From assembly GCA_963733095.1 (NCBI GenBank), contig CAVTBV010000006.1:1-64000 (forward strand): a stretch of DNA of 64,000 nucleotides. The letters are read 5' to 3'. Made by a program: the position numbers and the translations under genes. Positions 1 to 64,000 of this stretch are shown one piece after another. This stretch comes from Candidatus Bathyarchaeota archaeon (GTDB taxonomy: Archaea > Thermoproteota > Bathyarchaeia > Bathyarchaeales > Bathycorpusculaceae). The stretch's first letter is position 1. Every line of letters begins with the position of its first letter. The notes beneath the pieces are model-generated. The model ran no database searches and was not told the DNA's origin. It saw only the letters and a program-made list of their open reading frames with translations.

Positions 1-150
1 TTGGAGTTAAATAGCAAGATAATAACCAAGGACGAAAGGTTAATGGTCGCCCTTGTGAATCCCAAAGTATACAAGTATTTAGGCTTTGTTGATGAAGCCG
101 AAAGGACTGAGCAGTTAAGAGAAGCAATTTCAAAGGAAACTAAATACTAA
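1..150 (+). CDS. 3' end of an unidentified protein (partial)
   Basis: Open frame 1 LELNSKIITKDERLMVALVNPKVYKYLGFVDEAERTEQLREAISKETKY* ending TAA at 150, 14 nt before ureE; does not resemble a UreC C-terminus. Confidence 0.6.
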   Translation: MELNSKIITKDERLMVALVNPKVYKYLGFVDEAERTEQLREAISKETKY

Positions 151-164
151 GAGAAGGTTGTTTA

Positions 165-638
165 ATGATTGTTTTTGAAAAATTAGCAAGCCAAGTTAAC
201 GTTGAAAAGATTAAGGAAGTTACAGCTAACAGGCAAGATGCAATGAGGGGTAGAGTAAGAACTAAGTTAAGCGAGTCAGAGGATTTAGTAATTAACTTGC
301 CTCGAGGTCAACCTATAGGGCAAGGCGACATTTTTGGGCCTTCAGAGAAAGGAGACTATTATAAAATATTAATCGAACCAGAACTTGTAATAAAAGTGAC
401 TTTAGATAAAGCACGGAGCGATGATGCTGTAGAGAAAGCAGCAAAATTGGGTTACAATTTAGGTAATCGGCATCTTGAGGTATTGATTGAGGATGGTGCT
501 GTATTTGTTCCACTTACGATAGGAGAAGAAAAGGTCAGGAAGATACTGGAGTCTATGAAGTTGCCGATAAAGTTTGAATCGGTTCAGAAGGTAATATCAA
601 TGTCTTCAGCAGGATACCACGGAGGAGAAGAGGAATAA
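165..638 (+). CDS. ureE: urease accessory protein UreE
   Basis: AAKLGYNLGNRH motif, N-terminal RGRVR..LPRG; first of the ureEFGD run; no His-rich tail. Confidence 0.9.
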   Translation: MIVFEKLASQVNVEKIKEVTANRQDAMRGRVRTKLSESEDLVINLPRGQPIGQGDIFGPSEKGDYYKILIEPELVIKVTLDKARSDDAVEKAAKLGYNLGNRHLEVLIEDGAVFVPLTIGEEKVRKILESMKLPIKFESVQKVISMSSAGYHGGEEE

Positions 639-667
639 TTTTAACTGAAAACGCGAAACTACTAAAT

Positions 668-1309
668 TTGCTGAGGACCTCAGACTCGTTTTTTCCCATG
701 GGGTCCTTCACCATGTCGCAAGGCATGGAACAGGTTATTAATGAAAACTTGTTGCCAAAGGAAAAAATGGCAAAAATTATAGAAATTTATTTAGAAAAGA
801 TATGGAAAGCATTCGACCTTGGCATCTTCTATCAAGCGTTAGATGCAATCGAAAAGAAAGATATTGAATTGCTAAAAAAAGTAGATGAAGTTTGTTATTC
901 TTCTAAGGTGACTGAAGAAAATAGGTCAGCCATGATCAAAATGGGAAGAAGCATGATGAATGTAACCGAATTCAACGAAGATACGATAGGAAAATCTTAC
1001 AAGGGGTTAATAAAATCTGATGCTGCCTATGGAACTTATCCAGTAGTTTTAGCGCTTGTATCTGTTCAGTTTAACTTCAAAGATTTAGGGGCTCTATCTC
1101 TTTTGTATGTTAATATCATGGAAGTCATTGCTTCATTAGTGAGAATGGGAATAATCGATTACATTGAAGCGCAAAAAATTCTAATTGACGCTGTAAAATC
1201 AATTCAGATAAAGCCTCAAAAACTAACTGACTTGCATCAGACTTTTCCCTTGGCGGATATCGCCTCGATGAGACACGAATTAAGCACAAGTAGAATGTTC
1301 ATGAGCTAA
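668..1309 (+). CDS. ureF: urease accessory protein UreF
   Basis: SDSFFPMGSFTMSQGME N-terminus and DIASMRHE..SRMFMS C-terminus; true start may lie a few codons upstream (about 641). Confidence 0.92.
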   Translation: MLRTSDSFFPMGSFTMSQGMEQVINENLLPKEKMAKIIEIYLEKIWKAFDLGIFYQALDAIEKKDIELLKKVDEVCYSSKVTEENRSAMIKMGRSMMNVTEFNEDTIGKSYKGLIKSDAAYGTYPVVLALVSVQFNFKDLGALSLLYVNIMEVIASLVRMGIIDYIEAQKILIDAVKSIQIKPQKLTDLHQTFPLADIASMRHELSTSRMFMS

Positions 1310-1330
1310 AAAAGGAGACTGATATGAAAA

Positions 1331-1978
1331 ATGAGTAATAGAACTGTTAGAATTGGAATGGGCGGCGCAATAGGCTGTGGAAAAACTGAATTAATTGAGA
1401 AATTGGTCCCAAAGCTAGTTGAACAAGGCTTCAAGGTTGGAGTAATATCAAACGACGCGTACTCCAAAGAAGATGCAAGAAGACTAGCAGCAAGACTTGG
1501 CAAAGACATCGACCCAAATCTAATCTTAGGAATAGAGACAGGAGGATGCCCCCATACTGCCGTACGAGATGACCCGTCGATGAACATAGATGCTGCTGAG
1601 AAACTTGAGCGAGACAATCCTGGATTAGATGTACTCTTGATAGAATCCGGAGGAGACAATATAACATTGACTTTTAGTCCAAAATTAGCGGACTTCTTCA
1701 TTTATATGGTTGATGTGGCTGGCGGAGACAAAACGATTCGGAAAGGGGGATTGGGAATCAAAAAATCCGATTTACTTGTTATAAATAAAATAGACTTAGC
1801 CCCTTATGTTGAATCTACCATTCTTGAATCGGGGATTAAGACTGCCAACCTTGATCTTATGATGCAAGATGCAAAGAAACTACGAGGTGACAAACCAACA
1901 GTCATGTTGTCTTTAAAAGATGGTACCGGATTGGATGATGTGATGAAAATAATTAAAGAAAAGGCACTTTTCAAATGA
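1331..1978 (+). CDS. ureG: urease accessory GTPase UreG
   Basis: P-loop GAIGCGKT, ETGGCPH nickel motif, ESGGDN, NKIDLA. Confidence 0.95.
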   Translation: MSNRTVRIGMGGAIGCGKTELIEKLVPKLVEQGFKVGVISNDAYSKEDARRLAARLGKDIDPNLILGIETGGCPHTAVRDDPSMNIDAAEKLERDNPGLDVLLIESGGDNITLTFSPKLADFFIYMVDVAGGDKTIRKGGLGIKKSDLLVINKIDLAPYVESTILESGIKTANLDLMMQDAKKLRGDKPTVMLSLKDGTGLDDVMKIIKEKALFK

Positions 1979-2883
1979 CACAGGAAGTGTTTCAAGAAGT
2001 GATTCAAGACCTAAGCGGTTTACCGTCCGCTTTCTCGGAGTTTGAGGCAGAACAAACGAGGCTTGCTGTTGGCTCTCCAGGCAAAAATGCTGTCGCAGAA
2101 TTAACGTTCACGAAATTTGGTGACAAGACATATCTTACTGATGTTTATAATGAAGTTCCAGCGAAAATTCTAAGAGAACTCTACTATGACCCTTACCTGC
2201 CTGGGTTGCCTTATATTCTTTTCATGAACCCGACAGGCGGGATAGTTCAAGGTGACCGTTATTTTTACAAATTTAGATTGAAAGAGGGCGCAGAAGCATT
2301 CATCACTGACACAATGGCTACAAAAATATACAAAATGGATTTAAATTATTCTAGCAAAGAAATAGATGTTTATCTTGGAAAGAACAGTCGTTTGGAGTTT
2401 TTGCCCAGGGAAACTATAGTTTTTGTTGATTCGCGTTGGCATCAAAGAGTAGTATTTCATGTCAGTGAGGGTTCAAAACTTCTTTATTGTGACATTTTCT
2501 GCCCTGGACGGATTGCTATGGGAGAGTTTTGGGACTTTGAAATCTATTCTTCCAAGGTAGTTATTGAAAAGGATGGAGAACTCTTGCTTAATGAAAGCAC
2601 TATTTTCACGAGAAAAGACAAAGAAGTGCTCGATGTTATTTTCGGTGATAACAAGTTTTATCTGAAGGCTTATTGGTACTCTGATAAAGCAGTTAATGCT
2701 AAGAATGAAATTGATTTTGGAAATACTTATGGCGGGGCTACACAAATGGCAAACAATAGGGGGCTCATCATCAAGGCACTTTCTAAGGATTTAAATGATT
2801 TAGAGAAGCTGCAAGGTGAGATTTGGAAGGTTTTCAGGAAAGCTGAGACTGGAATGGCCGTTCCTTCACTTAGGATGTATTGA
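1975..2883 (+). CDS. ureD: urease accessory protein UreD
   Basis: NPTGGIVQGD, ATKIYKM, PGRIAMGE motifs; ATGA overlap with ureG. Confidence 0.92.
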   Translation: MTQEVFQEVIQDLSGLPSAFSEFEAEQTRLAVGSPGKNAVAELTFTKFGDKTYLTDVYNEVPAKILRELYYDPYLPGLPYILFMNPTGGIVQGDRYFYKFRLKEGAEAFITDTMATKIYKMDLNYSSKEIDVYLGKNSRLEFLPRETIVFVDSRWHQRVVFHVSEGSKLLYCDIFCPGRIAMGEFWDFEIYSSKVVIEKDGELLLNESTIFTRKDKEVLDVIFGDNKFYLKAYWYSDKAVNAKNEIDFGNTYGGATQMANNRGLIIKALSKDLNDLEKLQGEIWKVFRKAETGMAVPSLRMY

Positions 2884-3025
2884 TTATCCTCAAAATGCAT
2901 TCTGGTTAGGATAGGGCGGCTATTATACTGGCGAGCGCAATAGCACTCAATGAAAAATAATTATCCAGTTATTTGTTTTGTTGCAAGTAGACGAAGAGGT
3001 TATCGGTGGAAAGCCTCTTTGATAT

Positions 3026-3838
3026 TTATGTCTGCTCAAGAGTTCCTTGAGCAGCTTTGATTGCAGCTTTATCTATAATCCGTCCCCGTAAAATGTAGGC
3101 AAAACCAACAGCAATGAACCCACCTAAAATTGGTCCCAAGACGTACAGCCAATAATGAGCAAAATTCAACAATATTAGCTGAGGGCCAAAAGAACGTGCA
3201 GGATTCATCGACGCACCGCTTATAGGACCTGCCCAGAGCCCTGCGAGGGCTATGTAACCCCCGACAGCAATAGCTGAGAGTGGTCCAACATTCTGAGCCT
3301 CGGATGCGGTTCCCAAAATCGTGCTCACTAAACCAACCGTAAGTATAATCTCCATTAAAAATGCTTGGAAATCATTTATTCCAGCGCCAGGTAGAGTTGC
3401 CCCAAACATTCCCACTTTTCCGAACATAGAAAATAGAAGCAAACATGCAATAACTGAGCCAATCAACTGAGCGATTATGTATCCTGGAACTCTACGCCAC
3501 GGAAAGTCGCCCCGAGCAGCAAAAGCTATGCTTACAACTGGATTTAGATGCGCTCCAGACACATTTCCCATGAATAGAATAATCACCATCACCATTAGAC
3601 CAGGTGCTACAACTACTGCAATAGGGCTAATTGCTCCAGCATTCATCAAGTAAACTATATTTCCACCCACAGCAACTAACACAAGAAAAAATGTGCCTAA
3701 AATCTCTGAGAACAGCCGCCTAAGCTCATGCTTTGGATCGTCAATATTCCTTCTCTTTGGACCCTCAAATTCTAAGAATATTTCTAGCCTTTCTAAGAAA
3801 CTTTTCTTGCTCTTTAACCTGGATTCAGAAGTAGACAA
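3026..3838 (-). CDS. MIP family aquaporin
   Basis: SGAHLNPVVS and GASMNPARS loops, six hydrophobic segments. Confidence 0.93.
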   Translation of the reverse strand: MSTSESRLKSKKSFLERLEIFLEFEGPKRRNIDDPKHELRRLFSEILGTFFLVLVAVGGNIVYLMNAGAISPIAVVVAPGLMVMVIILFMGNVSGAHLNPVVSIAFAARGDFPWRRVPGYIIAQLIGSVIACLLLFSMFGKVGMFGATLPGAGINDFQAFLMEIILTVGLVSTILGTASEAQNVGPLSAIAVGGYIALAGLWAGPISGASMNPARSFGPQLILLNFAHYWLYVLGPILGGFIAVGFAYILRGRIIDKAAIKAAQGTLEQT

Positions 3839-4344
3839 TTTCCAATCGCCTTAATCCTCACTGTATTACATTAAACGATTTAAAATATTAAATTTAACAA
3901 ACATACAATTTCCAAGAAAGTTTGGCAGAACCTCATTTTAATCCATTGATATTAGGAAAATTCTACTGAACCTGTTTTCTTACAGTTGTAGATAATCAGG
4001 GTTATTGCTTCAAATATTAACGTATTGGCTTGTCACTTAGACACGGTCAAAGCAAACTAAGCAGTAATGGTAAAGTTATTAGCCGTTCAAATTAAAGAGA
4101 CGGGCATCGCAGTTTTCAACTCCCTTATACTTGCCATCAGGGCAAAAAAAGCGCGGCGTATCAGGGTACATTTGTTGCGAAGATGCGGCGGATTTGGTGT
4201 GAGGATTGCCGTGTAGTTCAGATGCAGTTTAAGCAAACAAACGGCAAATGGGAATAAAGTGTGCATGATTCAGAACAGAGAACCAACTCAAACGGTCTGC
4301 CAAATAAGATGTAAAATAAGGAAGAGCGTGCGCATAGGACGCAG

Positions 4345-4782
4345 TTACTTGGCTTCTTCTGGAAAGAGATTCTTTCCTTTTTCTGTGATTTTGATAGCAC
4401 CTATTTGTTTAAACATATCTATGTTGTCAGTGACATTCCAGTATTCTGCAAGTTTGCCATTAACTATGCGATAGATGTCAACACCCTTAGTTGTTATCTT
4501 GTTGCTAGTAGGCGCCAATCCAAAAAACTCGTCTTTATGGGTCCCATTGTAAGTAAGCCGAACCCACACCTTATCCCCTTCAGCAATTATGTCTTCAATA
4601 GTTTCATGCCAATCGGGGAAGGCTTTGAGACCCATAGCAAATAGTTGTTTGAGTCCTTCTCGGTCTACCTTGTTGGTGTGGTCAACATAATCTGGTGCTA
4701 TAAACTCGTCAAAATCCAAGTTTCGCTTATTGTAGGCTTCAATCCACCTACGAACAATTGCCTTATTCTCTTCCAATGACAT
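4345..4782 (-). CDS. SnoaL-like ester cyclase
   Basis: EENKAIVRR, AFPD, IIAEGDKV, GTHKDEFFG, GKLAEYW pattern. Confidence 0.9.
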   Translation of the reverse strand: MSLEENKAIVRRWIEAYNKRNLDFDEFIAPDYVDHTNKVDREGLKQLFAMGLKAFPDWHETIEDIIAEGDKVWVRLTYNGTHKDEFFGLAPTSNKITTKGVDIYRIVNGKLAEYWNVTDNIDMFKQIGAIKITEKGKNLFPEEAK

Positions 4783-4816
4783 ATAACATCACCAGCTTGT
4801 TTCTCTTTTTTAATAC

Positions 4817-4921
4817 TTAACGGTTCTGATTTAGGTTCTGAGCAAACTCTTCAGCATGCTTGAGGTCTTCAACATTAGGTCTACCCATTTATTCCCCAAC
4901 TAAATTCATCAACAATACCAT
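4817..4921 (-). pseudogene. flavodoxin C-terminal remnant
   Basis: Minus strand reads IVDEFSWGING then, after a frameshift, RPNVEDLKHAEEFAQNLNQNR*, matching archaeal flavodoxin ends (GRPNxEDLKHAEEFA); rest of gene missing. Confidence 0.6.
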
Positions 4922-5295
4922 GCTCTACACTCAACTCATTGGGATGTTGTTTTCAAGAAATAGAGCAATAGATTCTGTCAGAAGTAGTAGAACAAACAAT
5001 TTTTTGTATACTACTACTTTTAAGTCTCTAAACTTTGGATTTACATCTACAACCAAAAATCCCAACGTCGACCTATTGATAGAGTAGCAAACCAAACATG
5101 GCAAAATTAGGTTGAATCAGGTTGCTTTGATGATTTGTTCATTGGCAACGGGAGCTGGATGAACAGTAGGCGCTGTAGAAGTTGTTGTTGTTGTTGCTGC
5201 AACTACATTCTGCACAACAGTTGCAACAACAATCAAAGACAAAAAACGTACCCAAAAATCAAACCTAAAATCATTCTATTTTTAGAGTCTTGAAC

Positions 5296-6223
5296 TTATT
5301 CTACGAATTGTTCAAGATACTTTACGATTGACTCATAAGCTTGTTTATAATCAGGACCAAACCTGTCGCCGTTGCGGTCACATCGAATTAGGGCTTCACC
5401 ATCAAATTCTCCCACAGGCTCATTGTACTTAATCCTGAAAACACAAAAGGTAACCTCCTCCCCGATGCTTGAAAGGTGAGCAAAGGATACTTGACCCCTG
5501 GCAGATGTAAATCATATTTTTCATCGGCTCTGGGTTCGAAGATGAAATCCTTCGTCTCCTCAAGCCAAGAAGACTCTGCAAGAAGCGACCCATTATACAG
5601 TGGGAAACAAGATTGCTCTTTCAATTCAGCCTTTTTCCTAACCTCACCAATCTTCTCAGTTAAAGTATCGCTGTCCCAAAGTTCAAGTTTAAGTTCTGTG
5701 CATCTAACTTTGCTTGCTCACTAAAATAGGCAGTAGCTAAGACAATTACTCGCTCGCAACCAGACGAACGCTTTGCCTGATGAGACTTCAAAACGGTTGA
5801 ACTCGAAACCAACTCAGTTTTCGGGTACCTTGCGGCTTGAATCGAAACTTTCTCGCCATCCTTAACAGCTAAAAAGTCAATGCCTGAATCCGATGAATGC
5901 TTTCCAATTTGGACTTCATATCCCAATTCTTCAAGAAGCCATTTAATAAAACGATCAAATTCCTTTTCAGACAGACTCTCGACTGAATAAGCACTTGCTT
6001 TAGAAGGGGGGAGGGCTTCGGTTTTTTCCACGAACGTTTTTTCTACATTCGCATCCGTTGTGGCAATAGTTTTCAGGTTGCATTCTTTTTCTATTCTCCT
6101 AGCCAATTCCTCAGCTTTATCGAGGGGAATTCCCAGTCGGTCCGATAGAAAATCTACAAGGTCGATGTTTGAGTACTGGTCGATTATTTCTTTTAGGACG
6201 CCGTTGAACTTGGGGGACTGCAT
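5296..6223 (-). pseudogene. Mrr-like restriction endonuclease domain protein, frameshifted
   Basis: Starts MQSPKF at 6223; LSEKEFDRF..LGYEV..DSGID..IQAARY Mrr_cat pattern; shifts near 5685 into ELWDSDTL...YPLLTFQ and near 5450 into CVFRIKYNEPVGE...YLEQFVE*. Confidence 0.75.
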
Positions 6224-6224
6224 T

Positions 6225-7604
6225 TTATTGCTCCTTTGGTTTGTTTTTAGGTGCGTGTTTGGGGCATAATTTTCGCTTAAACTCGTCGGTGTATGAGAGG
6301 TTGATTTTTGAGTAAATTTTTCCGCAGGTATCGCAGAAGTCGTAATGGTGAATGCATACGCTTGAGTTGTCATGACTGCACTTGAACTCTAAGAGTCGAC
6401 TGTGCCTTTTTCCACACACCGAGCAGATAAAACCTGAGTCGTGTTCAAAGTATTCATTTAGGGTTTCATCCAAAGTTAGGGGTGCTTTTTTTGAGTAAAT
6501 TTTACCAGTATCTATGGATTGTCGGATACAGTTACCGCAGACGTAGAAGGAATCCTGCGTTGCGTAACCTTCCGAGAACGTTTTTCGGCAAATCGGGCAT
6601 GCAACTTCACAAGTATGGTCTATGCCTAAAATCAGTGAGGAGCGTATGGTTGAGTTGTTATCGAGGGTTACTTCAAACCTAAGTTTAGTTGTGTTGATTA
6701 TGAGCAGGTTGATGAATTTTACAGAAATGTAAGTGATGTACGATTCTTCTTCTCTCTTCAGTAGCATCTGGTAGTTAGCATGCCATTCTTGAACGTCAAA
6801 ATCGTGTTTTCTGGAGATGACTTTTTCGCGCCGCTCCCTTCTAAGCCTCTTGTCAAAGCTTCTTAGTTTAGATTTTTTCTCTTTGCTGAGGGTTAAGTCA
6901 AATAGAACCAGCTTTTCCTTAAGCAAAGCGGACAATTTTTCTTCTGCTACAACTTTCAGCTTATCAAATACTGAAGGTTCAACTTTGGCTTTAAAATCTT
7001 GAATCTCCAACTCTTCCACATTCAAGACACTTACTTCACCAATATCCCCAAGTTGAACGATATTGCCTTGTTCATCCATCAGTACAGTGATTATTTCCTC
7101 GTTTTTTGGTCTCAGTTTGTTCTGGAAGGTTGCAGAAAAATAAAACTGGAAATACCTAACGGGCTCTTTTTTGAGGACTTTAACTGAAGATATTTTTCCA
7201 TTATTTATTTGGTGATAACATTGGCGAGATTCTATCCCGGCACTGCCCTCTTTTTCTTCGTCGGTAAGTGCCTCGTTGCAATGTTCACACGCAAAAGAAG
7301 CATCCTTAAAATAACTTCTAATCGATGCTTCAATTTTTTTCTTGGGGCTGACTAAAATTTGGCATAGAACACCGTTTTCTAAACATTCTTTGAGTATCTG
7401 CTGGAATGCCGGGCTTCCGGATGTTAGTAGAGGGATTTTTTTCTCTCGTGACAGCGCAGGGTGATATGTGTATTCTTGGCTTGTATTGTTTGGGTAATTT
7501 ACAGTGAAGACATCCTCAGATTGATCAGTTATCTCGCCTTCTTTCGACTTGACATATGCTTGGATGAATTGGCGAATTTGTTTATCTGAGGACTTTGTGC
7601 TCAA
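6225..7604 (-). CDS. uncharacterised multi-zinc-finger protein (YqhG-like SNF2 partner)
   Basis: 459 aa; CEHC..CYH, CPIC, CGNC, CSVC, CSHD..CIHH, CDTC, CPKH; basic coiled coil; TTG start overlaps the helicase TGA. Confidence 0.8.
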   Translation of the reverse strand: MSTKSSDKQIRQFIQAYVKSKEGEITDQSEDVFTVNYPNNTSQEYTYHPALSREKKIPLLTSGSPAFQQILKECLENGVLCQILVSPKKKIEASIRSYFKDASFACEHCNEALTDEEKEGSAGIESRQCYHQINNGKISSVKVLKKEPVRYFQFYFSATFQNKLRPKNEEIITVLMDEQGNIVQLGDIGEVSVLNVEELEIQDFKAKVEPSVFDKLKVVAEEKLSALLKEKLVLFDLTLSKEKKSKLRSFDKRLRRERREKVISRKHDFDVQEWHANYQMLLKREEESYITYISVKFINLLIINTTKLRFEVTLDNNSTIRSSLILGIDHTCEVACPICRKTFSEGYATQDSFYVCGNCIRQSIDTGKIYSKKAPLTLDETLNEYFEHDSGFICSVCGKRHSRLLEFKCSHDNSSVCIHHYDFCDTCGKIYSKINLSYTDEFKRKLCPKHAPKNKPKEQ

Positions 7605-9529
7605 TCAAGAACCCCTTGGGTAAATTTTTCCGCTAATTCCTGGTTTTTTCTAGAAACCGTCAGGTCATTTGCTAGTTTTTCAAGTTCTGTTTTGAGGTCT
7701 AAACGCGAGTTGCTTCTGAGTAGAATATCTGCAATGGTTTTTTGTATGTCTTGTGCTCCTTCTTTTAGTTCGGCAAGGACCGTCTCCATCTTGCCTATGG
7801 TCATTGTGAAGAGCTCTATTTTTTGGTAGAGGATATGGAGAACATAATCGTCGATGGTGTCTTTGACGCTTAAGTTAAAAACTGTGATGTCGCGTTCTTG
7901 TTTAAAGCGGTGGATTCGCCCTATTCTTTGCTCGATCTTCATGGGGTTCCAGTGCAAATCGTAATTGAACATGACACAGCAGTTCTGAAGGTTCAGGCCT
8001 TCAGCCGCAGCGTCGGTGGCGACAAGATACCTTATTTCCCCATTCCTAAAACCTTCGATCACTACATCCCTTTCCTTCTGGTTCATATCGCCCAAGTAAA
8101 CAGCAGCCTTCCCAAACTCCCTATCCAGCATATTCTTAATGTTGTGCGCCGTGATCTTTCGCAGGCAAAATATCAACGCTTGCTCCTTTGGAATCTCGTA
8201 CAAAACGGTTCTTAGCAACTCCATTTTTGCACCCTTAACTTTCGCCGCCATCTCAATCAACTTACCTGCGACTTCAGCTTCCATCGGGAACCGCTCTTTC
8301 CTCCTAGTTAAGGATTCAACTGCGGCAGCCGGCGAACTCGAGAAGGACTGCTGAAGAGTAATCGCTTGAAAAACTAAAATCGCGTTGCTTTGGGACTCAC
8401 TGAATCGTCGATTCGGATTCTCCGCCATGAGCGCTTCAATAGTCCTGAAATGGTTCTTGCTTACGTCACGCAAATATTCGGTTGCTTGATCGATAAATTC
8501 TCGTTCGCTCTGGTTTGCTTCAAGTGTTCTTGAGTCTACACACCGTTTTGTAAATGGGATGCCCGTTTGTTCTCTTCGGGTTCGGCACATTACGTCTCGA
8601 AGATTTTGTCTTAAGTGATAAACTTGTTCTGGTCTTACGACGCGGCTTTTGGCGTCTTCGGCAAACCTGGAAATAAACGAACGTTCACTTTCAAGAAGCC
8701 CCGGCTGAATTAAATCTACGATACTGTACAAGTCAGTTAGCCTGTTGCATAGGGGCGTGGCGGTAAGCAGCAAGAAATGGTTCTTTCTTAGGTTTGCCAG
8801 ACAAGCCCTGCCTTTGCTGTGGGTATTTCTGAATGTGTGAGCTTCATCGACTACAATCAAGTCCCAGGTTCGGCTTGCGACCTCATCGAATTTTCTGGCT
8901 AAAAGGTTATGGGAACATATTATTCTGTCATCGATCTTGAGGTTAACATGCTCCTTTGAATTATTAGCTATCGTGAATGTTTCTGAGAATTTTTCAGACA
9001 TTTCAGCTTTCCATTGCGACAGTAGGCTCTTGGGTGAAACAATCAGAATGGAGTTAATTTCCTCTCTTAGAAGCAGCTCTTTCATGATGATGCCGGCTTC
9101 GATTGTTTTTCCAAGACCTACTTCGTCAGCAAGGATAGCGTTTCCATTCATCTCGTTTATTACTTGTAGTGCTGTCTGCATCTGGAAATTATAGGGGATT
9201 AACTTTGAATGTATGGCGTCTAAGGAGATGAGTCGATCGATTTTGCCAGTTTGTTTTATTTGTAGTGCTTCTAAATTGAGTTGAAATGTCTGAAATTTTG
9301 AAAATCTCTTCGTTTCAATTTGTTTTTTTATGTTATAGGGGTCTGAAAAGCTGAGGAAATACTTGTGTTTAGTTTTTTTGCCCGCTTGAGTATCTTCTTC
9401 ATATTCGCCAAAGAAGGTTTTTTCGGGCGACTTTACGGATTCGACTGGCGCTTTTTTGTGTCGTGACGCTTTTTCCGCGTTTTCTTTCGAGGATTTCTTG
9501 GTTTTTGGCATCTGCTCGTCAATTGTCAT
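7601..9529 (-). CDS. SNF2-family helicase (YqhH/HepA-like)
   Basis: ILADEVGLGKT, DEAH, LLLTATP, AEGLNLQ, WNPMKIEQRIGRIHR; start placed at MTIDEQ after AGAGGGA. Confidence 0.93.
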   Translation of the reverse strand: MTIDEQMPKTKKSSKENAEKASRHKKAPVESVKSPEKTFFGEYEEDTQAGKKTKHKYFLSFSDPYNIKKQIETKRFSKFQTFQLNLEALQIKQTGKIDRLISLDAIHSKLIPYNFQMQTALQVINEMNGNAILADEVGLGKTIEAGIIMKELLLREEINSILIVSPKSLLSQWKAEMSEKFSETFTIANNSKEHVNLKIDDRIICSHNLLARKFDEVASRTWDLIVVDEAHTFRNTHSKGRACLANLRKNHFLLLTATPLCNRLTDLYSIVDLIQPGLLESERSFISRFAEDAKSRVVRPEQVYHLRQNLRDVMCRTRREQTGIPFTKRCVDSRTLEANQSEREFIDQATEYLRDVSKNHFRTIEALMAENPNRRFSESQSNAILVFQAITLQQSFSSSPAAAVESLTRRKERFPMEAEVAGKLIEMAAKVKGAKMELLRTVLYEIPKEQALIFCLRKITAHNIKNMLDREFGKAAVYLGDMNQKERDVVIEGFRNGEIRYLVATDAAAEGLNLQNCCVMFNYDLHWNPMKIEQRIGRIHRFKQERDITVFNLSVKDTIDDYVLHILYQKIELFTMTIGKMETVLAELKEGAQDIQKTIADILLRSNSRLDLKTELEKLANDLTVSRKNQELAEKFTQGVLD

Positions 9530-9787
9530 TAGAGTTCCCTCTTTACTGAATAGGATTGCCGGCACTCGCGGCATTTAGCTTTGGAGTTATTAGGCAAGAG
9601 AATCGCGGAGTATTTGGTATCTGAGTATAAAAAGATGAAGCAAGCAAAAACTTGGTTTTTGCAGGGTGTCTCATGTCTTTGGATTGAAATAATTTACTGT
9701 TTCAACTAAGTGAGGAAGGAATATTTCGTTTGATAGGGGATGCACCTTTTGACTTGAGGGAGGTTTAATTCAAAAAGCTTCTTCCAG

Positions 9788-10348
9788 CTATAACCAAACG
9801 GGCTTTCCATCAACAACTTCCCTATGTTGCGGCTCAGGACATTGCAAGCCCAAAGCCGAAAAAACGCTCTCTTCCGTCTCCCCAGCCACCGCAACCTCCT
9901 CTTTCATCAACCCTTCACTGTACTTCAACCTAAACCCCTTCGATATTGCATAACCCGCCAGCCACATGTTATGGTCCGCTGAACCCGTGCGAATAAGCTC
10001 TTGAACACCAAACGTCTGTTCAGTTGCACGGTAAAAATCAACCTGAAAAAGACAGCCCTCAAAAGGATAGTTTATCTTTATCACACTTTTCCCAGCACAA
10101 ATTCCCTGAGCTTTCTCTTTTTTTAATAATTGAACAATCTGGTTCCAGTTACAATCAGCGCCAACCGCCACAAAATCGACGTCCCCGACTGTCGGTTTCT
10201 GTCTTCTAATAGAGCCAACAACAGCAAGCCTGTGACATAAGGGCTTCACAATATGTTCAACTCGATTGGCGAGTGTCTGTGCTTTTGCTAACTCAAGCTT
10301 TTTTAAAATTACAGGCCCTTCTCCGCCGAATAACTTTATTTGCTTCAT
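9788..10348 (-). CDS. minimal DNA polymerase X (palm+thumb only)
   Basis: GSIRR..GDVD, QVDFY third Asp, TGSADHN, EESVFSALGL..PEPQHRE; 186 aa. Confidence 0.85.
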   Translation of the reverse strand: MKQIKLFGGEGPVILKKLELAKAQTLANRVEHIVKPLCHRLAVVGSIRRQKPTVGDVDFVAVGADCNWNQIVQLLKKEKAQGICAGKSVIKINYPFEGCLFQVDFYRATEQTFGVQELIRTGSADHNMWLAGYAISKGFRLKYSEGLMKEEVAVAGETEESVFSALGLQCPEPQHREVVDGKPVWL

Positions 10349-10423
10349 GGTCAGTTCCGTTCAATGGTGACAGGAAATTTACGTATTTCGTTCTTTCCCC
10401 AAAGCTGAGTTGATAGAGCTCTT

Positions 10424-10909
10424 TTAGATGGGTTTTCTGTGGTTTATGATGTCACACACTAAATCAGGGTTTTTAGAGGAAAACACAAAGATTTTTCCTT
10501 GATTGGGAGCAATCTCAACAGCCTCTCCAAACGATGTCGTATGAGCCAATGAACCGTCAATTCCATACCTGACGCCAACCCCAAAGTATCTGCCGAGAGA
10601 GGCTCTGGTTTTTTTGCAGGATGAAATTTCGTTGAGCGCGAATGATTTCTTATCGAGCCGCCCATACTCAACTAAGAGTCTATCGTTATTGACTTGTATG
10701 CGAAGCCCTCTATAATTCCAAAAGACCAACAAAAGAACAGCCAAAATCGCCCAGGTGAACACAACCCAAAGAAGATCCTCAAACATCAACCCTTCTCTGA
10801 ACAGGACAACCCCAAAAGTCACAATAGCACCTATCAATCCAATCATAACAAATAAGCCCTTAACTAAAGCCCCTGCAGGCACCCATTCGCTGTACTTTAC
10901 ATTTTCCAT
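10424..10909 (-). CDS. membrane protein with PH-like soluble domain
   Basis: Two TM helices then a beta-rich GVGVRY..FVFSSKNPD domain. Confidence 0.65.
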   Translation of the reverse strand: MENVKYSEWVPAGALVKGLFVMIGLIGAIVTFGVVLFREGLMFEDLLWVVFTWAILAVLLLVFWNYRGLRIQVNNDRLLVEYGRLDKKSFALNEISSCKKTRASLGRYFGVGVRYGIDGSLAHTTSFGEAVEIAPNQGKIFVFSSKNPDLVCDIINHRKPI

Positions 10910-11003
10910 ATCTACGCTATCATTGGGTGACCAAATAAATTTTTGCCAAAACCCCAAGCGAGAGGCACACAAAAATGCGTGCCTACGCCTTATGTTGTGA
11001 GGC

Positions 11004-11651
11004 TTATTTTTCCTTCAATTCTGGGATTTGTTGGGTAATCATGTCCCAGTCTTCAGCAACAGCCTTTTTTATCATGGGTTTGACGTTTGCAAATACCTGT
11101 GGAAGCATAAACGTCATCCAGCCTTTAATGACCACCACTTGGTCTTTGAAGTTTAGCAGAGGAAACAGCCATCCAATTGCTGCGGGAAATCGGTCAGGTG
11201 GAATTTTACTCGACATGATTCCACCGATTGAAGCTTGTTGCGTTATCGTTGTTCTTTCTCTCAGAATCGGGTAAAGATGGGCGTCTTCTTTGTCTAAATG
11301 AATCCGCAGATGCGAATTTAGAACCGCCGTAGCTCGGGCTGTGAGGAGTGGGTCGGGCGTTTTTTGAAGATGCATTGTTTTTAGCACGTCAACCATCTTG
11401 TCGAGTTCCCGATGATCCATCAAGTACGCCCTAGCCACAAGAGGCGCAACATTGTCTACTGCGGGAAAAACCGCTGCTTCCTCTCCCTTAGCATGGTAAT
11501 CCAAGATTTCATCCATAACATGCAAGCGATTCAAAACAGGCATCAAATCCCCGCCGCCACGCGCTATGTTAAGGACTGAGGAATCAATCTGCGTCATGTC
11601 TCGGCGAAACGCGTTATGGAAGCAAAGAACTATATCGATTGGGCTTGACAA
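11004..11651 (-). CDS. hemerythrin (HHE) domain protein
   Basis: HNAFRRD, HAKGEE, DH, HLDKEDAHLYP. Confidence 0.88.
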   Translation of the reverse strand: MSSPIDIVLCFHNAFRRDMTQIDSSVLNIARGGGDLMPVLNRLHVMDEILDYHAKGEEAAVFPAVDNVAPLVARAYLMDHRELDKMVDVLKTMHLQKTPDPLLTARATAVLNSHLRIHLDKEDAHLYPILRERTTITQQASIGGIMSSKIPPDRFPAAIGWLFPLLNFKDQVVVIKGWMTFMLPQVFANVKPMIKKAVAEDWDMITQQIPELKEK

Positions 11652-11771
11652 AAAAATAACTCCACTATGGAAAAGGGGTAAAATGGATTATTAACATTCC
11701 TGTAAAGAGGGCACTTTTGGATGAATAATCCTATAGCTGAACAAAAATTTTGGTTAAAAAGAGGAATTTTT

Positions 11772-11800
11772 ACCCCGTCCCGAAAGACTGGGGTTTGCCT
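11772..11800. mobile_element. IS200/IS605-type terminal hairpin remnant
   Basis: ACCCCGTC-CCGAAA-GACTGGGGT followed by TTGCCTTG, resembling IS605/TnpB/IscB end hairpins; no tnpA or tnpB nearby. Confidence 0.55.
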
Positions 11801-11859
11801 TGATAGGTCGCTAAAGTCTGATTTTTGCTCATCATCTCCTTCCTTGTCTGTTTTCGGTT

Positions 11860-11976
11860 TTAATTAGCTAAATTTTCTTTGAGAAATCTTCGGTATTTTA
11901 TGTTATAGTACACAAAGGCTGCGGTTAACGAGCTTGTGCATAGCACAATTAGGGGAATGCTTGTTTCTGCAATCAC
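11860..11976 (-). CDS. 38-aa single-TM peptide
   Basis: GTG start after AGGTGA; MIAETSIPLIVLCTSSLTAAFVYYNIKYRRFLKENLAN*. Confidence 0.45.
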   Translation of the reverse strand: MIAETSIPLIVLCTSSLTAAFVYYNIKYRRFLKENLAN

Positions 11977-12112
11977 ATTTTTTCACCTATACGTGTGGGA
12001 AGTACAGGGTTTCTTTTGGAGCGATTTTCTTTGGGTATATTTTTTCCATTTTTCCACCATTGTTTTTGATATTGATTAGTGGTTAAATCGATATAAGGGT
12101 GTTTGTGATTTG

Positions 12113-12129
12113 TTCATAATTATTATGAA
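12113..12129. promoter_or_regulatory. perfect palindrome, candidate operator
   Basis: TTCATAAT-T-ATTATGAA in an AT-rich intergenic region upstream of minus-strand mini-ORFs. Confidence 0.4.
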
Positions 12130-12218
12130 AAGTTGAATAAAAATGATGTTTTAGCTTTTAATATAACGCAAAAGTATTGAGAGTGTGTTGTAAAATGAAC
12201 GTTTGACGAATAATCACA

Positions 12219-12869
12219 CTAAATTTTCTGAGCATGAATCACATTCCAGCTCGATTTTCTCTTCCTAAAAACCTCAACAGAACCATAGCCCGCAGAATAC
12301 AAAAGCTTCTTCATATCTTCCAACGGCACAAGACATACCTGCGTCTTAGCAATGATTTCTGCGTTCTTCATTTCGTACACTCCATCCTTAATCATCTCAT
12401 TTACGATTAGCAAGAATCCTCCCTTCTTTAAAACGCGCTTTATCTCTCGGAACGCATCAGCAAGGTTGGGCCAGAAATAATAGGTTTCAATCGCTGTCAC
12501 CAAATCAAAAAACTCAGCTTCGAAACCCATCTTCTCAGCTAAGCCATGTACAATTTCCACACTGTTCTTGGCAACGAGTTTTCTGTTGATTTGTCTTGAA
12601 TAATCCACCATGTCTAATGACTGGTCTAAACCGTACACTTTGCCCTGACTAGCCCGCCTCGCTAAGCGACTTGTGGTTTTGCCTCCCCCACAGCCCACAT
12701 CCAAAATTACAAAACCTGATTTGATGCTTACGTGTTTTAGTCCCCAAGTGGTCAAGTCCCAGTGTTCCTTGTTCATGTTTGCAGCGACTGTTCTGCCTAA
12801 AGCACCCTCTGGGCACTTATACTGGCTCCAATGGTCCTTGCCAGGTGTGTTTTTGTTCTGGGGTTGCAT
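12219..12869 (-). CDS. class I SAM-dependent methyltransferase
   Basis: ILDVGCGGG, YGLD, FDLVTAIETYYFW, RVLKKGG. Confidence 0.9.
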   Translation of the reverse strand: MQPQNKNTPGKDHWSQYKCPEGALGRTVAANMNKEHWDLTTWGLKHVSIKSGFVILDVGCGGGKTTSRLARRASQGKVYGLDQSLDMVDYSRQINRKLVAKNSVEIVHGLAEKMGFEAEFFDLVTAIETYYFWPNLADAFREIKRVLKKGGFLLIVNEMIKDGVYEMKNAEIIAKTQVCLVPLEDMKKLLYSAGYGSVEVFRKRKSSWNVIHAQKI

Positions 12870-12928
12870 TCTGAGAAATCAAGAGCCCAATTTAATAAAC
12901 TATATGTGCCTTGAGTTGATGTACAAGT

Positions 12929-13960
12929 TTAGAATGCTCGTTGTCGAGCGGTATGGCGTTTTGGGGGAAGCTCTTTCTTCTTTGGTTTACCTTTTGGTCG
13001 CCTTTTGATTCTAATTGAAGAAAGAACTTCAACAACCTGCTTTAGTTGATCATCATTAAGCACCGTTTCAGCGGGTTTCGCTTTGACATTTATGTTTTTT
13101 ATCATTTCAAAGAATTTTTTTCTCTCCAGTGCGTATGTTTTTTCTCTCATGTATGCACAGTGAAGGTCTCCATCATCAGTCTCTACTCGCGCCTTATCAC
13201 TTACCTGCAAAAACTCAATCCCTACTTTGCCACGTTTACTCAAGTCAGCCAAGTAGGCATAATCTCCAAGTTTAACCTGACTAAAAAAGTGGTAACCGAC
13301 ATCTCCCAAAACTGAGAGGTTAGTTTGCCAATTTGTTTCCTTCTTTATTTGGCGTTGAGTTTTTTTAGATATTCCAGTGGAAACCCCAATGTACCATGTA
13401 TTGATATGAGCGTTTGTCCAATCTTTGATTTGTGTGTGAGGTTTAGGTTTTTTCAGGTTTGTTTTTTTTGTTTTCTTCTGGGCTGAATTCCACATCAGCT
13501 TATATTTTTTTAATTCACCCATCGATTTGGAAGTGTCCCATAAGCTTTGTGAAAAGAAGTTTTTTGCTTCTTCTGCTTCGGGTCCTTCAAGTAGGATTCC
13601 TGTTTCAAGGTTGCTTTCAAACGCCGCTTCTGTTAAGGTAGCTGATGTTATTAGAGCGGAATCGTCAAAAATGTAGATGTTTGAATGAAAATTTTCATGC
13701 GATTTGATGCTGATGCCCTTGAAGTGTTCCATGAGGTACTGTATTTCGTACGGATTGACTTCATCGGTTTTGACGGCAAAATCATTTACTCGGAAGACAA
13801 ATCGGATATCTGCTGGAGGGTTTTTTAGGATTTCTTGTGAAAAAACTCGGTGTGCGCCCAAGCCAATGGATGGAGTGCATACCCATAGAATCTGTTTTGT
13901 GTCTAATGATTTCTGAAGAATCGTTTCGTATAGTTCTGTATTGCACAGGAATCTGGTCAT
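12929..13960 (-). CDS. phospholipase D-like (nuclease-type) domain protein with degenerate HKD motif
   Basis: FHSNIYIFDDSALITSATLT..NLETG versus canonical HAKIYIFD..SANLT..NxE. Confidence 0.75.
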   Translation of the reverse strand: MTRFLCNTELYETILQKSLDTKQILWVCTPSIGLGAHRVFSQEILKNPPADIRFVFRVNDFAVKTDEVNPYEIQYLMEHFKGISIKSHENFHSNIYIFDDSALITSATLTEAAFESNLETGILLEGPEAEEAKNFFSQSLWDTSKSMGELKKYKLMWNSAQKKTKKTNLKKPKPHTQIKDWTNAHINTWYIGVSTGISKKTQRQIKKETNWQTNLSVLGDVGYHFFSQVKLGDYAYLADLSKRGKVGIEFLQVSDKARVETDDGDLHCAYMREKTYALERKKFFEMIKNINVKAKPAETVLNDDQLKQVVEVLSSIRIKRRPKGKPKKKELPPKRHTARQRAF

Positions 13961-14179
13961 AGGTTGAAGATGTTTATTATGAAATAAAAGTTTTCCCAAA
14001 GTTCAACCTATGATATCATTTAACGTGAGTTAGCTGAATGCCTTTAAACTGCAGTCGTATCTGTCTAGCTGAAGGGGCTTCTGCATTTCCCCTTTATCCT
14101 TTTGTCTCCAAAGCTCCATGTTACCATTTGTTCTATAAACAAAAGATAAAAAAACAAACGCTCACAATACTCTTCTGTC

Positions 14180-14740
14180 TTGGTGTTAGAGTTGGCGTTG
14201 GATTGCTTTCTGCCCGACAAATCTATCCTGATAGATGCCTCAGGATGGAGCGACCTTTTGCTAGGCGTTGTAATAGGCGCACTCAAGCCGCCCCACCCAA
14301 TGCTTATGGAACGCCGAATCCCCACCTCATCCTTCCAACCACCAAACTTCAAAAACAAAAAATACTTAGAAGACGCCGTAAAAATCGTCAACGAAATAAT
14401 CTCCGTGATGCAGCCTGATTCTGAAACCTGCTTTAAGGTTTGTTCAGAATACGTCCTAACCAGCGTTGCCCTGTACCTGGAAAGTCAAGGATTCAAAGTT
14501 CAAAGAGTCGAATCCACAGGAGAGCTGAAGCCGCTGGTTGAACGAGCCTACATTCGGTGGTGCATCGAGAAGGGTGTTCCTGAAGAAATGCTCAAGGACA
14601 AAAGGAGGTTTTGGAATTTTTTGGAGTGGGTTGCTGAAAACCCACATCTACGCGAGGGTCTTGTAAAGACGGGTTGGTCAAGCTGGGAGCAAAAGTGGCG
14701 GGAAGAAATCTTTAAAAAACCCCTAAACCTACACCGCTAA
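14180..14740 (+). CDS. hypothetical protein, RNase H-like N-terminal motif
   Basis: ILIDASGWSDLLLGVVIG resembles IDDAGxGxLxxGVVIG; 186 aa. Confidence 0.6.
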   Translation: MVLELALDCFLPDKSILIDASGWSDLLLGVVIGALKPPHPMLMERRIPTSSFQPPNFKNKKYLEDAVKIVNEIISVMQPDSETCFKVCSEYVLTSVALYLESQGFKVQRVESTGELKPLVERAYIRWCIEKGVPEEMLKDKRRFWNFLEWVAENPHLREGLVKTGWSSWEQKWREEIFKKPLNLHR

Positions 14741-14792
14741 AATATTCAAAGTAGAAAGGGATTTTAAAAGTCTATTATCCTTTCTAACTCGT

Positions 14793-14999
14793 ATGTCCAT
14801 GAATCGGCAACTTGAACAACGTTTAAGGGATCTTAGGGCTGAATATGTCTATGGGCAGGAATCATTAGTTGAACTGGAAAGCAAGTGGGCGGCTCTTGAA
14901 GGCACTCTTCTTGGTTTAGGCAGCACAATTCATGTTTTAGAAGAAGAGCTTTCCAAAGAAAATGGCAGACATAATGGACTAAAACGGCAAATCAGGTAA
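14793..14999 (+). CDS. small coiled-coil protein
   Basis: QLEQRLRDLRAEY..LEGTLL...IHVLEEEL heptad pattern. Confidence 0.6.
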   Translation: MSMNRQLEQRLRDLRAEYVYGQESLVELESKWAALEGTLLGLGSTIHVLEEELSKENGRHNGLKRQIR

Positions 15000-15008
15000 A
15001 CCAGCGAA

Positions 15009-15584
15009 ATGTCGAGTAATCCCAAAAAACCCAAACAATTAACTCTGGACAGCCTGCCCCTTGCTCAAAAGCAGGAATCCACAAAATCAGCGGCTGGGGC
15101 TAAAGAAAAACAAATAATCATAACCGGAATTGCCGCATCAACCAAAGAGACTGAGTTAACGCTTAAAGTAAGTCTCAAGTTGGTCCCTTCAAAGATCTCT
15201 TTTGCGAAGGTTCACTCTGACCTATGGTTTGACGACCAACCAATCAAATCAGTCGCCCTTAGAGTATTGAAGGGGCCTTTGGCAACGGATGAATCCGAAT
15301 ACGCCGCCGTTTTGGACATGACTGGGATACCTGCAGGCACGCATAAGGTAAAAGTGGAAATGTATGAGTTATGGTCTCCAGATGAAAAATTCTGTCGAAC
15401 CTTCAAGGAAGTAACGTTGGATTATCTTCCTCAAACCCGCGAATCAAGGTTTGTGAAGGTTCCGAATGTGAAAAGTTTTGCCTGTAGAGATCTAGAATTT
15501 GTCTTTGAATCGGAGAAAGAAGTTTACCGGGATATTGAAATAACAATGAAGAAAGAGCAGTTACGCGAAAGGGACGATTGGTAG
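15009..15584 (+). CDS. hypothetical protein (beta-sandwich-like)
   Basis: 191-aa ORF, LDMTGIPAGTHKVKVEM, ends ERDDW. Confidence 0.7.
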   Translation: MSSNPKKPKQLTLDSLPLAQKQESTKSAAGAKEKQIIITGIAASTKETELTLKVSLKLVPSKISFAKVHSDLWFDDQPIKSVALRVLKGPLATDESEYAAVLDMTGIPAGTHKVKVEMYELWSPDEKFCRTFKEVTLDYLPQTRESRFVKVPNVKSFACRDLEFVFESEKEVYRDIEITMKKEQLRERDDW

Positions 15585-15899
15585 TCCCTCTGACCAGCTT
15601 AAGATTATTTCTTTTTTCCTTTAGGCGGAAGTTGATTTAACAGTGCTTTCTTTTTTGCTTCTTTTTCTCGTTCCTGTTTCTTTTTTTGTGCAAGCTGTGT
15701 GTTTTTATTTTTTCTGCTCATTGTACTCATATTTCGACACTACAAGCAAACAAGTAACGGTTCACACTCTAAAATGTTACCTTTTTTAATTAAGAACCTT
15801 CCATTTGTCAAAATACTTATCCGCTGGTTTTGAATCGAAATCATTATGAGGCAAAGCTAACTTATTGGTTTAGCATACTCTGTTTGAAGTGTGTAAGTT

Positions 15900-16058
15900 T
15901 TGACGACTAAGACTTTACTTTGCGGATGTGTTTACGAGGAAAACGAGTGGATGCTTGTTCGCATTAAAGAATGTGAGAAGCATCACAAGGAGCGGCATAA
16001 AAAGGTCGAGTACAGGCCGAAAGCGGAATGTAACCGAAACGACACCCGAGGCGAATAG
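15900..16058 (+). CDS. 52-aa Cys/His metal-binding protein
   Basis: TTG start; MTTKTLLCGCVYEENEWMLVRIKECEKHHKE...; below the ORF-track size cut-off. Confidence 0.5.
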   Translation: MTTKTLLCGCVYEENEWMLVRIKECEKHHKERHKKVEYRPKAECNRNDTRGE

Positions 16059-16062
16059 AGCC

Positions 16063-17019
16063 TCAAGTGTTATTCAGCTTTGTTTCTGTTTCTGCTACTG
16101 GTTTAGCGGGTTTTCTGTAGAAGAGCAGGGGTAACCCGACTAGTGGAAGCGACAGCATCCAAAGATCCAGATTGTGACCCAAAATCCACGCGTACCACTG
16201 GTTCCAACCGCCAAAGAAAATCCATGTCAAATAATTCCACAAAAAGTATACACCTAATGTTGTCAAAATAGCACCGATTGCTCCAAACCTTAAATTCTGC
16301 ACATTTTCTGTTCCCACCGATTTCATGGCAAAGTAAGCTGTGTAGATTGCGAGTGCAATTAACCCAACCAAAGTGGCAAAAAAACTAACAAAGTATTGAG
16401 GGGTGCTGAGGACATATCCAAATCCCTGTTGAATTACAGTGACCAACCACATTCCGCTATTGTTAAGCCAGAAAGACAAAATGTAGAATATACCCGCAAT
16501 CATAGACCATTTAATCGCTGCCTTCTCCGGTTTGTTTATCCCCAGATTCCTTGCAAGCGCGAACAGGCAAATCGGGATGCTTATAGATCCTACTAAGCAC
16601 GGTAACCCTGTTGATAAAAAGAAGCTAAGGTTAATTCCAAGTTCTGTTGGTAAGGTACCCCAGATGCCTGACGGCAAGAGACTTAACCAGTACAGGGCTT
16701 CTAATACCAAGACTATCTTCAGAACCTTGTAGGTGGAGGATTTCGGTAGACCTTTTTTGGTTAAAGCAAGAGCAACGGCGACAAGGGCAATTAGACTGCC
16801 TGCGAATCGGACTATAAGACCGGGCAACGCTGATATATCCGTAATGAAAATGCCGAAATTGAATGTATTCCCGATATTCCATTCGCCCCACCATTGAAGC
16901 GTGAACATTGCATGCAAAGTAAACAAGAAGTATGAGGCAACAACTATCAGCAACCCTACTTTCAGCGGAGTAACTTCTTTATGCTCTGCCATTAAAATCA
17001 CCGTTGGATTGAAAAACAA
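16063..17019 (-). CDS. polytopic membrane protein
   Basis: About 8 hydrophobic segments. Confidence 0.8.
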   Translation of the reverse strand: MFFNPTVILMAEHKEVTPLKVGLLIVVASYFLFTLHAMFTLQWWGEWNIGNTFNFGIFITDISALPGLIVRFAGSLIALVAVALALTKKGLPKSSTYKVLKIVLVLEALYWLSLLPSGIWGTLPTELGINLSFFLSTGLPCLVGSISIPICLFALARNLGINKPEKAAIKWSMIAGIFYILSFWLNNSGMWLVTVIQQGFGYVLSTPQYFVSFFATLVGLIALAIYTAYFAMKSVGTENVQNLRFGAIGAILTTLGVYFLWNYLTWIFFGGWNQWYAWILGHNLDLWMLSLPLVGLPLLFYRKPAKPVAETETKLNNT

Positions 17020-17118
17020 TCGGTTAGCTGCATATATTATACTTTCGGTTTGTCGCTTTATGATGAATTAAAGTTTTATATAATGAAACTGTTTGTTAAT
17101 ATTTGATGAGGGCTTGCT

Positions 17119-17343
17119 TTGGAAAAAACCAAAAAGATGACTCGTACCCTGCTTTTTGTCCTCGAAGGTATAGGCGCAGTTTTTGTCGCATTTTTCTTGG
17201 CTGCTTATCTGGGTGGCATGGTTATGAATCCATCAACCACCGTCTTGCACTCTGAACCCGCCTTCAAGATTCCACTTGCCATTTTCGGCATAGCTATTCT
17301 CGTTCTTACCCCAGTTATCGCAATAATCTCTAAGAAAAAATAG
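17119..17343 (+). CDS. small two-TM membrane protein
   Basis: Two hydrophobic helices, GAGGG upstream. Confidence 0.65.
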   Translation: MEKTKKMTRTLLFVLEGIGAVFVAFFLAAYLGGMVMNPSTTVLHSEPAFKIPLAIFGIAILVLTPVIAIISKKK

Positions 17344-17478
17344 TTTAAGGAATTTTGGGGATAGCGCTCTTTTGGCGTTAGGCACATTTCAAATTCGGTT
17401 TTCCAACAGTTTTCTTAAGGTAGTTTTTAGAGAAATAATAGTGTCTGCAACCTTGACCGAATACAATCTACTTCTTTT

Positions 17479-18111
17479 TTAACTAAATATTTGCCTTTCC
17501 CCGTTATGGAACAAGTAAACGTTGTTTATAACGGATAGTTCGCCTTTATCACAGATGAGCGCAGATCCTTTGGGAACAGCAAAAATATCCTGCTCTTTTG
17601 ACAACTCGATCAATTCTTTATCCCGACCTAACCTGTAGTGGGCTTTGAGGGTTAAATCCACAAGTCCAAGTCCTTCGATTACTTTGACTTCTGAGCTGCT
17701 TCGGTAAGTGATTACGCATTTTCGACAAAGCGCCAACGCACCCGCACTCCGCCCCACAATCACGCCCTCAAAATCCCGAAGCAAACTGTCAACTCCAAAC
17801 TCTCTCAAGCGCTGTATCAGCATGCTAGGAACCCCACCTGTCAAGTAAACGAGGTCTGATTGGGCGATTTTTGTTTTGATTTCGCCGTTTGTGCTGAAGT
17901 AGTCTACCCTGTTGACGGTGCTGGCACCTAAACTGCGGAAGTAATCGAACAGGAGTTTGCTTTTTGTGTAGGTCTTGTCAAAGGATGCTCTTGCCCAAGA
18001 AAACACAAGAATTTTCGGTTCCGCTCCTGCGTCGTTGAAGGCGGATTGATTGACTTTTTCTGCGTCTCTTCGATGGGTATTCTCTCCGCCTAACAGGTAG
18101 AACTTGGGCAT
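17479..18111 (-). CDS. peptidase S51 / dipeptidase E-like (class I GATase fold)
   Basis: YLTGG, VGRSAGA nucleophile elbow, GLGLV..AHY. Confidence 0.85.
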   Translation of the reverse strand: MPKFYLLGGENTHRRDAEKVNQSAFNDAGAEPKILVFSWARASFDKTYTKSKLLFDYFRSLGASTVNRVDYFSTNGEIKTKIAQSDLVYLTGGVPSMLIQRLREFGVDSLLRDFEGVIVGRSAGALALCRKCVITYRSSSEVKVIEGLGLVDLTLKAHYRLGRDKELIELSKEQDIFAVPKGSALICDKGELSVINNVYLFHNGERQIFS

Positions 18112-18230
18112 ACAAGGTTTGAGGCTTTATGGTTTAAAAAACTTAACTCTAAGTTGAAATTGCGAGTTTGACTTGTTTTGACGGTTGATTCCAAGAACAT
18201 TATAAGCTTTGCGTCATCCTTAGAAGCTGA

Positions 18231-18785
18231 GTGCTTGCTGTGCCAGTTACCCCTCTTCACTACCCACTAGCATTAATCCTCCACAAACTAGACTTAAAAA
18301 TAAGTCTTAGCCTTCCCGCCTTAATTGTCGGCTCAATGGTTTCAGACCTTGAAGTGCCCTTCATATGGTTGTGGACGGGTACTTGGACGCAAGATCGATT
18401 GGTTCTTCACAGTTTAATCGGCGGCTTAACCCTTGGAACACTTATCACTGTGGCATTAACCGTTTTCTTTTATCCCCGGGTCGTGAGTAGAATTTTCTCA
18501 ATCAACAAAGAGAGTGTTAAAGAAAACTGCCGCCTGTCGCTTGCACTTGTATTTTCTGGTTTGATTGGAGTGCTATCTCATGTGCTGCTAGATGTCGCAA
18601 ACCACGCTTACAATCCGTTGTTTTGGCCATTCGTTTAGTTGTTTCAAACGCCAAGCCCCATAGTTCCTCTGCTGGGCGGAAAAGATGTGGCTTCGATAGT
18701 AGTATCTGGCGTTATGTTTGCAGTTTTAGTTGTCATCTTTATTAAGAATCGTGGGAATTTCTGGGAACGACTCTTAGTAAGTTAA
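18231..18785 (+). pseudogene. DUF4184-like membrane protein with in-frame amber stop
   Basis: PVTPLH, GSMVSDLE, HS, SHVLLD, NPLFWPF; TAG at 18636-18638 then in-frame LFQTPSPIV...WERLLVS* to 18785. Confidence 0.7.
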
Positions 18786-18830
18786 TCGGTAAGGTTATTA
18801 GGCTTAAAAGAAGAGTAACCGCGATCTAAC

Positions 18831-19049
18831 ATGACACCTGACGGGTACACTGAATATAAACGCAGGGAATTCTGTAGAGACGTCAAATGTACAGTCCAGC
18901 TTGAATTGAATGAGCAAACCGAAGGGTCACCTGCGTACGAGAAAACTCGCCAAAAATGCAGCGTCGCCTGCCTATACACAACATGGCAGTTTCACCACTG
19001 GCTCATAGAAAAAGGCTACTTAATCCTAAAACCGAAAACTTTCAAATAA
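18831..19049 (+). CDS. small Cys/His protein
   Basis: EFCRDVKC...CSVAC..TWQFHHWL. Confidence 0.75.
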   Translation: MTPDGYTEYKRREFCRDVKCTVQLELNEQTEGSPAYEKTRQKCSVACLYTTWQFHHWLIEKGYLILKPKTFK

Positions 19050-19386
19050 TGCTTAGGTCCTGATTTCTAAATCTCAATAATAAAAAATAATTTGTGGTTG
19101 ACCGACCTCAACACTTTTTTTATGGAATGTTTAGAGAAAGGTCATTTAGTTCGCTGTGGTATTGTACAGCGTGGAGTTCATCGTTTTGCATTTTGGACAT
19201 TGGTAAAAAATGATGCTTCCGTCTTTCTTCTTTCTGGTCCAATGCTGTACTACATTGGGACACTTGTGCATATTTGCAATGGTTATTCCAATTACACTTG
19301 CGATTGTATGGATTGTGGTTTATACGGTTTATCTTGCTCGAAAAACGGGTAGTAGCATGAATAATCAAATAACGGAGACAAATTAG

Positions 19387-19943
19387 ATGTCAGTTGAAGA
19401 ATTTGTTGTAGAAGTTCCTTCAGGTTTAGGACTAATTCCTCTAATAGCGCTAGTCGTAACTGGCGCAGTCCTCATTATTTTAGCTGTTGTTACTGGAAGA
19501 CGCGCAAAAACCATTAGACGAACCTTCATTGTTCTCTTGCTGATTGGGATAGTGCTCATAGGGTTTGGTGTCTTTCTGTATTTTATCACGGGTGTCTCAT
19601 CCTCGATAACTGTGGGCTCAGGATACGTTAGCATAACGTCTCCCGGTTTTGCAGGTGCAGGCAACATAAACGTTGCCTCCAGCCAGATTACCTCAGCATA
19701 CGTTTCGCAGGTAGGTTCAGGAAACCTTACTCTCTCAAAGCAGCATGGTACGAACTTTGGCGATTTTAATGTAGGCGTGTTTACGCTTGGAAATGGGCAC
19801 ACCGCCCATGTCGTGTCCAATAATTCCACAGATGTCCTCTCGTTCAGTTGACCAATGGCGAATACTTGGTGATTGGAACATCGAATGCTCAGGCACTTGC
19901 AGAGAGCTTTTCACAGAATGTTTATCCTTTAGTCAATCCTTGA
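19387..19943 (+). pseudogene. membrane-anchored PH-domain protein, frameshifted near 19838
   Basis: Two TMs, HGTNFGDFNVGVFTLGNG; continues in another frame as LVQLTNGEYLVIGTSNAQALAESF...NP*. Confidence 0.65.
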
Positions 19944-20011
19944 TTCTGAAGTCTGGATTGCACTAAGCTTATTTAATTGCATAACAGAAAGGTTCCACGG
20001 TGTAATGAACA

Positions 20012-20809
20012 ATGGAGTGGGGAATGAAAAACCGGTTAAGTAGACTCATCCAGAAAGACGGCAAAGCCTTGTTTTTACCAATTGACCATGGATACTTCCA
20101 AGGACCAACACACGGCCTTGAACATCCTGGCGAAACAATTAAGCCAATTATCCGTTACGCCGACGGCCTTATGCTCACACGCGGGGTCTTGCGTAACTGC
20201 ATCGACCCAGCAATCGAGAAACCCATAATAATGCGCGTTTCAGGCGCCGTATCCGTTGTCGGGGAAGACTTAGCTAACGAAAGCGTTGTTACATCCATTG
20301 AGGAAATCCTTAGGTTAAACGCTTCAGCAGTTTCGATGTCTGCGTTTGTCGGAACCAAATACGAAAATAAAAGCCTAAGCAACCTTGCTAAACTTGTCGA
20401 TGAATGCGAAGAATACGGCGTACCTGTTATGGCTGTTTGTGCAGTCGGCAAGGAGCTTGAGAAACGAGAAGCCCGTTACTTAGCCTTAGCTGCGCGCATC
20501 ACCGCAGAAATTGGTGCCCGAGTCGTTAAGACTTACTATTGCAAAGAGAATTTTGAGAAAGTAGTTGATGGTTGTCCAGTTCCCATTGTGATTGCGGGAG
20601 GACCAAAAACCGAAACCCAACGGGAAGTCTTTGATTTCGTCTACGACGGCTTGCAGAAAGGCGCTATAGGAGTTAACTTGGGCAGAAATATTTGGCAAAC
20701 CGAAGCCCCTGTAGCTTCAATAAAAGCTATCCGTGCCATAATCCACGAAGGCTACACACCCCAAGAGGCAGAAGACTTCTACACCCAAGTAAAAGCAGGC
20801 AAAGCTTAA
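20012..20809 (+). CDS. lsrF: LsrF-like thiolase / DhnA-type class I aldolase
   Basis: MEWGMKNRLSR, IDHGYFQGPT, VKTYY Schiff-base Lys, IAGGPK, GRNIWQ. Confidence 0.85.
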   Translation: MEWGMKNRLSRLIQKDGKALFLPIDHGYFQGPTHGLEHPGETIKPIIRYADGLMLTRGVLRNCIDPAIEKPIIMRVSGAVSVVGEDLANESVVTSIEEILRLNASAVSMSAFVGTKYENKSLSNLAKLVDECEEYGVPVMAVCAVGKELEKREARYLALAARITAEIGARVVKTYYCKENFEKVVDGCPVPIVIAGGPKTETQREVFDFVYDGLQKGAIGVNLGRNIWQTEAPVASIKAIRAIIHEGYTPQEAEDFYTQVKAGKA

Positions 20810-20816
20810 CTCTGTT

Positions 20817-21857
20817 TTGGTGATTAGTTTGCTTGCTGCCTTTTACTATAACAACCACGATGTCCGCGTTGAAGAAATCCCCGTTCCACCTATTGGCGAG
20901 GAAGAGGCTCTGCTTAAGGTGATGGCGAGCGGCATCTGCGGCAGCGATGTCTTGGAATGGTATCGTATTCCCAAAGCACCACGTGTGCTGGGACATGAAG
21001 CAACGGGCGTCATAAGTATAGTTGGCAGCAAAGTCTCATCCGTCAAAGTCGGCGACCGGGTCTTCGTCTCGCACCACGTTCCATGTAACAGCTGCCGTCA
21101 CTGCCAACGTGGAAACCACACGGCATGCCACACCCTCCACACAACCAACTACTACCCTGGCGGCTTCGCACAGTACATCAAAATCCCGAAAATCAACATA
21201 GACCTCGGCATATACAAACTGCCCGACGTCATGAGCTTTGAAGAAGGTACATTTATCGAGCCCTTGGCATGCGTTTCACGGGGGCAACGCCTCACTAACC
21301 TGCAAAAAGGCGACAGTCTCCTAATCATCGGTAGTGGCATTTCAGGCATCCTGCACACGCAGTTGGCAAAATTCAAAGGCGTAGAAAACATCGTGGTAGC
21401 CGACATTAACCCTTATCGGCTGGAGATTGCCAAAAAATTCGGTGCAAACCACGCTATCAACGCCAAAGACAACCTCAAAGAAAAACTCAAAGAAGTAAAC
21501 GATGGACACTTAGCTGACCAAGTTGTCGTTTGCACAGGCGCAACCTCAGCTGCCATGTCTGCGATGGACTGCGTCGAAAACGGCGGAACCATCCTGTTCT
21601 TCGCCGTTCCTGATCCAACCGTGAAGCTGCAAGTTCCCATTAACCAGTTCTGGAGAAACGAAATCACCCTGCGCACAAGCTATGGTGCAGCCCCAAACGA
21701 CCTCGAAGACTCACTCAAATACTTGGCAACTGGGCAGATCAATGTTAAAGGCATGATTACGCACAGACTCAGTTTGCGCGAAGCACAAGAAGGTTTCCGA
21801 CTTATGGCTGAAGCGGGGCAATCGCTCAAAGTAATTTTACAACCCAATAGTGCGTAA
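20817..21857 (+). CDS. zinc-dependent alcohol/polyol dehydrogenase
   Basis: GICGSD, GHE, CxxCxxC..C structural zinc, GSGISG; start may be TTG at 20829. Confidence 0.92.
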   Translation: MVISLLAAFYYNNHDVRVEEIPVPPIGEEEALLKVMASGICGSDVLEWYRIPKAPRVLGHEATGVISIVGSKVSSVKVGDRVFVSHHVPCNSCRHCQRGNHTACHTLHTTNYYPGGFAQYIKIPKINIDLGIYKLPDVMSFEEGTFIEPLACVSRGQRLTNLQKGDSLLIIGSGISGILHTQLAKFKGVENIVVADINPYRLEIAKKFGANHAINAKDNLKEKLKEVNDGHLADQVVVCTGATSAAMSAMDCVENGGTILFFAVPDPTVKLQVPINQFWRNEITLRTSYGAAPNDLEDSLKYLATGQINVKGMITHRLSLREAQEGFRLMAEAGQSLKVILQPNSA

Positions 21858-21892
21858 AAGGGATAAAAACACAAGGCTCTATACAATCAAGT

Positions 21893-22507
21893 ATGACAGA
21901 CCTCTTCGACGCAATCAAGCAAAGGCGCAGCGTAAGAAAATATTTGTCCAAACCAGTTCAAAACACGGTTGTTTTGAAGGTTTTGGCGGCTGCTGGCTGG
22001 GCGCCGTCCGCGCATAACTCGCAGTGCTGGCGGTTCATAATTTTACAAGATGCCTCCGTCAAACGGAAGTTGGCGGTTTCTATGGCTGATGCTTGGGCAA
22101 AAGATTTGCAGAGAGACGGCATAACGGTTGAGGTAGATAAACGTCCGGAAAGGGTAGAGCGGTTTGCAACTGTGCCAGTACTCATTTTGGCTTGTTTAAC
22201 CTTGGACGGTCTGCGAAAGTTTCCTGACGCTGAGAGGCAGATGTGTGAGCGAGATTTGGCAGTGGAGAGTTTGGGGGCTGCCATCCAAAACCTACTTTTA
22301 GCGGCACATGCGAAGGGTTTGGGAGCTTGTTGGTTCTGTGCACCAGCGTTTTGCAAAGAAACTGTAAGGAAAAACCTTAAAATTCCCGATGCAGTAGAGC
22401 CTCAAGCGTTTGTTGCTATGGGATATCCTGCTGAGAAACCTCAGGTGCCGATTAAAAAATTGCTTGAAGGCTATTGTTTTGTAGATGTGTGGGGTAGAGC
22501 GCTTTAG
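21893..22507 (+). CDS. nitroreductase family (FbiB C-terminal-like)
   Basis: RRSVRKY, WAPSAHNSQ, QNLLLAAHAKGLGACW. Confidence 0.88.
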   Translation: MTDLFDAIKQRRSVRKYLSKPVQNTVVLKVLAAAGWAPSAHNSQCWRFIILQDASVKRKLAVSMADAWAKDLQRDGITVEVDKRPERVERFATVPVLILACLTLDGLRKFPDAERQMCERDLAVESLGAAIQNLLLAAHAKGLGACWFCAPAFCKETVRKNLKIPDAVEPQAFVAMGYPAEKPQVPIKKLLEGYCFVDVWGRAL

Positions 22508-22830
22508 GATTTTATCATTGTTAAGAGCATTTTGAATTTTGTTTTTGCGGTTAGAGCGTGGGTTTCGTTGGCGGGCATGATGGTTATTTCACCTTTTTTG
22601 ACGATTAGGGGAGTTCCTGATATGGTGACTTCCACTTCGCCGTCAAGCACATAAACCATCGCGTCGAAGGGCGCCGTATGCTCGCTTAAACCCTGATTCT
22701 CATCAAACGCAAACAACGTAACGGTTCCAGATTTTTTGTCGATTAAGGTGCGGCTTACAACTGAGCCCTCTTGATAATCGATCACGCCCTCCAAATTCGA
22801 GGCTTTTGCAGTAAATTCACTATTGTTCAT
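22504..22830 (-). CDS. cupin domain protein
   Basis: LFAFDENQGLSEHTAP, MPANETHAL. Confidence 0.9.
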   Translation of the reverse strand: MNNSEFTAKASNLEGVIDYQEGSVVSRTLIDKKSGTVTLFAFDENQGLSEHTAPFDAMVYVLDGEVEVTISGTPLIVKKGEITIMPANETHALTAKTKFKMLLTMIKS

Positions 22831-22890
22831 AGCTTAAATTCACCCTACCTTCGATATTAGCCTTGCCGAAAATGGTTACTCCAGAAAAGG

Positions 22891-23280
22891 CTACTCTTGC
22901 TTGTCAGGAACAAAATCCATTGATATCGAATTCACACAGTGCCGCATATCTTTTTCTGTGAAGTGTTCACCAGTGAAGACGTGCCCGAGGTGGGCGCCAC
23001 AGTTGGCACATTGAATTTCTGTGCGTACGCCGTCTGGGTCGGGTTTTCGTATAACCGCTCCCGGGATTTCGTCGTCGAAGCTTGGCCAGCCGCAGTCGGC
23101 TTCAAACTTGTTTTCGGAACGGTACAGTTTTGCGCCGCATCGTTTACAGACATAGGTGCCTTTCTTCCAGAAAGCGTAGTATTTGCCTGTGAAGTGCCTT
23201 TCTGTTCCTTTGTGGATGATGACTTGTTCTTCTTCTGGGGTTAGTTTCTTAAAATTGTCTTGAGTTTGAGGAGCTGACAA
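22891..23280 (-). CDS. msrB: methionine-R-sulfoxide reductase
   Basis: GTE, CKRC, CGWPSF, RTEIQCANCGAHLGHVF, RHCVNS. Confidence 0.95.
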   Translation of the reverse strand: MSAPQTQDNFKKLTPEEEQVIIHKGTERHFTGKYYAFWKKGTYVCKRCGAKLYRSENKFEADCGWPSFDDEIPGAVIRKPDPDGVRTEIQCANCGAHLGHVFTGEHFTEKDMRHCVNSISMDFVPDKQE

Positions 23281-23393
23281 TAAAACACCACATTAAACTA
23301 AATATTTGGAGTGTAAAAAACGCTTCTGCAACAATCGGCCTCAAAAAACAGATATAAAGAAGCGGTTGATATTTACTATCTGAAGGGTTTTGA

Positions 23394-23675
23394 ATGGTTG
23401 AAATCACAAGGTTATTTTGGAAACCCGCTGTCACTTCAGACGGTTTTGTGCTAGGTGAAGTGCAGAGCGCAGAATTAGACTTGAGCAACTGGCAAATAAT
23501 CAATCTCTTTGTCGCTTTATCTGAGGAAGCGTCGAAAAAGATGGGTTTTAAGCATCCCTACCTTGGCAAAGTCTTGGTTTGTTTGCCCGTTTCCGCAATT
23601 GAGTCTGTATCTGATAAGGCAGTTCTGAACAAAACAATGGATGAACTGCGTACTCTGAGGCAATGCAGAGAATAA
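23394..23675 (+). CDS. PRC-barrel domain protein
   Basis: AVTSDGFVLGEV..ELDLSNWQI..LPVSAIESVSD. Confidence 0.75.
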   Translation: MVEITRLFWKPAVTSDGFVLGEVQSAELDLSNWQIINLFVALSEEASKKMGFKHPYLGKVLVCLPVSAIESVSDKAVLNKTMDELRTLRQCRE

Positions 23676-23921
23676 TCTGCTCTCTTTCTTTATTTTTTTA
23701 ATTTTTTTGCTGTCTCGCCATTTAAGGTACAACGATAAGATAGCACCGAACAGGGCTACCGAGGCAATGATTAATGCGGCTATGATGAATGGTGAGGGCA
23801 AGGACTTTGTATCTGTGTTTAGGGTTTGTTCATTGTAAGAAGCTTTAACAGAAGAAACTGGCACCAAACAAGATGCCGCAACCAAGACGAGCATAAGCAA
23901 GAGCGATACTGCTTTTTTCAT
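23517..23921 (-). CDS. short secreted/anchored protein, possibly a collapsed surface-protein gene
   Basis: Signal peptide MKKAVSLLLMLVL..VKA followed almost directly by a TM and basic tail; 3' part overlaps the PRC gene. Confidence 0.45.
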   Translation of the reverse strand: MKKAVSLLLMLVLVAASCLVPVSSVKASYNEQTLNTDTKSLPSPFIIAALIIASVALFGAILSLYLKWRDSKKIKKIKKESRLFSALPQSTQFIHCFVQNCLIRYRLNCGNGQTNQDFAKVGMLKTHLFRRFLR

Positions 23922-24368
23922 CTGATTCCCTGTTTTTATTGGGCTGGTTTTGTGGTTAAAAGCGTTGTTGTCAAAGTTTCTTGACTAACTGCCCGTTTTT
24001 TAGTAAAGATTTCTTGACTAAGTTGTGTAACATCTTGGGGCTCGTGAGATTTTGGGGGTAATCGGAGCCTAATATCCAACTCTTGCATAGTGCCTATAGA
24101 AGGGTAGCCGAGTACCAACCTATTAGGATCCTTATAGTTAATCATTGCAAAAACAATAGAGGGGGGCGGGTCCACAGAGGGGTGGAAATTATTGGCGTTT
24201 TTTCAAGCCGTTAACCCATCAAAACAAGCCAATCGCTAAATCGCAACTTGTTCTTCCATGAGAAACAGGGAAGAATCTGTCAAGGTTTGGCTGAAACTTT
24301 ATTAGTGGTTACAAGCTTTTCTGAGTGAAGCACCATGGTGCAATGAATTAACTGTCAAGGCTAAACTT

Positions 24369-24932
24369 ATGACTGAGGCAGCAGCAAATCAAACCCAAGA
24401 TAAACATCAACCCATAAAAGCTTCAGAAATTGAACCGAAGTTCAAGTATGAACTGGTTAAAATGCATGGAAGCGAAAAAATTCTGAAATGTTTCCAGTGT
24501 GGAACATGCACCTCAGATTGTCCCGTTGCAAGATACAGCGACAATTATCGTCCCCGCACTCTTATCCACATGGCACAGTTGGGCTTAAAAGACCGCGTGC
24601 TAAAAAGCGACACATTATGGCTCTGTGCAGCCTGCTTCACATGCACTGACCGCTGCCCACAAGATGTCGAAGTAGCGGCCGTCATACGCGTCTTTCGCAA
24701 CTTAGCAGCTGAGAAAGGCTGTGTCCCCCAAGTTTTCAAAGACCAAGCCCAAAGCCTCCTCGAATCAGGCTATGCGTTTAAAATTCCTGAACTCCGAGTT
24801 AAAAAACGTGAATCCCAAGGGCTTCCACCCCTACCTAAAGGCTGCCCAGAAAAAGTCTGCAAAACCCTCAAAGGCGTAAAATTCATAGAAAAAATCCAAA
24901 ACCCCCACGGAGACAAACCAATTGGGCAATAA
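24369..24932 (+). CDS. hdrC: heterodisulfide reductase subunit C
   Basis: CFQCGTCTSDCP and WLCAACFTCTDRCP. Confidence 0.93.
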   Translation: MTEAAANQTQDKHQPIKASEIEPKFKYELVKMHGSEKILKCFQCGTCTSDCPVARYSDNYRPRTLIHMAQLGLKDRVLKSDTLWLCAACFTCTDRCPQDVEVAAVIRVFRNLAAEKGCVPQVFKDQAQSLLESGYAFKIPELRVKKRESQGLPPLPKGCPEKVCKTLKGVKFIEKIQNPHGDKPIGQ

Positions 24933-25815
24933 ATACCTCATATTCCTCGGATGCGCCATTCCATACCGCGTTTCTGGCTACGAGATTTCTGCACGCAAAG
25001 TCCTATCTAAATTGGGTGTGGAACTTGTTGAGATGCCAGAGTTCAACTGTTGCGGTTTACCCCTGGACCCCGTTAGCCATGAAACTATGCTAATTTTGGC
25101 TGCTAAAAACTTGGCGTTGGCAGAACAGCAGGGCTTAAACATTCTAACGTTGTGTCCGGGGTGTGCTGGGACTCTAAAGAAAGTTAACAAAATCCTAAAA
25201 GCTGACAAGGCTCAAAGAGAAGAAATTAACACACACCTCAAGGAAGCAGGTTTAGAATTCAAAGGAACAATCGAAGCAAAACACCTGCTTCAACTCCTCA
25301 AAGAGGATGTTGGCGTAGAAAAAATTAAAGCCTCAGTCGAAAAACCACTCACAAACTTCAAAGTTGCAGAGCACAACGGTTGCCACATACTGCGACCCAA
25401 AGAATACATCGGCTTTGATGACCCCGAAGACCCACAAACCCTAAAAATGCTCATCGAAGCCACAGGCGCCACATGCCTAGACTACATCGATGAAACCGAA
25501 TGCTGCGGTGCACCAAGCGTCGGCGTAAGCGACAAAGTAGCACTTGCACTTGCCAGAGACAAACTTAGCCATGTTAAGCAGGTAGAAGCCCAAGCCTTAA
25601 TCACGATTTGCCCGTTCTGCCACATAATGTATGATACTAACGAGTTGCGTATAGAAAAAATGTTTAATGAGGTCTACGGTATTCCGATTCTGCATTATCC
25701 TCAACTGTTGGGGTTAGCTATGGGTATGGCGCCTGAAGAGTTAGCCTTTAATGAACTTCGAGTAAATGCATCAAACCTACTAAAACAAATAAGCCAAGGA
25801 GCAAACAAACCATGA
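24922..25815 (+). CDS. hdrB: heterodisulfide reductase subunit B
   Basis: Two CCG domains (FNCCG..CPGC; ECCG..CPFC), HNGCH. Confidence 0.93.
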   Translation: MGNKYLIFLGCAIPYRVSGYEISARKVLSKLGVELVEMPEFNCCGLPLDPVSHETMLILAAKNLALAEQQGLNILTLCPGCAGTLKKVNKILKADKAQREEINTHLKEAGLEFKGTIEAKHLLQLLKEDVGVEKIKASVEKPLTNFKVAEHNGCHILRPKEYIGFDDPEDPQTLKMLIEATGATCLDYIDETECCGAPSVGVSDKVALALARDKLSHVKQVEAQALITICPFCHIMYDTNELRIEKMFNEVYGIPILHYPQLLGLAMGMAPEELAFNELRVNASNLLKQISQGANKP

Positions 25816-26801
25816 GTCAAAACAAACTAAAAATAGCCTTCTATTGGGCTGCAAGTTGCGGCGGCTGCGAAATAGCTGTCTTAGACTTAAACGAGAAAAT
25901 CCTCGACGTAGTAAAAATAGCAGACATAGTTTTCTGGCCGGTAGCCATCGACGTCAAGTACAAGGATGTTGAGGCGCTTCCAGACAAACGCATAGACATA
26001 ACTTTCTTCAACGGTTCCATCCGTAACAGCGAACAAGAATACATGGCAAAATTACTCAGGGCAAAATCCAAAACTTTAGTTGCATTCGGCTCATGTGCCC
26101 ACGAAGGATGCGTACCGGGACTTGCTAACCTGACCGATAAGAAAGAAATTTTCGAGCAAGTTTACATCAAAGACCAATCAAACATCAACCCTCAAGGAAC
26201 TACCCCAAAAACTCAAACACAAGTCAAAGAAGGCACCCTAAAAATCCCAGAATTCTACGACACGGTAAAAACACTTGCCCAAACAGTAGAAGTCGACTAC
26301 TACCTTCCAGGTTGTCCACCTCCAGTTAAACTAATCGCCGCAGCAGTTGACGCCATCGCAAGCAACAAACTTCCACCCAAAGGCTCCGTGCTCGCACCAC
26401 TCAAAGCAGTATGCGACGAATGCCCCAGAAAACGCGAAAACAAAAAAATCGACAAAATCTACCGCGTCTACGAAAAAGCTCCTGAACCAGAAAAATGCCT
26501 AATGGAACAAGGCATACTCTGCATGGGGATGGCAACCCGAAGCGGCTGCGGTGCTCAATGCTTGAAAGTTGACATGCCCTGTACAGGATGCGGTGGACCA
26601 GCTCCCAGCGTTCCAGAACAAGGTGCAGCCATGATAACTGCTTTAGCATCAATCCTTGGCTACGATGGCGTAGAAGGAAAAACCAAGTACACAGAAAAAG
26701 AAATCGAAGACCTAATGAACCAAATAAAAGACCCAGTGGGCACAGTATACATGTACAGTTTGCCAAATTCTATCTTAAAAAGAAAGGTGATTAAAAAATG
26801 A
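25812..26801 (+). CDS. mvhG: F420-non-reducing [NiFe] hydrogenase small subunit
   Basis: SCGGC, GSCA, LPGCPP, VCDEC, CMG, CTGC. Confidence 0.92.
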   Translation: MSQNKLKIAFYWAASCGGCEIAVLDLNEKILDVVKIADIVFWPVAIDVKYKDVEALPDKRIDITFFNGSIRNSEQEYMAKLLRAKSKTLVAFGSCAHEGCVPGLANLTDKKEIFEQVYIKDQSNINPQGTTPKTQTQVKEGTLKIPEFYDTVKTLAQTVEVDYYLPGCPPPVKLIAAAVDAIASNKLPPKGSVLAPLKAVCDECPRKRENKKIDKIYRVYEKAPEPEKCLMEQGILCMGMATRSGCGAQCLKVDMPCTGCGGPAPSVPEQGAAMITALASILGYDGVEGKTKYTEKEIEDLMNQIKDPVGTVYMYSLPNSILKRKVIKK

Positions 26802-28252
26802 AAGAAATAGTAATAGACCCAATCACTCGGCTTGAAGGACACGGAAACGTATCCATCTTCTTAAACGACCAAGGCGAAGTAGAAAACGCCTACCTCAAAA
26901 TTCCCGAATTGCGAGGGTTCGAAAAATTCTGCGTCGGCAGAAGAGCAGAACTCATGCCCCAGTTGACTACACGCATCTGCGGTGTCTGTCCTGTTGCTCA
27001 CCATTTTGCAGCAGTCAAAGCCTTAGATGCAGCATTCAACGTTGAACCAACCTCAGCTGCGAAGAAACTCCGCGAACTAATGTATGTTGCCTACTTCATC
27101 TACGACCACACCCTTCACTTCTACTACCTCGGTGGACCAGACTTCATCGTTGGACCCGATGCACCAGCAGAAAAACGCAACATCCTCGGCGTCATCGAAA
27201 AAGTCGGAATGCCGATTGCTGCAGAAGTTATAAAACACCGGGCTTACGGCCAGAAAATTACTGAAATCATCGGTGGCAAAGCAACCCATCCCGTTTGTGG
27301 GTTGCCAGGTGGAATCTCTAAGCCTCTTAGTGAAGAGAACAGGCAAGAAATTGAAAAGATGGCTGCTTCTTGCGTTGATTTTGCGAAGTTCACATTAAAA
27401 ATCTTCCATGACATCGTTTTAGGCAACCAAAAATACGTTGATATGATTACGAGTGCAGCTTACACGATGCCAACCTACTACATGGGCATGGTTGACCAAA
27501 ACAACAAAGTCAACTTTTACGACGGAAAAATCCGCGTAGTCGACCCAGCGGGCAAAGAATTCCTCAAGTTCGAATCCAAAGATTACCTCAAACACATAGG
27601 CGAACACGTCGAAGAATGGACCTACAGCAAATTCCCATACCTCAAAGCAGTCGGCTGGAAAGGCCAAGTTGCAGGCGCAGACAGCGGCGTCTACCGAGTT
27701 GGACCACTCGGACGCTTAAACGCATCCGATGGAATGGCAACTCCACTTGCACAAGCAGAATACCAAGAAATGTACAAGACCTTAGGCGGCAAACCAGTTC
27801 ACAGCACACTCGCGTTCCACTGGGCAAGACTCATCGAACTCCTCTATGCTACAGAAAGAGCTATGGAGCTTGTTAAAGACCCCGAAATCACAAGCACAAA
27901 CGTCCGCAACACCCCAGGCGAACCGACCGAAGGCATCGGCATCGTTGAAGCAGCAAGAGGAACACTGATCCACCACTATACCCTCGACAAAGATGCACTC
28001 GTTAAAGACGTAAACCTAATCGTTGCCACAACTAACAATTACCCCGCAATCTGCATGAGCATCCGCGACGCAGCAAAAGGCTTAATCCACGAAGGCAAAG
28101 TCGACCAAGGCATCCTAAACAAAATTGAAATGGCATTCAGAGCATACGACCCATGCTTTGGCTGCGCAACACACGCTGCAATCGGACAAATGCCCCTAAC
28201 TGTCGAAGTCTTCAACGCACAAAAACAGCTAATCAGCTCTATTAGCCGTTAG
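26798..28252 (+). CDS. mvhA: F420-non-reducing [NiFe] hydrogenase large subunit (group 3c)
   Basis: TRLEGH, RICGVC (L1), [11 protein letters not shown] (L2) plus cleavable C-terminal extension. Confidence 0.94.
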
Positions 28253-28255
28253 TTA

Positions 28256-28305
28256 GCCTTTTCTTTTGGCTTTCTTTATTTTATCCTTTTTTGCATTTTA
28301 TTTTC
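28256..28305 (+). terminator. T-rich archaeal terminator after mvhA
   Basis: Multiple oligo-T tracts immediately after the stop codon. Confidence 0.45.
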
Positions 28306-28359
28306 CAAAGTAAATCTTATATTTCATTACCCTTGAATAATCGTTGTTAAGGGATACGT

Positions 28360-28836
28360 TTGAAAAGTTTAGTGGTCTATTACACAAGGTCAGGTAACAG
28401 TCGTTTCGTGGCTCAAACAATCGCAGCAGAAATAGGCGCAGACGTAGACGAAATAGTAGACCTCAAGAAACGAAGCGGCGTGTTTGGCTATTTGAGTGGT
28501 GGTTTTGATGCTAGGCGCGGCAGAGAGACTGAAATCGCTCCAACTACAAAGTCGCCGGCTGACTATGACCTGATAATCTTTGGGAGCCCTATTTGGGCTG
28601 GAAGGCCTGCTCCAGCAATCACGACATACATCAAAAAGAACGATGTTTCAGGCAAGAAAGTCGCCGTTTTCTTTAGTCAGGGAGGCAAAAAACCGACGGG
28701 TTTTGAACAGACTAAGGCATTAATGCCTAACTCGGAATGCATTGGCGAGCTCTCGCTGACTGCTCCGCTTGGCAACAAAGAAGACTGTGAAAAACAAATA
28801 TCTGATTGGTGCAAAACCTTCACCGCCAAAATTTAA
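28360..28836 (+). CDS. flavodoxin
   Basis: VVYYTRSGNS, YDLIIFGSPIWAG. Confidence 0.9.
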   Translation: MKSLVVYYTRSGNSRFVAQTIAAEIGADVDEIVDLKKRSGVFGYLSGGFDARRGRETEIAPTTKSPADYDLIIFGSPIWAGRPAPAITTYIKKNDVSGKKVAVFFSQGGKKPTGFEQTKALMPNSECIGELSLTAPLGNKEDCEKQISDWCKTFTAKI

Positions 28837-28924
28837 TTGGCAAATTTCTCTTAAAACCCTAACATTTTAGGGTAAAGTCTTATTTGAGCCAGGCGCTCTA
28901 ATTTATAATTGTGAGCTTGAGTCC

Positions 28925-29284
28925 ATGCAGCCACAACCACCCAACCCAGAACACAAAAGAATGAAACGGGAAAAACAAACCATAGGGTACATGGTAGAAA
29001 TATACTGCAAAAACCACCACGGCACACACGGTGAGATATGCCAAGAGTGCAGGCAATTCCAAGAATACGCCTTCATGCGCCTTGACAAATGTCCTTTTCA
29101 AGAGAAAAAAAGTACCTGTGGCAAATGCGTCATCCACTGCTACAAACCTGACATGAAGGAAAAAGTCAAAGTAGTGATGCGTTACTCAGGTCCACGTATG
29201 CTTCTTCATCACCCAAGTTTAGCGTTACATCATGTTTGGGATGCGCGTCGAAAACCACCAACTTTGGACAAGAAAGCAAATTAG
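28925..29284 (+). CDS. YgbA / nitrous oxide-stimulated promoter family protein
   Basis: REKQTI..MVEIYC..HH, RLDKCPF..KSTC..C..HCY, VMRYSGPRM..HP. Confidence 0.9.
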   Translation: MQPQPPNPEHKRMKREKQTIGYMVEIYCKNHHGTHGEICQECRQFQEYAFMRLDKCPFQEKKSTCGKCVIHCYKPDMKEKVKVVMRYSGPRMLLHHPSLALHHVWDARRKPPTLDKKAN

Positions 29285-29330
29285 TGGCAAACTTTTTCAA
29301 TCTTCAAGCCTATTTTTTGTTGGTGCTTCC

Positions 29331-29816
29331 ATGGTTGATGCAATAGAAGAGGAACTGAGAAACTGGTTTTCTGGATCCAAAAAAATCGTTATAGCAGGAA
29401 TTGGAAACCCCATTCGATGTGACGATTATGTGGGCTTAAAAATCGTTGAAGTATTGCAGAACAAAGTTAAAGAAAATGTATGTTTACTTGAATGCGAGAC
29501 GGTTCCAGAGAGCTACCTCTTAGACATAAAAGAGTTCCATCCTACACATGTTCTATTGATTGATGCTGCCCTTTTGGATCTAAAGCCTGGGGAAGCCTGC
29601 CTTGCTGAAACAGAAAAAATCGTTGATTATCCATCAATTTCAAGTCATATGCTGCCTTTGAAGGTTTTCTGCGACTATATCAAAAAGGCTACGGGTGCAA
29701 AAATTGCCCTGTTGCTTGTTGAGCCGAAGTCTATGGAGTTTGGTGAGGGCTTAAGCGTTGAGGTTGAGGAGTCAGCTGAAAAGTTAGCAAAGTTGCTTGT
29801 TGAGTTGCTTGGTTAG
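29331..29816 (+). CDS. hycI: hydrogenase maturation endopeptidase
   Basis: GIGNPIRCDDYVG, ETVPE, IDAA, SSHMLP. Confidence 0.9.
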   Translation: MVDAIEEELRNWFSGSKKIVIAGIGNPIRCDDYVGLKIVEVLQNKVKENVCLLECETVPESYLLDIKEFHPTHVLLIDAALLDLKPGEACLAETEKIVDYPSISSHMLPLKVFCDYIKKATGAKIALLLVEPKSMEFGEGLSVEVEESAEKLAKLLVELLG

Positions 29817-30277
29817 GTTTCTTTTCTTTTGAAAACATAATTGACGCTGAGTTGTAGTTTACCTTTTGAAAAATCTGTTTCTTTTACTTCAATTTGGTCT
29901 TTGCAAAGCCAGTTTACAGTTATTTTTTCTTCCAAATCCTCTTTTTCGTAGAATCCCTTCCAGTTGAATTCAAGGGTCTTGTCATCTTTCCAGTTGCCCA
30001 CATGGTCGTGCGCTTCGCCTTGTGAGGTAACGCTGAAAAGATGCACTCTACCGCTGTCTTGGTCAAAACTCCAAAGGTCATTCTCCACGTAATCATCGTA
30101 GCCTTCGATGTGCATGTTCATTTCTGAGTTTATGCCAAGCTTGGACGGCGTTTCTTTGGCGGTCATCGTTCCGCAACCGGAAAGAACTTTGCCGTCGGAT
30201 GTTTTCATGGCTATTCCCACAACCCATTCGCCGATTAACTGTTCAAGCAACTTTTTTTCTCTGCTTTGTTGTGTCAT
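29813..30277 (-). CDS. hypothetical beta-barrel protein (DUF1579-like)
   Basis: LIGEW N-terminus, beta-strand rich. Confidence 0.65.
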   Translation of the reverse strand: MTQQSREKKLLEQLIGEWVVGIAMKTSDGKVLSGCGTMTAKETPSKLGINSEMNMHIEGYDDYVENDLWSFDQDSGRVHLFSVTSQGEAHDHVGNWKDDKTLEFNWKGFYEKEDLEEKITVNWLCKDQIEVKETDFSKGKLQLSVNYVFKRKET

Positions 30278-30429
30278 AAAATCAACCTTAAAAAACTAAG
30301 CATCCAACAGACGATTTAGGGTAATAAAGACTTGTGGTTGGTAGCTTGCAACAACGGAAAATTTGTCAAGGAAAAACTGTTAAAAACCGATTTAAGCGCA
30401 ATTGAAACATTAGACTTTGAGGAAAGCAG

Positions 30430-30993
30430 ATGATGAAACAAACTGAACAAATCGAAAACGTCACTTTCCAAGCCTTAGCACATCCAACCCGAAGAACAAT
30501 AATCAGGCTTATCCAAGCAAAAAACCAAGGAATATCATACACTGAACTCATCACCGAACTAGGAATGTCAACGGGAAAACTCAACTACCATCTGGAGCAG
30601 TTGAAGGGTCTAATCGAAAAAAACAGCAACCAACATTACATTTTAACTCCTTTCGGAAAAAAAGCCATCGAACACCTAAACCTGATAGAACAGAAAACCA
30701 GTTCTGAAGATGAAAAATACGTCAAAATCGCTGTTTTATCACAAAAAACCAGCCTTCAACCCATTGTGAAAGCGTTCCTAACGATTAGCATCTTGCTATC
30801 GGCTGTTTTAACTGCTGTATGGATTTTTCTAGCTTACGTATTCATAACTGAGGGTGCGCCATTCATAGTTTACCTTCTTATGCCAGTGTTGATTGCGGTT
30901 GGTTTTGGCATGCTTGGCACATTGGTGTATGCTTTAGTTAAGGCGCCTTCATGGGTTAAACGGTTTGAGCAACGATTCTTCGGCGAACCTTAA
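30430..30993 (+). CDS. ArsR-type winged-helix regulator with two C-terminal TMs
   Basis: FQALAHPTRRTII, GKLNYHL, LTPFG; hydrophobic C-terminus. Confidence 0.85.
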   Translation: MMKQTEQIENVTFQALAHPTRRTIIRLIQAKNQGISYTELITELGMSTGKLNYHLEQLKGLIEKNSNQHYILTPFGKKAIEHLNLIEQKTSSEDEKYVKIAVLSQKTSLQPIVKAFLTISILLSAVLTAVWIFLAYVFITEGAPFIVYLLMPVLIAVGFGMLGTLVYALVKAPSWVKRFEQRFFGEP

Positions 30994-31057
30994 CGCATCT
31001 CTTTTTTTTAAAAAATTAATTAGCTAGTTTTACGTAGTGTTGTATTGTGAATTAGTC

Positions 31058-31537
31058 ATGGCTGGAAAAGCAGTTATCATTATGGGTTCAGAGCGGGATT
31101 TAGATTTTTCCCGTGAAATCGCCAAGTACCTCAAACTTCTAGGCGTTAGCTATGTGTTTCGGGTTGCTTCTGCCCATAAGACTCCAGAGAAAGTGCTTGA
31201 AGTAGTCAAGGAATTCGAAACCGAAAAAGTCGTATACGTTACCGTTGCGGGACGCTCAAACGCGCTGAGCGCTTTCGTCGATGGTAATACAACAAAACCC
31301 GTTATCGCCTGTCCACCTTACAGTGAAAAATTCGGTGGAGCAGACATTTACTCTTCGCTTCGGGTTCCAAGCGGCATCGGCAGCGTTGTAACAATCGAGC
31401 CGGAAGGAGCAGCCATTGCAGCCGCAAAAATTCTTTCACTCCAAGACGCAGATGTTGAAGCAAACATAAAAGCTTACCAAGAAGGCAAACGCAAAGACCT
31501 CGACAAAGCCAACGAATCAGTAAAAAAACTCAAATAA
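31058..31537 (+). CDS. purE: AIR carboxylase (class II-like PurE)
   Basis: IIMGS..D, SAHKT, AGRSNALS, VIACPP, SSLRVPSG. Confidence 0.92.
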   Translation: MAGKAVIIMGSERDLDFSREIAKYLKLLGVSYVFRVASAHKTPEKVLEVVKEFETEKVVYVTVAGRSNALSAFVDGNTTKPVIACPPYSEKFGGADIYSSLRVPSGIGSVVTIEPEGAAIAAAKILSLQDADVEANIKAYQEGKRKDLDKANESVKKLK

Positions 31538-31784
31538 CTACAAATTTTCAACATTCTAATGGCTTGGGAAAACGCCAATAACGGCCTCCTCTTAAGATAA
31601 TTATCCTGCCCCTCTATCTTTTCTGCAATGAGTTTCTAATTGAATCCGAACGTGGTCATTCATCCAACAAGTGTTTGTAGCACACTAACTGAAACGCGAT
31701 ATTTGCTCTGTTTTTAACTCAAATAGCAGATAAAGCGATATAAGCACAAAAACAATAATTACCAAACAATTTGAGGTAACCACA

Positions 31785-32843
31785 ATGGGCAGCGTAAAAG
31801 ACCTACAAATTATCCAGAAGCCAACCCAAACAGCCATGGGGGTTGGCAGATTCATCTTTTCTGATCGTTACAGCGTTTTTGACTGGGGCGAGATGCCTGA
31901 CCATATCGAGGGTAAGGGTGCTGCTCTCTGCCTTATGGGCGCTTACTGTTTTGAGCAGTTGGAGAAGATTGGGGTTGAAACTCATTACAGGGGCTTAGTG
32001 AACGAAAAGGGCAAAGCAGTTAAAGTCAAGGAGTCGAAGGCGCCTTCCTGCATTATGGAAGTGGCTTTAGTCAAAGTTTACAAACCTCAAACAACCGTTG
32101 CTAACGGCAAAATAATGCATGACTACAGCATGTACACATCGGTGCTGAAAAACTGTTTAATCCCTCTTGAAATCATATACCGTAATGGGTTGCCCGACGG
32201 CTCATCGGTTTTCAAACGCCTCGCTCAGGGAAAAATTACCCTACAAGACCTCGGCTTAGACCACTATCCTGGGCCAGGCGAAAAACTTACCAAGCCAATC
32301 TTTGATGTCAGCACAAAGCTCGAAGAAACCGACCGTTACGTGAAATGGGCTGAAGCACAGAATATCGCTGGCTTAACCGACCAAGAATTATCCGAAGTTA
32401 AAGCGGTGTTGCTCAAAGCAGACGAAACCATAACTAAGGCTGCGTCAAATGCAGGGTTGAAGAATGAGGATGGCAAAATCGAGTTAGCCTTCGACGATGA
32501 ACGAAAACTCATGGTCGTTGATGTTCTTGGAACTCTAGATGAATGCCGCTTCACTTACGACGGCGTACACGTAAGCAAGGAAGTCGCGAGGCAATTCTAC
32601 AAAAACACCAGTTGGTACAGCGATTTGGAGCAGGCAAAGAAAGAAGCCGAAGCCAAAGGCATCCAAGAATGGAAAGCGCTCTGCAAGTCGCAGCCTCCAA
32701 AACTTGACCCCAAACTTAAAACAATAATAAGCCAAATGTACATGGCGGCAGCAAACGAGATGACCAACATTAAACTGTTCGATACTCCAAACCTTGCCAA
32801 GGTAATTGATGATTACAAAACGTACATGAGTGAGCGAGTATGA
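31785..32843 (+). CDS. purC: SAICAR synthetase
   Basis: MGSVKD, FSDRYSVFDWG, PLEIIYRN, STKLE, DGKIE, GTLDECR. Confidence 0.94.
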   Translation: MGSVKDLQIIQKPTQTAMGVGRFIFSDRYSVFDWGEMPDHIEGKGAALCLMGAYCFEQLEKIGVETHYRGLVNEKGKAVKVKESKAPSCIMEVALVKVYKPQTTVANGKIMHDYSMYTSVLKNCLIPLEIIYRNGLPDGSSVFKRLAQGKITLQDLGLDHYPGPGEKLTKPIFDVSTKLEETDRYVKWAEAQNIAGLTDQELSEVKAVLLKADETITKAASNAGLKNEDGKIELAFDDERKLMVVDVLGTLDECRFTYDGVHVSKEVARQFYKNTSWYSDLEQAKKEAEAKGIQEWKALCKSQPPKLDPKLKTIISQMYMAAANEMTNIKLFDTPNLAKVIDDYKTYMSERV

Positions 32844-33940
32844 TGATGAACGAGAAAATTAAAGAAACAATATCAAGGTATGATCCAAAGAAGATTCGCA
32901 TAGGCGTTTTAGGTTCACACTCTGCACTTGAGATTGCGTCAGGTGCCAAACAGGAAGGGTTTGAAACCGTAGTAGTTTGCCAAAAAGGCAGAGACAAAAC
33001 CTACACCAAATACTACAAAGGCGTCTTTGATTATGTTTTGATGCTTGACAAGTTCTCCCAGATAACCAGCCCTGAAAACGTAAAAAAACTCACCGATCTA
33101 AACACAGTTTTTGTTCCCAACCGCTCCTTCTCAGTCTACGCTGGCTACGAAGCAATCGAGAACCAGTTTGCCGTGCCAATGATGGGAAACCGCGCCATGC
33201 TCCGAAGTGAAGAACGCAACACCCCCAGGAACCAGCTCTACTTGCTCCAGCAAGCAGGAATCGCCACGCCAAAAACATTCAAGTCACCCCAAGATATCCA
33301 CCGCTTAGTCATCGTAAAAGTTGCCGAGAAAGAACGGGCAATCGAAAGAGCGTTCTTCTATCCTTCAAACCCAGTTGAATTCAGCAAAATGGCAAGCGAC
33401 CGCATCGCACAAGGCATCATAACACAGGAAGCACTCGACCACGCCTTGATTGAAGAGTACGTTATCGGCGCTAAATTTAACGCTAACCTATTCTGGTCAC
33501 CGTTAACCGACGAAATCGACCTTTTAGGCTTTGACAGACGCATCCAAACTGACCTCGACGGCGTTTTGGATTTGCCAGCGAAGGAGCAGCTTGAGCTAAA
33601 CATTCCAACTCAGAACATCGAAATTGGACACATGGGTGCCACGATGAGGGAGAGCCAAATCGAGAAAATTTTTGAGGCAGCCGAAAAATTCGTTGAAACC
33701 TGCAAACGGGAGTATCCTCCGGGTATGATTGGCTTGTTTGCGTTACAGGGCGCTGTATCTAAGGATTTGGAGTTCTACGTTTTCGACGTTAGCCCACGCG
33801 TGCCAGGATGCCCCTGCGTTGAACCCACCTCACCCTACATGAAGTACAAGTACGGCATCGAAGTTGGACCTGGCAGACGCGTAGCCATGGAAATCAAACG
33901 TGCCCTCAAGGAAGGAAGACTCAGCGAAGTGGTCACATGA
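32840..33940 (+). CDS. purP: PurP-like ATP-grasp protein (copy lacking the GGRG loop)
   Basis: LGSHSAL, FVPNRS, EIGH, GRRVAMEIK. Confidence 0.88.
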   Translation: MMMNEKIKETISRYDPKKIRIGVLGSHSALEIASGAKQEGFETVVVCQKGRDKTYTKYYKGVFDYVLMLDKFSQITSPENVKKLTDLNTVFVPNRSFSVYAGYEAIENQFAVPMMGNRAMLRSEERNTPRNQLYLLQQAGIATPKTFKSPQDIHRLVIVKVAEKERAIERAFFYPSNPVEFSKMASDRIAQGIITQEALDHALIEEYVIGAKFNANLFWSPLTDEIDLLGFDRRIQTDLDGVLDLPAKEQLELNIPTQNIEIGHMGATMRESQIEKIFEAAEKFVETCKREYPPGMIGLFALQGAVSKDLEFYVFDVSPRVPGCPCVEPTSPYMKYKYGIEVGPGRRVAMEIKRALKEGRLSEVVT

Positions 33941-35022
33941 TAACCAACACTGAGATCGGTGGAATCATTGAAAAGTACGACCAGACTAAGATCGCAATCG
34001 GCACTTTGGGCTCTCATAGTTCGCTGAACATCTTCAAGGGCGCCAAAGAAGAGGGTTTTCGCACCGTCTGTATCTGTAAAGAAAAAGATGCCATAATGTA
34101 CCAGAAGTATCCGCTGGTTGACGAATTAATCATAGTTAAAGACTTCTCGGAATTGCTCAGCGAGAAGCTTCAGCAGCGATTGCGGGAGCTCAATGTGGTT
34201 TTGATTCCCCACGGCTCTTTCACCGCATACCTGAGCACTGAACAATTAACTGATAGCCTCATGGTGCCGATGTTCGGTAACCGTCAACTCTTGCATTGGG
34301 AAGCTAACCGCAAATCCCAGGAAGAATGGCTCCGCCAAGCTGGACTTCGTCTGCCCGCAACTTTTAAAACCCCTGAAGACATCGACCGCTTAATCATAGC
34401 TAAACTGCAGGGCGCCAAAGGCGGCAGAGGATACTTCCTCGCGAATTCCCCAAAGAATTTTTACAAACAATTCAACGAGATGGTTAAACGAGGCATGCTA
34501 ACACAAGAGGATCTGCCAAACATTCACCTGCAAGAATACGCCTTAGGCGTAAACGTTTACCCCAGTTACTTCAGCTCCATCATAGATGATGATGTGGAAA
34601 TGCTCTGCGTTGACCGACGATACGAATCAGCAGTGGACTCAATAGGCAAAATACCTGCATGCCAGCAACTCGAAATCGACATAAACCCCACCTACACAGT
34701 AATCGGAAACTTCCCCATTGTCCTCCGAGAATCACTATTGCCCGAAATCATACGCATGGGAGAAAACGTACACAAAAAAGCCCGCGAACTCGCGCCACCA
34801 GGAATCATCGGACCCTTCTGCCTTGAAACGGTAATCACCGACGAAGCAAAAATCTACACCTTCGAAATCTCTGCACGCATCGTCGCAGGCACAAACGTTG
34901 GCATCGGCACTTCACCCTACGCCTACCTAAAGTACGGCGAAAACATGTACATGGGCAGACGCATCGCAATGGAATTCAAGGAAGCCATAAAACACAAAAG
35001 AATACAAGACATCGTAGCCTAA
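33937..35022 (+). CDS. purP: FAICAR synthetase PurP
   Basis: GSHSSL, IPHGSF, GAKGGRGYF, GPFCLE, FEISARIVAGTN. Confidence 0.92.
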   Translation: MITNTEIGGIIEKYDQTKIAIGTLGSHSSLNIFKGAKEEGFRTVCICKEKDAIMYQKYPLVDELIIVKDFSELLSEKLQQRLRELNVVLIPHGSFTAYLSTEQLTDSLMVPMFGNRQLLHWEANRKSQEEWLRQAGLRLPATFKTPEDIDRLIIAKLQGAKGGRGYFLANSPKNFYKQFNEMVKRGMLTQEDLPNIHLQEYALGVNVYPSYFSSIIDDDVEMLCVDRRYESAVDSIGKIPACQQLEIDINPTYTVIGNFPIVLRESLLPEIIRMGENVHKKARELAPPGIIGPFCLETVITDEAKIYTFEISARIVAGTNVGIGTSPYAYLKYGENMYMGRRIAMEFKEAIKHKRIQDIVA

Positions 35023-35786
35023 AACTTTGGAAGGCACATTTCGAGTAATCCTTCAAAGTTTTCCCTGTTTTCATTCTGCTTAAAATTTTTTAAAACTGAA
35101 ATCAACTCTGACTTCTGTTTTAAACCGAACACTTCGCCAAGCATCTTTGCTGCCCTGCTGTTTCCCATAAAGAGAAACTGGCAAACCGAAGTAACATTAA
35201 TCACTCTTCGAACGATGCTTGCAGTCTCAAAATCCACGATGAAGGGTCTGTTCTCTTTATCCACCAGAAGGTGTTTGGGTGCTTTACTTATTTCCCCATG
35301 GTCCAAACCTGCTTCGTCCAGCCGCCAACACTGCTCTAAAATGTCAACCAAAACCTTGCGAATAACCCCTTTTTCTTTGTGAGTTTCAAGCCAATCCTCA
35401 AGCAAATCGCCATCAACAAGTTGGGATAACATAAAATTGTTGCTGACCCCTATGAATTTGGGGCCAACACCGTTAGCGTTGGCTTTCTGAAGCATTTCGG
35501 CTTCGTGCCTGAAGTCTGGTCGGTCAGCATCTACTCGACGCATCTTCAACGCCGCTCTTTTTCCAACTAAATGCGCAACCACTACAACACCCACATAGCC
35601 TTTGCCCAAAACAGGAATGTTCGAAGCAAACGTTTTTCCACTGAACTCAAGCGCTTCAACGCCAAGCTGCCGAAGCTCCTCTATTCGTACCTGCATTTCT
35701 GCGTTGTTTGCTCTTGGGTAACACACTACAGATGCGTAAGGCTCAGCGCCGAGGTTTTCCACGGACACTAATGCTGGTAGCTTCAC
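35019..35786 (-). CDS. RIO-like Ser/Thr protein kinase
   Basis: LGKGYVGVV, ALKMRR, LDHGEIS, IVDFETAS. Confidence 0.87.
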   Translation of the reverse strand: MKLPALVSVENLGAEPYASVVCYPRANNAEMQVRIEELRQLGVEALEFSGKTFASNIPVLGKGYVGVVVVAHLVGKRAALKMRRVDADRPDFRHEAEMLQKANANGVGPKFIGVSNNFMLSQLVDGDLLEDWLETHKEKGVIRKVLVDILEQCWRLDEAGLDHGEISKAPKHLLVDKENRPFIVDFETASIVRRVINVTSVCQFLFMGNSRAAKMLGEVFGLKQKSELISVLKNFKQNENRENFEGLLEMCLPKF

Positions 35787-35864
35787 TTCGAATCCTCTTA
35801 TGGCTATTGCATTGGAGTTAGTTAATTAAAGCTTAATTGGAGTTTTGTAAAGTAGTTTGGAGTC

Positions 35865-37484
35865 GTGGGCAAGGCGCAGGAGGCGAGCGAATTGAATTTA
35901 CCTGCTTGGGTTCGGTTTCGTTTGGGCAAGTGGCAACTGGTCATAGTTGCTTTTGCGTTAGTTTACGCTTTTCTTGTTACCTTAAACTTGGCTTATATTC
36001 CGTTGCAGTGGGATGAAGTGAACCATTTCAACGGGGCCCTCCTCTTAGTTCGGGGGCAGTTTTGGCAGTACGCAGCTATAAACTCGTTCTATCCGCCCTT
36101 GTACAACCTGGTGACCGCCGCCTACTTTGCCCTATCCGGTGCAAGCGTACTAGCTGGCAGGCTCGTGTCGGTAACGTTCTCGGTGCTGTCCATATTCTTC
36201 GTCTACAAAATTGCCAAAGAAATGTGCGGCGAAAAAACGGCGGTGCTCTCTGCTGTGTTGTTTGGGGTGATGCCTGGAATCGTTTGGCTTTCAGGATTGG
36301 CTCTAATTGAAATGATGTTGCTTTTTGTCTTCTGTGTTTCGACGCTGTTCTTTTTTAGGTGGCTGCAAACAGACCGAAAGTGGGATTTAACGTTAAGTCT
36401 TGTTGCGTTGGCAATTGGAGTAATGGTGAAGTACCAAATTATTGTCGTAGCACCCATGACAATGATTGTCAGTCTGCTTATTTTTGGGAAAAGCGAAAAC
36501 CTGAAAACCCAAGCAGCCGCGTTTATCCATTCAAAGCGTCTGTGGCTCGGTGTTTTGCTGGTTGCTCTGACTGCGGTTTTATTGTATGCTTTCTATGCGT
36601 CAGGGCTGTTGAATGTTTGGTTATACGCTATCCAAGTTGGCAACGCAGGTCAATCGTGGTACAGTAACCGTTTCTTTGCCCCAATTTTCTACCTACTGGA
36701 GATGGTGGTGCCGTACAACGATAAGCACCCGATTTCGCTGCTTCTTTACGGGTTAGGACTCGCAGGTTTAGCCTTCTTGGCATATAGGCGTAACCCGCAG
36801 GACAAGTTTTTGCTCGTCTGGTTTATAGTAATTTATGTTGTTTTCACTCTGATTCCTAATAGGCAGTGGCGGTATGTTACGCCCTTGTTTCCTGTGTTGG
36901 CGATTTCTGCCACAACGCTTGTAGCGTCAGTAATCGGCTATGCACATAAAACTTGGCAATCAGCAAAAAATAGTCTCACAAAAAAGCGCTTGGCAAAGTT
37001 TTCAGCGGCACTCTTGATAATTTTTGTAGCAGCAGGCGTTTTCTACAGTTCGTTGGATGCTTATAGTTGGGCGGCGCAGGGTCAACCTAAAATTCCCATC
37101 GCTCAAGCAACCGCATACGTTTCATCTGTAGCACAGACAAACCAATCGGTTTTAGTGCTTTGCGCGCATAATTTTTTCAACCGAGACATGGTTTGGTTTT
37201 ACCTAAACAGCAAAAGTGCAAGCCAAACGCAGGTTTACCAGTATCCAGCATTGGCTACTGATGCTTATGCGCCTGATTTTAACCTAACAGAACTGGTTAA
37301 CTTTTGCCAGTCGAATGGTACAGGCTATGTTATGCTCTACGAGTACGGCGGAACCATAACATACTTTGATAGCAGCTTGACTGAGCAAGTAGTCTATGGC
37401 ATGTTAAACAGCACTGGCAGATTCAGCTTGCAAGGAAGCTTTGGCGAAGCGCCTCAGCGAATCTTTGTAATGTCTTTCAAATAA
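35865..37484 (+). CDS. GT39/PMT-family membrane glycosyltransferase
   Basis: WDE, YPPLY, GRLVS, many TMs, RYVTP. Confidence 0.85.
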   Translation: MGKAQEASELNLPAWVRFRLGKWQLVIVAFALVYAFLVTLNLAYIPLQWDEVNHFNGALLLVRGQFWQYAAINSFYPPLYNLVTAAYFALSGASVLAGRLVSVTFSVLSIFFVYKIAKEMCGEKTAVLSAVLFGVMPGIVWLSGLALIEMMLLFVFCVSTLFFFRWLQTDRKWDLTLSLVALAIGVMVKYQIIVVAPMTMIVSLLIFGKSENLKTQAAAFIHSKRLWLGVLLVALTAVLLYAFYASGLLNVWLYAIQVGNAGQSWYSNRFFAPIFYLLEMVVPYNDKHPISLLLYGLGLAGLAFLAYRRNPQDKFLLVWFIVIYVVFTLIPNRQWRYVTPLFPVLAISATTLVASVIGYAHKTWQSAKNSLTKKRLAKFSAALLIIFVAAGVFYSSLDAYSWAAQGQPKIPIAQATAYVSSVAQTNQSVLVLCAHNFFNRDMVWFYLNSKSASQTQVYQYPALATDAYAPDFNLTELVNFCQSNGTGYVMLYEYGGTITYFDSSLTEQVVYGMLNSTGRFSLQGSFGEAPQRIFVMSFK

Positions 37485-37531
37485 CTAAAAAAGATAATAT
37501 GGACATAAGAGCATTCATAGCGGGTGAAGGT

Positions 37532-39652
37532 ATGCCGCGGTTCAAACAAATCGTTGAAATGCAACAGTTAATGGGCAGAAAAGAACTCATCAGAAATATA
37601 GGTATAATTGCGCACATTGACCACGGCAAAACCACGCTCGCCGATTCGCTTCTGGCTGGGGCCGGGTTGCTGTCGACGCGGATGGCTGGTACGGCAAGGG
37701 TGCTTGATTATTTGGAGGAAGAGCAGAAACGCAAAATCACCATAAAAACCGCCAACATCAGCCTTCTCTACAAAACCCCAAGCCACCCTTACATCATAAA
37801 CCTCGTTGACACTCCGGGACATGTGGATTTCACAGGCAAAGTCACAAGAGCCCTGCGCGTCATCGACGGCGCAGTTGTCGTGGTTGATGCTATCGAGGAA
37901 ATCATGGCGCAAACCGAAATCGTAACGCGACAAGCTCTCGAAGAACGAGTGCGCCCAGTACTATTCATCAACAAAGTTGACAAATTAATAGTCGAGCTGC
38001 AGCTAAACGAGGAACAAATCCAAAAAAAACTCGACCAAATAATCAACCGATTCAACGACCTCATCGAAACCTACGCGGAACCACAATTCAAAAGCCAATG
38101 GAAAATCAGCCCTTCAATGGGTAACGTTGCTTTTGGTTCAGCTCTGCACGGTTGGGGCTTCACCATGAACATGGCAAAGGAGCATGGAACAAAGTTTTCA
38201 GAAATAACCAAAGCATACGCCAGCCATCAGGAGGCGAAACTGCAGGCAACTTTGCCTGTGTATGAAGCTGTTTTTGAAATGGCAATTAATGTGGTTCCAA
38301 ACCCGCGGGAAGCACAAGCGTACCGCACCGAGAAGGTTTGGGATGGACAAATTAGCTCTAAAATTGGCAAGGCACTTGTTGAATGTAGCGATGTTGCACC
38401 ATTAATCATGTATGTAACAAATGTGCATTCTGCCCCAAACAACGACACGCTGGCAACTGGAAGAGTGTTCTCTGGCAAAGCCAAGAAAGGCGTCAAATTG
38501 CATTTGGTAGATGCCCTCTCTGAAACCGAAATTAAAGAAGTCTCCATCGACATGGGCGCATTGCGCGAAGAAGTCAGCGAAGTTTCTGCTGGCAGTTTAG
38601 CCTCTTTTACTTTGAGTGGGCACGTTCAGGCTGGCGAAACGTTGGTTGATTTAGCCCATAAGGAAGGCATGGTGCCCTTCGAGGGAATCTGCTATGTTTC
38701 CGAGCCAGTTGTAACCTTGGCAGTCGAACCCAAAAATCCTCAAGAAATTCCGCTCTTGCTTGGCGCGCTCGAAAGGATTGCTGGAGAAGATCCTAACCTC
38801 AAAGTAGCAACGGACAAGCAGACTGGAGAGTACCTGCTTAGCGGCATGGGAGAGTTGCACTTGGAAATAGCCACCAACCAGCTAAAGAGAATCGGCATAA
38901 ACATAACTGTTTCTTCGCCAAGAGTTGTCTACATCGAAAGCGTCCAGAAAAAAGGCGCCATTGCTCTAGCAAAAAGTTCTAACAAACAGAACAGTTTTTG
39001 GGTGCAGGTTATGCCAGAAACAGAAGAAAATGAACATCGGGCTGATGCGGATTCATGCAATATTATTTCGTTGGATGAGCATCGGAACGTGCTTTTGGAT
39101 TGCGGCGGAAAAACCGAAGCAGTCTCCGAAGAAGCCTTGGAAGCGATTATCGTCGGGTTTGAATATGCTTGTAGGGCAGGTCCATTATGCGGTGAACCCG
39201 TACGTCGTCTGAAGGTTAACATAGTGGATTTGCAAACCTCTGGCGGCGAAGGTGAAGGTTCAGAAATCATGCACGCAGTAGGCAAAGCAGTCTTCGGTAG
39301 CTTCCTAACCGCCGACCCCGTGCTGCTTGAACCCATCTACAAAATAATAATATCCGTTGCCTCCGAACTATCTGGCGAATGCTCAAGAATGCTTAGCATG
39401 AGACGCGGGAAAGTCACATTATTTGAGCACAAAGGTCTCCTCAACATAATCAGCGGCTACATCCCCGTATCCGAAACCTTCGATTTCTCAAGAGAAATTC
39501 GCTCAGCCACTTCTGGCAGGGCATTTTGGCAAACCTTCTTTGACCACTGGGAAAAAATGCCCCAAAAACTTGCTTTGCAAGTAGTCGCTGATTTGCGGCG
39601 GCGAAAGGGTCTTGCAGTGGAGATTCCTAAGCCCGAAAAATTCATGGAGTAA
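37532..39652 (+). CDS. elongation factor 2 paralog (aEF-2p) lacking the diphthamide motif
   Basis: AHIDHGKTT, DTPGHVDF, NKVD, GMGELHLE, GPLCGEP; HRG loop replaced by TSGGEGEG. Confidence 0.88.
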   Translation: MPRFKQIVEMQQLMGRKELIRNIGIIAHIDHGKTTLADSLLAGAGLLSTRMAGTARVLDYLEEEQKRKITIKTANISLLYKTPSHPYIINLVDTPGHVDFTGKVTRALRVIDGAVVVVDAIEEIMAQTEIVTRQALEERVRPVLFINKVDKLIVELQLNEEQIQKKLDQIINRFNDLIETYAEPQFKSQWKISPSMGNVAFGSALHGWGFTMNMAKEHGTKFSEITKAYASHQEAKLQATLPVYEAVFEMAINVVPNPREAQAYRTEKVWDGQISSKIGKALVECSDVAPLIMYVTNVHSAPNNDTLATGRVFSGKAKKGVKLHLVDALSETEIKEVSIDMGALREEVSEVSAGSLASFTLSGHVQAGETLVDLAHKEGMVPFEGICYVSEPVVTLAVEPKNPQEIPLLLGALERIAGEDPNLKVATDKQTGEYLLSGMGELHLEIATNQLKRIGINITVSSPRVVYIESVQKKGAIALAKSSNKQNSFWVQVMPETEENEHRADADSCNIISLDEHRNVLLDCGGKTEAVSEEALEAIIVGFEYACRAGPLCGEPVRRLKVNIVDLQTSGGEGEGSEIMHAVGKAVFGSFLTADPVLLEPIYKIIISVASELSGECSRMLSMRRGKVTLFEHKGLLNIISGYIPVSETFDFSREIRSATSGRAFWQTFFDHWEKMPQKLALQVVADLRRRKGLAVEIPKPEKFME

Positions 39653-40519
39653 TTGAAGATGTGGATGAATGTTGCGTTTGATTTGGATTCTTCGCTTTGC
39701 TGCGGGCAAGTGTTTAGGTGGCAGAAGCAGGATGGATGGTGGTATGGCGTTGTCGGAGAGCAGGCGTTTAAGATTCGACAGTGTGGTTGTGAATTGGAGT
39801 TTGAAAACGTCAGCGAAGACTTTGTACGCCACTATTTCGGATTAAACGATGATTTAGAACAAATCAGCAGGTGCATCGCCAAAGACGATTATATTCTTAA
39901 AGCCCTGCGCAGGTTTGAGGGGTTGCGGCTTGTTCGACAGGAACCTTGGTCATGCCTCATCGGCTTTATCTGTTCCACCTACAAGAACATAGCTGCCATC
40001 GAGTTAATGCTCAAAAAACTCTCTGAGAAATATGGAGAAAAAAGGGTTTTTGATGGCTACGATTTTTATCTGTTTCCTACTGTGGAGAGGTTAGCCAATG
40101 CAAGTGAAGGTGGGTTGCGGGAGTGTGGTTTAGGTTTTAGGGCTAATTATGTGAGTTCGACAGCCCAAAAAATCCTTGCTGAAAAAATTAACCTTGAAAA
40201 CCTAAAATCCATGCCTTATTTGAAAGCCAGAAAATTTTTGCTTGATTTCCCCGGTGTCGGGTTGAAGGTCGCGGATTGTGTGTCGCTGTTTTCGCTGGAG
40301 AAGATGGAGGCTTTCCCCGTGGATGTTTGGGTTAAGCGAGTCATCCTAAAACACTATGCCAACGAGTTGCCGCAGGATTTAGTTAAAAAAATGCAGAGCC
40401 ACAGCTCTTTAACCAACGGCGAATACATCAAAATCGGTGATTTCGCCCGAAACTACTTCGGAATCTACGCAGGATATGCCCAAGAATACCTCTACCATTA
40501 CGAGCGAACACAACATTAA
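39653..40519 (+). CDS. ogg1: 8-oxoguanine DNA glycosylase (OGG1-type)
   Basis: CGQVFRW, GLGFRA, HhH-GPD FPGVGLKVADC..FPVDVW, AGYAQEYL. Confidence 0.9.
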   Translation: MKMWMNVAFDLDSSLCCGQVFRWQKQDGWWYGVVGEQAFKIRQCGCELEFENVSEDFVRHYFGLNDDLEQISRCIAKDDYILKALRRFEGLRLVRQEPWSCLIGFICSTYKNIAAIELMLKKLSEKYGEKRVFDGYDFYLFPTVERLANASEGGLRECGLGFRANYVSSTAQKILAEKINLENLKSMPYLKARKFLLDFPGVGLKVADCVSLFSLEKMEAFPVDVWVKRVILKHYANELPQDLVKKMQSHSSLTNGEYIKIGDFARNYFGIYAGYAQEYLYHYERTQH

Positions 40520-40520
40520 A

Positions 40521-40808
40521 ATGGCAAAAAACCGCATTTCCCTACTGGTGCGAACTTTGAGCGATGGTAAAATTGACCAGTTAATCAAGCAAAAACGAGT
40601 TTTCCTAAGACAAGCCATGAAAGATTACTCCTCAGGCGGCAACGACATGCTCGACGACATCGAAAACCTGCTAAAAGAGGCAAAAGCAGAAATCACCAAC
40701 AACTTGGAACTTGCCAGTTGCCTAAAAGAGGAAGATGAAGAATCTTGGCAAAAAGAATGTCTATCCATGTTTAACGCATGGCATGAAAAATGGTTCGGCA
40801 AGCCCTAA
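40521..40808 (+). CDS. hypothetical protein ending KWFG
   Basis: ATG 1 nt after the glycosylase stop; 95 aa. Confidence 0.6.
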   Translation: MAKNRISLLVRTLSDGKIDQLIKQKRVFLRQAMKDYSSGGNDMLDDIENLLKEAKAEITNNLELASCLKEEDEESWQKECLSMFNAWHEKWFGKP

Positions 40809-40892
40809 GCCTTTTCAACCGTTTAGTTATATCTCGATAGCGGAAAATGTTTAAATCTTAACTGGAACAGCAATATTAGAGAATAGCACTGT

Positions 40893-40967
40893 GGGCCCGT
40901 AGCTCAGCTCGGCTGGAGCGCCAGACTCATAATCTGTTGGTCGCTGGTTCAAATCCGGCCGGGCCCA
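40893..40967 (+). tRNA. tRNA with CAT anticodon, most likely tRNA-Ile2
   Basis: GGGCCCG/CGGGCCC acceptor stem, discriminator A, CT-CAT-AA loop, GGTTCAAATCC T arm; GGGCCC start and no A1-U72 pair favour Ile2 over initiator Met. Confidence 0.9.
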
Positions 40968-40987
40968 CATTACTTTTATTTTGTAAT

Positions 40988-41884
40988 CTAATGGATTAGC
41001 AAGTAAACAATCATTAATACATTGAAAGTGATGAGCGAACAAACGCTTATAATGCTTAATGTTTGAACGCTTTTTCTTTTTTGTACGCCAAACAAGCCTA
41101 AAACTCCCGCCGTCACTGGCACAGCAGCAAAAGCAGCTACAACCTCAAAGCTGATTGGAGAAGCATTAATTTGCAAAGCATAAAAAAGAAACATCGTAAA
41201 AGACGCAGTGGACAAGGCAAGGACTAATCCAAATACCGCCTGAACTCCGTATGCCATACCGAAGGTTTTCTTGTTTCCCAAGCGGTCGCCTTCTATGTCC
41301 GGGGCTTCTAGGCTTAGAGAAAGCATAAAGCCATAAAGCACGAAGGGCAAAAAGAAAAACCCATACCAACCGTCAAGTTGCCCCTTTATGGAAAGGTATC
41401 CTGCTGCTGGAATAGCAAAACCAACCGCCAACGCTATGGCAGCTTCCCCAAGACCCCTTGACACAAACCGTAAGGGTGGAGCGGAATAGAACCATCCTAA
41501 AAAATTTGCACCCATCATAACTAACAGTAATTCGATAGGTGCAACTTGGAAAATGACCGCCAAAGCTGCCAAGACCAAAGACACAGAAAGTAGAGTAATC
41601 GATAATTTTTTAGTCAAAGGCAACAGGTTTGGGTTAGACGTGAGTATTTTATCTTTAGAAAAAGACTTTTTTCTTTGAGCAAGCTTGTCTTCTTGGACAT
41701 CAAAGTAGTCGTTGCTGAAATGAGTCGATAAATCTCCGAAAAAAACCGTAGCATAAAACAAAATAAAATTTATCGGGTTAAAGTCTCCGCCGTTTGCAAC
41801 CCCCAAAAACGCGCCCACAGTGAACGCTAATAAGCCACCAAACACGATGTGGGGTCTTATCATTTTAAGGTACTGCTTAAACAT
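40988..41884 (-). CDS. UbiA/MenA-family prenyltransferase
   Basis: NDYFD, FYSAPPLR..RGLGE, PDIEGD..KKT. Confidence 0.88.
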   Translation of the reverse strand: MFKQYLKMIRPHIVFGGLLAFTVGAFLGVANGGDFNPINFILFYATVFFGDLSTHFSNDYFDVQEDKLAQRKKSFSKDKILTSNPNLLPLTKKLSITLLSVSLVLAALAVIFQVAPIELLLVMMGANFLGWFYSAPPLRFVSRGLGEAAIALAVGFAIPAAGYLSIKGQLDGWYGFFFLPFVLYGFMLSLSLEAPDIEGDRLGNKKTFGMAYGVQAVFGLVLALSTASFTMFLFYALQINASPISFEVVAAFAAVPVTAGVLGLFGVQKRKSVQTLSIISVCSLITFNVLMIVYLLIH

Positions 41885-41941
41885 CAGCTCTTCGCCTCTG
41901 TCCTATCTATCGATTCTATAATGAAACTACTTATATCTTAA

Positions 41942-42886
41942 GTGGGCGAATTAAAAATCAGGGGACTATACTTGGCTCAAAGAATCAAGGCCTTCATGGA
42001 TCTGCTGCGGCTACATTTTTTCTTTGTATGGCCTACTCTTTTCTGTGCTGGACTTTTTTTGGGCTTTGGTTTTTACAGTGGTTTTTCGTTAGCTTTGGTT
42101 TTGCAGGCAGTTTTTATCGGCCTTTTCGGGTTTGAAGCTGGACTTGTCCTTAACGATATCGTGGACGCTCGCATAGACAGGAAAGAATTGGGTTCGGAGA
42201 ACGCTTTAACTAAGTATTGGCGGCCCTTCGGCGAAAGACCAATACCAACCGCTTTGATTCCTCGTCGGCAAGCAACCGCTGTGTTTGCTGTGCTCGTTAC
42301 CGTAACTACATCTGTCATTCTTACGCTTCCATTTCCCCATTCTTTGTATGTTTTCTTTATCATGCTGAGTTGTTACGGCTTAGAGGTTTTCTATCAATTT
42401 AAAAAGCGAAACGAAAAAACTCCAGTTGCCCAAATAATCGGACGGATAGATTTCGCTTTGTTTTTGGTGGCGGGTTATCTTTGTGTGGGCAACCCCGATT
42501 TGAATGTGCTTTTGTTGTTCCTTTTCTTTTATCCTTTAGCCCTTGGGCATTTGGGTGTAAATGACCTTATAGATGTCGCTAACGACAAAGCGAAGGACAT
42601 GAACACAATTCCCACCCTCTACGGCATCAACGCCACTGTGTATTGGGTGTTGCTGTTTAGCCTGTGGCATGGTGGAATGGCAATTATCTTATTGGCCACT
42701 TTGGGCACGTTTTTGGCATTTGGCGGAATTATAGTAAGCTTGTTACTCTTGTCGGTCGGTAACATCAAGATTTTTCGGGAAAGAAACCCTCAATCCACCA
42801 TCAAAGCATTGCCGTTTTTCCATGTGGCCATGTTAATCTATGCCATAACAATAATTGCTAACTACTCCATCGGTGCTTTCCTTTAG
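41942..42886 (+). CDS. UbiA-family prenyltransferase
   Basis: LNDIVD..D, RPIP, NDLID..ND..TIP. Confidence 0.88.
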   Translation: MGELKIRGLYLAQRIKAFMDLLRLHFFFVWPTLFCAGLFLGFGFYSGFSLALVLQAVFIGLFGFEAGLVLNDIVDARIDRKELGSENALTKYWRPFGERPIPTALIPRRQATAVFAVLVTVTTSVILTLPFPHSLYVFFIMLSCYGLEVFYQFKKRNEKTPVAQIIGRIDFALFLVAGYLCVGNPDLNVLLLFLFFYPLALGHLGVNDLIDVANDKAKDMNTIPTLYGINATVYWVLLFSLWHGGMAIILLATLGTFLAFGGIIVSLLLLSVGNIKIFRERNPQSTIKALPFFHVAMLIYAITIIANYSIGAFL

Positions 42887-42898
42887 AATGGGAAATTT

Positions 42899-43468
42899 TT
42901 ACTTTACAATTTCCCTGATTATATCATTTGCCAGCATTATTTTTGCGTTGTAGGCATATTCTAAGTATTTGAGTCCCTGCTCTTGGTCTTCGGCCGTGAA
43001 TGCTTCTACCCCGTCTTTGGCGATCATGATTTGGTAGCCTCGGAAAAAAGCGTCGGCGGCAGTGTGACGTACGCACATATGGGTGTGTAAGCCGCCGAGG
43101 ACAACCGTTTTTACTCCTTCACCTTTATAGAGGCTCCGCAAAAGTGGATCTAAGCCTGTCTCGTAGAAACCACTGTACGTTCGCTTCTCAACAATGTAAT
43201 CCTTGCCTTCCTTTGGCTTAAGTTCAGGAATGACTTCTGCACCCGCCGTGCCTTTTATGGCGTGGTTGCCCCATTTCCGCGTCACCTCAACATCTTGAGG
43301 GTAATGGGCATCGTTGCTGTAGATGACTGGCACATTGTTTTTGCGTGCAGCAGCAACAAGTCGTTGCAGGGGCTCGATGACGGTTTTGGCACGTTTGACC
43401 TCTAAAGCTCCCGTAACAAAATCATTCAACATATCTACGAGAATAATAGCTGGATTATTAATCAACAA
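42899..43468 (-). CDS. isochorismatase/nicotinamidase-family cysteine hydrolase
   Basis: VDMLNDF, DAH, EKRTYSGF, HMCVRHT. Confidence 0.9.
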   Translation of the reverse strand: MLINNPAIILVDMLNDFVTGALEVKRAKTVIEPLQRLVAAARKNNVPVIYSNDAHYPQDVEVTRKWGNHAIKGTAGAEVIPELKPKEGKDYIVEKRTYSGFYETGLDPLLRSLYKGEGVKTVVLGGLHTHMCVRHTAADAFFRGYQIMIAKDGVEAFTAEDQEQGLKYLEYAYNAKIMLANDIIREIVK

Positions 43469-43514
43469 GTCATCTCACTATATAAAATGGCTCTGGGATT
43501 AATTTAGTTTTACT

Positions 43515-44567
43515 CTAAGGCATGCAAGGTCCAACGGTCAGTATCTCGGCGCCGTTTTTGGTGACAAGGACTGTATCTTCTATTCGGACCCCGCCAAAAC
43601 CCGGAACGTAAACTCCCGGCTCATCCGTCACCACATTGCCCGCTGCTAAGATGTCTTTGCTGTCAGGGCTCAAGGTCGGTGCTTCGTGGATTTCTAAGCC
43701 CACGCCATGCCCAAGGTTGTGGACAAAATACTCGCCGAAACCCGCATGCTCAATCACGTGCCTTGCTGTTGCGTCAACTTCGATTGCGGAGACTCTAGGT
43801 TTTATGGCTTCAAACGCTTTCTCGTGTGCCAATTTTACGGCGTCGTAGATTCTTGCCTGTTTCTGTGTAGCTTTGCTGGCAATGAATGTTCGGCTGATGT
43901 CTGAGCGGTAGAACTTGTAGGTTGCGCCCAAATCAACCACTACAAAATCGTTTTCTTCAATCCTTTTTTTTTCCATGGATGTGCCGTGAGGGTAGGCGCA
44001 GCTGTAGCCTGAAGCAACTATGGTGTCAAAGGCTGTTCCGTCTGAACCTGCTTTGCGCATGGCGTACTCGATTTCTGCGGCTGCGTCCTTCTCTTTTAAG
44101 CCCACACCGATGATTTCCTTGGCTGTCTGCATACCAATAGTTGCTAACCTGCAGGCTTCACGGATAAGTTTGATTTCTTCGGCGTCTTTGACGCTGCGAA
44201 GCTCCCGAATCAGATTGTTGATGAGCTCAAGTTTTTCTTCTCCGCCGACGGCTTTGGATAGGATGCGCCAACTTTCAATCGGCAAAGTGTCAACGCCGAG
44301 TTTTTTTGGGGTTTGCTTAGCTATTTTTTCCATCACACTCTCACCCCTCCTTATCTGCTCTACAGCTATCCCTTTGACTTCAGCTTTTGCTTGTTCAAAG
44401 TTGACGGTTGATACGTATAGGGTGGAGTCGCCGTCTTCGGGGATGTATAGTGCGGTTGCTGCTGGGAAACCTGCGAAGTAGATTAGGTTGGTTTGGTTAA
44501 AGATTGCGAAGTTGGTTGGTTTGCCCTGTTTGATTGCTGTTTGTTTTAGCGCGCTGATGTGCTTCAT
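43515..44567 (-). CDS. pepQ: Xaa-Pro dipeptidase (M24B)
   Basis: PH, DLG..YRSDISRT, HNLGHGVGLEIHE, DEPGVY, GVRIED. Confidence 0.9.
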   Translation of the reverse strand: MKHISALKQTAIKQGKPTNFAIFNQTNLIYFAGFPAATALYIPEDGDSTLYVSTVNFEQAKAEVKGIAVEQIRRGESVMEKIAKQTPKKLGVDTLPIESWRILSKAVGGEEKLELINNLIRELRSVKDAEEIKLIREACRLATIGMQTAKEIIGVGLKEKDAAAEIEYAMRKAGSDGTAFDTIVASGYSCAYPHGTSMEKKRIEENDFVVVDLGATYKFYRSDISRTFIASKATQKQARIYDAVKLAHEKAFEAIKPRVSAIEVDATARHVIEHAGFGEYFVHNLGHGVGLEIHEAPTLSPDSKDILAAGNVVTDEPGVYVPGFGGVRIEDTVLVTKNGAEILTVGPCMP

Positions 44568-44699
44568 GTTTCTGCCTGTATGAGGAAGGGGTCGGGTTGG
44601 TTTAAGTATTCGCTTCCACGTGTGTTTAGGAAAGGCTGTTTATTGCGTTGTGTTGAGAAAAACATGTCGAAAATGACCGTGATTTTTTAAACGAAACTG

Positions 44700-44727
44700 C
44701 CATTAACTTAATATAGTTTTTAACAGC
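44700..44727 (+). promoter_or_regulatory. promoter element shared by both AOR operons (copy 1)
   Basis: CCATTAACTTAATATAGTTTTTAACAGC, containing a TATA-like TTAATATA. Confidence 0.65.
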
Positions 44728-44760
44728 CTTCTATCGTACAAGACATGAGGGGAAAAAAGC

Positions 44761-46674
44761 ATGTTTGCTTATGCAGGAAAAATTTTACATATTAACCTCA
44801 CAACAGGGGAAATTAAAACTGAGCCCTTAAGTGAACAGATGGCTAAAGACTATATCGGTGGAATAGGCTTAGGCATCCGCCTATTGTTCGATAATTCAAA
44901 ACCCGGCACTGACGCTTATGACCCTGAAAACCCAATAATCTACTTGACCGGTCCACTCAGCGGTACCATGGGACCAACAGGTGGAAATAGCTACGCCGTC
45001 GTATCCAAATCCCCCGCCACTGGCGGTATCGGCAACGCTGAAGCTCACGGCTTTTTCGGTCCAGATTTGAAACGTGCAGGTTATGATGCTGTAATAATCA
45101 AAGGAAAAGCACCCAAACTATCTTACCTCTGGATTGACGATGACAAAGTAGAAATCCGAGACGCTGAATACCTTAAGAACAAAACTGTCAACGAAACCGA
45201 CCATATGATTCGAGATGAACTCGGTGACTTCTATATTCGTGTTTCAGCAATCGGTGAGGCAGGCGAAAAACTCTGCCGTTTCGCAGCCATAATAAATGAT
45301 GAGTTCCGCGCTATTGGCCGCAGCGGCATGGGCGGAGTAATGGGTAGCAAGAACCTCAAAGCCGTTGCCGTTCGAGGAACACACGACGTCAACGTTGCAA
45401 ACCTGCCTGGCTTTATGGAGTTTGTTAAGCTTATCCATGAACGCATGAAGGGTCCAGCAACCAAAAAATACAAGACTTTGGGTACACCCGAAAACGTTTT
45501 AGTTCTCAACTCCCTCTCAGCGTTGGCAACGAGGAACTGGACAAACGCAACTTTTGAAGGTGCAGACAAAGTTAGTGGCGAATACCTAAACGAACATTAC
45601 GTTAAGAAAGTTGTAGGTTGCGCTACCTGTGGTATGCGTTGTGACCACATCGCAGTGGTTCCCGAGGGACCCTACAAAGGCGCGACTTCACGACTTGAGT
45701 TCGAGTGCCTCTGGAGCATGGGGCCACTCTGCGGCATTGACCGCTTAGATGCAGTTATCGAAGCCATGCGTATCGTAAACGAGTATGGCATGGACGGCAT
45801 CTCAATCGGGGTTGTTGTCGCATTTGCCATGGACCTCTATGAGCACGGCATAATTACGAAGGAACAAACCGATGGAATAGACCTTAAATTCGGCAACGCA
45901 GAAGCATTAATCGCCATAATCCACAAAATCGGCAAACGTGAAGGCTGGCTTGGCAACATACTCGCAGAAGGAGTAGCTAAAGCATCGGAACTCATCGGTG
46001 GAGACGCATACAAGTACGCTTGCCACATCAAAGGCTTAGAACTTCCAGGATACGACCTGCGAACCCTAAAGACCGCAGCGTTAGGATTTTCCGTCTCATT
46101 CCGGGGTGCCTGCCACCTAAGAAACGGCGCTTACTCACCCGACGTTAAAGGGAAAGTTAACCGCTTCAAAATCGAGAAAGGCAGAGGAAAAATGATTACA
46201 GACGAGAGCCTTATGTACAACATCATCGACTCACTGATTGTCTGCAAGTTTAGCAGAGGCACATACTATGACGGCTGGAAAGACCTTACTAACTATTACA
46301 CCTTAGCCACTGGCATTCCAATTACTCCTGAAGAAATGATGGCTGACGGCGACCGCATCGAAAACCTCGCACGACTCTTCAACATCCGTGAAGGCAAAGG
46401 CACACGCAAATACGATGATGTCCCCTACAAGATAAAGAATTATCCAGTACCAGATGAGGGGCCAGCTAAAGGTGTCTGCGTCAACGATGAGGAAATGGCA
46501 GTCGGCTTAGACGACTATTACGCTTCACGCGGATGGACAGTTGATGGTATCCCAACGGTTGAACGTCTTAACTCGTTGGGATTAGGCGATTTAGCCTACA
46601 TTGCGGAAGACGCGATGAAAGCTGCTAAAGAAGCTAAGCCTCAAGCAACCGTAGCGACAGCAGGAGGAAACTAA
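44761..46674 (+). CDS. aor: tungsten aldehyde:ferredoxin oxidoreductase
   Basis: SKSPATG, LKRAGYD, GR.GMG.VMGSKNLKAV, CATCGMRC, EFE, RGACH, DSLIVC. Confidence 0.93.
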   Translation: MFAYAGKILHINLTTGEIKTEPLSEQMAKDYIGGIGLGIRLLFDNSKPGTDAYDPENPIIYLTGPLSGTMGPTGGNSYAVVSKSPATGGIGNAEAHGFFGPDLKRAGYDAVIIKGKAPKLSYLWIDDDKVEIRDAEYLKNKTVNETDHMIRDELGDFYIRVSAIGEAGEKLCRFAAIINDEFRAIGRSGMGGVMGSKNLKAVAVRGTHDVNVANLPGFMEFVKLIHERMKGPATKKYKTLGTPENVLVLNSLSALATRNWTNATFEGADKVSGEYLNEHYVKKVVGCATCGMRCDHIAVVPEGPYKGATSRLEFECLWSMGPLCGIDRLDAVIEAMRIVNEYGMDGISIGVVVAFAMDLYEHGIITKEQTDGIDLKFGNAEALIAIIHKIGKREGWLGNILAEGVAKASELIGGDAYKYACHIKGLELPGYDLRTLKTAALGFSVSFRGACHLRNGAYSPDVKGKVNRFKIEKGRGKMITDESLMYNIIDSLIVCKFSRGTYYDGWKDLTNYYTLATGIPITPEEMMADGDRIENLARLFNIREGKGTRKYDDVPYKIKNYPVPDEGPAKGVCVNDEEMAVGLDDYYASRGWTVDGIPTVERLNSLGLGDLAYIAEDAMKAAKEAKPQATVATAGGN

Positions 46675-46675
46675 G

Positions 46676-47185
46676 ATGGTGCGACCCCAAGACCGAAAAT
46701 TCGTAACTTCAGACCCTGACAAATGCATCGGCTGCTGTGTTTGCGAATACGCGTGTAGCATGATTAACGAAAAAACCTTCAACCCTACCAAATCCCGCAT
46801 ACGCGCCATGCGCCTTGGACCCTTAGTGAACCTTGCAGTAACCTGCAGACACTGTGAAGACCCCGCATGCGTTGCTGCTTGCCCAAGAGACGCTCTAAAA
46901 CAGGAACAAGACTCCGGCATAATTCGTGTAGACGAAAACGCCTGCAACGGCTGCGGCTGGTGCATTAGCGCCTGCCAATTCGGCGCCATTAACATGCACC
47001 CAGACAAACATGTGGTATTTACCTGCAATAGCTGCACTGACAACGATACCAAAGAACCCCAATGCGTCAAATGGTGCCCCGAAGAAGCCCTAACATACGT
47101 TACAGCAGAAACCTTGGCACAGAAATACCGTCAAAAAGCAGTCAAGAACCTCTTCCAAACAGCAGAAGAAAACAAAGCAAAATAA
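46676..47185 (+). CDS. 4Fe-4S dicluster protein (AOR partner)
   Basis: CIGCCVCEYAC, CRHCEDPACVAACP, CNGCGWCISAC, CNSC..CVKWCP. Confidence 0.92.
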   Translation: MVRPQDRKFVTSDPDKCIGCCVCEYACSMINEKTFNPTKSRIRAMRLGPLVNLAVTCRHCEDPACVAACPRDALKQEQDSGIIRVDENACNGCGWCISACQFGAINMHPDKHVVFTCNSCTDNDTKEPQCVKWCPEEALTYVTAETLAQKYRQKAVKNLFQTAEENKAK

Positions 47186-47267
47186 ACCCGATTAGCGCTT
47201 TTTTAGCGCTCCGTGTTTTTATTTATTTAAATGCATTTTGAGTTTGCTTTTTAGGTAAAATGTTGGT

Positions 47268-47555
47268 TTAGCCGCCTGTCATCAGCGACATTAAAATTAC
47301 GTTGTCGCCGTCTTTGAGCGGGGTGTTTACGCCTTGAATTTGATCCATCAAAACGCCATTAATCATTGCTACAAATGTCGCTTTCATCTCTTTCTTTGCT
47401 GGGTCGTAAACTTCGGCTATGAATTGTTTGCCGTAGACGGCGGCGATTTTGTCAAGCAATTTCGACAGTAGGGTGTCGTTTGGAAAGGTGAATTCGTCCT
47501 GGCTTTTGTTGGTGTAGGATTTTACCAGGCTGATGTAGTGAACTTTTATTTGCAT
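47268..47555 (-). CDS. MoaD/ThiS-family sulfur carrier (SAMP-like)
   Basis: Beta-grasp, INGV..TPLKDGD, C-terminal GG; start MQIKVHY. Confidence 0.88.
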   Translation of the reverse strand: MQIKVHYISLVKSYTNKSQDEFTFPNDTLLSKLLDKIAAVYGKQFIAEVYDPAKKEMKATFVAMINGVLMDQIQGVNTPLKDGDNVILMSLMTGG

Positions 47556-47723
47556 TTCTTTTACCTTCTGCTCTATGTAATTGATTCTTGTTGGGTTCTG
47601 ATATTTCTTTTCTTTGCTTGCGGGTATTTTATCGTGAAAACTCTGCAGTCGTAGCGTTGTGTTCATTTGTTCATGACGCAAAGCGGAACGCTACACTACG
47701 CCATGAATTTTCCAACAAAGAAC

Positions 47724-47751
47724 CCATTAACTTAATATATTGTTCAACAGC
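47724..47751 (+). promoter_or_regulatory. promoter element shared by both AOR operons (copy 2)
   Basis: CCATTAACTTAATATATTGTTCAACAGC; 25 of 28 positions match copy 1. Confidence 0.65.
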
Positions 47752-47785
47752 ACTAAATACTTTAAAAATCTTGGAGGAACAAGGT

Positions 47786-49642
47786 TTGCTAGGTTACGCA
47801 GGAACAATCTTATACATTGATTTAATTACAGGCAAGACCCGAACCGAAAAGTTAGACGACGAAACCGCCAAAAAATACATCGGCGGAATAGGTCTTGGCA
47901 TGAAACTCTATCTATCCAACTCAAAAGCAGGTATAAACCCGCTTAGCGCAGAAAACCCGCTTGTACTTGCACTCGGACCGGTTTCAGGAACCATGTTTCC
48001 GACAGGAGGAAACGGTCACGCATTCATATCCAAATCACCAGAAACAAACGCTGTTGGAGAAGCAGTAAGCCACGGCACCTTCGGCGCAGAACTAAAAAGA
48101 GCAGGATACGACGCCATAGTTTTAACTGGCAAAGCAGAAAAGCCAGTTTACCTCTGGATTGACGATGAATCAGTCCAACTTCTTGACGCAACCCAAATCT
48201 GGGGCAAATCTCCTGGCGAAACCGAAGATGCCATCAAAAACGAAGTCGGCGACTACTATGTTCGCGTAGCCTCGATTGGATTAGCGGGAGAAAAGCTCTC
48301 TAAAATTGCAAACATTATAAACGAGAAAACCCGTGCCGCAGGAAGAACAGGCCTTGGCGCAGTTATGGGAGGCAAAAACCTCAAAGCAATAGCTGTCAGG
48401 GGAACCCACGACATAGTCGTTGCGAAACCTGACGAATTCATTGAAATGGTAAAAGAATTCCATGAGCGCATGAAAGGTCCAGCAGCACAGAAATACCGCA
48501 CGCTGGGAACATCAGAAAACATCATGGTTCAGAACTCATTATCCTGCATGCCAACCCGCAACTTCAACAACGCTCATTTTGAAAACGCAGAAAAAGTCAG
48601 CGCAGAAAACCTCAACCTGCACTACATCACAAAAATCATCGCGTGTAACTCATGTGCAATGCGATGTGAACATGAAGCAGTCATTCGCGAAGGACCATAT
48701 AAGGGCACGATGGCACGGATGGAATACGACAACATCTGGGCGTTAGGACCAAACTGCGGTGTAGACAAACTGGACGCCATAATAAAAGCTGCAGAACTCT
48801 GCAACTACTACGGCATAGACGCAACGAGCGCAGGTGTAACCGTTAGCTTCGTGATGGATTGTCATGAGAAAGGCATCCTAACACACGAAGACCTTGGCGG
48901 ATTAGATGCTCACTTCGGAAGCCCAGAGGCGCTGGTACAACTTATTGAAAAAATCGGCACACGCGAAGGAATCGGCGATATACTCGCAGACGGTGTGAAG
49001 GCAGCTGCAGAAAAAATTGGCAAAGGCTCCATTCAGCTGGCTCAACAGATTAAAGGTTTAGAAGTCACAGGGTACGACCTACGATGCCTGAAAACTGCCG
49101 CGTTAGCCTCTGCAGTTTCGTTCCGCGGAGCAGACCAAAACAGAAGCGGCGCCTACACCATCGATTTGAAAGGTAAAGTTGACCGATTAAAAGCTGAAAA
49201 AGGACGAGGAAAACTCGTTAAAGAAGCAGAGAACATCTATGCAATAATCGACTCACTTATAATCTGCAAGAATGCCAAAGGCACCCTCTACAAGGAACTC
49301 AATGACATGGCAAAACTCTACAGCTTAGTTACTGGCATTGGCATGACTCCTGAAGAGCTTGACACTGCAGGGGAAAGGATAAACACCCTCGCCAAGCTCA
49401 TCAACGTTAGAGAAGGCTTAAGCCGCAAAGACGACAATCTGCCTTGGAAAGTTATGAACCTGCCAATCCCGGATGAAGGACCGGCAAAAGGCGCAATTGT
49501 AACCCAAGACGAACTTGACATGCTCCTCGACGATTACTACCAAGCTCGCGGCTGGAACGTCGAAGGCATCCCTACAAAAGCTAAGCTCCAAGAATTAGGC
49601 TTGCAAGATTACCTAAGTATAATTGAAGGAAAAGAGGCATAA
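47786..49642 (+). CDS. aor: AOR paralog with altered active-site residues
   Basis: TTG start after GGAGG; AOR motifs present, but EYD and RGADQ replace EFE and RGACH. Confidence 0.9.
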   Translation: MLGYAGTILYIDLITGKTRTEKLDDETAKKYIGGIGLGMKLYLSNSKAGINPLSAENPLVLALGPVSGTMFPTGGNGHAFISKSPETNAVGEAVSHGTFGAELKRAGYDAIVLTGKAEKPVYLWIDDESVQLLDATQIWGKSPGETEDAIKNEVGDYYVRVASIGLAGEKLSKIANIINEKTRAAGRTGLGAVMGGKNLKAIAVRGTHDIVVAKPDEFIEMVKEFHERMKGPAAQKYRTLGTSENIMVQNSLSCMPTRNFNNAHFENAEKVSAENLNLHYITKIIACNSCAMRCEHEAVIREGPYKGTMARMEYDNIWALGPNCGVDKLDAIIKAAELCNYYGIDATSAGVTVSFVMDCHEKGILTHEDLGGLDAHFGSPEALVQLIEKIGTREGIGDILADGVKAAAEKIGKGSIQLAQQIKGLEVTGYDLRCLKTAALASAVSFRGADQNRSGAYTIDLKGKVDRLKAEKGRGKLVKEAENIYAIIDSLIICKNAKGTLYKELNDMAKLYSLVTGIGMTPEELDTAGERINTLAKLINVREGLSRKDDNLPWKVMNLPIPDEGPAKGAIVTQDELDMLLDDYYQARGWNVEGIPTKAKLQELGLQDYLSIIEGKEA

Positions 49643-49646
49643 AGAA

Positions 49647-50141
49647 ATGGTAAAGATGCATGAGAGAAAATTTGTTTCCACTGACCCAGAGAAATGTGTC
49701 GGCTGCCAAATATGCGAGTATGCTTGCTCATTCACCAAGGAAAAAGTTTTCAACCCGCTTAAATCACGTATACGTGTGGTTAGGGTTAACCAGTTAGCTA
49801 ATATGGCTGTTACCTGTAGACTCTGCGAAGAACCAGCCTGTGTAGCTGCTTGTCCAAGAGATGCTCTCACGCAGTCAAAAGAAACAGGCAACATTGTACT
49901 GGATAAGGACAAATGTAACGGCTGCGGCTGGTGCATCGAAGCATGCGACTACGGCGCCATAATGTTGCACCCCGAAACTAAAGTCGTCTACGTTTGCGAC
50001 ATGTGCAAAGACAAGTCTGAAGGACCTCAATGCGTCAAATGGTGCCCCGAAGAAGCCATAACAGTCGTAACAAGCGACGTGCTGGCACAGAAAGCAAGAA
50101 TCGGTGCAATTAAAAAACTCTTCCAAGAAAAAGAAGAGTAA
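49647..50141 (+). CDS. 4Fe-4S dicluster protein (second copy)
   Basis: Same Cys pattern as 46676..47185. Confidence 0.92.
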   Translation: MVKMHERKFVSTDPEKCVGCQICEYACSFTKEKVFNPLKSRIRVVRVNQLANMAVTCRLCEEPACVAACPRDALTQSKETGNIVLDKDKCNGCGWCIEACDYGAIMLHPETKVVYVCDMCKDKSEGPQCVKWCPEEAITVVTSDVLAQKARIGAIKKLFQEKEE

Positions 50142-50465
50142 ACGAGCATTTCTTTGCTCATCTCCTAATTTTAAAGTCAAAATTTTACCCAAATCGTCCT
50201 ATTACACTCCACCTGGATGCTCTTCCATGCAATGTGCCTCATAATCCTCTCTGGCATCTTGCTCTTGATTGTCCACTTTGCATTTGTACTTGCCTTTGAA
50301 GTCATTTCGGACTCAGGAACAGTGGATTCTTTATTCTCTAAGACTTCACCTCCATTGGCACTGGTTAAAAATCCATGTTTCCTATTCAATGGACGGTCCT
50401 TAACCTATGTGACTTTACCAAACCAACAATTACAAAAGCTTCTAAAATTTATTGAAGCGAAAAGT

Positions 50466-50801
50466 TTAGATTCGCAAGTTAAACTGTATTGAGTTTAGTT
50501 CTTTGATGGTGCTTTGAAGGTTTTTGTTTATGTCGCCAACGTAGACGGTTCGGTTCTGTATTCCCTTTTGTACTGCTCCAGCCACCAAAAAACCTGCACC
50601 TATGATTTCGCCAACCGGTGAAGGGTCAGGAAACATGATGCATGCCATGCCGATTTTTATAAGGTTGGATTTGTTGCCTTCGCGCCAGAGTTTCTTTGTT
50701 TTTGCGGTTTCTTTCGCGCTAGTCTTTAGTGCTCGGTGAACCTCTGTATAGGTTTCGATTAGCTCATGCACTGCCTGCGTTGTTTGTCTGGCTCTTTCCA
50801 A
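50466..50801 (-). CDS. hypothetical protein
   Basis: 111 aa with IKIGMACIMFPDP..IGAGFLVAG hairpin. Confidence 0.65.
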   Translation of the reverse strand: MERARQTTQAVHELIETYTEVHRALKTSAKETAKTKKLWREGNKSNLIKIGMACIMFPDPSPVGEIIGAGFLVAGAVQKGIQNRTVYVGDINKNLQSTIKELNSIQFNLRI

Positions 50802-51038
50802 CTTACTTCACAACTCTATAGTGATTCGGTCAAAGAAAAACTTTAGAATCAAATAGAGGCTCGCTTAGTCAGCATTTCTAAATGATATCTGTGGATGTTT
50901 ATGTTAAGCCTGTAAATTTTAGGTGCCATTACACTCGCAATTATATATTGGCGTGCCTAAAAGTGATAATGGTTTTTGCTCGGTGGGGAAAATATTTATA
51001 AATTTTCACTTTTATCTTGGTTGCCAAAGTGATTTTGA

Positions 51039-51207
51039 ATGAACAACCAAAGCGGAAAAAATTAGAATCCTATCATTGTGCGGCGTTTTGGCACCCGTAA
51101 TCTATGCTGTTGCTTCGGTTGTCGGCAACATTTTGGGCCCCTCTTACTCGCAGGTTGGAAAAACCGTAACCGAACTCATCCAGCGTGGCGCACTAAACCG
51201 CTTCTAA
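51039..51207 (+). pseudogene. DUF998-like membrane protein N-terminal fragment
   Basis: Frameshift after MNNQ; LCGVLAPVIY..PSYSQVGKTVTELIQRGA then truncation. Confidence 0.55.
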
Positions 51208-51291
51208 ACAGAAAACAAGTTAATTCAAGTGGGTCCATTCTGTAAAACCTATTAATAACAACTTCCAACAACGTTTGCAGGTGCCTAAGGT

Positions 51292-52123
51292 TTGCTTGAC
51301 CAACTGCTCACCACGATAATCCTTGGTTTGATTCAGGGCTTCGAAGAGTGGTTGCCCATCTCAAGCACGGCGCATCTGAGGATCACGGAGCATTTTTTGG
51401 GTTTTCAGGCAACCTCTCTCTTCAATGTGTTTTTGCGCATCGGCACCCTGGGCGTTGTGGGTTTTATTTTAGGCATGACATCAAAATTATACTCACTGCC
51501 TTGGTGCATAAGGATTTTCACTCGAAATATGGCAGATTTATTCCCCTGATCATCGTTGCAACAATCCCCACTGGAATAATTGGGCTGCTCTACAACAAAT
51601 TCATAGCCGACACTTACCAAACCATGCCTAATAATCGGCATAACCTTTCTCTTTGGCGCCGCCCTACTGTTTTCCTCCAAATTCGGCAAAGAAAACCGAA
51701 CCCAAATATCCTATCGCCAAGCACTTATCATGGGTGCAGCGCAAGGAGCGGCCAATTTTCCCGGACTTTCCCGAAGCGGCTCAACCATTTCCACTCGGCT
51801 TTTGCAAGGCGTTAAGCGGGAGATGGTTTTCAAATTCTCTTTTTCTGCTTTCTATCCCGGCTATATTAGGTGACTTAGGCGTTGAGGCATATCTACAGCT
51901 GGGAAGCTTTTCTGAAGGTGTTGGAATCAGCCCTCTTAATTTGGAGATTGGTTTAGTGTTTATGGTTGTTGCAGGTTACTTGGCTATTGTGTGGGTGAAG
52001 AAGCTGGTTTTAAGTAAACGTTTCCTTTACTTTGCAGCCTACGCCTTTGTCCTCGGCGAAATCTTGATTACTTTGGCTCTCTCAGGCTTACAAGGAAGAG
52101 ATGACTATGTCAGGCGAATTTGA
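51292..52123 (+). pseudogene. uppP: undecaprenyl-diphosphate phosphatase, multiple frameshifts
   Basis: GLIQGFEEWLPISSTAH, ATIPTGIIG, AQGAANFPGLSRSGSTI, FLLSIPAI spread over different frames. Confidence 0.85.
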
Positions 52124-52280
52124 AAACCAAATACGAAAAATAACCAACCCGCAAGTGGCTGAAAAAATAGTTAAAGTCATCAATTCAGCTGGAGAGGAAT
52201 TTCCTTGCTTAACCTGCCCCTCAAACGCTGAATGCGGCAGTTTTAAATGGTTTACCAAGTGGTTTGGAAACTTCCGCTAA
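52101..52280 (+). CDS. 59-aa Cys protein ending WFTKWFG
   Basis: MTMSGEFENQ...EFPCLTCPSNAECGSFKWFTKWFGNFR*, AGGAAG upstream. Confidence 0.6.
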   Translation: MTMSGEFENQIRKITNPQVAEKIVKVINSAGEEFPCLTCPSNAECGSFKWFTKWFGNFR

Positions 52281-52326
52281 ACTATAAAGATTGGAAAGAA
52301 AAAGTTTAACGAGAAAAAAAATGCGT

Positions 52327-54108
52327 TTAAATGATTTTTTCTAAGTCGCTGATGAAGCGTTCAAACACCTTCAAGCCCCCCTTCCAGAAGTCGGGTGCAG
52401 CCACGTTTAAGCCGACGATTCCTCCGATTTCCAGTGGCGACAAGCTGCCTCCTGCAGACAACGCCTTCACCAGTTCAGATACAAATGCTTTGCCTTCTTC
52501 AAGGTAGCGTTTGTAGAGAGCGTAGACGAACATTTGAGCGTAGACGTAGGGGTAGTTGTAGAAGCGGTAGTTTGCCATGTAGTAGTGAGGTTTTATAGTC
52601 CATTCTGCGTCCATTTCGGGGAACCATGTGACGGCGTCTCCGAAGATGCGGTCGCGGCTCCTTGTCCACTGACTGCAGATGGTCTTGTAATCTAAGTATT
52701 CGCCTTGTTCGATGGATTCGTAGAGTGCCTGCTCAAACCACACTCGCGCAGTAACCTGGAACGCAGTCATCCCTGCCTCATCCAACACCAAGCAAAGTAG
52801 CGCTTTTCGTTCCGCCTCAGATTTAGTAGCATCCAGCAACTGGTCTGTAAGGAGCAGTTCACCAAAAATTGATGCTGTCTCAGCAACAGCAGAGGGAACG
52901 TTTATGTTTAGAAGAGTTTGACTCCTTGACATATACCAGTCATGGGTCGCATGCCCGAGTTCATGGGCCAACGTAAAAACATCGGACAATGTGCCGTTGA
53001 AGCTTTGCAAAATGAAGGCTGATTTGCCGTTGTAGTAGCCTGCACAAAAGGCGCCGTTGCGTTTGCCAAAACGTGGCGTGGCGTCTATGTGACCTTTTTG
53101 AAACATTTCTTTGACTGCGGATGCGTAGGTTGGGTCGAAGCGGCTGTAGGCTTTGGTGATTAGGTCTTCGGCTTGTTGGAAGGTAAATTTGAGTTCTGCA
53201 GATTCGGGCAAAGGAGCCACAATGTCATGGTTCCCCAGAACAGGTACCCCCATCAACTTGGCTTTCAGCTTAAGGTAACGACGATACGTTCCAGCGCCTT
53301 CCTCGATGGTTTTAAGGAGATAGCCAATGATGCTTTGTTGGGTGTCGTTGCTGATTAAGCTGGATTCCATGGGTGAGGCGTATTTTCTGCGTTTAGACAC
53401 AGTTACCCAATCGTTGCAGATGCTGCGAAGCGCTGCCGAGAAGACTTCACCATCCCTGCCAAGCAGCCCATAGATTGAGCGGTTCGCGGATTCTCGGGTG
53501 GCTCGGTCAGGGTGAGGCAGCAAACCATTGGCGTCTCCATAGCTTAGTGTCTTCTTTTGACCCAAAACGTTTACGTCAAAGAGGCGGGTGTTGAGCCATT
53601 TGCTCTGCAGTTCTTCCCAGGCGTTGACGCCGAACTGGTCTTTTTCGATTATGATTTGCTCTTCCACCTCAGAGAGTTGGTGTTCTACGCGGCGGCAGAC
53701 ACGTTCCAGCAAATGCCTGTAGATAGCTAAGGTTGGCGCTTCTATTAGTTCAGGGTTGCTTTTCACAAGTTTCCCTAGTTCAAGCGAATAAAACGCCAAC
53801 TGCTTTCCTACGTTGGCTGACAGTTTGTCTACTCTGTCGTTTAGCGCCTGTGCTTTGAGTTGAGTCATGTCTGCAGAAAACGTGAGGCTTGAGTACAGGG
53901 TTAGGTCGCTGAATTTTGCTTCAAACTCCTCAATATCGCGGAGGCACCGCAGTAAACCGTCGGCTGAGATGTTCGATATTTTTCCTCGGTAAGTTTTCTC
54001 GAATTCGTCCGCTTCACTCTTAACTTGTTCAATGGCACGGTTGATTTCAGGGTCATCTATGCCCAAAAAAAGTTCAGTTAAGTCCCATGTAACCTGTCGT
54101 CCGATCAC
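52327..54108 (-). CDS. pepF: M3B oligoendopeptidase F
   Basis: WDLTELF, GKRNGAFC, TLAHELGH, AETASIFGE, PHYY..FYNYPY. Confidence 0.93.
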   Translation of the reverse strand: MIGRQVTWDLTELFLGIDDPEINRAIEQVKSEADEFEKTYRGKISNISADGLLRCLRDIEEFEAKFSDLTLYSSLTFSADMTQLKAQALNDRVDKLSANVGKQLAFYSLELGKLVKSNPELIEAPTLAIYRHLLERVCRRVEHQLSEVEEQIIIEKDQFGVNAWEELQSKWLNTRLFDVNVLGQKKTLSYGDANGLLPHPDRATRESANRSIYGLLGRDGEVFSAALRSICNDWVTVSKRRKYASPMESSLISNDTQQSIIGYLLKTIEEGAGTYRRYLKLKAKLMGVPVLGNHDIVAPLPESAELKFTFQQAEDLITKAYSRFDPTYASAVKEMFQKGHIDATPRFGKRNGAFCAGYYNGKSAFILQSFNGTLSDVFTLAHELGHATHDWYMSRSQTLLNINVPSAVAETASIFGELLLTDQLLDATKSEAERKALLCLVLDEAGMTAFQVTARVWFEQALYESIEQGEYLDYKTICSQWTRSRDRIFGDAVTWFPEMDAEWTIKPHYYMANYRFYNYPYVYAQMFVYALYKRYLEEGKAFVSELVKALSAGGSLSPLEIGGIVGLNVAAPDFWKGGLKVFERFISDLEKII

Positions 54109-54410
54109 ATTATGTACCTCTCATAAGTAGTCTCAGCTGTGTTATTTTGGGTTTTGTAGACAAAAGCAGAGAAGAATTGAAAAACCGTTTATTCCATTGT
54201 TTTTTGGAATGCAGCAGTATCAAAATAAACGGCTAAAGATTCAAGTTTGCCATCTTTTAGTTTCCAGATTTCTGCAACCTCTCTTGAGAAGGTGTCTCCT
54301 TTTGGTAATTACTTAAAAATGAGGGAAATTAAAAAAATTGTGGGAAAAGACATCTTATTTATGAAAAGTTTTGCTTTCACAGTTCGAAGTCCATGCCTAT
54401 TAGTTTTGGT

Positions 54411-54608
54411 TTAAGCCAAGATTGGTGCTTCACACATTTGGTCTGAGTCAAAGTTTTCGAGAATTATCTTGTTGCCTTTTTTGATGGTGAAGTATTCGGT
54501 TCCGCAGACTGGGCAGGGAACGAATTCGTTTGCTCCCACGGAGTCGAACTCGAATCTCACGTGGCATCCCGGACAAGTAAACATTATCGATGGGGTCTGT
54601 TTTATCAT
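54411..54608 (-). CDS. small zinc-ribbon protein (LysW-like fold)
   Basis: CPGC...CPVCG; AGGAGG upstream. Confidence 0.7.
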   Translation of the reverse strand: MIKQTPSIMFTCPGCHVRFEFDSVGANEFVPCPVCGTEYFTIKKGNKIILENFDSDQMCEAPILA

Positions 54609-54761
54609 TTTCTATCCTCCTAAAAACTTGGTTTTCGTATTCAATTAACTATATTAACTTATTTTGTGGTAATTGTATAGAAACAGCTTATTTGTCTCTT
54701 AAAATTATACGAGAGCTGACTAGGTATTAACTTTTTCCGTAAAAAAACAAATAAAAGTATG

Positions 54762-54980
54762 TTACTTTAACGTTTTGAGTTGTCCAATCAGTTCTTGTTT
54801 CATTTTTTCGTCAGCAACAATTGCCTTGCGCGCTTTTTTCCAGTCTGCAGAGCAATGTCCATAACTCGACTTCTCGCCAATGTACTTGTGTATAACCGCA
54901 TCAACCTTCTCTTTGTTGCTTTCGTTTAGTTCTACTCCAGCCTCTTTCAAAAAGGTTCCAAACCATTTCCAACAAGTCAT
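54762..54980 (-). CDS. small hypothetical protein
   Basis: MTCW..LKEAGVE..NKEKVD..IH..C..W pattern. Confidence 0.7.
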   Translation of the reverse strand: MTCWKWFGTFLKEAGVELNESNKEKVDAVIHKYIGEKSSYGHCSADWKKARKAIVADEKMKQELIGQLKTLK

Positions 54981-55061
54981 ATAATCAAAACACCATTACA
55001 ATAAAAAAGCTTAACGAAACCTATTTGCTTTTCGCATCTCTTTTAAATTCAGGAAATTTAC

Positions 55062-55295
55062 TTAAAATTCTTTTTCAGCTCTATCTAACTGTTCTTGCAG
55101 TTTTTCTCTGCATCTATCCACTTCGTTTTCTTTAAGGTCAATTTGGCTTGCATCAAAACTCTTAATCAATTCTTTGTCGCTCAGGTTAACCAATTTTTCA
55201 GCAAGTTCTTCGATGAGCTTGCGGATTTCCTTGAGTTCCAAAGCTATGCCCCTGAGGTTTCTTCTTTCCTCATCTGTGAGAACTATTTTAACCAA
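55062..55295 (-). CDS. small acidic coiled-coil, antitoxin-like
   Basis: LSDKELIKSF..SQIDLKE resembles archaeal RelB-like antitoxins; GGTGA upstream. Confidence 0.5.
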   Translation of the reverse strand: MVKIVLTDEERRNLRGIALELKEIRKLIEELAEKLVNLSDKELIKSFDASQIDLKENEVDRCREKLQEQLDRAEKEF

Positions 55296-55370
55296 CGCAA
55301 GTCACCAAGGTAAGCTCTTATTTTACAAACGTTGGAAGTATTAAAATTTCCCTAAAATCGAAGTGAGCAT

Positions 55371-55391
55371 TGGTGCTAAGGGCAGGATTTG
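55371..55391 (-). mobile_element. orphan tRNA 3'-end fragment (att-like scar)
   Basis: Minus strand CAAAT-CCTGC-CCTTAGC-A-CCA = T loop end, T stem, acceptor strand, discriminator, CCA; no 5' half. Confidence 0.6.
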
Positions 55392-55471
55392 CCCCTCCAG
55401 ACAAGTATTTTTACTATACTTTCCCCTTTTTTCTCTTCCATCTGCCATGACTATTAAGGAGGTTTTCTTTT

Positions 55472-55675
55472 TTGAATGCTGACCGTGTAAAGCGTAAGCT
55501 TCCAAGCTTACTCGTCAATTGCAGCACAACAGAAAAGAAAAGTTGGAATACCCTCATGCGTTACCGTTATCGGTTTACTCAGTTAAAGAAGCGACAACCT
55601 GAGAAATTTAACTCTATCACTAACCGTATTCTTTTAGACCTGACTGATTTAGAAAAAGCGGTTAATGAATCATAG
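55472..55675 (+). CDS. small basic hypothetical protein between two att-like scars
   Basis: AGGAGG upstream of TTG; 67 aa. Confidence 0.4.
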   Translation: MNADRVKRKLPSLLVNCSTTEKKSWNTLMRYRYRFTQLKKRQPEKFNSITNRILLDLTDLEKAVNES

Positions 55676-55774
55676 ATCGCTGTCTTTTGGCAACAATAAG
55701 CTTAATGAAAGATTCTTTACAAAGCGATTCTTAATTAGACTCCACAGAAAACGGCGGTTTCTTATACGGAATTT

Positions 55775-55792
55775 TGGCGCCGGGAGAGGGAT
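55775..55792 (-). mobile_element. orphan tRNA-Ser-like 3'-end fragment (att-like scar)
   Basis: Minus strand AT-CCCTC-TCCCGGC-G-CCA; G discriminator and GCCGGGA-type acceptor typical of archaeal tRNA-Ser. Confidence 0.6.
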
Positions 55793-56068
55793 CCCAGAAA
55801 CAATTTACAAGCAAAAGTACTTGCCCCAAAACTGGGGATGGACATCTGACTTGAAATATGAAGTCCTACCATGTTTAGGCTTTAGTGGAGTTGTTTGCAT
55901 AGATTATTACCAATCCACCAGTAGGTAACCGGCATATAAGATTAAGCCTAAGTGACAACGAGTCGAGCGTCAACCGACACCTTTTTTCGTTTATTAGAGA
56001 AAGGAAATCATTAGCAAGATAATTTTTAATTAGTATAGAAAATTTTGGGATAATTATTGACCTATAAC

Positions 56069-57322
56069 TCATCTTGTCTTAGTGGTTTTTCGATGCCTTC
56101 TAAAAAGCAGTAGAGATAAGATAACAATAGCCACTATGATGCTTGCAGGTATAAAGTAATATATCGGGTCTAAATGCGGTGCATTTCTATCTGTTGGTGA
56201 AGAGGGCGTCGCAGTTGGGCTAAGAGATGATGATGCAGTCGGCATTGGGGAGATTGTTGGCGTTGGAATTGGTGTTGGTGTGGGTAAAGCAGTTGGAGTT
56301 GGCGTTGGTAGAGGTGTAGATGATGGAACACTCGAAAGGGAGTCAATAGTTAATTTGGAAATATCAACTGGAGAGGAAAGTGGATGATTATCAACGTTAC
56401 TCTGGTCAATCACATAATTTCCTTGTCCATTATAGCTACTCCAATAGTTACCATCTTTACCGTCATCCCAAAAGTTTACTGAAACCGCGGAGGTCACGAT
56501 GGCTTCATTGTACACATTTTGACCACTCCCTACAAAATTATTCTCGTAGATTAAATTGCCTTCTGCACCACCCTGAGAAATCGCATATGACGTATGAACG
56601 CCTACTTGGTTGTGGTCAATTTGGTTTCCAGCAATTACATTATTTGGTCGAGTGGTTACACGTAGTAAATCTATCGCATACCCCTGAGTCCCCACAATCA
56701 TATTTCCAAAAATTTTATTGTTTGAGCCATATAGTGAAATTCCATAAGGTACAGGATTTTTCCATTGGTCGCATCCTTGAAGATTGTTTCCTGATATAAT
56801 GTTGCCGTTGCCTGCAACGCTAATCCCTCTGCCTTTATTTATCGTGTTATTTGCAACTAAATTTCCATTACCACTGCAATCCAAACCTGTTCCATTATTC
56901 ACAGTGTTGTTAGCTATCACTAAGTTAATTGATTTGAGATAGCCGTAAAAAATTATTCCGCCACTCTCAACAACCGTATTTATGACTGTTGTACCTGTTA
57001 CCCCATCCAATTCTGAATTACCTTGAACTGGTATTGGACCGTAAACTCCCCTTACTGCATGTCCTTGTCCGTCAAAAATGATGTTGCTCTGATCTATTAC
57101 GATGTAGCCGTCCAAATCAGATGAAAGTAGGTATGTGTTACCGTTCCTTGTAATATTTGCCGATTCAGGAGTAATAGTTCCGTTTGACTGTATTGTTGCA
57201 CGTAGCAAGTCAGGTTGAGGGATGTAAGAACCTGTCGATTGTGCTGTTGTCATCACCGTTAGATTTGTAATTGCCATTAGCAGAATTATGATAAGCGGTG
57301 CTACAATGGCGGTAAATCTCAT
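56069..57322 (-). CDS. NosD/pectin-lyase-fold surface protein with Pro/Thr linker and C-terminal TM
   Basis: Signal peptide, IIFDGQGH, Asn-rich beta-helix repeats, WDDG..GNYWS, DNHPL, PTPTP linker, TM plus RRHRK. Confidence 0.87.
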   Translation of the reverse strand: MRFTAIVAPLIIILLMAITNLTVMTTAQSTGSYIPQPDLLRATIQSNGTITPESANITRNGNTYLLSSDLDGYIVIDQSNIIFDGQGHAVRGVYGPIPVQGNSELDGVTGTTVINTVVESGGIIFYGYLKSINLVIANNTVNNGTGLDCSGNGNLVANNTINKGRGISVAGNGNIISGNNLQGCDQWKNPVPYGISLYGSNNKIFGNMIVGTQGYAIDLLRVTTRPNNVIAGNQIDHNQVGVHTSYAISQGGAEGNLIYENNFVGSGQNVYNEAIVTSAVSVNFWDDGKDGNYWSSYNGQGNYVIDQSNVDNHPLSSPVDISKLTIDSLSSVPSSTPLPTPTPTALPTPTPIPTPTISPMPTASSSLSPTATPSSPTDRNAPHLDPIYYFIPASIIVAIVILSLLLFRRHRKTTKTR

Positions 57323-57522
57323 GAAGTTGAATTAGTTGCAAGAGATAAAAAGCATTTTTGTACAAGGGGCTAATACCTATTTTGTGTTTAAACCCAAATT
57401 TTAAATCGTTAAAATAACTCTCAGGTTAAGCGGTTTTTAACCACTTAAGGCGATTGCAGGCAATTCGTACAGGAGGTTAAAATAATTGAGAAATATTTCC
57501 TTAAGAAAGAAAAAGTGTTAGT

Positions 57523-58212
57523 ATGAACAAAGTCAAACTCAGCATCTCACAACAAGCAGTTTTAGGATTAATTTTTTTAGCAACAGTAGTTTGGCTTGCG
57601 CTTTTCCTTCCTGCAGGAAAATTAACCTATTGGCAAGGATGGCTCTATTGGATAGTCTTTTTTTCCATTGTAACATCGATTAGTCTTTATTTCATAAAAA
57701 AAGACCCTCACCTTATATCAAGTAGAGTCAAGGTGGGTCCAACAGCTGAAGAGAAAAGCAGTCAAAAAATATCACAGGCATTTGCTGCAGTTTTCTTTAT
57801 TTTGCTGCTTCTAATACCCCCATTTGACTTCCGATTTGGGTGGTCTAATGTTCCGATATACTTAGTGGTGATATCTGATGTTTTTGTTACGTTTGGTTTT
57901 GTGGTTATTTTCTTGGTTTTTAGACAGAATACGTTTGCTTCAGCAATAATCGAGGTTAAAGCTGAGCAGAAAGTTGTTTCTACAGGTGTGTACAGTGTTG
58001 TTCGCCATCCGATGTATTCTGGAGCTTTGTTGCTCTTGTTATTTACACCGTTAGCTTTAGGCTCATTTTGGGGTATGCTTGCTTTCTTTCCTTTATTTGT
58101 AGTAATCTGCTTCAGGCTTATCGATGAAGAAAAAACTCTGTCAAAAAACCTGAAGGACTATGATGAATACCGGAAAAAAACTCGGTATCGTCTTATCCCT
58201 TACATTTGGTAA
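57523..58212 (+). CDS. isoprenylcysteine carboxylmethyltransferase family protein
   Basis: QKVVSTGVYSVVRHPMY, EEKTL, YRLIPYIW. Confidence 0.9.
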   Translation: MNKVKLSISQQAVLGLIFLATVVWLALFLPAGKLTYWQGWLYWIVFFSIVTSISLYFIKKDPHLISSRVKVGPTAEEKSSQKISQAFAAVFFILLLLIPPFDFRFGWSNVPIYLVVISDVFVTFGFVVIFLVFRQNTFASAIIEVKAEQKVVSTGVYSVVRHPMYSGALLLLLFTPLALGSFWGMLAFFPLFVVICFRLIDEEKTLSKNLKDYDEYRKKTRYRLIPYIW

Positions 58213-58341
58213 ACTGCAATATACACGTTTTAATTAGCCTGGCGCACGCGCTATTTGTATTTCGTATTAGCACTAAACTTGCTGGAAACTGTTATTAAGA
58301 TAAAATATTTATTTGAATAATTACAATTAACAAAAAAATAG

Positions 58342-58929
58342 GTGATTGTTATCAATCCAATCCTTTTAGAGGGCAAGAAAGTTATTGGGACCGAAGGCTA
58401 CATCTTAGGGGAAGTAGATGGCGTGGAAATTAACCCGAGAACTTGGCAAGCCGATACTTTCTGTGTTAATTTGAGCGCTGACGCAACTGCAGAACTTGGA
58501 TTCAAAAAACCTTTCTTACGCAAAATCACAGTATGTTTACCAACCCACCTTGTCGAAGCTATCGGTGAGGTAATTACTCTTAAAGAACCAGTGAGGAATC
58601 TCAAAGATATTGAAGAAAGACAAGTTTCAGTTAGTTATGTTAAACTTAGAGGGAAGAAAGTGGTTGGTGCGCAGGGTCGTATTGTAGGTGAAGTAGAAGG
58701 ATTCGACTTAAACGTTGACAACTGGCAAGTTACAGGTTTGCAGGTTGGTTTAACTGATGATGCTGCAACAGAACTTGGGTTTAAGAGCCCTTTTCTGAGC
58801 AGGGTGGTAGTAGTGATTCCTTCAAAGATAGTGGGCGTGGTAGGTAATTTCATAAATTTAAGTGAAACCATAGAAGACCTTGAATCACTTGTTGAGTGCA
58901 TTCGTTCCTGCAAGAAAATAGAGTCATAA
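58342..58929 (+). CDS. tandem double PRC-barrel protein
   Basis: Two repeats of GKKV.G..G..GEV.G..W...D.ATAELGFK.PFL. Confidence 0.82.
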   Translation: MIVINPILLEGKKVIGTEGYILGEVDGVEINPRTWQADTFCVNLSADATAELGFKKPFLRKITVCLPTHLVEAIGEVITLKEPVRNLKDIEERQVSVSYVKLRGKKVVGAQGRIVGEVEGFDLNVDNWQVTGLQVGLTDDAATELGFKSPFLSRVVVVIPSKIVGVVGNFINLSETIEDLESLVECIRSCKKIES

Positions 58930-59136
58930 CTGTTGCTTCAAGATGGTCGTATTTCCCAATTAAGCTCGCGGGCGTCCTAGGAGATTTGAACCTTGTCACT
59001 CAGAGATTTCACCCTCATTTCCCTTTTTTCTCTTCAAGGAAGGGCTTCTAAGTTATTCATTTGATTTTAGAAGTAAATATCCCGAGCAGATTGAGCTGTA
59101 AACAATCAAAAGGTTACCTGCAAAAAAGGGATGAGT

Positions 59137-60009
59137 TTAAACCGACTTAATACCTTGTTTCTTTTCTACTTTCTTTGCGTTTCTTAGAAAAACCAAAGCT
59201 GCAAAGGCAACCGCAACAATCACCACTACACTTACACCAACATAAACTAACCATGACGAATCTGAAGATACCGTGGAAGGTGTGGTGGACACGGATGAGG
59301 GTAAGTTAAATTGCTGTGTTGAAGTTTGAACTAAAAGAGAGTAGCTTGAAATTTTTACCACCAATTTAGGTGACGCATCAAACTCACTGACCGTGAAGTT
59401 CGCAGAGTTATTTGGACTTAAAGGTCCCTTTAAGATAACAAATCCCACTGCAACTACAATACCCGCATTGTTATAGTAAGTCCCAACTACCTTGATGTCG
59501 TTCGCCGTTTGACTACCACTATTAGTTATTGACCCCGAAACCACGTAACCATCGTTAACAATACCATTGGAGGTAACAATCGAGGAAAGACCGGGATACT
59601 GAATATAATTTGCTGGAGGATGATTAGAAACATTGAAGCCAAAAGTGAGAGCGTTTGGAATAGTGTTAAAATCGATTTTGCCAAAATCAAGATAAAAAGG
59701 CGCTTTTTGCTCTGGGAGAAAATCATTTACATAAGCAATCGTGGTGCCACTTAAAAATTGTGACCCATTAACCGCAGAAACTACAACATCCAAAGACGCA
59801 TTCCCCAAAACATGATTGCCAGTGTTCTGCACTTCACCAACTACAATAAAATGACCACCTGAACTAATATAACTACTATGACTCAAAACAGTAACGCCAG
59901 TATATGCTGCTTGAACAAAAACGTTTGAACTCGACACTAAGCTAAAAACAAAAACAGTGCAAACTATTACTGCGACAATGGGCGTCTTATCCATGCGAAG
60001 AAGCACCAT
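59137..60009 (-). CDS. FxLYD-domain surface protein
   Basis: Signal peptide, VVGEVQNTG, APFYLDF, second domain VSGSITNSG..TYYN, C-terminal TM. Confidence 0.82.
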   Translation of the reverse strand: MVLLRMDKTPIVAVIVCTVFVFSLVSSSNVFVQAAYTGVTVLSHSSYISSGGHFIVVGEVQNTGNHVLGNASLDVVVSAVNGSQFLSGTTIAYVNDFLPEQKAPFYLDFGKIDFNTIPNALTFGFNVSNHPPANYIQYPGLSSIVTSNGIVNDGYVVSGSITNSGSQTANDIKVVGTYYNNAGIVVAVGFVILKGPLSPNNSANFTVSEFDASPKLVVKISSYSLLVQTSTQQFNLPSSVSTTPSTVSSDSSWLVYVGVSVVVIVAVAFAALVFLRNAKKVEKKQGIKSV

Positions 60010-60337
60010 TCAATCCATTAGCATTTAAGAACTATTAAAGGTCTTTTGCTTTTATTGTTCCACAAAAGATGAAATTTACATTTAATAGCATGAGTTGATC
60101 GTCTTGGCCATGCCATTCGTTAATTTAAGCAAGACCAGAGTTTCACCAAGATTATGAATTGATGTTACAATGCTGTATTAATTTAAGCCTTTCATCAGAC
60201 TTACAGTTTTGAAATTATGTTAAGCTTTTCATTTTTGTTTTGGGGTAAATTTGAGGGCAGACTGGCTAAAAATACTGTATATTTGAGGAAGCATCAACCT
60301 CGAATTGAAAAATTACTTCAAATTAAGGGGGTAAGTC

Positions 60338-60553
60338 ATTTCGGAAAATGTTTCTAGACGCTTAGAATTGTTAAAGCTCGAAGGATTGGGCTTCTCGCAA
60401 GCAGAGATTGTGAAGGAATTGAGCCAAAAAGTGTCATGTACTGAGCGCACAATTTACTATGATTGTGCCTTAGCCCTTTATTCCGTCAACATATTTTCTT
60501 CTTATCTTCAAAAAACTAAAGGAATCTGCATACTAACTGGACTAAAAACATAA
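60338..60553 (+). pseudogene. truncated HTH protein fragment
   Basis: ATT where ATG is expected after GGGGG; RRLELLKLEGLGFSQAEIVKELS..CTERTIYYD then sequence degenerates. Confidence 0.5.
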
Positions 60554-60653
60554 ATTGAACTATAGTATAATACGGACCCATAGTTTTCTGGAGACATATC
60601 CCGCAAACCCCTTTTTTTAATGATATAAAACAATGCACGCTGGACTAATGCGC

Positions 60654-61463
60654 TTAAGCTGAATCCCAACTTCTTTGAAATGAGTTCAGTGCAAAACCAA
60701 CTAGGCACGGATGATTTGTTAGTATTAATGGCGATTCTACAATACTTCTATCGGGGTAGTAGCTGAAGCTTAAGTTTTTTTGGTCAAAAATCACTGAGTT
60801 TACTCGAAAACGTCCGACAACTTTTTTTACTATAGTGTTTTCATTTTTATGCGCTTCTTTTATTTCGCGGGGTAGGTCTTGCGAGGCGTTAGGTATTCCA
60901 AGGAGTATTCTGTATTTTACACCTCTTTCTATGGCTTTCTTATAATTTTCCATACATTCACTAGCAATGTAAAGAAATCTTGGTAAAAATGATATAATAT
61001 CGATAGATAAATTAGCTGAGTCATGCTGCTGCTTGATTTTTGCTATAATTCTTCTCCTCCCTTCGATTGAAGTTATATTGTATTCCGTTTCTGGGTCTGG
61101 CTCCTGGTTGCTTTCAAACTTCAGAGAAAATTTTTCTAGGGTTTTTTGCATTTGTTTAATGTCATGGAGTTTGTGGTCGATAAAGGCTTTTAATCCCAGG
61201 GAGGGAGGAACCGCGATGAATTTTAATGGGCAACTTAATTCTCTATCGACCAAACCGTTTTCCTGAAGTTCATTCAATGCTCTATAGACTTCTGTTCTTG
61301 GGGAATTTGACCAGTGGGCGATAATGCGAGCTTCAGCTTTGCCATAAAGCAAAAGAGTAAAGTATATGTTGGCCTGCATCCGGGTTAGACCAAGCTGGAT
61401 TAAGTACTGTAAGCCTTCGTTTTTCGATGTTTTTGCATCCATTGCATTCTCCAAATTTTGCAA
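60654..61463 (-). CDS. TrmB-family transcriptional regulator
   Basis: LGLT..QANIY, RTEVYRALNELQENGLV, IEGR, IFDQK effector domain. Confidence 0.9.
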   Translation of the reverse strand: MQNLENAMDAKTSKNEGLQYLIQLGLTRMQANIYFTLLLYGKAEARIIAHWSNSPRTEVYRALNELQENGLVDRELSCPLKFIAVPPSLGLKAFIDHKLHDIKQMQKTLEKFSLKFESNQEPDPETEYNITSIEGRRRIIAKIKQQHDSANLSIDIISFLPRFLYIASECMENYKKAIERGVKYRILLGIPNASQDLPREIKEAHKNENTIVKKVVGRFRVNSVIFDQKNLSFSYYPDRSIVESPLILTNHPCLVGFALNSFQRSWDSA

Positions 61464-61714
61464 GAAATCTCCAAGACTCTTATCGTTAATTTCGGTATAT
61501 TAAATTAACTAATGATAGCTCGCTATGAGATCCTAAACTAGGCAAGTGTAGAAACCTAACATCCGTGTCTTTAAGCAAAATGTCACCTCTCAGTATAACT
61601 ATCAAGTTTACAGTTTTCTGTATTATTAAAGTGTTAAGACAAAATTATATTAGCCTATCTTGGGAAATAGAAAATCGTCTATATTCTTATAGACCTAAAA
61701 AGAAGGAGAAAAAA

Positions 61715-64000
61715 ATGTCGTTAATAAAGAAAAAAACGCAACTTTCTACGATTGCTTTGATTCTACTGTTGACATTGTCTGCTACAACTCTTGTAACTGA
61801 ATTTAAAGTGCACGCACAAGTAATTGATATTCCAACATTCTTATTTGTAACCGCTTCACCTGACCCTGTAGGCGTTGGCCAAAACGTTTATGTCGGCATC
61901 ACTTTCAGCAAACCCACACCAACAGGCGCGGGTTACACAGGCGATCTCTATGAAGACATAACCCTCGAAATAACAGACCCTTCCGGAGATAAAACCACTT
62001 ACGGACCATACCTCGCAAGCCCGGTCGCAGGCGTAGTGTTTAGCTTTACACCCGATAAAGTCGGCAATTACACTTTGCAAGCCTTTTATCCTGGACAAGT
62101 ATTAACAGGCAATAATCCAAATAATCCCACCCTCAGTAGCAGTAGCCGAAATCTGATTGGCAGTAAAATGTTGCCGTCTGAAAGCAACATAAAGACCCTG
62201 ATAGTAAGGACAGAGCCAATAGAACCAATATATCAGACTCCTCCTCTTCCAACTGAATTCTGGACGCGTCCAATATATGCAACTAACTGGCAATGGGGAA
62301 CAATAGGGTCTAACTGGTTTGGAGTAGGCGGTCAAGGGGCATACGATGCTAGCGGAAACGTCTTGCCATCTGGTCCAGCACCAAACTCTGCCCATATCAT
62401 GTGGACGAAACCAACCCAATTCGGAGGCCAACCAGGATCACCCATCGCCAGCGATTCATCCACTGCTTACAGTTCGGTCTCGCTAATTCAATCGTACTTT
62501 CACCCAATATGTATCCTCAACGGAATACTCTATTACAATGTATATGACGGTAGTCCAAATTCTAACGTGTTAGGCTGGAGAGCCGTAGACGTTCACACAG
62601 GAGAAGTACTGTGGGACAAACCTGCGGGTAAATCAGGCATCGAGACAATTGCATGGGGTCAAATAGTGAACTACAATAACTATCAGGAGTTCGGATCAAA
62701 TGCATTCCTATATAGTTCGCCGGGAGCCGGCGGGGCCTTCTCCTTTGCAGCGAACTGGATGGGAATATACGATGCATATACTGGAAACTTTTTGGCAAAC
62801 GTTACTAACACTAGAACTGTATCTCGTCTACTTGATGATGAGTCAGACATACAAGGAACAATAATCGGCTACTACGTTTCTCAAGGCAACCTTTGCCTAT
62901 ACAACTACACAAGGCTACTAGCCCCATCTGGTGCTTTTGTTCGCGCAACAGGTACAATTAACGGTTCCATGCCATCGGCTACAGAGTGGCAATCGCCACT
63001 TCCAACTACATTCAACGGTGACAACATCAGCCTTAGCATTGCTGCAGTAACCCCTGAAGTAATACTTATGCGTCAAGTGCCCGGGGCGGTTTCGTATCAA
63101 GGAATGACTTTGGGCTATCAATACGTCGCAGGCTACGATGCAAAGACAGGCGCTAAACTGTGGGGACCAATAAACCAAACTCTACCCGCATATGAAGATA
63201 CAAGTGTACTTTGCGCGCGAGAGGGCTACTATGTGATGCATAACAAGGATAGGGATTTGGCTTGGGGCTATAGTCTGACAAACGGTCAATTGTTATGGGG
63301 TCCAGTTCAACTACCCGGAGGCGGTGATAGTGCTGTTTGGCGTGATGGTGAAATCGCTTATGGCAAAGTCTACATCTTCGACCTCGGAGGCTACATAAAC
63401 GCCATCGACCTTGAGACAGGAAAGATCGCATGGACATATTATGCTGGAGACGCAGGCTATGACACTCCTTTCGAAAGCTATCCAATTTTCGGCTACAATC
63501 GACATAGTATTGCAGATGGAAAACTATTCCTCTCAGAAGGCATCATGTACACTCCGCCATTACATCCGAGCTATCGACTTGCCATAAACTGCACTGATGG
63601 AAGTCTAGTATGGAAAATACTAATGTACAGCAGTACAACTAGTGGTCCTGTAGGCGACGGCTACTTGATTTCATGGAATAGCTTTGATAACCAGATATAC
63701 AGCTTCGGCATGGGACCAAGTGTCACCACAGTTACAGCGTCTCCGAAGGTTTCGGTACATGGCAGCAGCGTACTCATTGAGGGTATGGTCATGGACACAT
63801 CTGGTGGCACGACGCAGGACATAATCACAACACGGTTTGCAGATGGTCTTCCATGTGTATCTGATGATAGCATGGAAGCGTGGATGGAATACGCATACCA
63901 GCAGCAGATTAAACCGACAAACGCAACAGGCGTCCCAATCAGCATCGCGGTTATCGATTCAAACGGTAACTACCGCAGTATTGGAAACACAGTCAGCGAC
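61715..64000 (+). CDS. PQQ-like beta-propeller surface protein (partial, runs off window)
   Basis: Absent from ORF track because it has no stop in the window; AGGAG then MSLIKKKTQ signal peptide, PDPVGVGQ, LPTEFWTRPI, repeated xTGxxLW blade motifs, PCVSDDSMEAWMEY. Confidence 0.9.
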   Translation, partial: MSLIKKKTQLSTIALILLLTLSATTLVTEFKVHAQVIDIPTFLFVTASPDPVGVGQNVYVGITFSKPTPTGAGYTGDLYEDITLEITDPSGDKTTYGPYLASPVAGVVFSFTPDKVGNYTLQAFYPGQVLTGNNPNNPTLSSSSRNLIGSKMLPSESNIKTLIVRTEPIEPIYQTPPLPTEFWTRPIYATNWQWGTIGSNWFGVGGQGAYDASGNVLPSGPAPNSAHIMWTKPTQFGGQPGSPIASDSSTAYSSVSLIQSYFHPICILNGILYYNVYDGSPNSNVLGWRAVDVHTGEVLWDKPAGKSGIETIAWGQIVNYNNYQEFGSNAFLYSSPGAGGAFSFAANWMGIYDAYTGNFLANVTNTRTVSRLLDDESDIQGTIIGYYVSQGNLCLYNYTRLLAPSGAFVRATGTINGSMPSATEWQSPLPTTFNGDNISLSIAAVTPEVILMRQVPGAVSYQGMTLGYQYVAGYDAKTGAKLWGPINQTLPAYEDTSVLCAREGYYVMHNKDRDLAWGYSLTNGQLLWGPVQLPGGGDSAVWRDGEIAYGKVYIFDLGGYINAIDLETGKIAWTYYAGDAGYDTPFESYPIFGYNRHSIADGKLFLSEGIMYTPPLHPSYRLAINCTDGSLVWKILMYSSTTSGPVGDGYLISWNSFDNQIYSFGMGPSVTTVTASPKVSVHGSSVLIEGMVMDTSGGTTQDIITTRFADGLPCVSDDSMEAWMEYAYQQQIKPTNATGVPISIAVIDSNGNYRSIGNTVSD

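Follow-up and report, generated by a model that had tools for sequence, protein, structure and literature searches.

What kind of machine is encoded by three co-oriented, tightly linked genes on the minus strand at positions 5296..9574 of the window, by which we mean the whole 64,000-nucleotide stretch of DNA analysed? A sequence-only reading had proposed a three-component, DNA-translocating defence or repair complex assembled from an SNF2 helicase, a multi-zinc-finger protein and an Mrr-like nuclease. With moderate confidence, we favour a three-gene variant of the YqhH(HepA)/YqhG module, in which a two-polypeptide RapA-type Swi2/Snf2 motor is joined by a third subunit. The open reading frame and its translation place the short SNF2 (Swi2/Snf2) ATPase gene of YqhH/HepA type at 7601..9574 (657 aa). 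Its stop codon overlaps the TTG start of gene 2 in a TTGA at 7601..7604, and gene 2 encodes a 459-aa protein with a YqhG-like domain (residues 1-330, 6615..7604; hhalign, AF2 model, Foldseek and VIA) followed by a zinc-ribbon (CxxC) array (residues 331-459 and the stop codon, 6225..6614; alignment A1 and pair positions). The TAA stop of gene 2, the single base 6224 and an ATG at 6223 form the junction to the third, Mrr-fold gene (5296..6223), which is delimited by its reading frames, Mrr_cat and its orthologs and carries two frameshifts here. The coupled arrangement described in the sequence-only reading, with its overlap and one-nucleotide gap, is thus verified, as are the genes themselves, the SNF2 motifs and the Cys/His pairs, whereas the third gene does not hold as one open frame.

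The SNF2 protein retains motifs I, II, III and VI (GLGKT 153, DEAH 243, TATP 271 and QRIGRIHR 549) and matches the Pfam families SNF2-rel_dom (2.7e-33) and Helicase_C (4e-27). Translation may really begin with the ATG at 9529 (Met16), and alignments with orthologs start only at about residue 16. One continuous match to the NCBIfam RapA model pairs residues 42-611 with 69-645 of the model's 959 positions; its score of 165 bits lies far below the cut-off of 576 bits, and the protein falls below every other NCBIfam cut-off as well. In plain sequence comparison, it is closer to the catalytic core of Sulfolobus SSO1653 (1z63, 1.2e-36) than to RapA (3.8e-27). This is the only SNF2-family gene found in the genome.

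The 459-aa protein contains exactly seven C/H-x2-C/H pairs, at 106, 336, 356, 394, 417, 424 and 447, and residues 206-300 are helical with 23 K/R against 16 D/E, matching the seven or so pairs and the basic coiled coil first read from the letters. Within its first 330 residues lie a Cys cluster (C106, C109 ... C129, H131) and, at about 210-288, a helical hairpin; in sequence, this part is a distant YqhG domain. Although the protein stays under the Pfam YqhG cut-off (9.4 bits against 25), family alignment A1 compared by hhalign with 15 canonical YqhG proteins reaches 97.2% (E 3.7e-11) over 277 columns within residues 1-330. The YqhG model points the same way in three genomes, where its best whole-genome candidate is the N-terminus of the 459-aa protein, by weak matches (E 0.81, 0.06 and 0.18). 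A 680-aa Bacillota protein, which exceeds the Pfam YqhG cut-off of 25 bits with a score of 43.8 and shares the CxxC array and tail, bridges the two families. In the array itself, C336, C339, C356, C359, C394, C397, C409, C424 and C427 are invariant in alignment A1; Pfam zinc-finger matches are weak only, and the fold matches found by VIA, to FYVE, PHD and LIM zinc fingers, are weak too (Z 3-4.8).

Residues 1-330 are also predicted to resemble the Spacer/CTD part of RapA (residues 705-968) in fold. With the AF2 model of the 459-aa protein (pLDDT 82.1), the best four Foldseek matches are all RapA (E 5.7e-5 to 1.1e-4). VIA places four RapA entries at Z 8.1-9.0, the best aligning 234 residues of model 1-307 with RapA 705-967 at an rmsd of 7.7, and a fifth at 6.8, ahead of the next match at 4.8; the rmsd of these comparisons is high (7-9 A). 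When 48,161 chains were searched independently of Foldseek, RapA came third (Z 6.7); this is within noise by score, and among the top rows RapA alone spans more than 200 residues. Because gene 2 combines a distant YqhG domain with a RapA-like model, we read SNF2 and gene 2 as a YqhH(HepA)/YqhG-type "split RapA" pair; with SNF2 residues 42-611 accounted for by the RapA sequence model, the two genes together span most of RapA. In each of the 17 Bacillota genomes where YqhG is matched, the gene immediately upstream is an SNF2 gene sharing 29-34% identity with the one here; the sequence-only reading had cited the pairing of yqhH (SNF2) with yqhG as background. Two of the three parts of the locus are not unassigned but form a divergent YqhH/YqhG pair with a RapA-like fold.

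The third gene is spread over three frames (5660-6223, 5388-5717 and 5296-5511), therefore requiring two frameshifts. The first lies at 5675..5690 on the minus strand, where the frame changes between 5660-6388 and 5388-5717 and orthologs read through as ...NVELWD...; one G was probably lost after TTG. The second lies in a G run of the gene strand at 5460..5467, also by the probable loss of one G, and a contig of a related strain (run X1, 9 differing letters in 228 bases) has one extra base behind 5466. We infer that each shift represents the loss of one G from, or next to, a run of Gs on the gene strand, the exact base of the first being our placement. In related loci the gene is whole in 14 of 14, encoding 304-322 aa.

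These shifts could mean that the module is a decaying remnant in this genome, with the third gene a true pseudogene and the other two genes either acting alone like a plain YqhH/YqhG pair or on their way out, a less probable reading than the one we prefer but one to be taken seriously. Two independent frameshifts in one gene speak for it, and comparable decay affects other members of the genus. Of 45 genomes, 4 have a disrupted third gene, with splits in G829, G850 and G834, and two more genomes, G223 and G375, have a shattered, heavily decayed second gene. Counted by locus, one gene of the trio is interrupted in 4 of 15 Bathyarchaeia loci; SNF2 is split in G010, and G020 and G023 have a split second gene. 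Canonical YqhH/YqhG pairs, moreover, have no third gene, and G432 has a different one. Nevertheless, SNF2 and the second gene are intact, and both shifts are single-base losses at G runs, a kind of change typical of assembly errors. They are known from the assembly; the best sequencing run contains 0.23 of the sampled words, as contigs only, and no run contained this exact strain. Returning to the split motor with a third subunit, the module may be only partly functional here because its third gene is broken as assembled.

Read through its frames, the third protein consists of an N-terminal helical part, an Mrr-type PD-(D/E)xK fold and a conserved C-terminal domain. Pfam Mrr_cat matches residues 82-177 (2.2e-15, 57.2 bits, cut-off 21), the 'inactive REase' family NA-iREase1 also matches (1.1e-6), and residues 86-197 of an ortholog model superimpose on AF1548 (Z 14.2, rmsd 2.0). 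The Mrr_cat core proposed earlier is thus present, while the extra C-terminal domain, intact in 14 of 14 orthologous loci, appears here only when the frames are read through. Describing the protein as an Mrr-like nuclease is less apt for this lineage, as the canonical (E/Q)xK is missing from all 15 archaeal rows: the K position holds K in none, and the Q/E position holds Q in 7, L in 6 and F or H in 2. All six Clostridia proteins lack the canonical motif, showing L-A-x-K or a variant in its place; the Halocatena protein retains the canonical GVD...IQAK. Judged from substitution patterns, the third gene is under purifying selection despite the motif loss (dN/dS 0.12-0.20, against 0.05-0.09 for SNF2 and 0.08-0.11 for gene 2, with dS saturated).

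The missing motif in this lineage also weighs against a DNA-repair nuclease complex, in which the SNF2 motor would bring a structure-specific Mrr-type nuclease to lesions or stalled forks. A yqhH knockout of B. thuringiensis is UV-sensitive, according to PMC10054049, and repair genes stand beside some copies (UvrA-UvrC in L018; an MrfA-like DEAD+MZB helicase and an RNase_H_2 protein in L012), with a Pol-beta-thumb protein directly upstream in the window. Such repair neighbours occur in single loci (1 of 14 each), and we consider this the least probable of the readings, indeed improbable.

Whatever its role, the trio is inherited and lost together as one evolutionary unit. Within one Bathyarchaeia genus, 45 of 81 genomes carry it (31 of 47 if only those of high quality are counted), and the gene order is identical in 14 of 14 related loci. 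Genes 2 and 3 were scored together in 41 genomes: both are present in 27, both are absent from 14, and no genome is discordant. The trio keeps its order in 7 of 7 usable Clostridia loci and also lies on three haloarchaeal megaplasmids, and genes 2 and 3 are naturally fused in P0047 and P0160. Homologs of the three genes therefore do co-occur in other genomes. In the Bacillota, the module is present in 2 of 401 sampled genomes, one of them the centre genome, and in 130 other genera of the class no full-length gene was found. In a quick SNF2 tree, the Bathyarchaeia and Clostridia sequences form one cross-domain group (SH-aLRT 100), and because the nearest relatives of SNF2 lie in Clostridia, the unit has crossed between Bacteria and Archaea.

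Much of this pattern would suit an undescribed anti-virus or anti-plasmid system, in which SNF2 and its zinc-ribbon partner scan or sense foreign DNA and the Mrr-fold protein is the effector, or a sensor where its motif is lost. Patchiness within the genus, absence of the full-length gene from those other genera, the cross-domain grouping and megaplasmid carriage all favour it, as do the Halocatena motif, the repeated gene breakage and the faster evolution of the second and third genes relative to SNF2. Flanks vary from species to species, and an upstream helicase is common to two of the three haloarchaeal loci, its Halorhabdus copy matching PADLOC PbeA (1e-41). However, 67 flank proteins from 13 Bathyarchaeia loci and the flanks of the seven Clostridia loci contain no integrase, transposase, restriction-modification, CRISPR or toxin-antitoxin family and nothing else recognisable as defence or mobile. 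The Clostridia copies sit among housekeeping genes (dnaJ-prmA-rsmE, dnaE, amidase, gerM, rdgB). Viral contigs and phage records yielded no copy. Among the neighbours in the window, two that lie 3-4 kb upstream match PADLOC models weakly (DrmC-like and mad2-like), the DrmC match covering about 45 residues of a protein 3.4 kb upstream.

PADLOC places no system over the trio, in keeping with the earlier view that no named system fits. The second protein matches no PADLOC model (0 of 3 tested), SNF2 matches only generic parts of the DrmD, BrxH and ZorD models, and the tail of the ZorD model matches the Mrr domain of the third protein. A defence role is possible but is not the best-supported reading because of the homology of the core pair to YqhH/YqhG, the missing catalytic motif and, in the Bathyarchaeia and Clostridia loci, flanks free of recognised defence or mobile genes; we regard it as rather unlikely, though still a serious rival. 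Of the complex first proposed, the conserved, DNA-translocating unit stands, and its defence assignment takes second place.

As a plausible mechanism for the split RapA-type motor, SNF2 and the YqhG-like protein would assemble into a RapA-like machine whose ATP-driven movement on double-stranded DNA could pry a tightly bound protein complex off the DNA. By analogy with RapA, RNA polymerase, stalled or post-termination, would be the most likely target. The zinc ribbons and the putatively nuclease-dead Mrr-fold protein might act as DNA- or target-binding adaptors rather than as a cutter. The patchiness, the rarity in Bacillota, the megaplasmids, the one canonical nuclease motif and the repeated decay fit better with an accessory or conflict system than with a core transcription factor.

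Compared with known systems, the middle domain of the third protein is like AF1548 and the catalytic domains of the Mrr-type PD-(D/E)xK endonucleases AspBHI and MspJI (Z 14.2, 12.3 and 11.4), but it does not keep (E/Q)xK and is flanked by a different N-terminal helical part and its own C-terminal domain. Defence SNF2 helicases (Zorya ZorD with its fused Mrr-like nuclease, DISARM DrmD, BREX BrxH and DpdE) likewise combine an SNF2 motor with, in ZorD, an Mrr-type fold. In contrast to those systems, ZorA/B, DrmA/B, PglX/PglZ and Dpd genes have no match among the 10 neighbouring proteins scanned, the nuclease motif here is degenerate, SNF2 remains below NCBIfam cut-offs and its partner has no PADLOC model.

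E. coli RapA (HepA) is an RNA-polymerase recycling Swi2/Snf2 ATPase, and its contacts are known for the bacterial RNA polymerase; the archaeal enzyme differs. The SNF2 core is like RapA along residues 42-611 and the gene 2 model like RapA 705-968, whereas two polypeptides here, both far below the family cut-offs, replace one there, and zinc ribbons and a third subunit are added. In RapA, the Spacer touches the zinc-binding domain of beta' and enters the opened cleft as a wedge, as described in PMC8501970 and bioRxiv 10.1101/2024.09.28.614012. There is a close likeness to Bacillales YqhH (HepA)/YqhG (PF11079), whose B. subtilis YqhH is named HepA/RapA and termed poorly characterised in PMC7385302. 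Both have a short SNF2 gene followed directly by a same-strand partner, homologous over its first 330 residues by profile comparison. Unlike in those pairs, the partner here fails the Pfam cut-off and carries a zinc-ribbon array, shared among sampled YqhG members only by G432, a third, Mrr-fold gene is added, and the host is an archaeon.

The minus strand of the window carries three genes arranged head to tail within 5296-9574. Gene 1 encodes a SNF2 ATPase of 657 aa (7601-9574, minus strand), gene 2 a YqhG-like zinc-array protein of 459 aa with a TTG start (6225-7604, minus strand), and gene 3 an Mrr_cat protein that begins with the ATG at 6223 and occupies 5296-6223, also on the minus strand, in three frames; all are defined by open reading frames, with Pfam support for the first and third. 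The tight coupling described in the sequence-only reading is borne out, since the gene 1 stop and gene 2 start overlap in TTGA and gene 3 starts one base beyond the gene 2 stop codon. Gene 1 matches the Pfam families SNF2-rel_dom (2.7e-33) and Helicase_C (4e-27) and has the complete motif set GLGKT, DEAH, TATP and QRIGRIHR; because its orthologs align only from about residue 16, the ATG at 9529 may be the true start. Against the NCBIfam RapA model NF003426 it scores 165.4 bits in a single stretch (residues 42-611 on positions 69-645 of 959), far under the equivalog cut-off of 576 bits. Scans with bacterial models, which do not apply to an archaeon, return promoters (9 vs 8.0 expected) and terminators (4 vs 5.0 expected) at chance level. 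The SNF2 gene is immediately preceded, on its own strand, by a gene for a 186-aa protein bearing a DNA polymerase beta/X thumb (9788-10348, minus strand; 1.9e-12), which is absent beside the trio in the 14 related loci. Elsewhere, the window contains a plus-strand row of urease accessory genes (165-2883; UreF, UreG-like of the cobW family, UreD) followed by a MIP channel gene (3026-3838), and a plus-strand cluster encoding a 4Fe-4S protein, a CCG-domain protein and the small and large subunits of a NiFe hydrogenase (24369-28252).

The gene 2 product contains seven Cys/His pairs and a basic helical stretch, as had been counted by eye, and matches no Pfam, NCBIfam or PADLOC family with a meaningful score. 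Using hmmscan, a match to Pfam YqhG (PF11079) is absent in this protein and in all 34 family members. Searched against the window's whole genome, the YqhG model reaches the gene 2 N-terminus with 9.4 bits (E 0.81), under the gathering cut-off of 25 bits; the gene 2 N-terminus is also the sole or top candidate in two Clostridia-type genomes (E 0.06 and 0.18), and in all three genomes the candidates fall on model positions 4-36. In the ESM Atlas the YqhG cluster scores 0.78, which we treat as a lead only. In a profile-profile comparison, hhalign aligns the gene-2 family with 15 canonical YqhG proteins at 97.2% (E 3.7e-11, 277 columns), spanning query 3-335 on template 4-300 of 319, i.e., about residues 1-330 of gene 2, and the alignments of both families have an 'L..GS' motif. 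At the level of profiles, residues 1-330 are accordingly homologous to the YqhG domain over its whole length. The gene neighborhood is of the same type. YqhG genes occur in 17 of 151 sampled Bacillota genomes, in all 17 with a SNF2 gene 29-34% identical to gene 1 directly upstream, and in the window gene 2 is likewise co-oriented with, and directly 3' of, a short SNF2 gene. One Bacillota YqhG protein of 680 aa (genome G432) scores above the Pfam cut-off (43.8 bits) and shares the CxxC array and small C-terminal domain with the long gene-2 forms; it forms a bridge between the two families. Among 401 sampled Bacillota genomes, G432 is the only one with this long zinc-array form apart from the centre genome of the search, and the third gene of its locus (L067, 101-1708, minus strand) encodes a 535-aa Helicase_C_3 protein, with no Mrr-fold protein present.

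The predicted structure of gene 2 points to RapA, the E. coli Swi2/Snf2 ATPase that recycles RNA polymerase. For the AlphaFold model (pLDDT 82.1, pTM 0.60), the best four Foldseek matches are all E. coli RapA (E 5.7e-5 to 1.1e-4). A second aligner places model residues 1-307 on RapA 705-967 (Z 9.0, 234 residues aligned, rmsd 7.7), and five RapA entries score Z 9.0, 8.7, 8.6, 8.1 and 6.8, with the next match at 4.8, although the rmsd of the RapA matches is high (7-9 Å). Speaking against this, 4s20_K, the RapA representative, comes only third (Z 6.7) when 48,161 chains are searched independently of Foldseek, and short helical hairpins reach 6.9; it is, however, the only top match spanning more than 200 residues. 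RapA D744 sits in the Spacer domain (PMC8501970), which suggests that the match covers roughly the Spacer/C-terminal part. In these models, the Spacer/C-terminal-domain fold behind the ATPase core would be supplied by the second gene. Combining the NCBIfam RapA match of gene 1 with the evidence on gene 2, genes 1 and 2 jointly resemble a RapA-type protein divided over two chains. A search for fused SNF2-YqhG-like proteins among gene-2 relatives of 805-2295 aa gave none, which is weak evidence.

Gene 3 matches Mrr_cat over residues 82-177 (Pfam, 2.2e-15; 57.2 bits vs a cut-off of 21). Rather than a single frame, it comprises three frames joined by two frameshifts, the reading passing into frame 5388-5717 and then 5296-5511. 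Its orthologs (304-322 aa) are a single open frame in all 14 related loci, and, judged against these, each break resembles a single G dropped at a G run, near 5684 and in the run at 5460-5463; with both bases restored the gene would be whole. A related strain's contig has one extra base behind 5466. The best sequencing run contains 0.23 of the sampled words, in the form of related-strain contigs that cover the gene 3 stretch in pieces; as the exact window strain was not found in the sequencing runs, a pseudogene and an assembly error both fit the breaks, and the share of the genome under ORFs of at least 100 aa (0.79) is too crude a measure to judge assembly error.

The model of an intact gene 3 ortholog (pLDDT 79.8) contains a PD-(D/E)xK fold at residues 77-203, with fold matches to AF1548 (Z 14.2, rmsd 2.0, 108 aligned), AspBHI (12.3) and MspJI (11.4). 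We examined the catalytic positions by alignment to AF1548 in 15 rows, i.e., the 14 orthologs and the window. The helix Glu is invariant; the Asp position is occupied by D in nine rows, E in three, G in two and A in one, and the E/Q position by Q in seven, L in six, and F and H in one each. None of the 15 has Lys at the canonical position (R 8, I 3, L 2, V 1, A 1); the position that follows is K or R in every row. The catalytic D ... (E/Q)xK pattern of Mrr-type endonucleases is thus not kept, and gene 3 also matches the Pfam 'inactive REase' family. Its C-terminal domain is the best conserved part (mean pairwise identity 0.59 vs 0.43 for the REase fold), with weak fold matches to YjbR (Z 6.6) and Med17C (6.3), none of them clear.

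The three genes behave as a linked unit. Their order is identical in all 14 fetched Bathyarchaeia loci, and all three are found together in these 14 and in the seven usable Clostridia loci described below, counter to the refuting case of no co-occurrence named in the sequence-only reading. Of 41 genomes scored for genes 2 and 3, 27 have both and 14 neither, with no discordant case. Searching 1.84 billion library representatives yields 47 gene-2 relatives at E <=0.001, mostly fragments. Gene-2 relatives that carry a source name come from Bathyarchaeia or Bathyarchaeota MAGs. Within the same genus gene 2 occurs in 14 of 24 genomes, vs 0 of 16 from the order's other genera. When the class is sampled evenly, 26 of the 39 genomes belonging to the genus match; a further 15 genomes from outside it match parts of model positions 227-453 only (helical end and zinc ribbons), the N-terminal domain being matched in none of them. 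A gene 3 profile detects the gene in 45 of the 81 genomes searched in the genus, and in 31 of the 47 that are of good quality, so the module is not fixed. The flanks differ between species, except in the closest loci. Decay of the trio genes is recurrent in the genus: locus L013 has a split gene 1 and loci L023 and L024 a split gene 2, which is also shattered in genomes G223 and G375, and gene 3 is split in G000, G829, G850 and G834. Loci with all three genes intact include L011, L012 and L015. Intact copies of each of the three genes evolve under purifying selection (dN/dS 0.05-0.09, 0.08-0.11 and 0.12-0.20 for genes 1, 2 and 3, respectively), these ratios being rough because dS is saturated (1.2-2.6; two pairs not computable).

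The trio also occurs outside Bathyarchaeia. Distant 660-aa relatives used as query identify 8 loci in Clostridia/Bacillota MAGs, and as the query was a narrow alignment (A4), the search reaches no further than close relatives of the Clostridia form. In 7/7 usable loci the order is SNF2, a long YqhG-like zinc-array protein and a 322-348-aa Mrr_cat protein, the third gene of one locus being detected by tblastn only, at the contig end. The SNF2 proteins share 39-47% identity with gene 1 along most of its length and the middle proteins 20-22% with gene 2; the flanks are ordinary genes, and locus L044 has its first two genes split. Natural fusions of genes 2 and 3 exist (P0047 and the distant P0160); a metagenome scan for the neighbors of P0160 returned no match. 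A protein search of plasmid records adds three haloarchaeal megaplasmids with the order 'SNF2-related protein', middle protein (676 aa, 1095 aa or an unlisted frame of up to 1378 aa) and 'restriction endonuclease'. The Halocatena middle protein matches the YqhG profile (90%, E 1.6e-6), and its 138-aa third protein keeps the canonical Mrr motif (GVD...IQAK), which the Halorhabdus third protein does not have. On Haloferax lucentense pSVX82-3, the unlisted frame (L070, 5864-10000, plus strand) lies between the SNF2 and restriction-endonuclease genes; it is absent from the plasmid's gene table, which lists three short opposite-strand 'hypothetical proteins' over it. A divergent upstream DEAD/ResIII helicase with a hypothetical protein is common to the Halorhabdus (L069, 432-3041, minus strand) and Haloferax (L070, 630-3479, minus strand) copies, and the Halorhabdus helicase matches PADLOC PbeA (1e-41). 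A quick SNF2 tree groups Bathyarchaeia with Clostridia and separates them from the haloarchaeal group and the YqhH-type group (SH-aLRT 100). The unit has crossed between Clostridia, Halobacteria and one Bathyarchaeia genus; since the tree is unrooted and lacks an outgroup, we do not claim a direction of transfer.

As a plausible mechanism, by analogy with RapA, we give even chances to an eviction motor with attached adaptors. The SNF2 and YqhG-like chains would form a single motor, which would evict a stalled complex, most likely RNA polymerase, from the DNA, and the zinc ribbons and nuclease-dead third protein may serve as adaptors. Knocking out yqhH makes B. thuringiensis UV-sensitive (PMC10054049), which fits a role in clearing DNA after damage.

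A defence role is the less likely reading in our estimate, even though the patchy distribution, repeated gene decay, spread across domains, copies on megaplasmids, one putatively nuclease-competent haloarchaeal form and the helicase beside two haloarchaeal copies, PbeA-like in Halorhabdus, all speak for it. Our PADLOC scan of the trio and its 10 neighboring proteins (3026-17019) agrees with the earlier impression that no named system covers the trio. No PADLOC model matches gene 2 (0 of 3 tested); gene 1 matches just the generic helicase parts of DrmD, BrxH, ZorD and DpdE, the trio's SNF2 staying under the NCBIfam cut-offs of DrmD, DpdE and ZorD; and the gene 3 matches are limited to Mrr tails. 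Among the 10 neighbors, no system-defining partner of DISARM, BREX, Zorya, Dpd or Hma accompanies the SNF2 gene, apart from a weak PADLOC match of a 356-aa protein 3.4 kb upstream (12929-13999, minus strand), DrmC-like over a PLD/HKD-like stretch of about 45 residues and with no Pfam family at 1e-5; it adjoins a small SAM methyltransferase with a PADLOC mad2 match (12219-12869, minus strand). Integrase, transposase, RM, CRISPR and TA families are absent from the 67 flank proteins of 13 related loci, where the recurrent neighbors are a TFB gene (L011, L012 and L013) and a creatininase (L017, L021 and L022), with UvrA-UvrC and an MrfA-like helicase once each. The TFIIB/TFB gene by the trio in these closest loci (L011 4144-5109, L012 895-1866, L013 9137-10249) may reflect local synteny. 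Viral contigs searched with gene 2 and A4 gave no match, nor did phage records searched with the single protein P0157. Of the defence-or-repair complex first proposed, the linked trio stands; clear named defence partners and flanking defence or mobile genes do not appear in the Bathyarchaeia and Clostridia loci scanned. We are similarly doubtful of a broader proposal, weighed as a whole, in which the trio would be an undescribed conflict system moving between domains, its RapA-type clamp-opening motor recruited against foreign DNA or foreign transcription complexes, with a nuclease-competent form on haloarchaeal megaplasmids and a nuclease-dead, sensor-type form in Clostridia and one Bathyarchaeia genus.

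To our knowledge, YqhG has no assigned role, and the trio would be the first archaeal candidate for ATP-driven clearing of RNA polymerase or other complexes from DNA. B. subtilis YqhH is called HepA/RapA and described as poorly characterised (PMC7385302). Our full-text literature search, within the passages it returned, found no paper linking YqhG to the RapA Spacer/C-terminal part. If YqhG-type proteins are indeed that part in detached form, a two-gene unit that is widespread could be tested as a RapA-like machine, and the three-gene form raises the question of what such a motor gains from a zinc-ribbon array and from a restriction fold that is nuclease-dead. The window's own copy is of lower value for this, as its gene 3 is broken as assembled. 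Compared with Mrr-type PD-(D/E)xK endonucleases, gene 3 has the Mrr_cat domain and REase fold but not the canonical catalytic residues. Compared with the Bacillus YqhH/YqhG pair, the partner in the window falls under the Pfam YqhG cut-off, yet it is homologous at the profile level and adjacent to the SNF2 gene.
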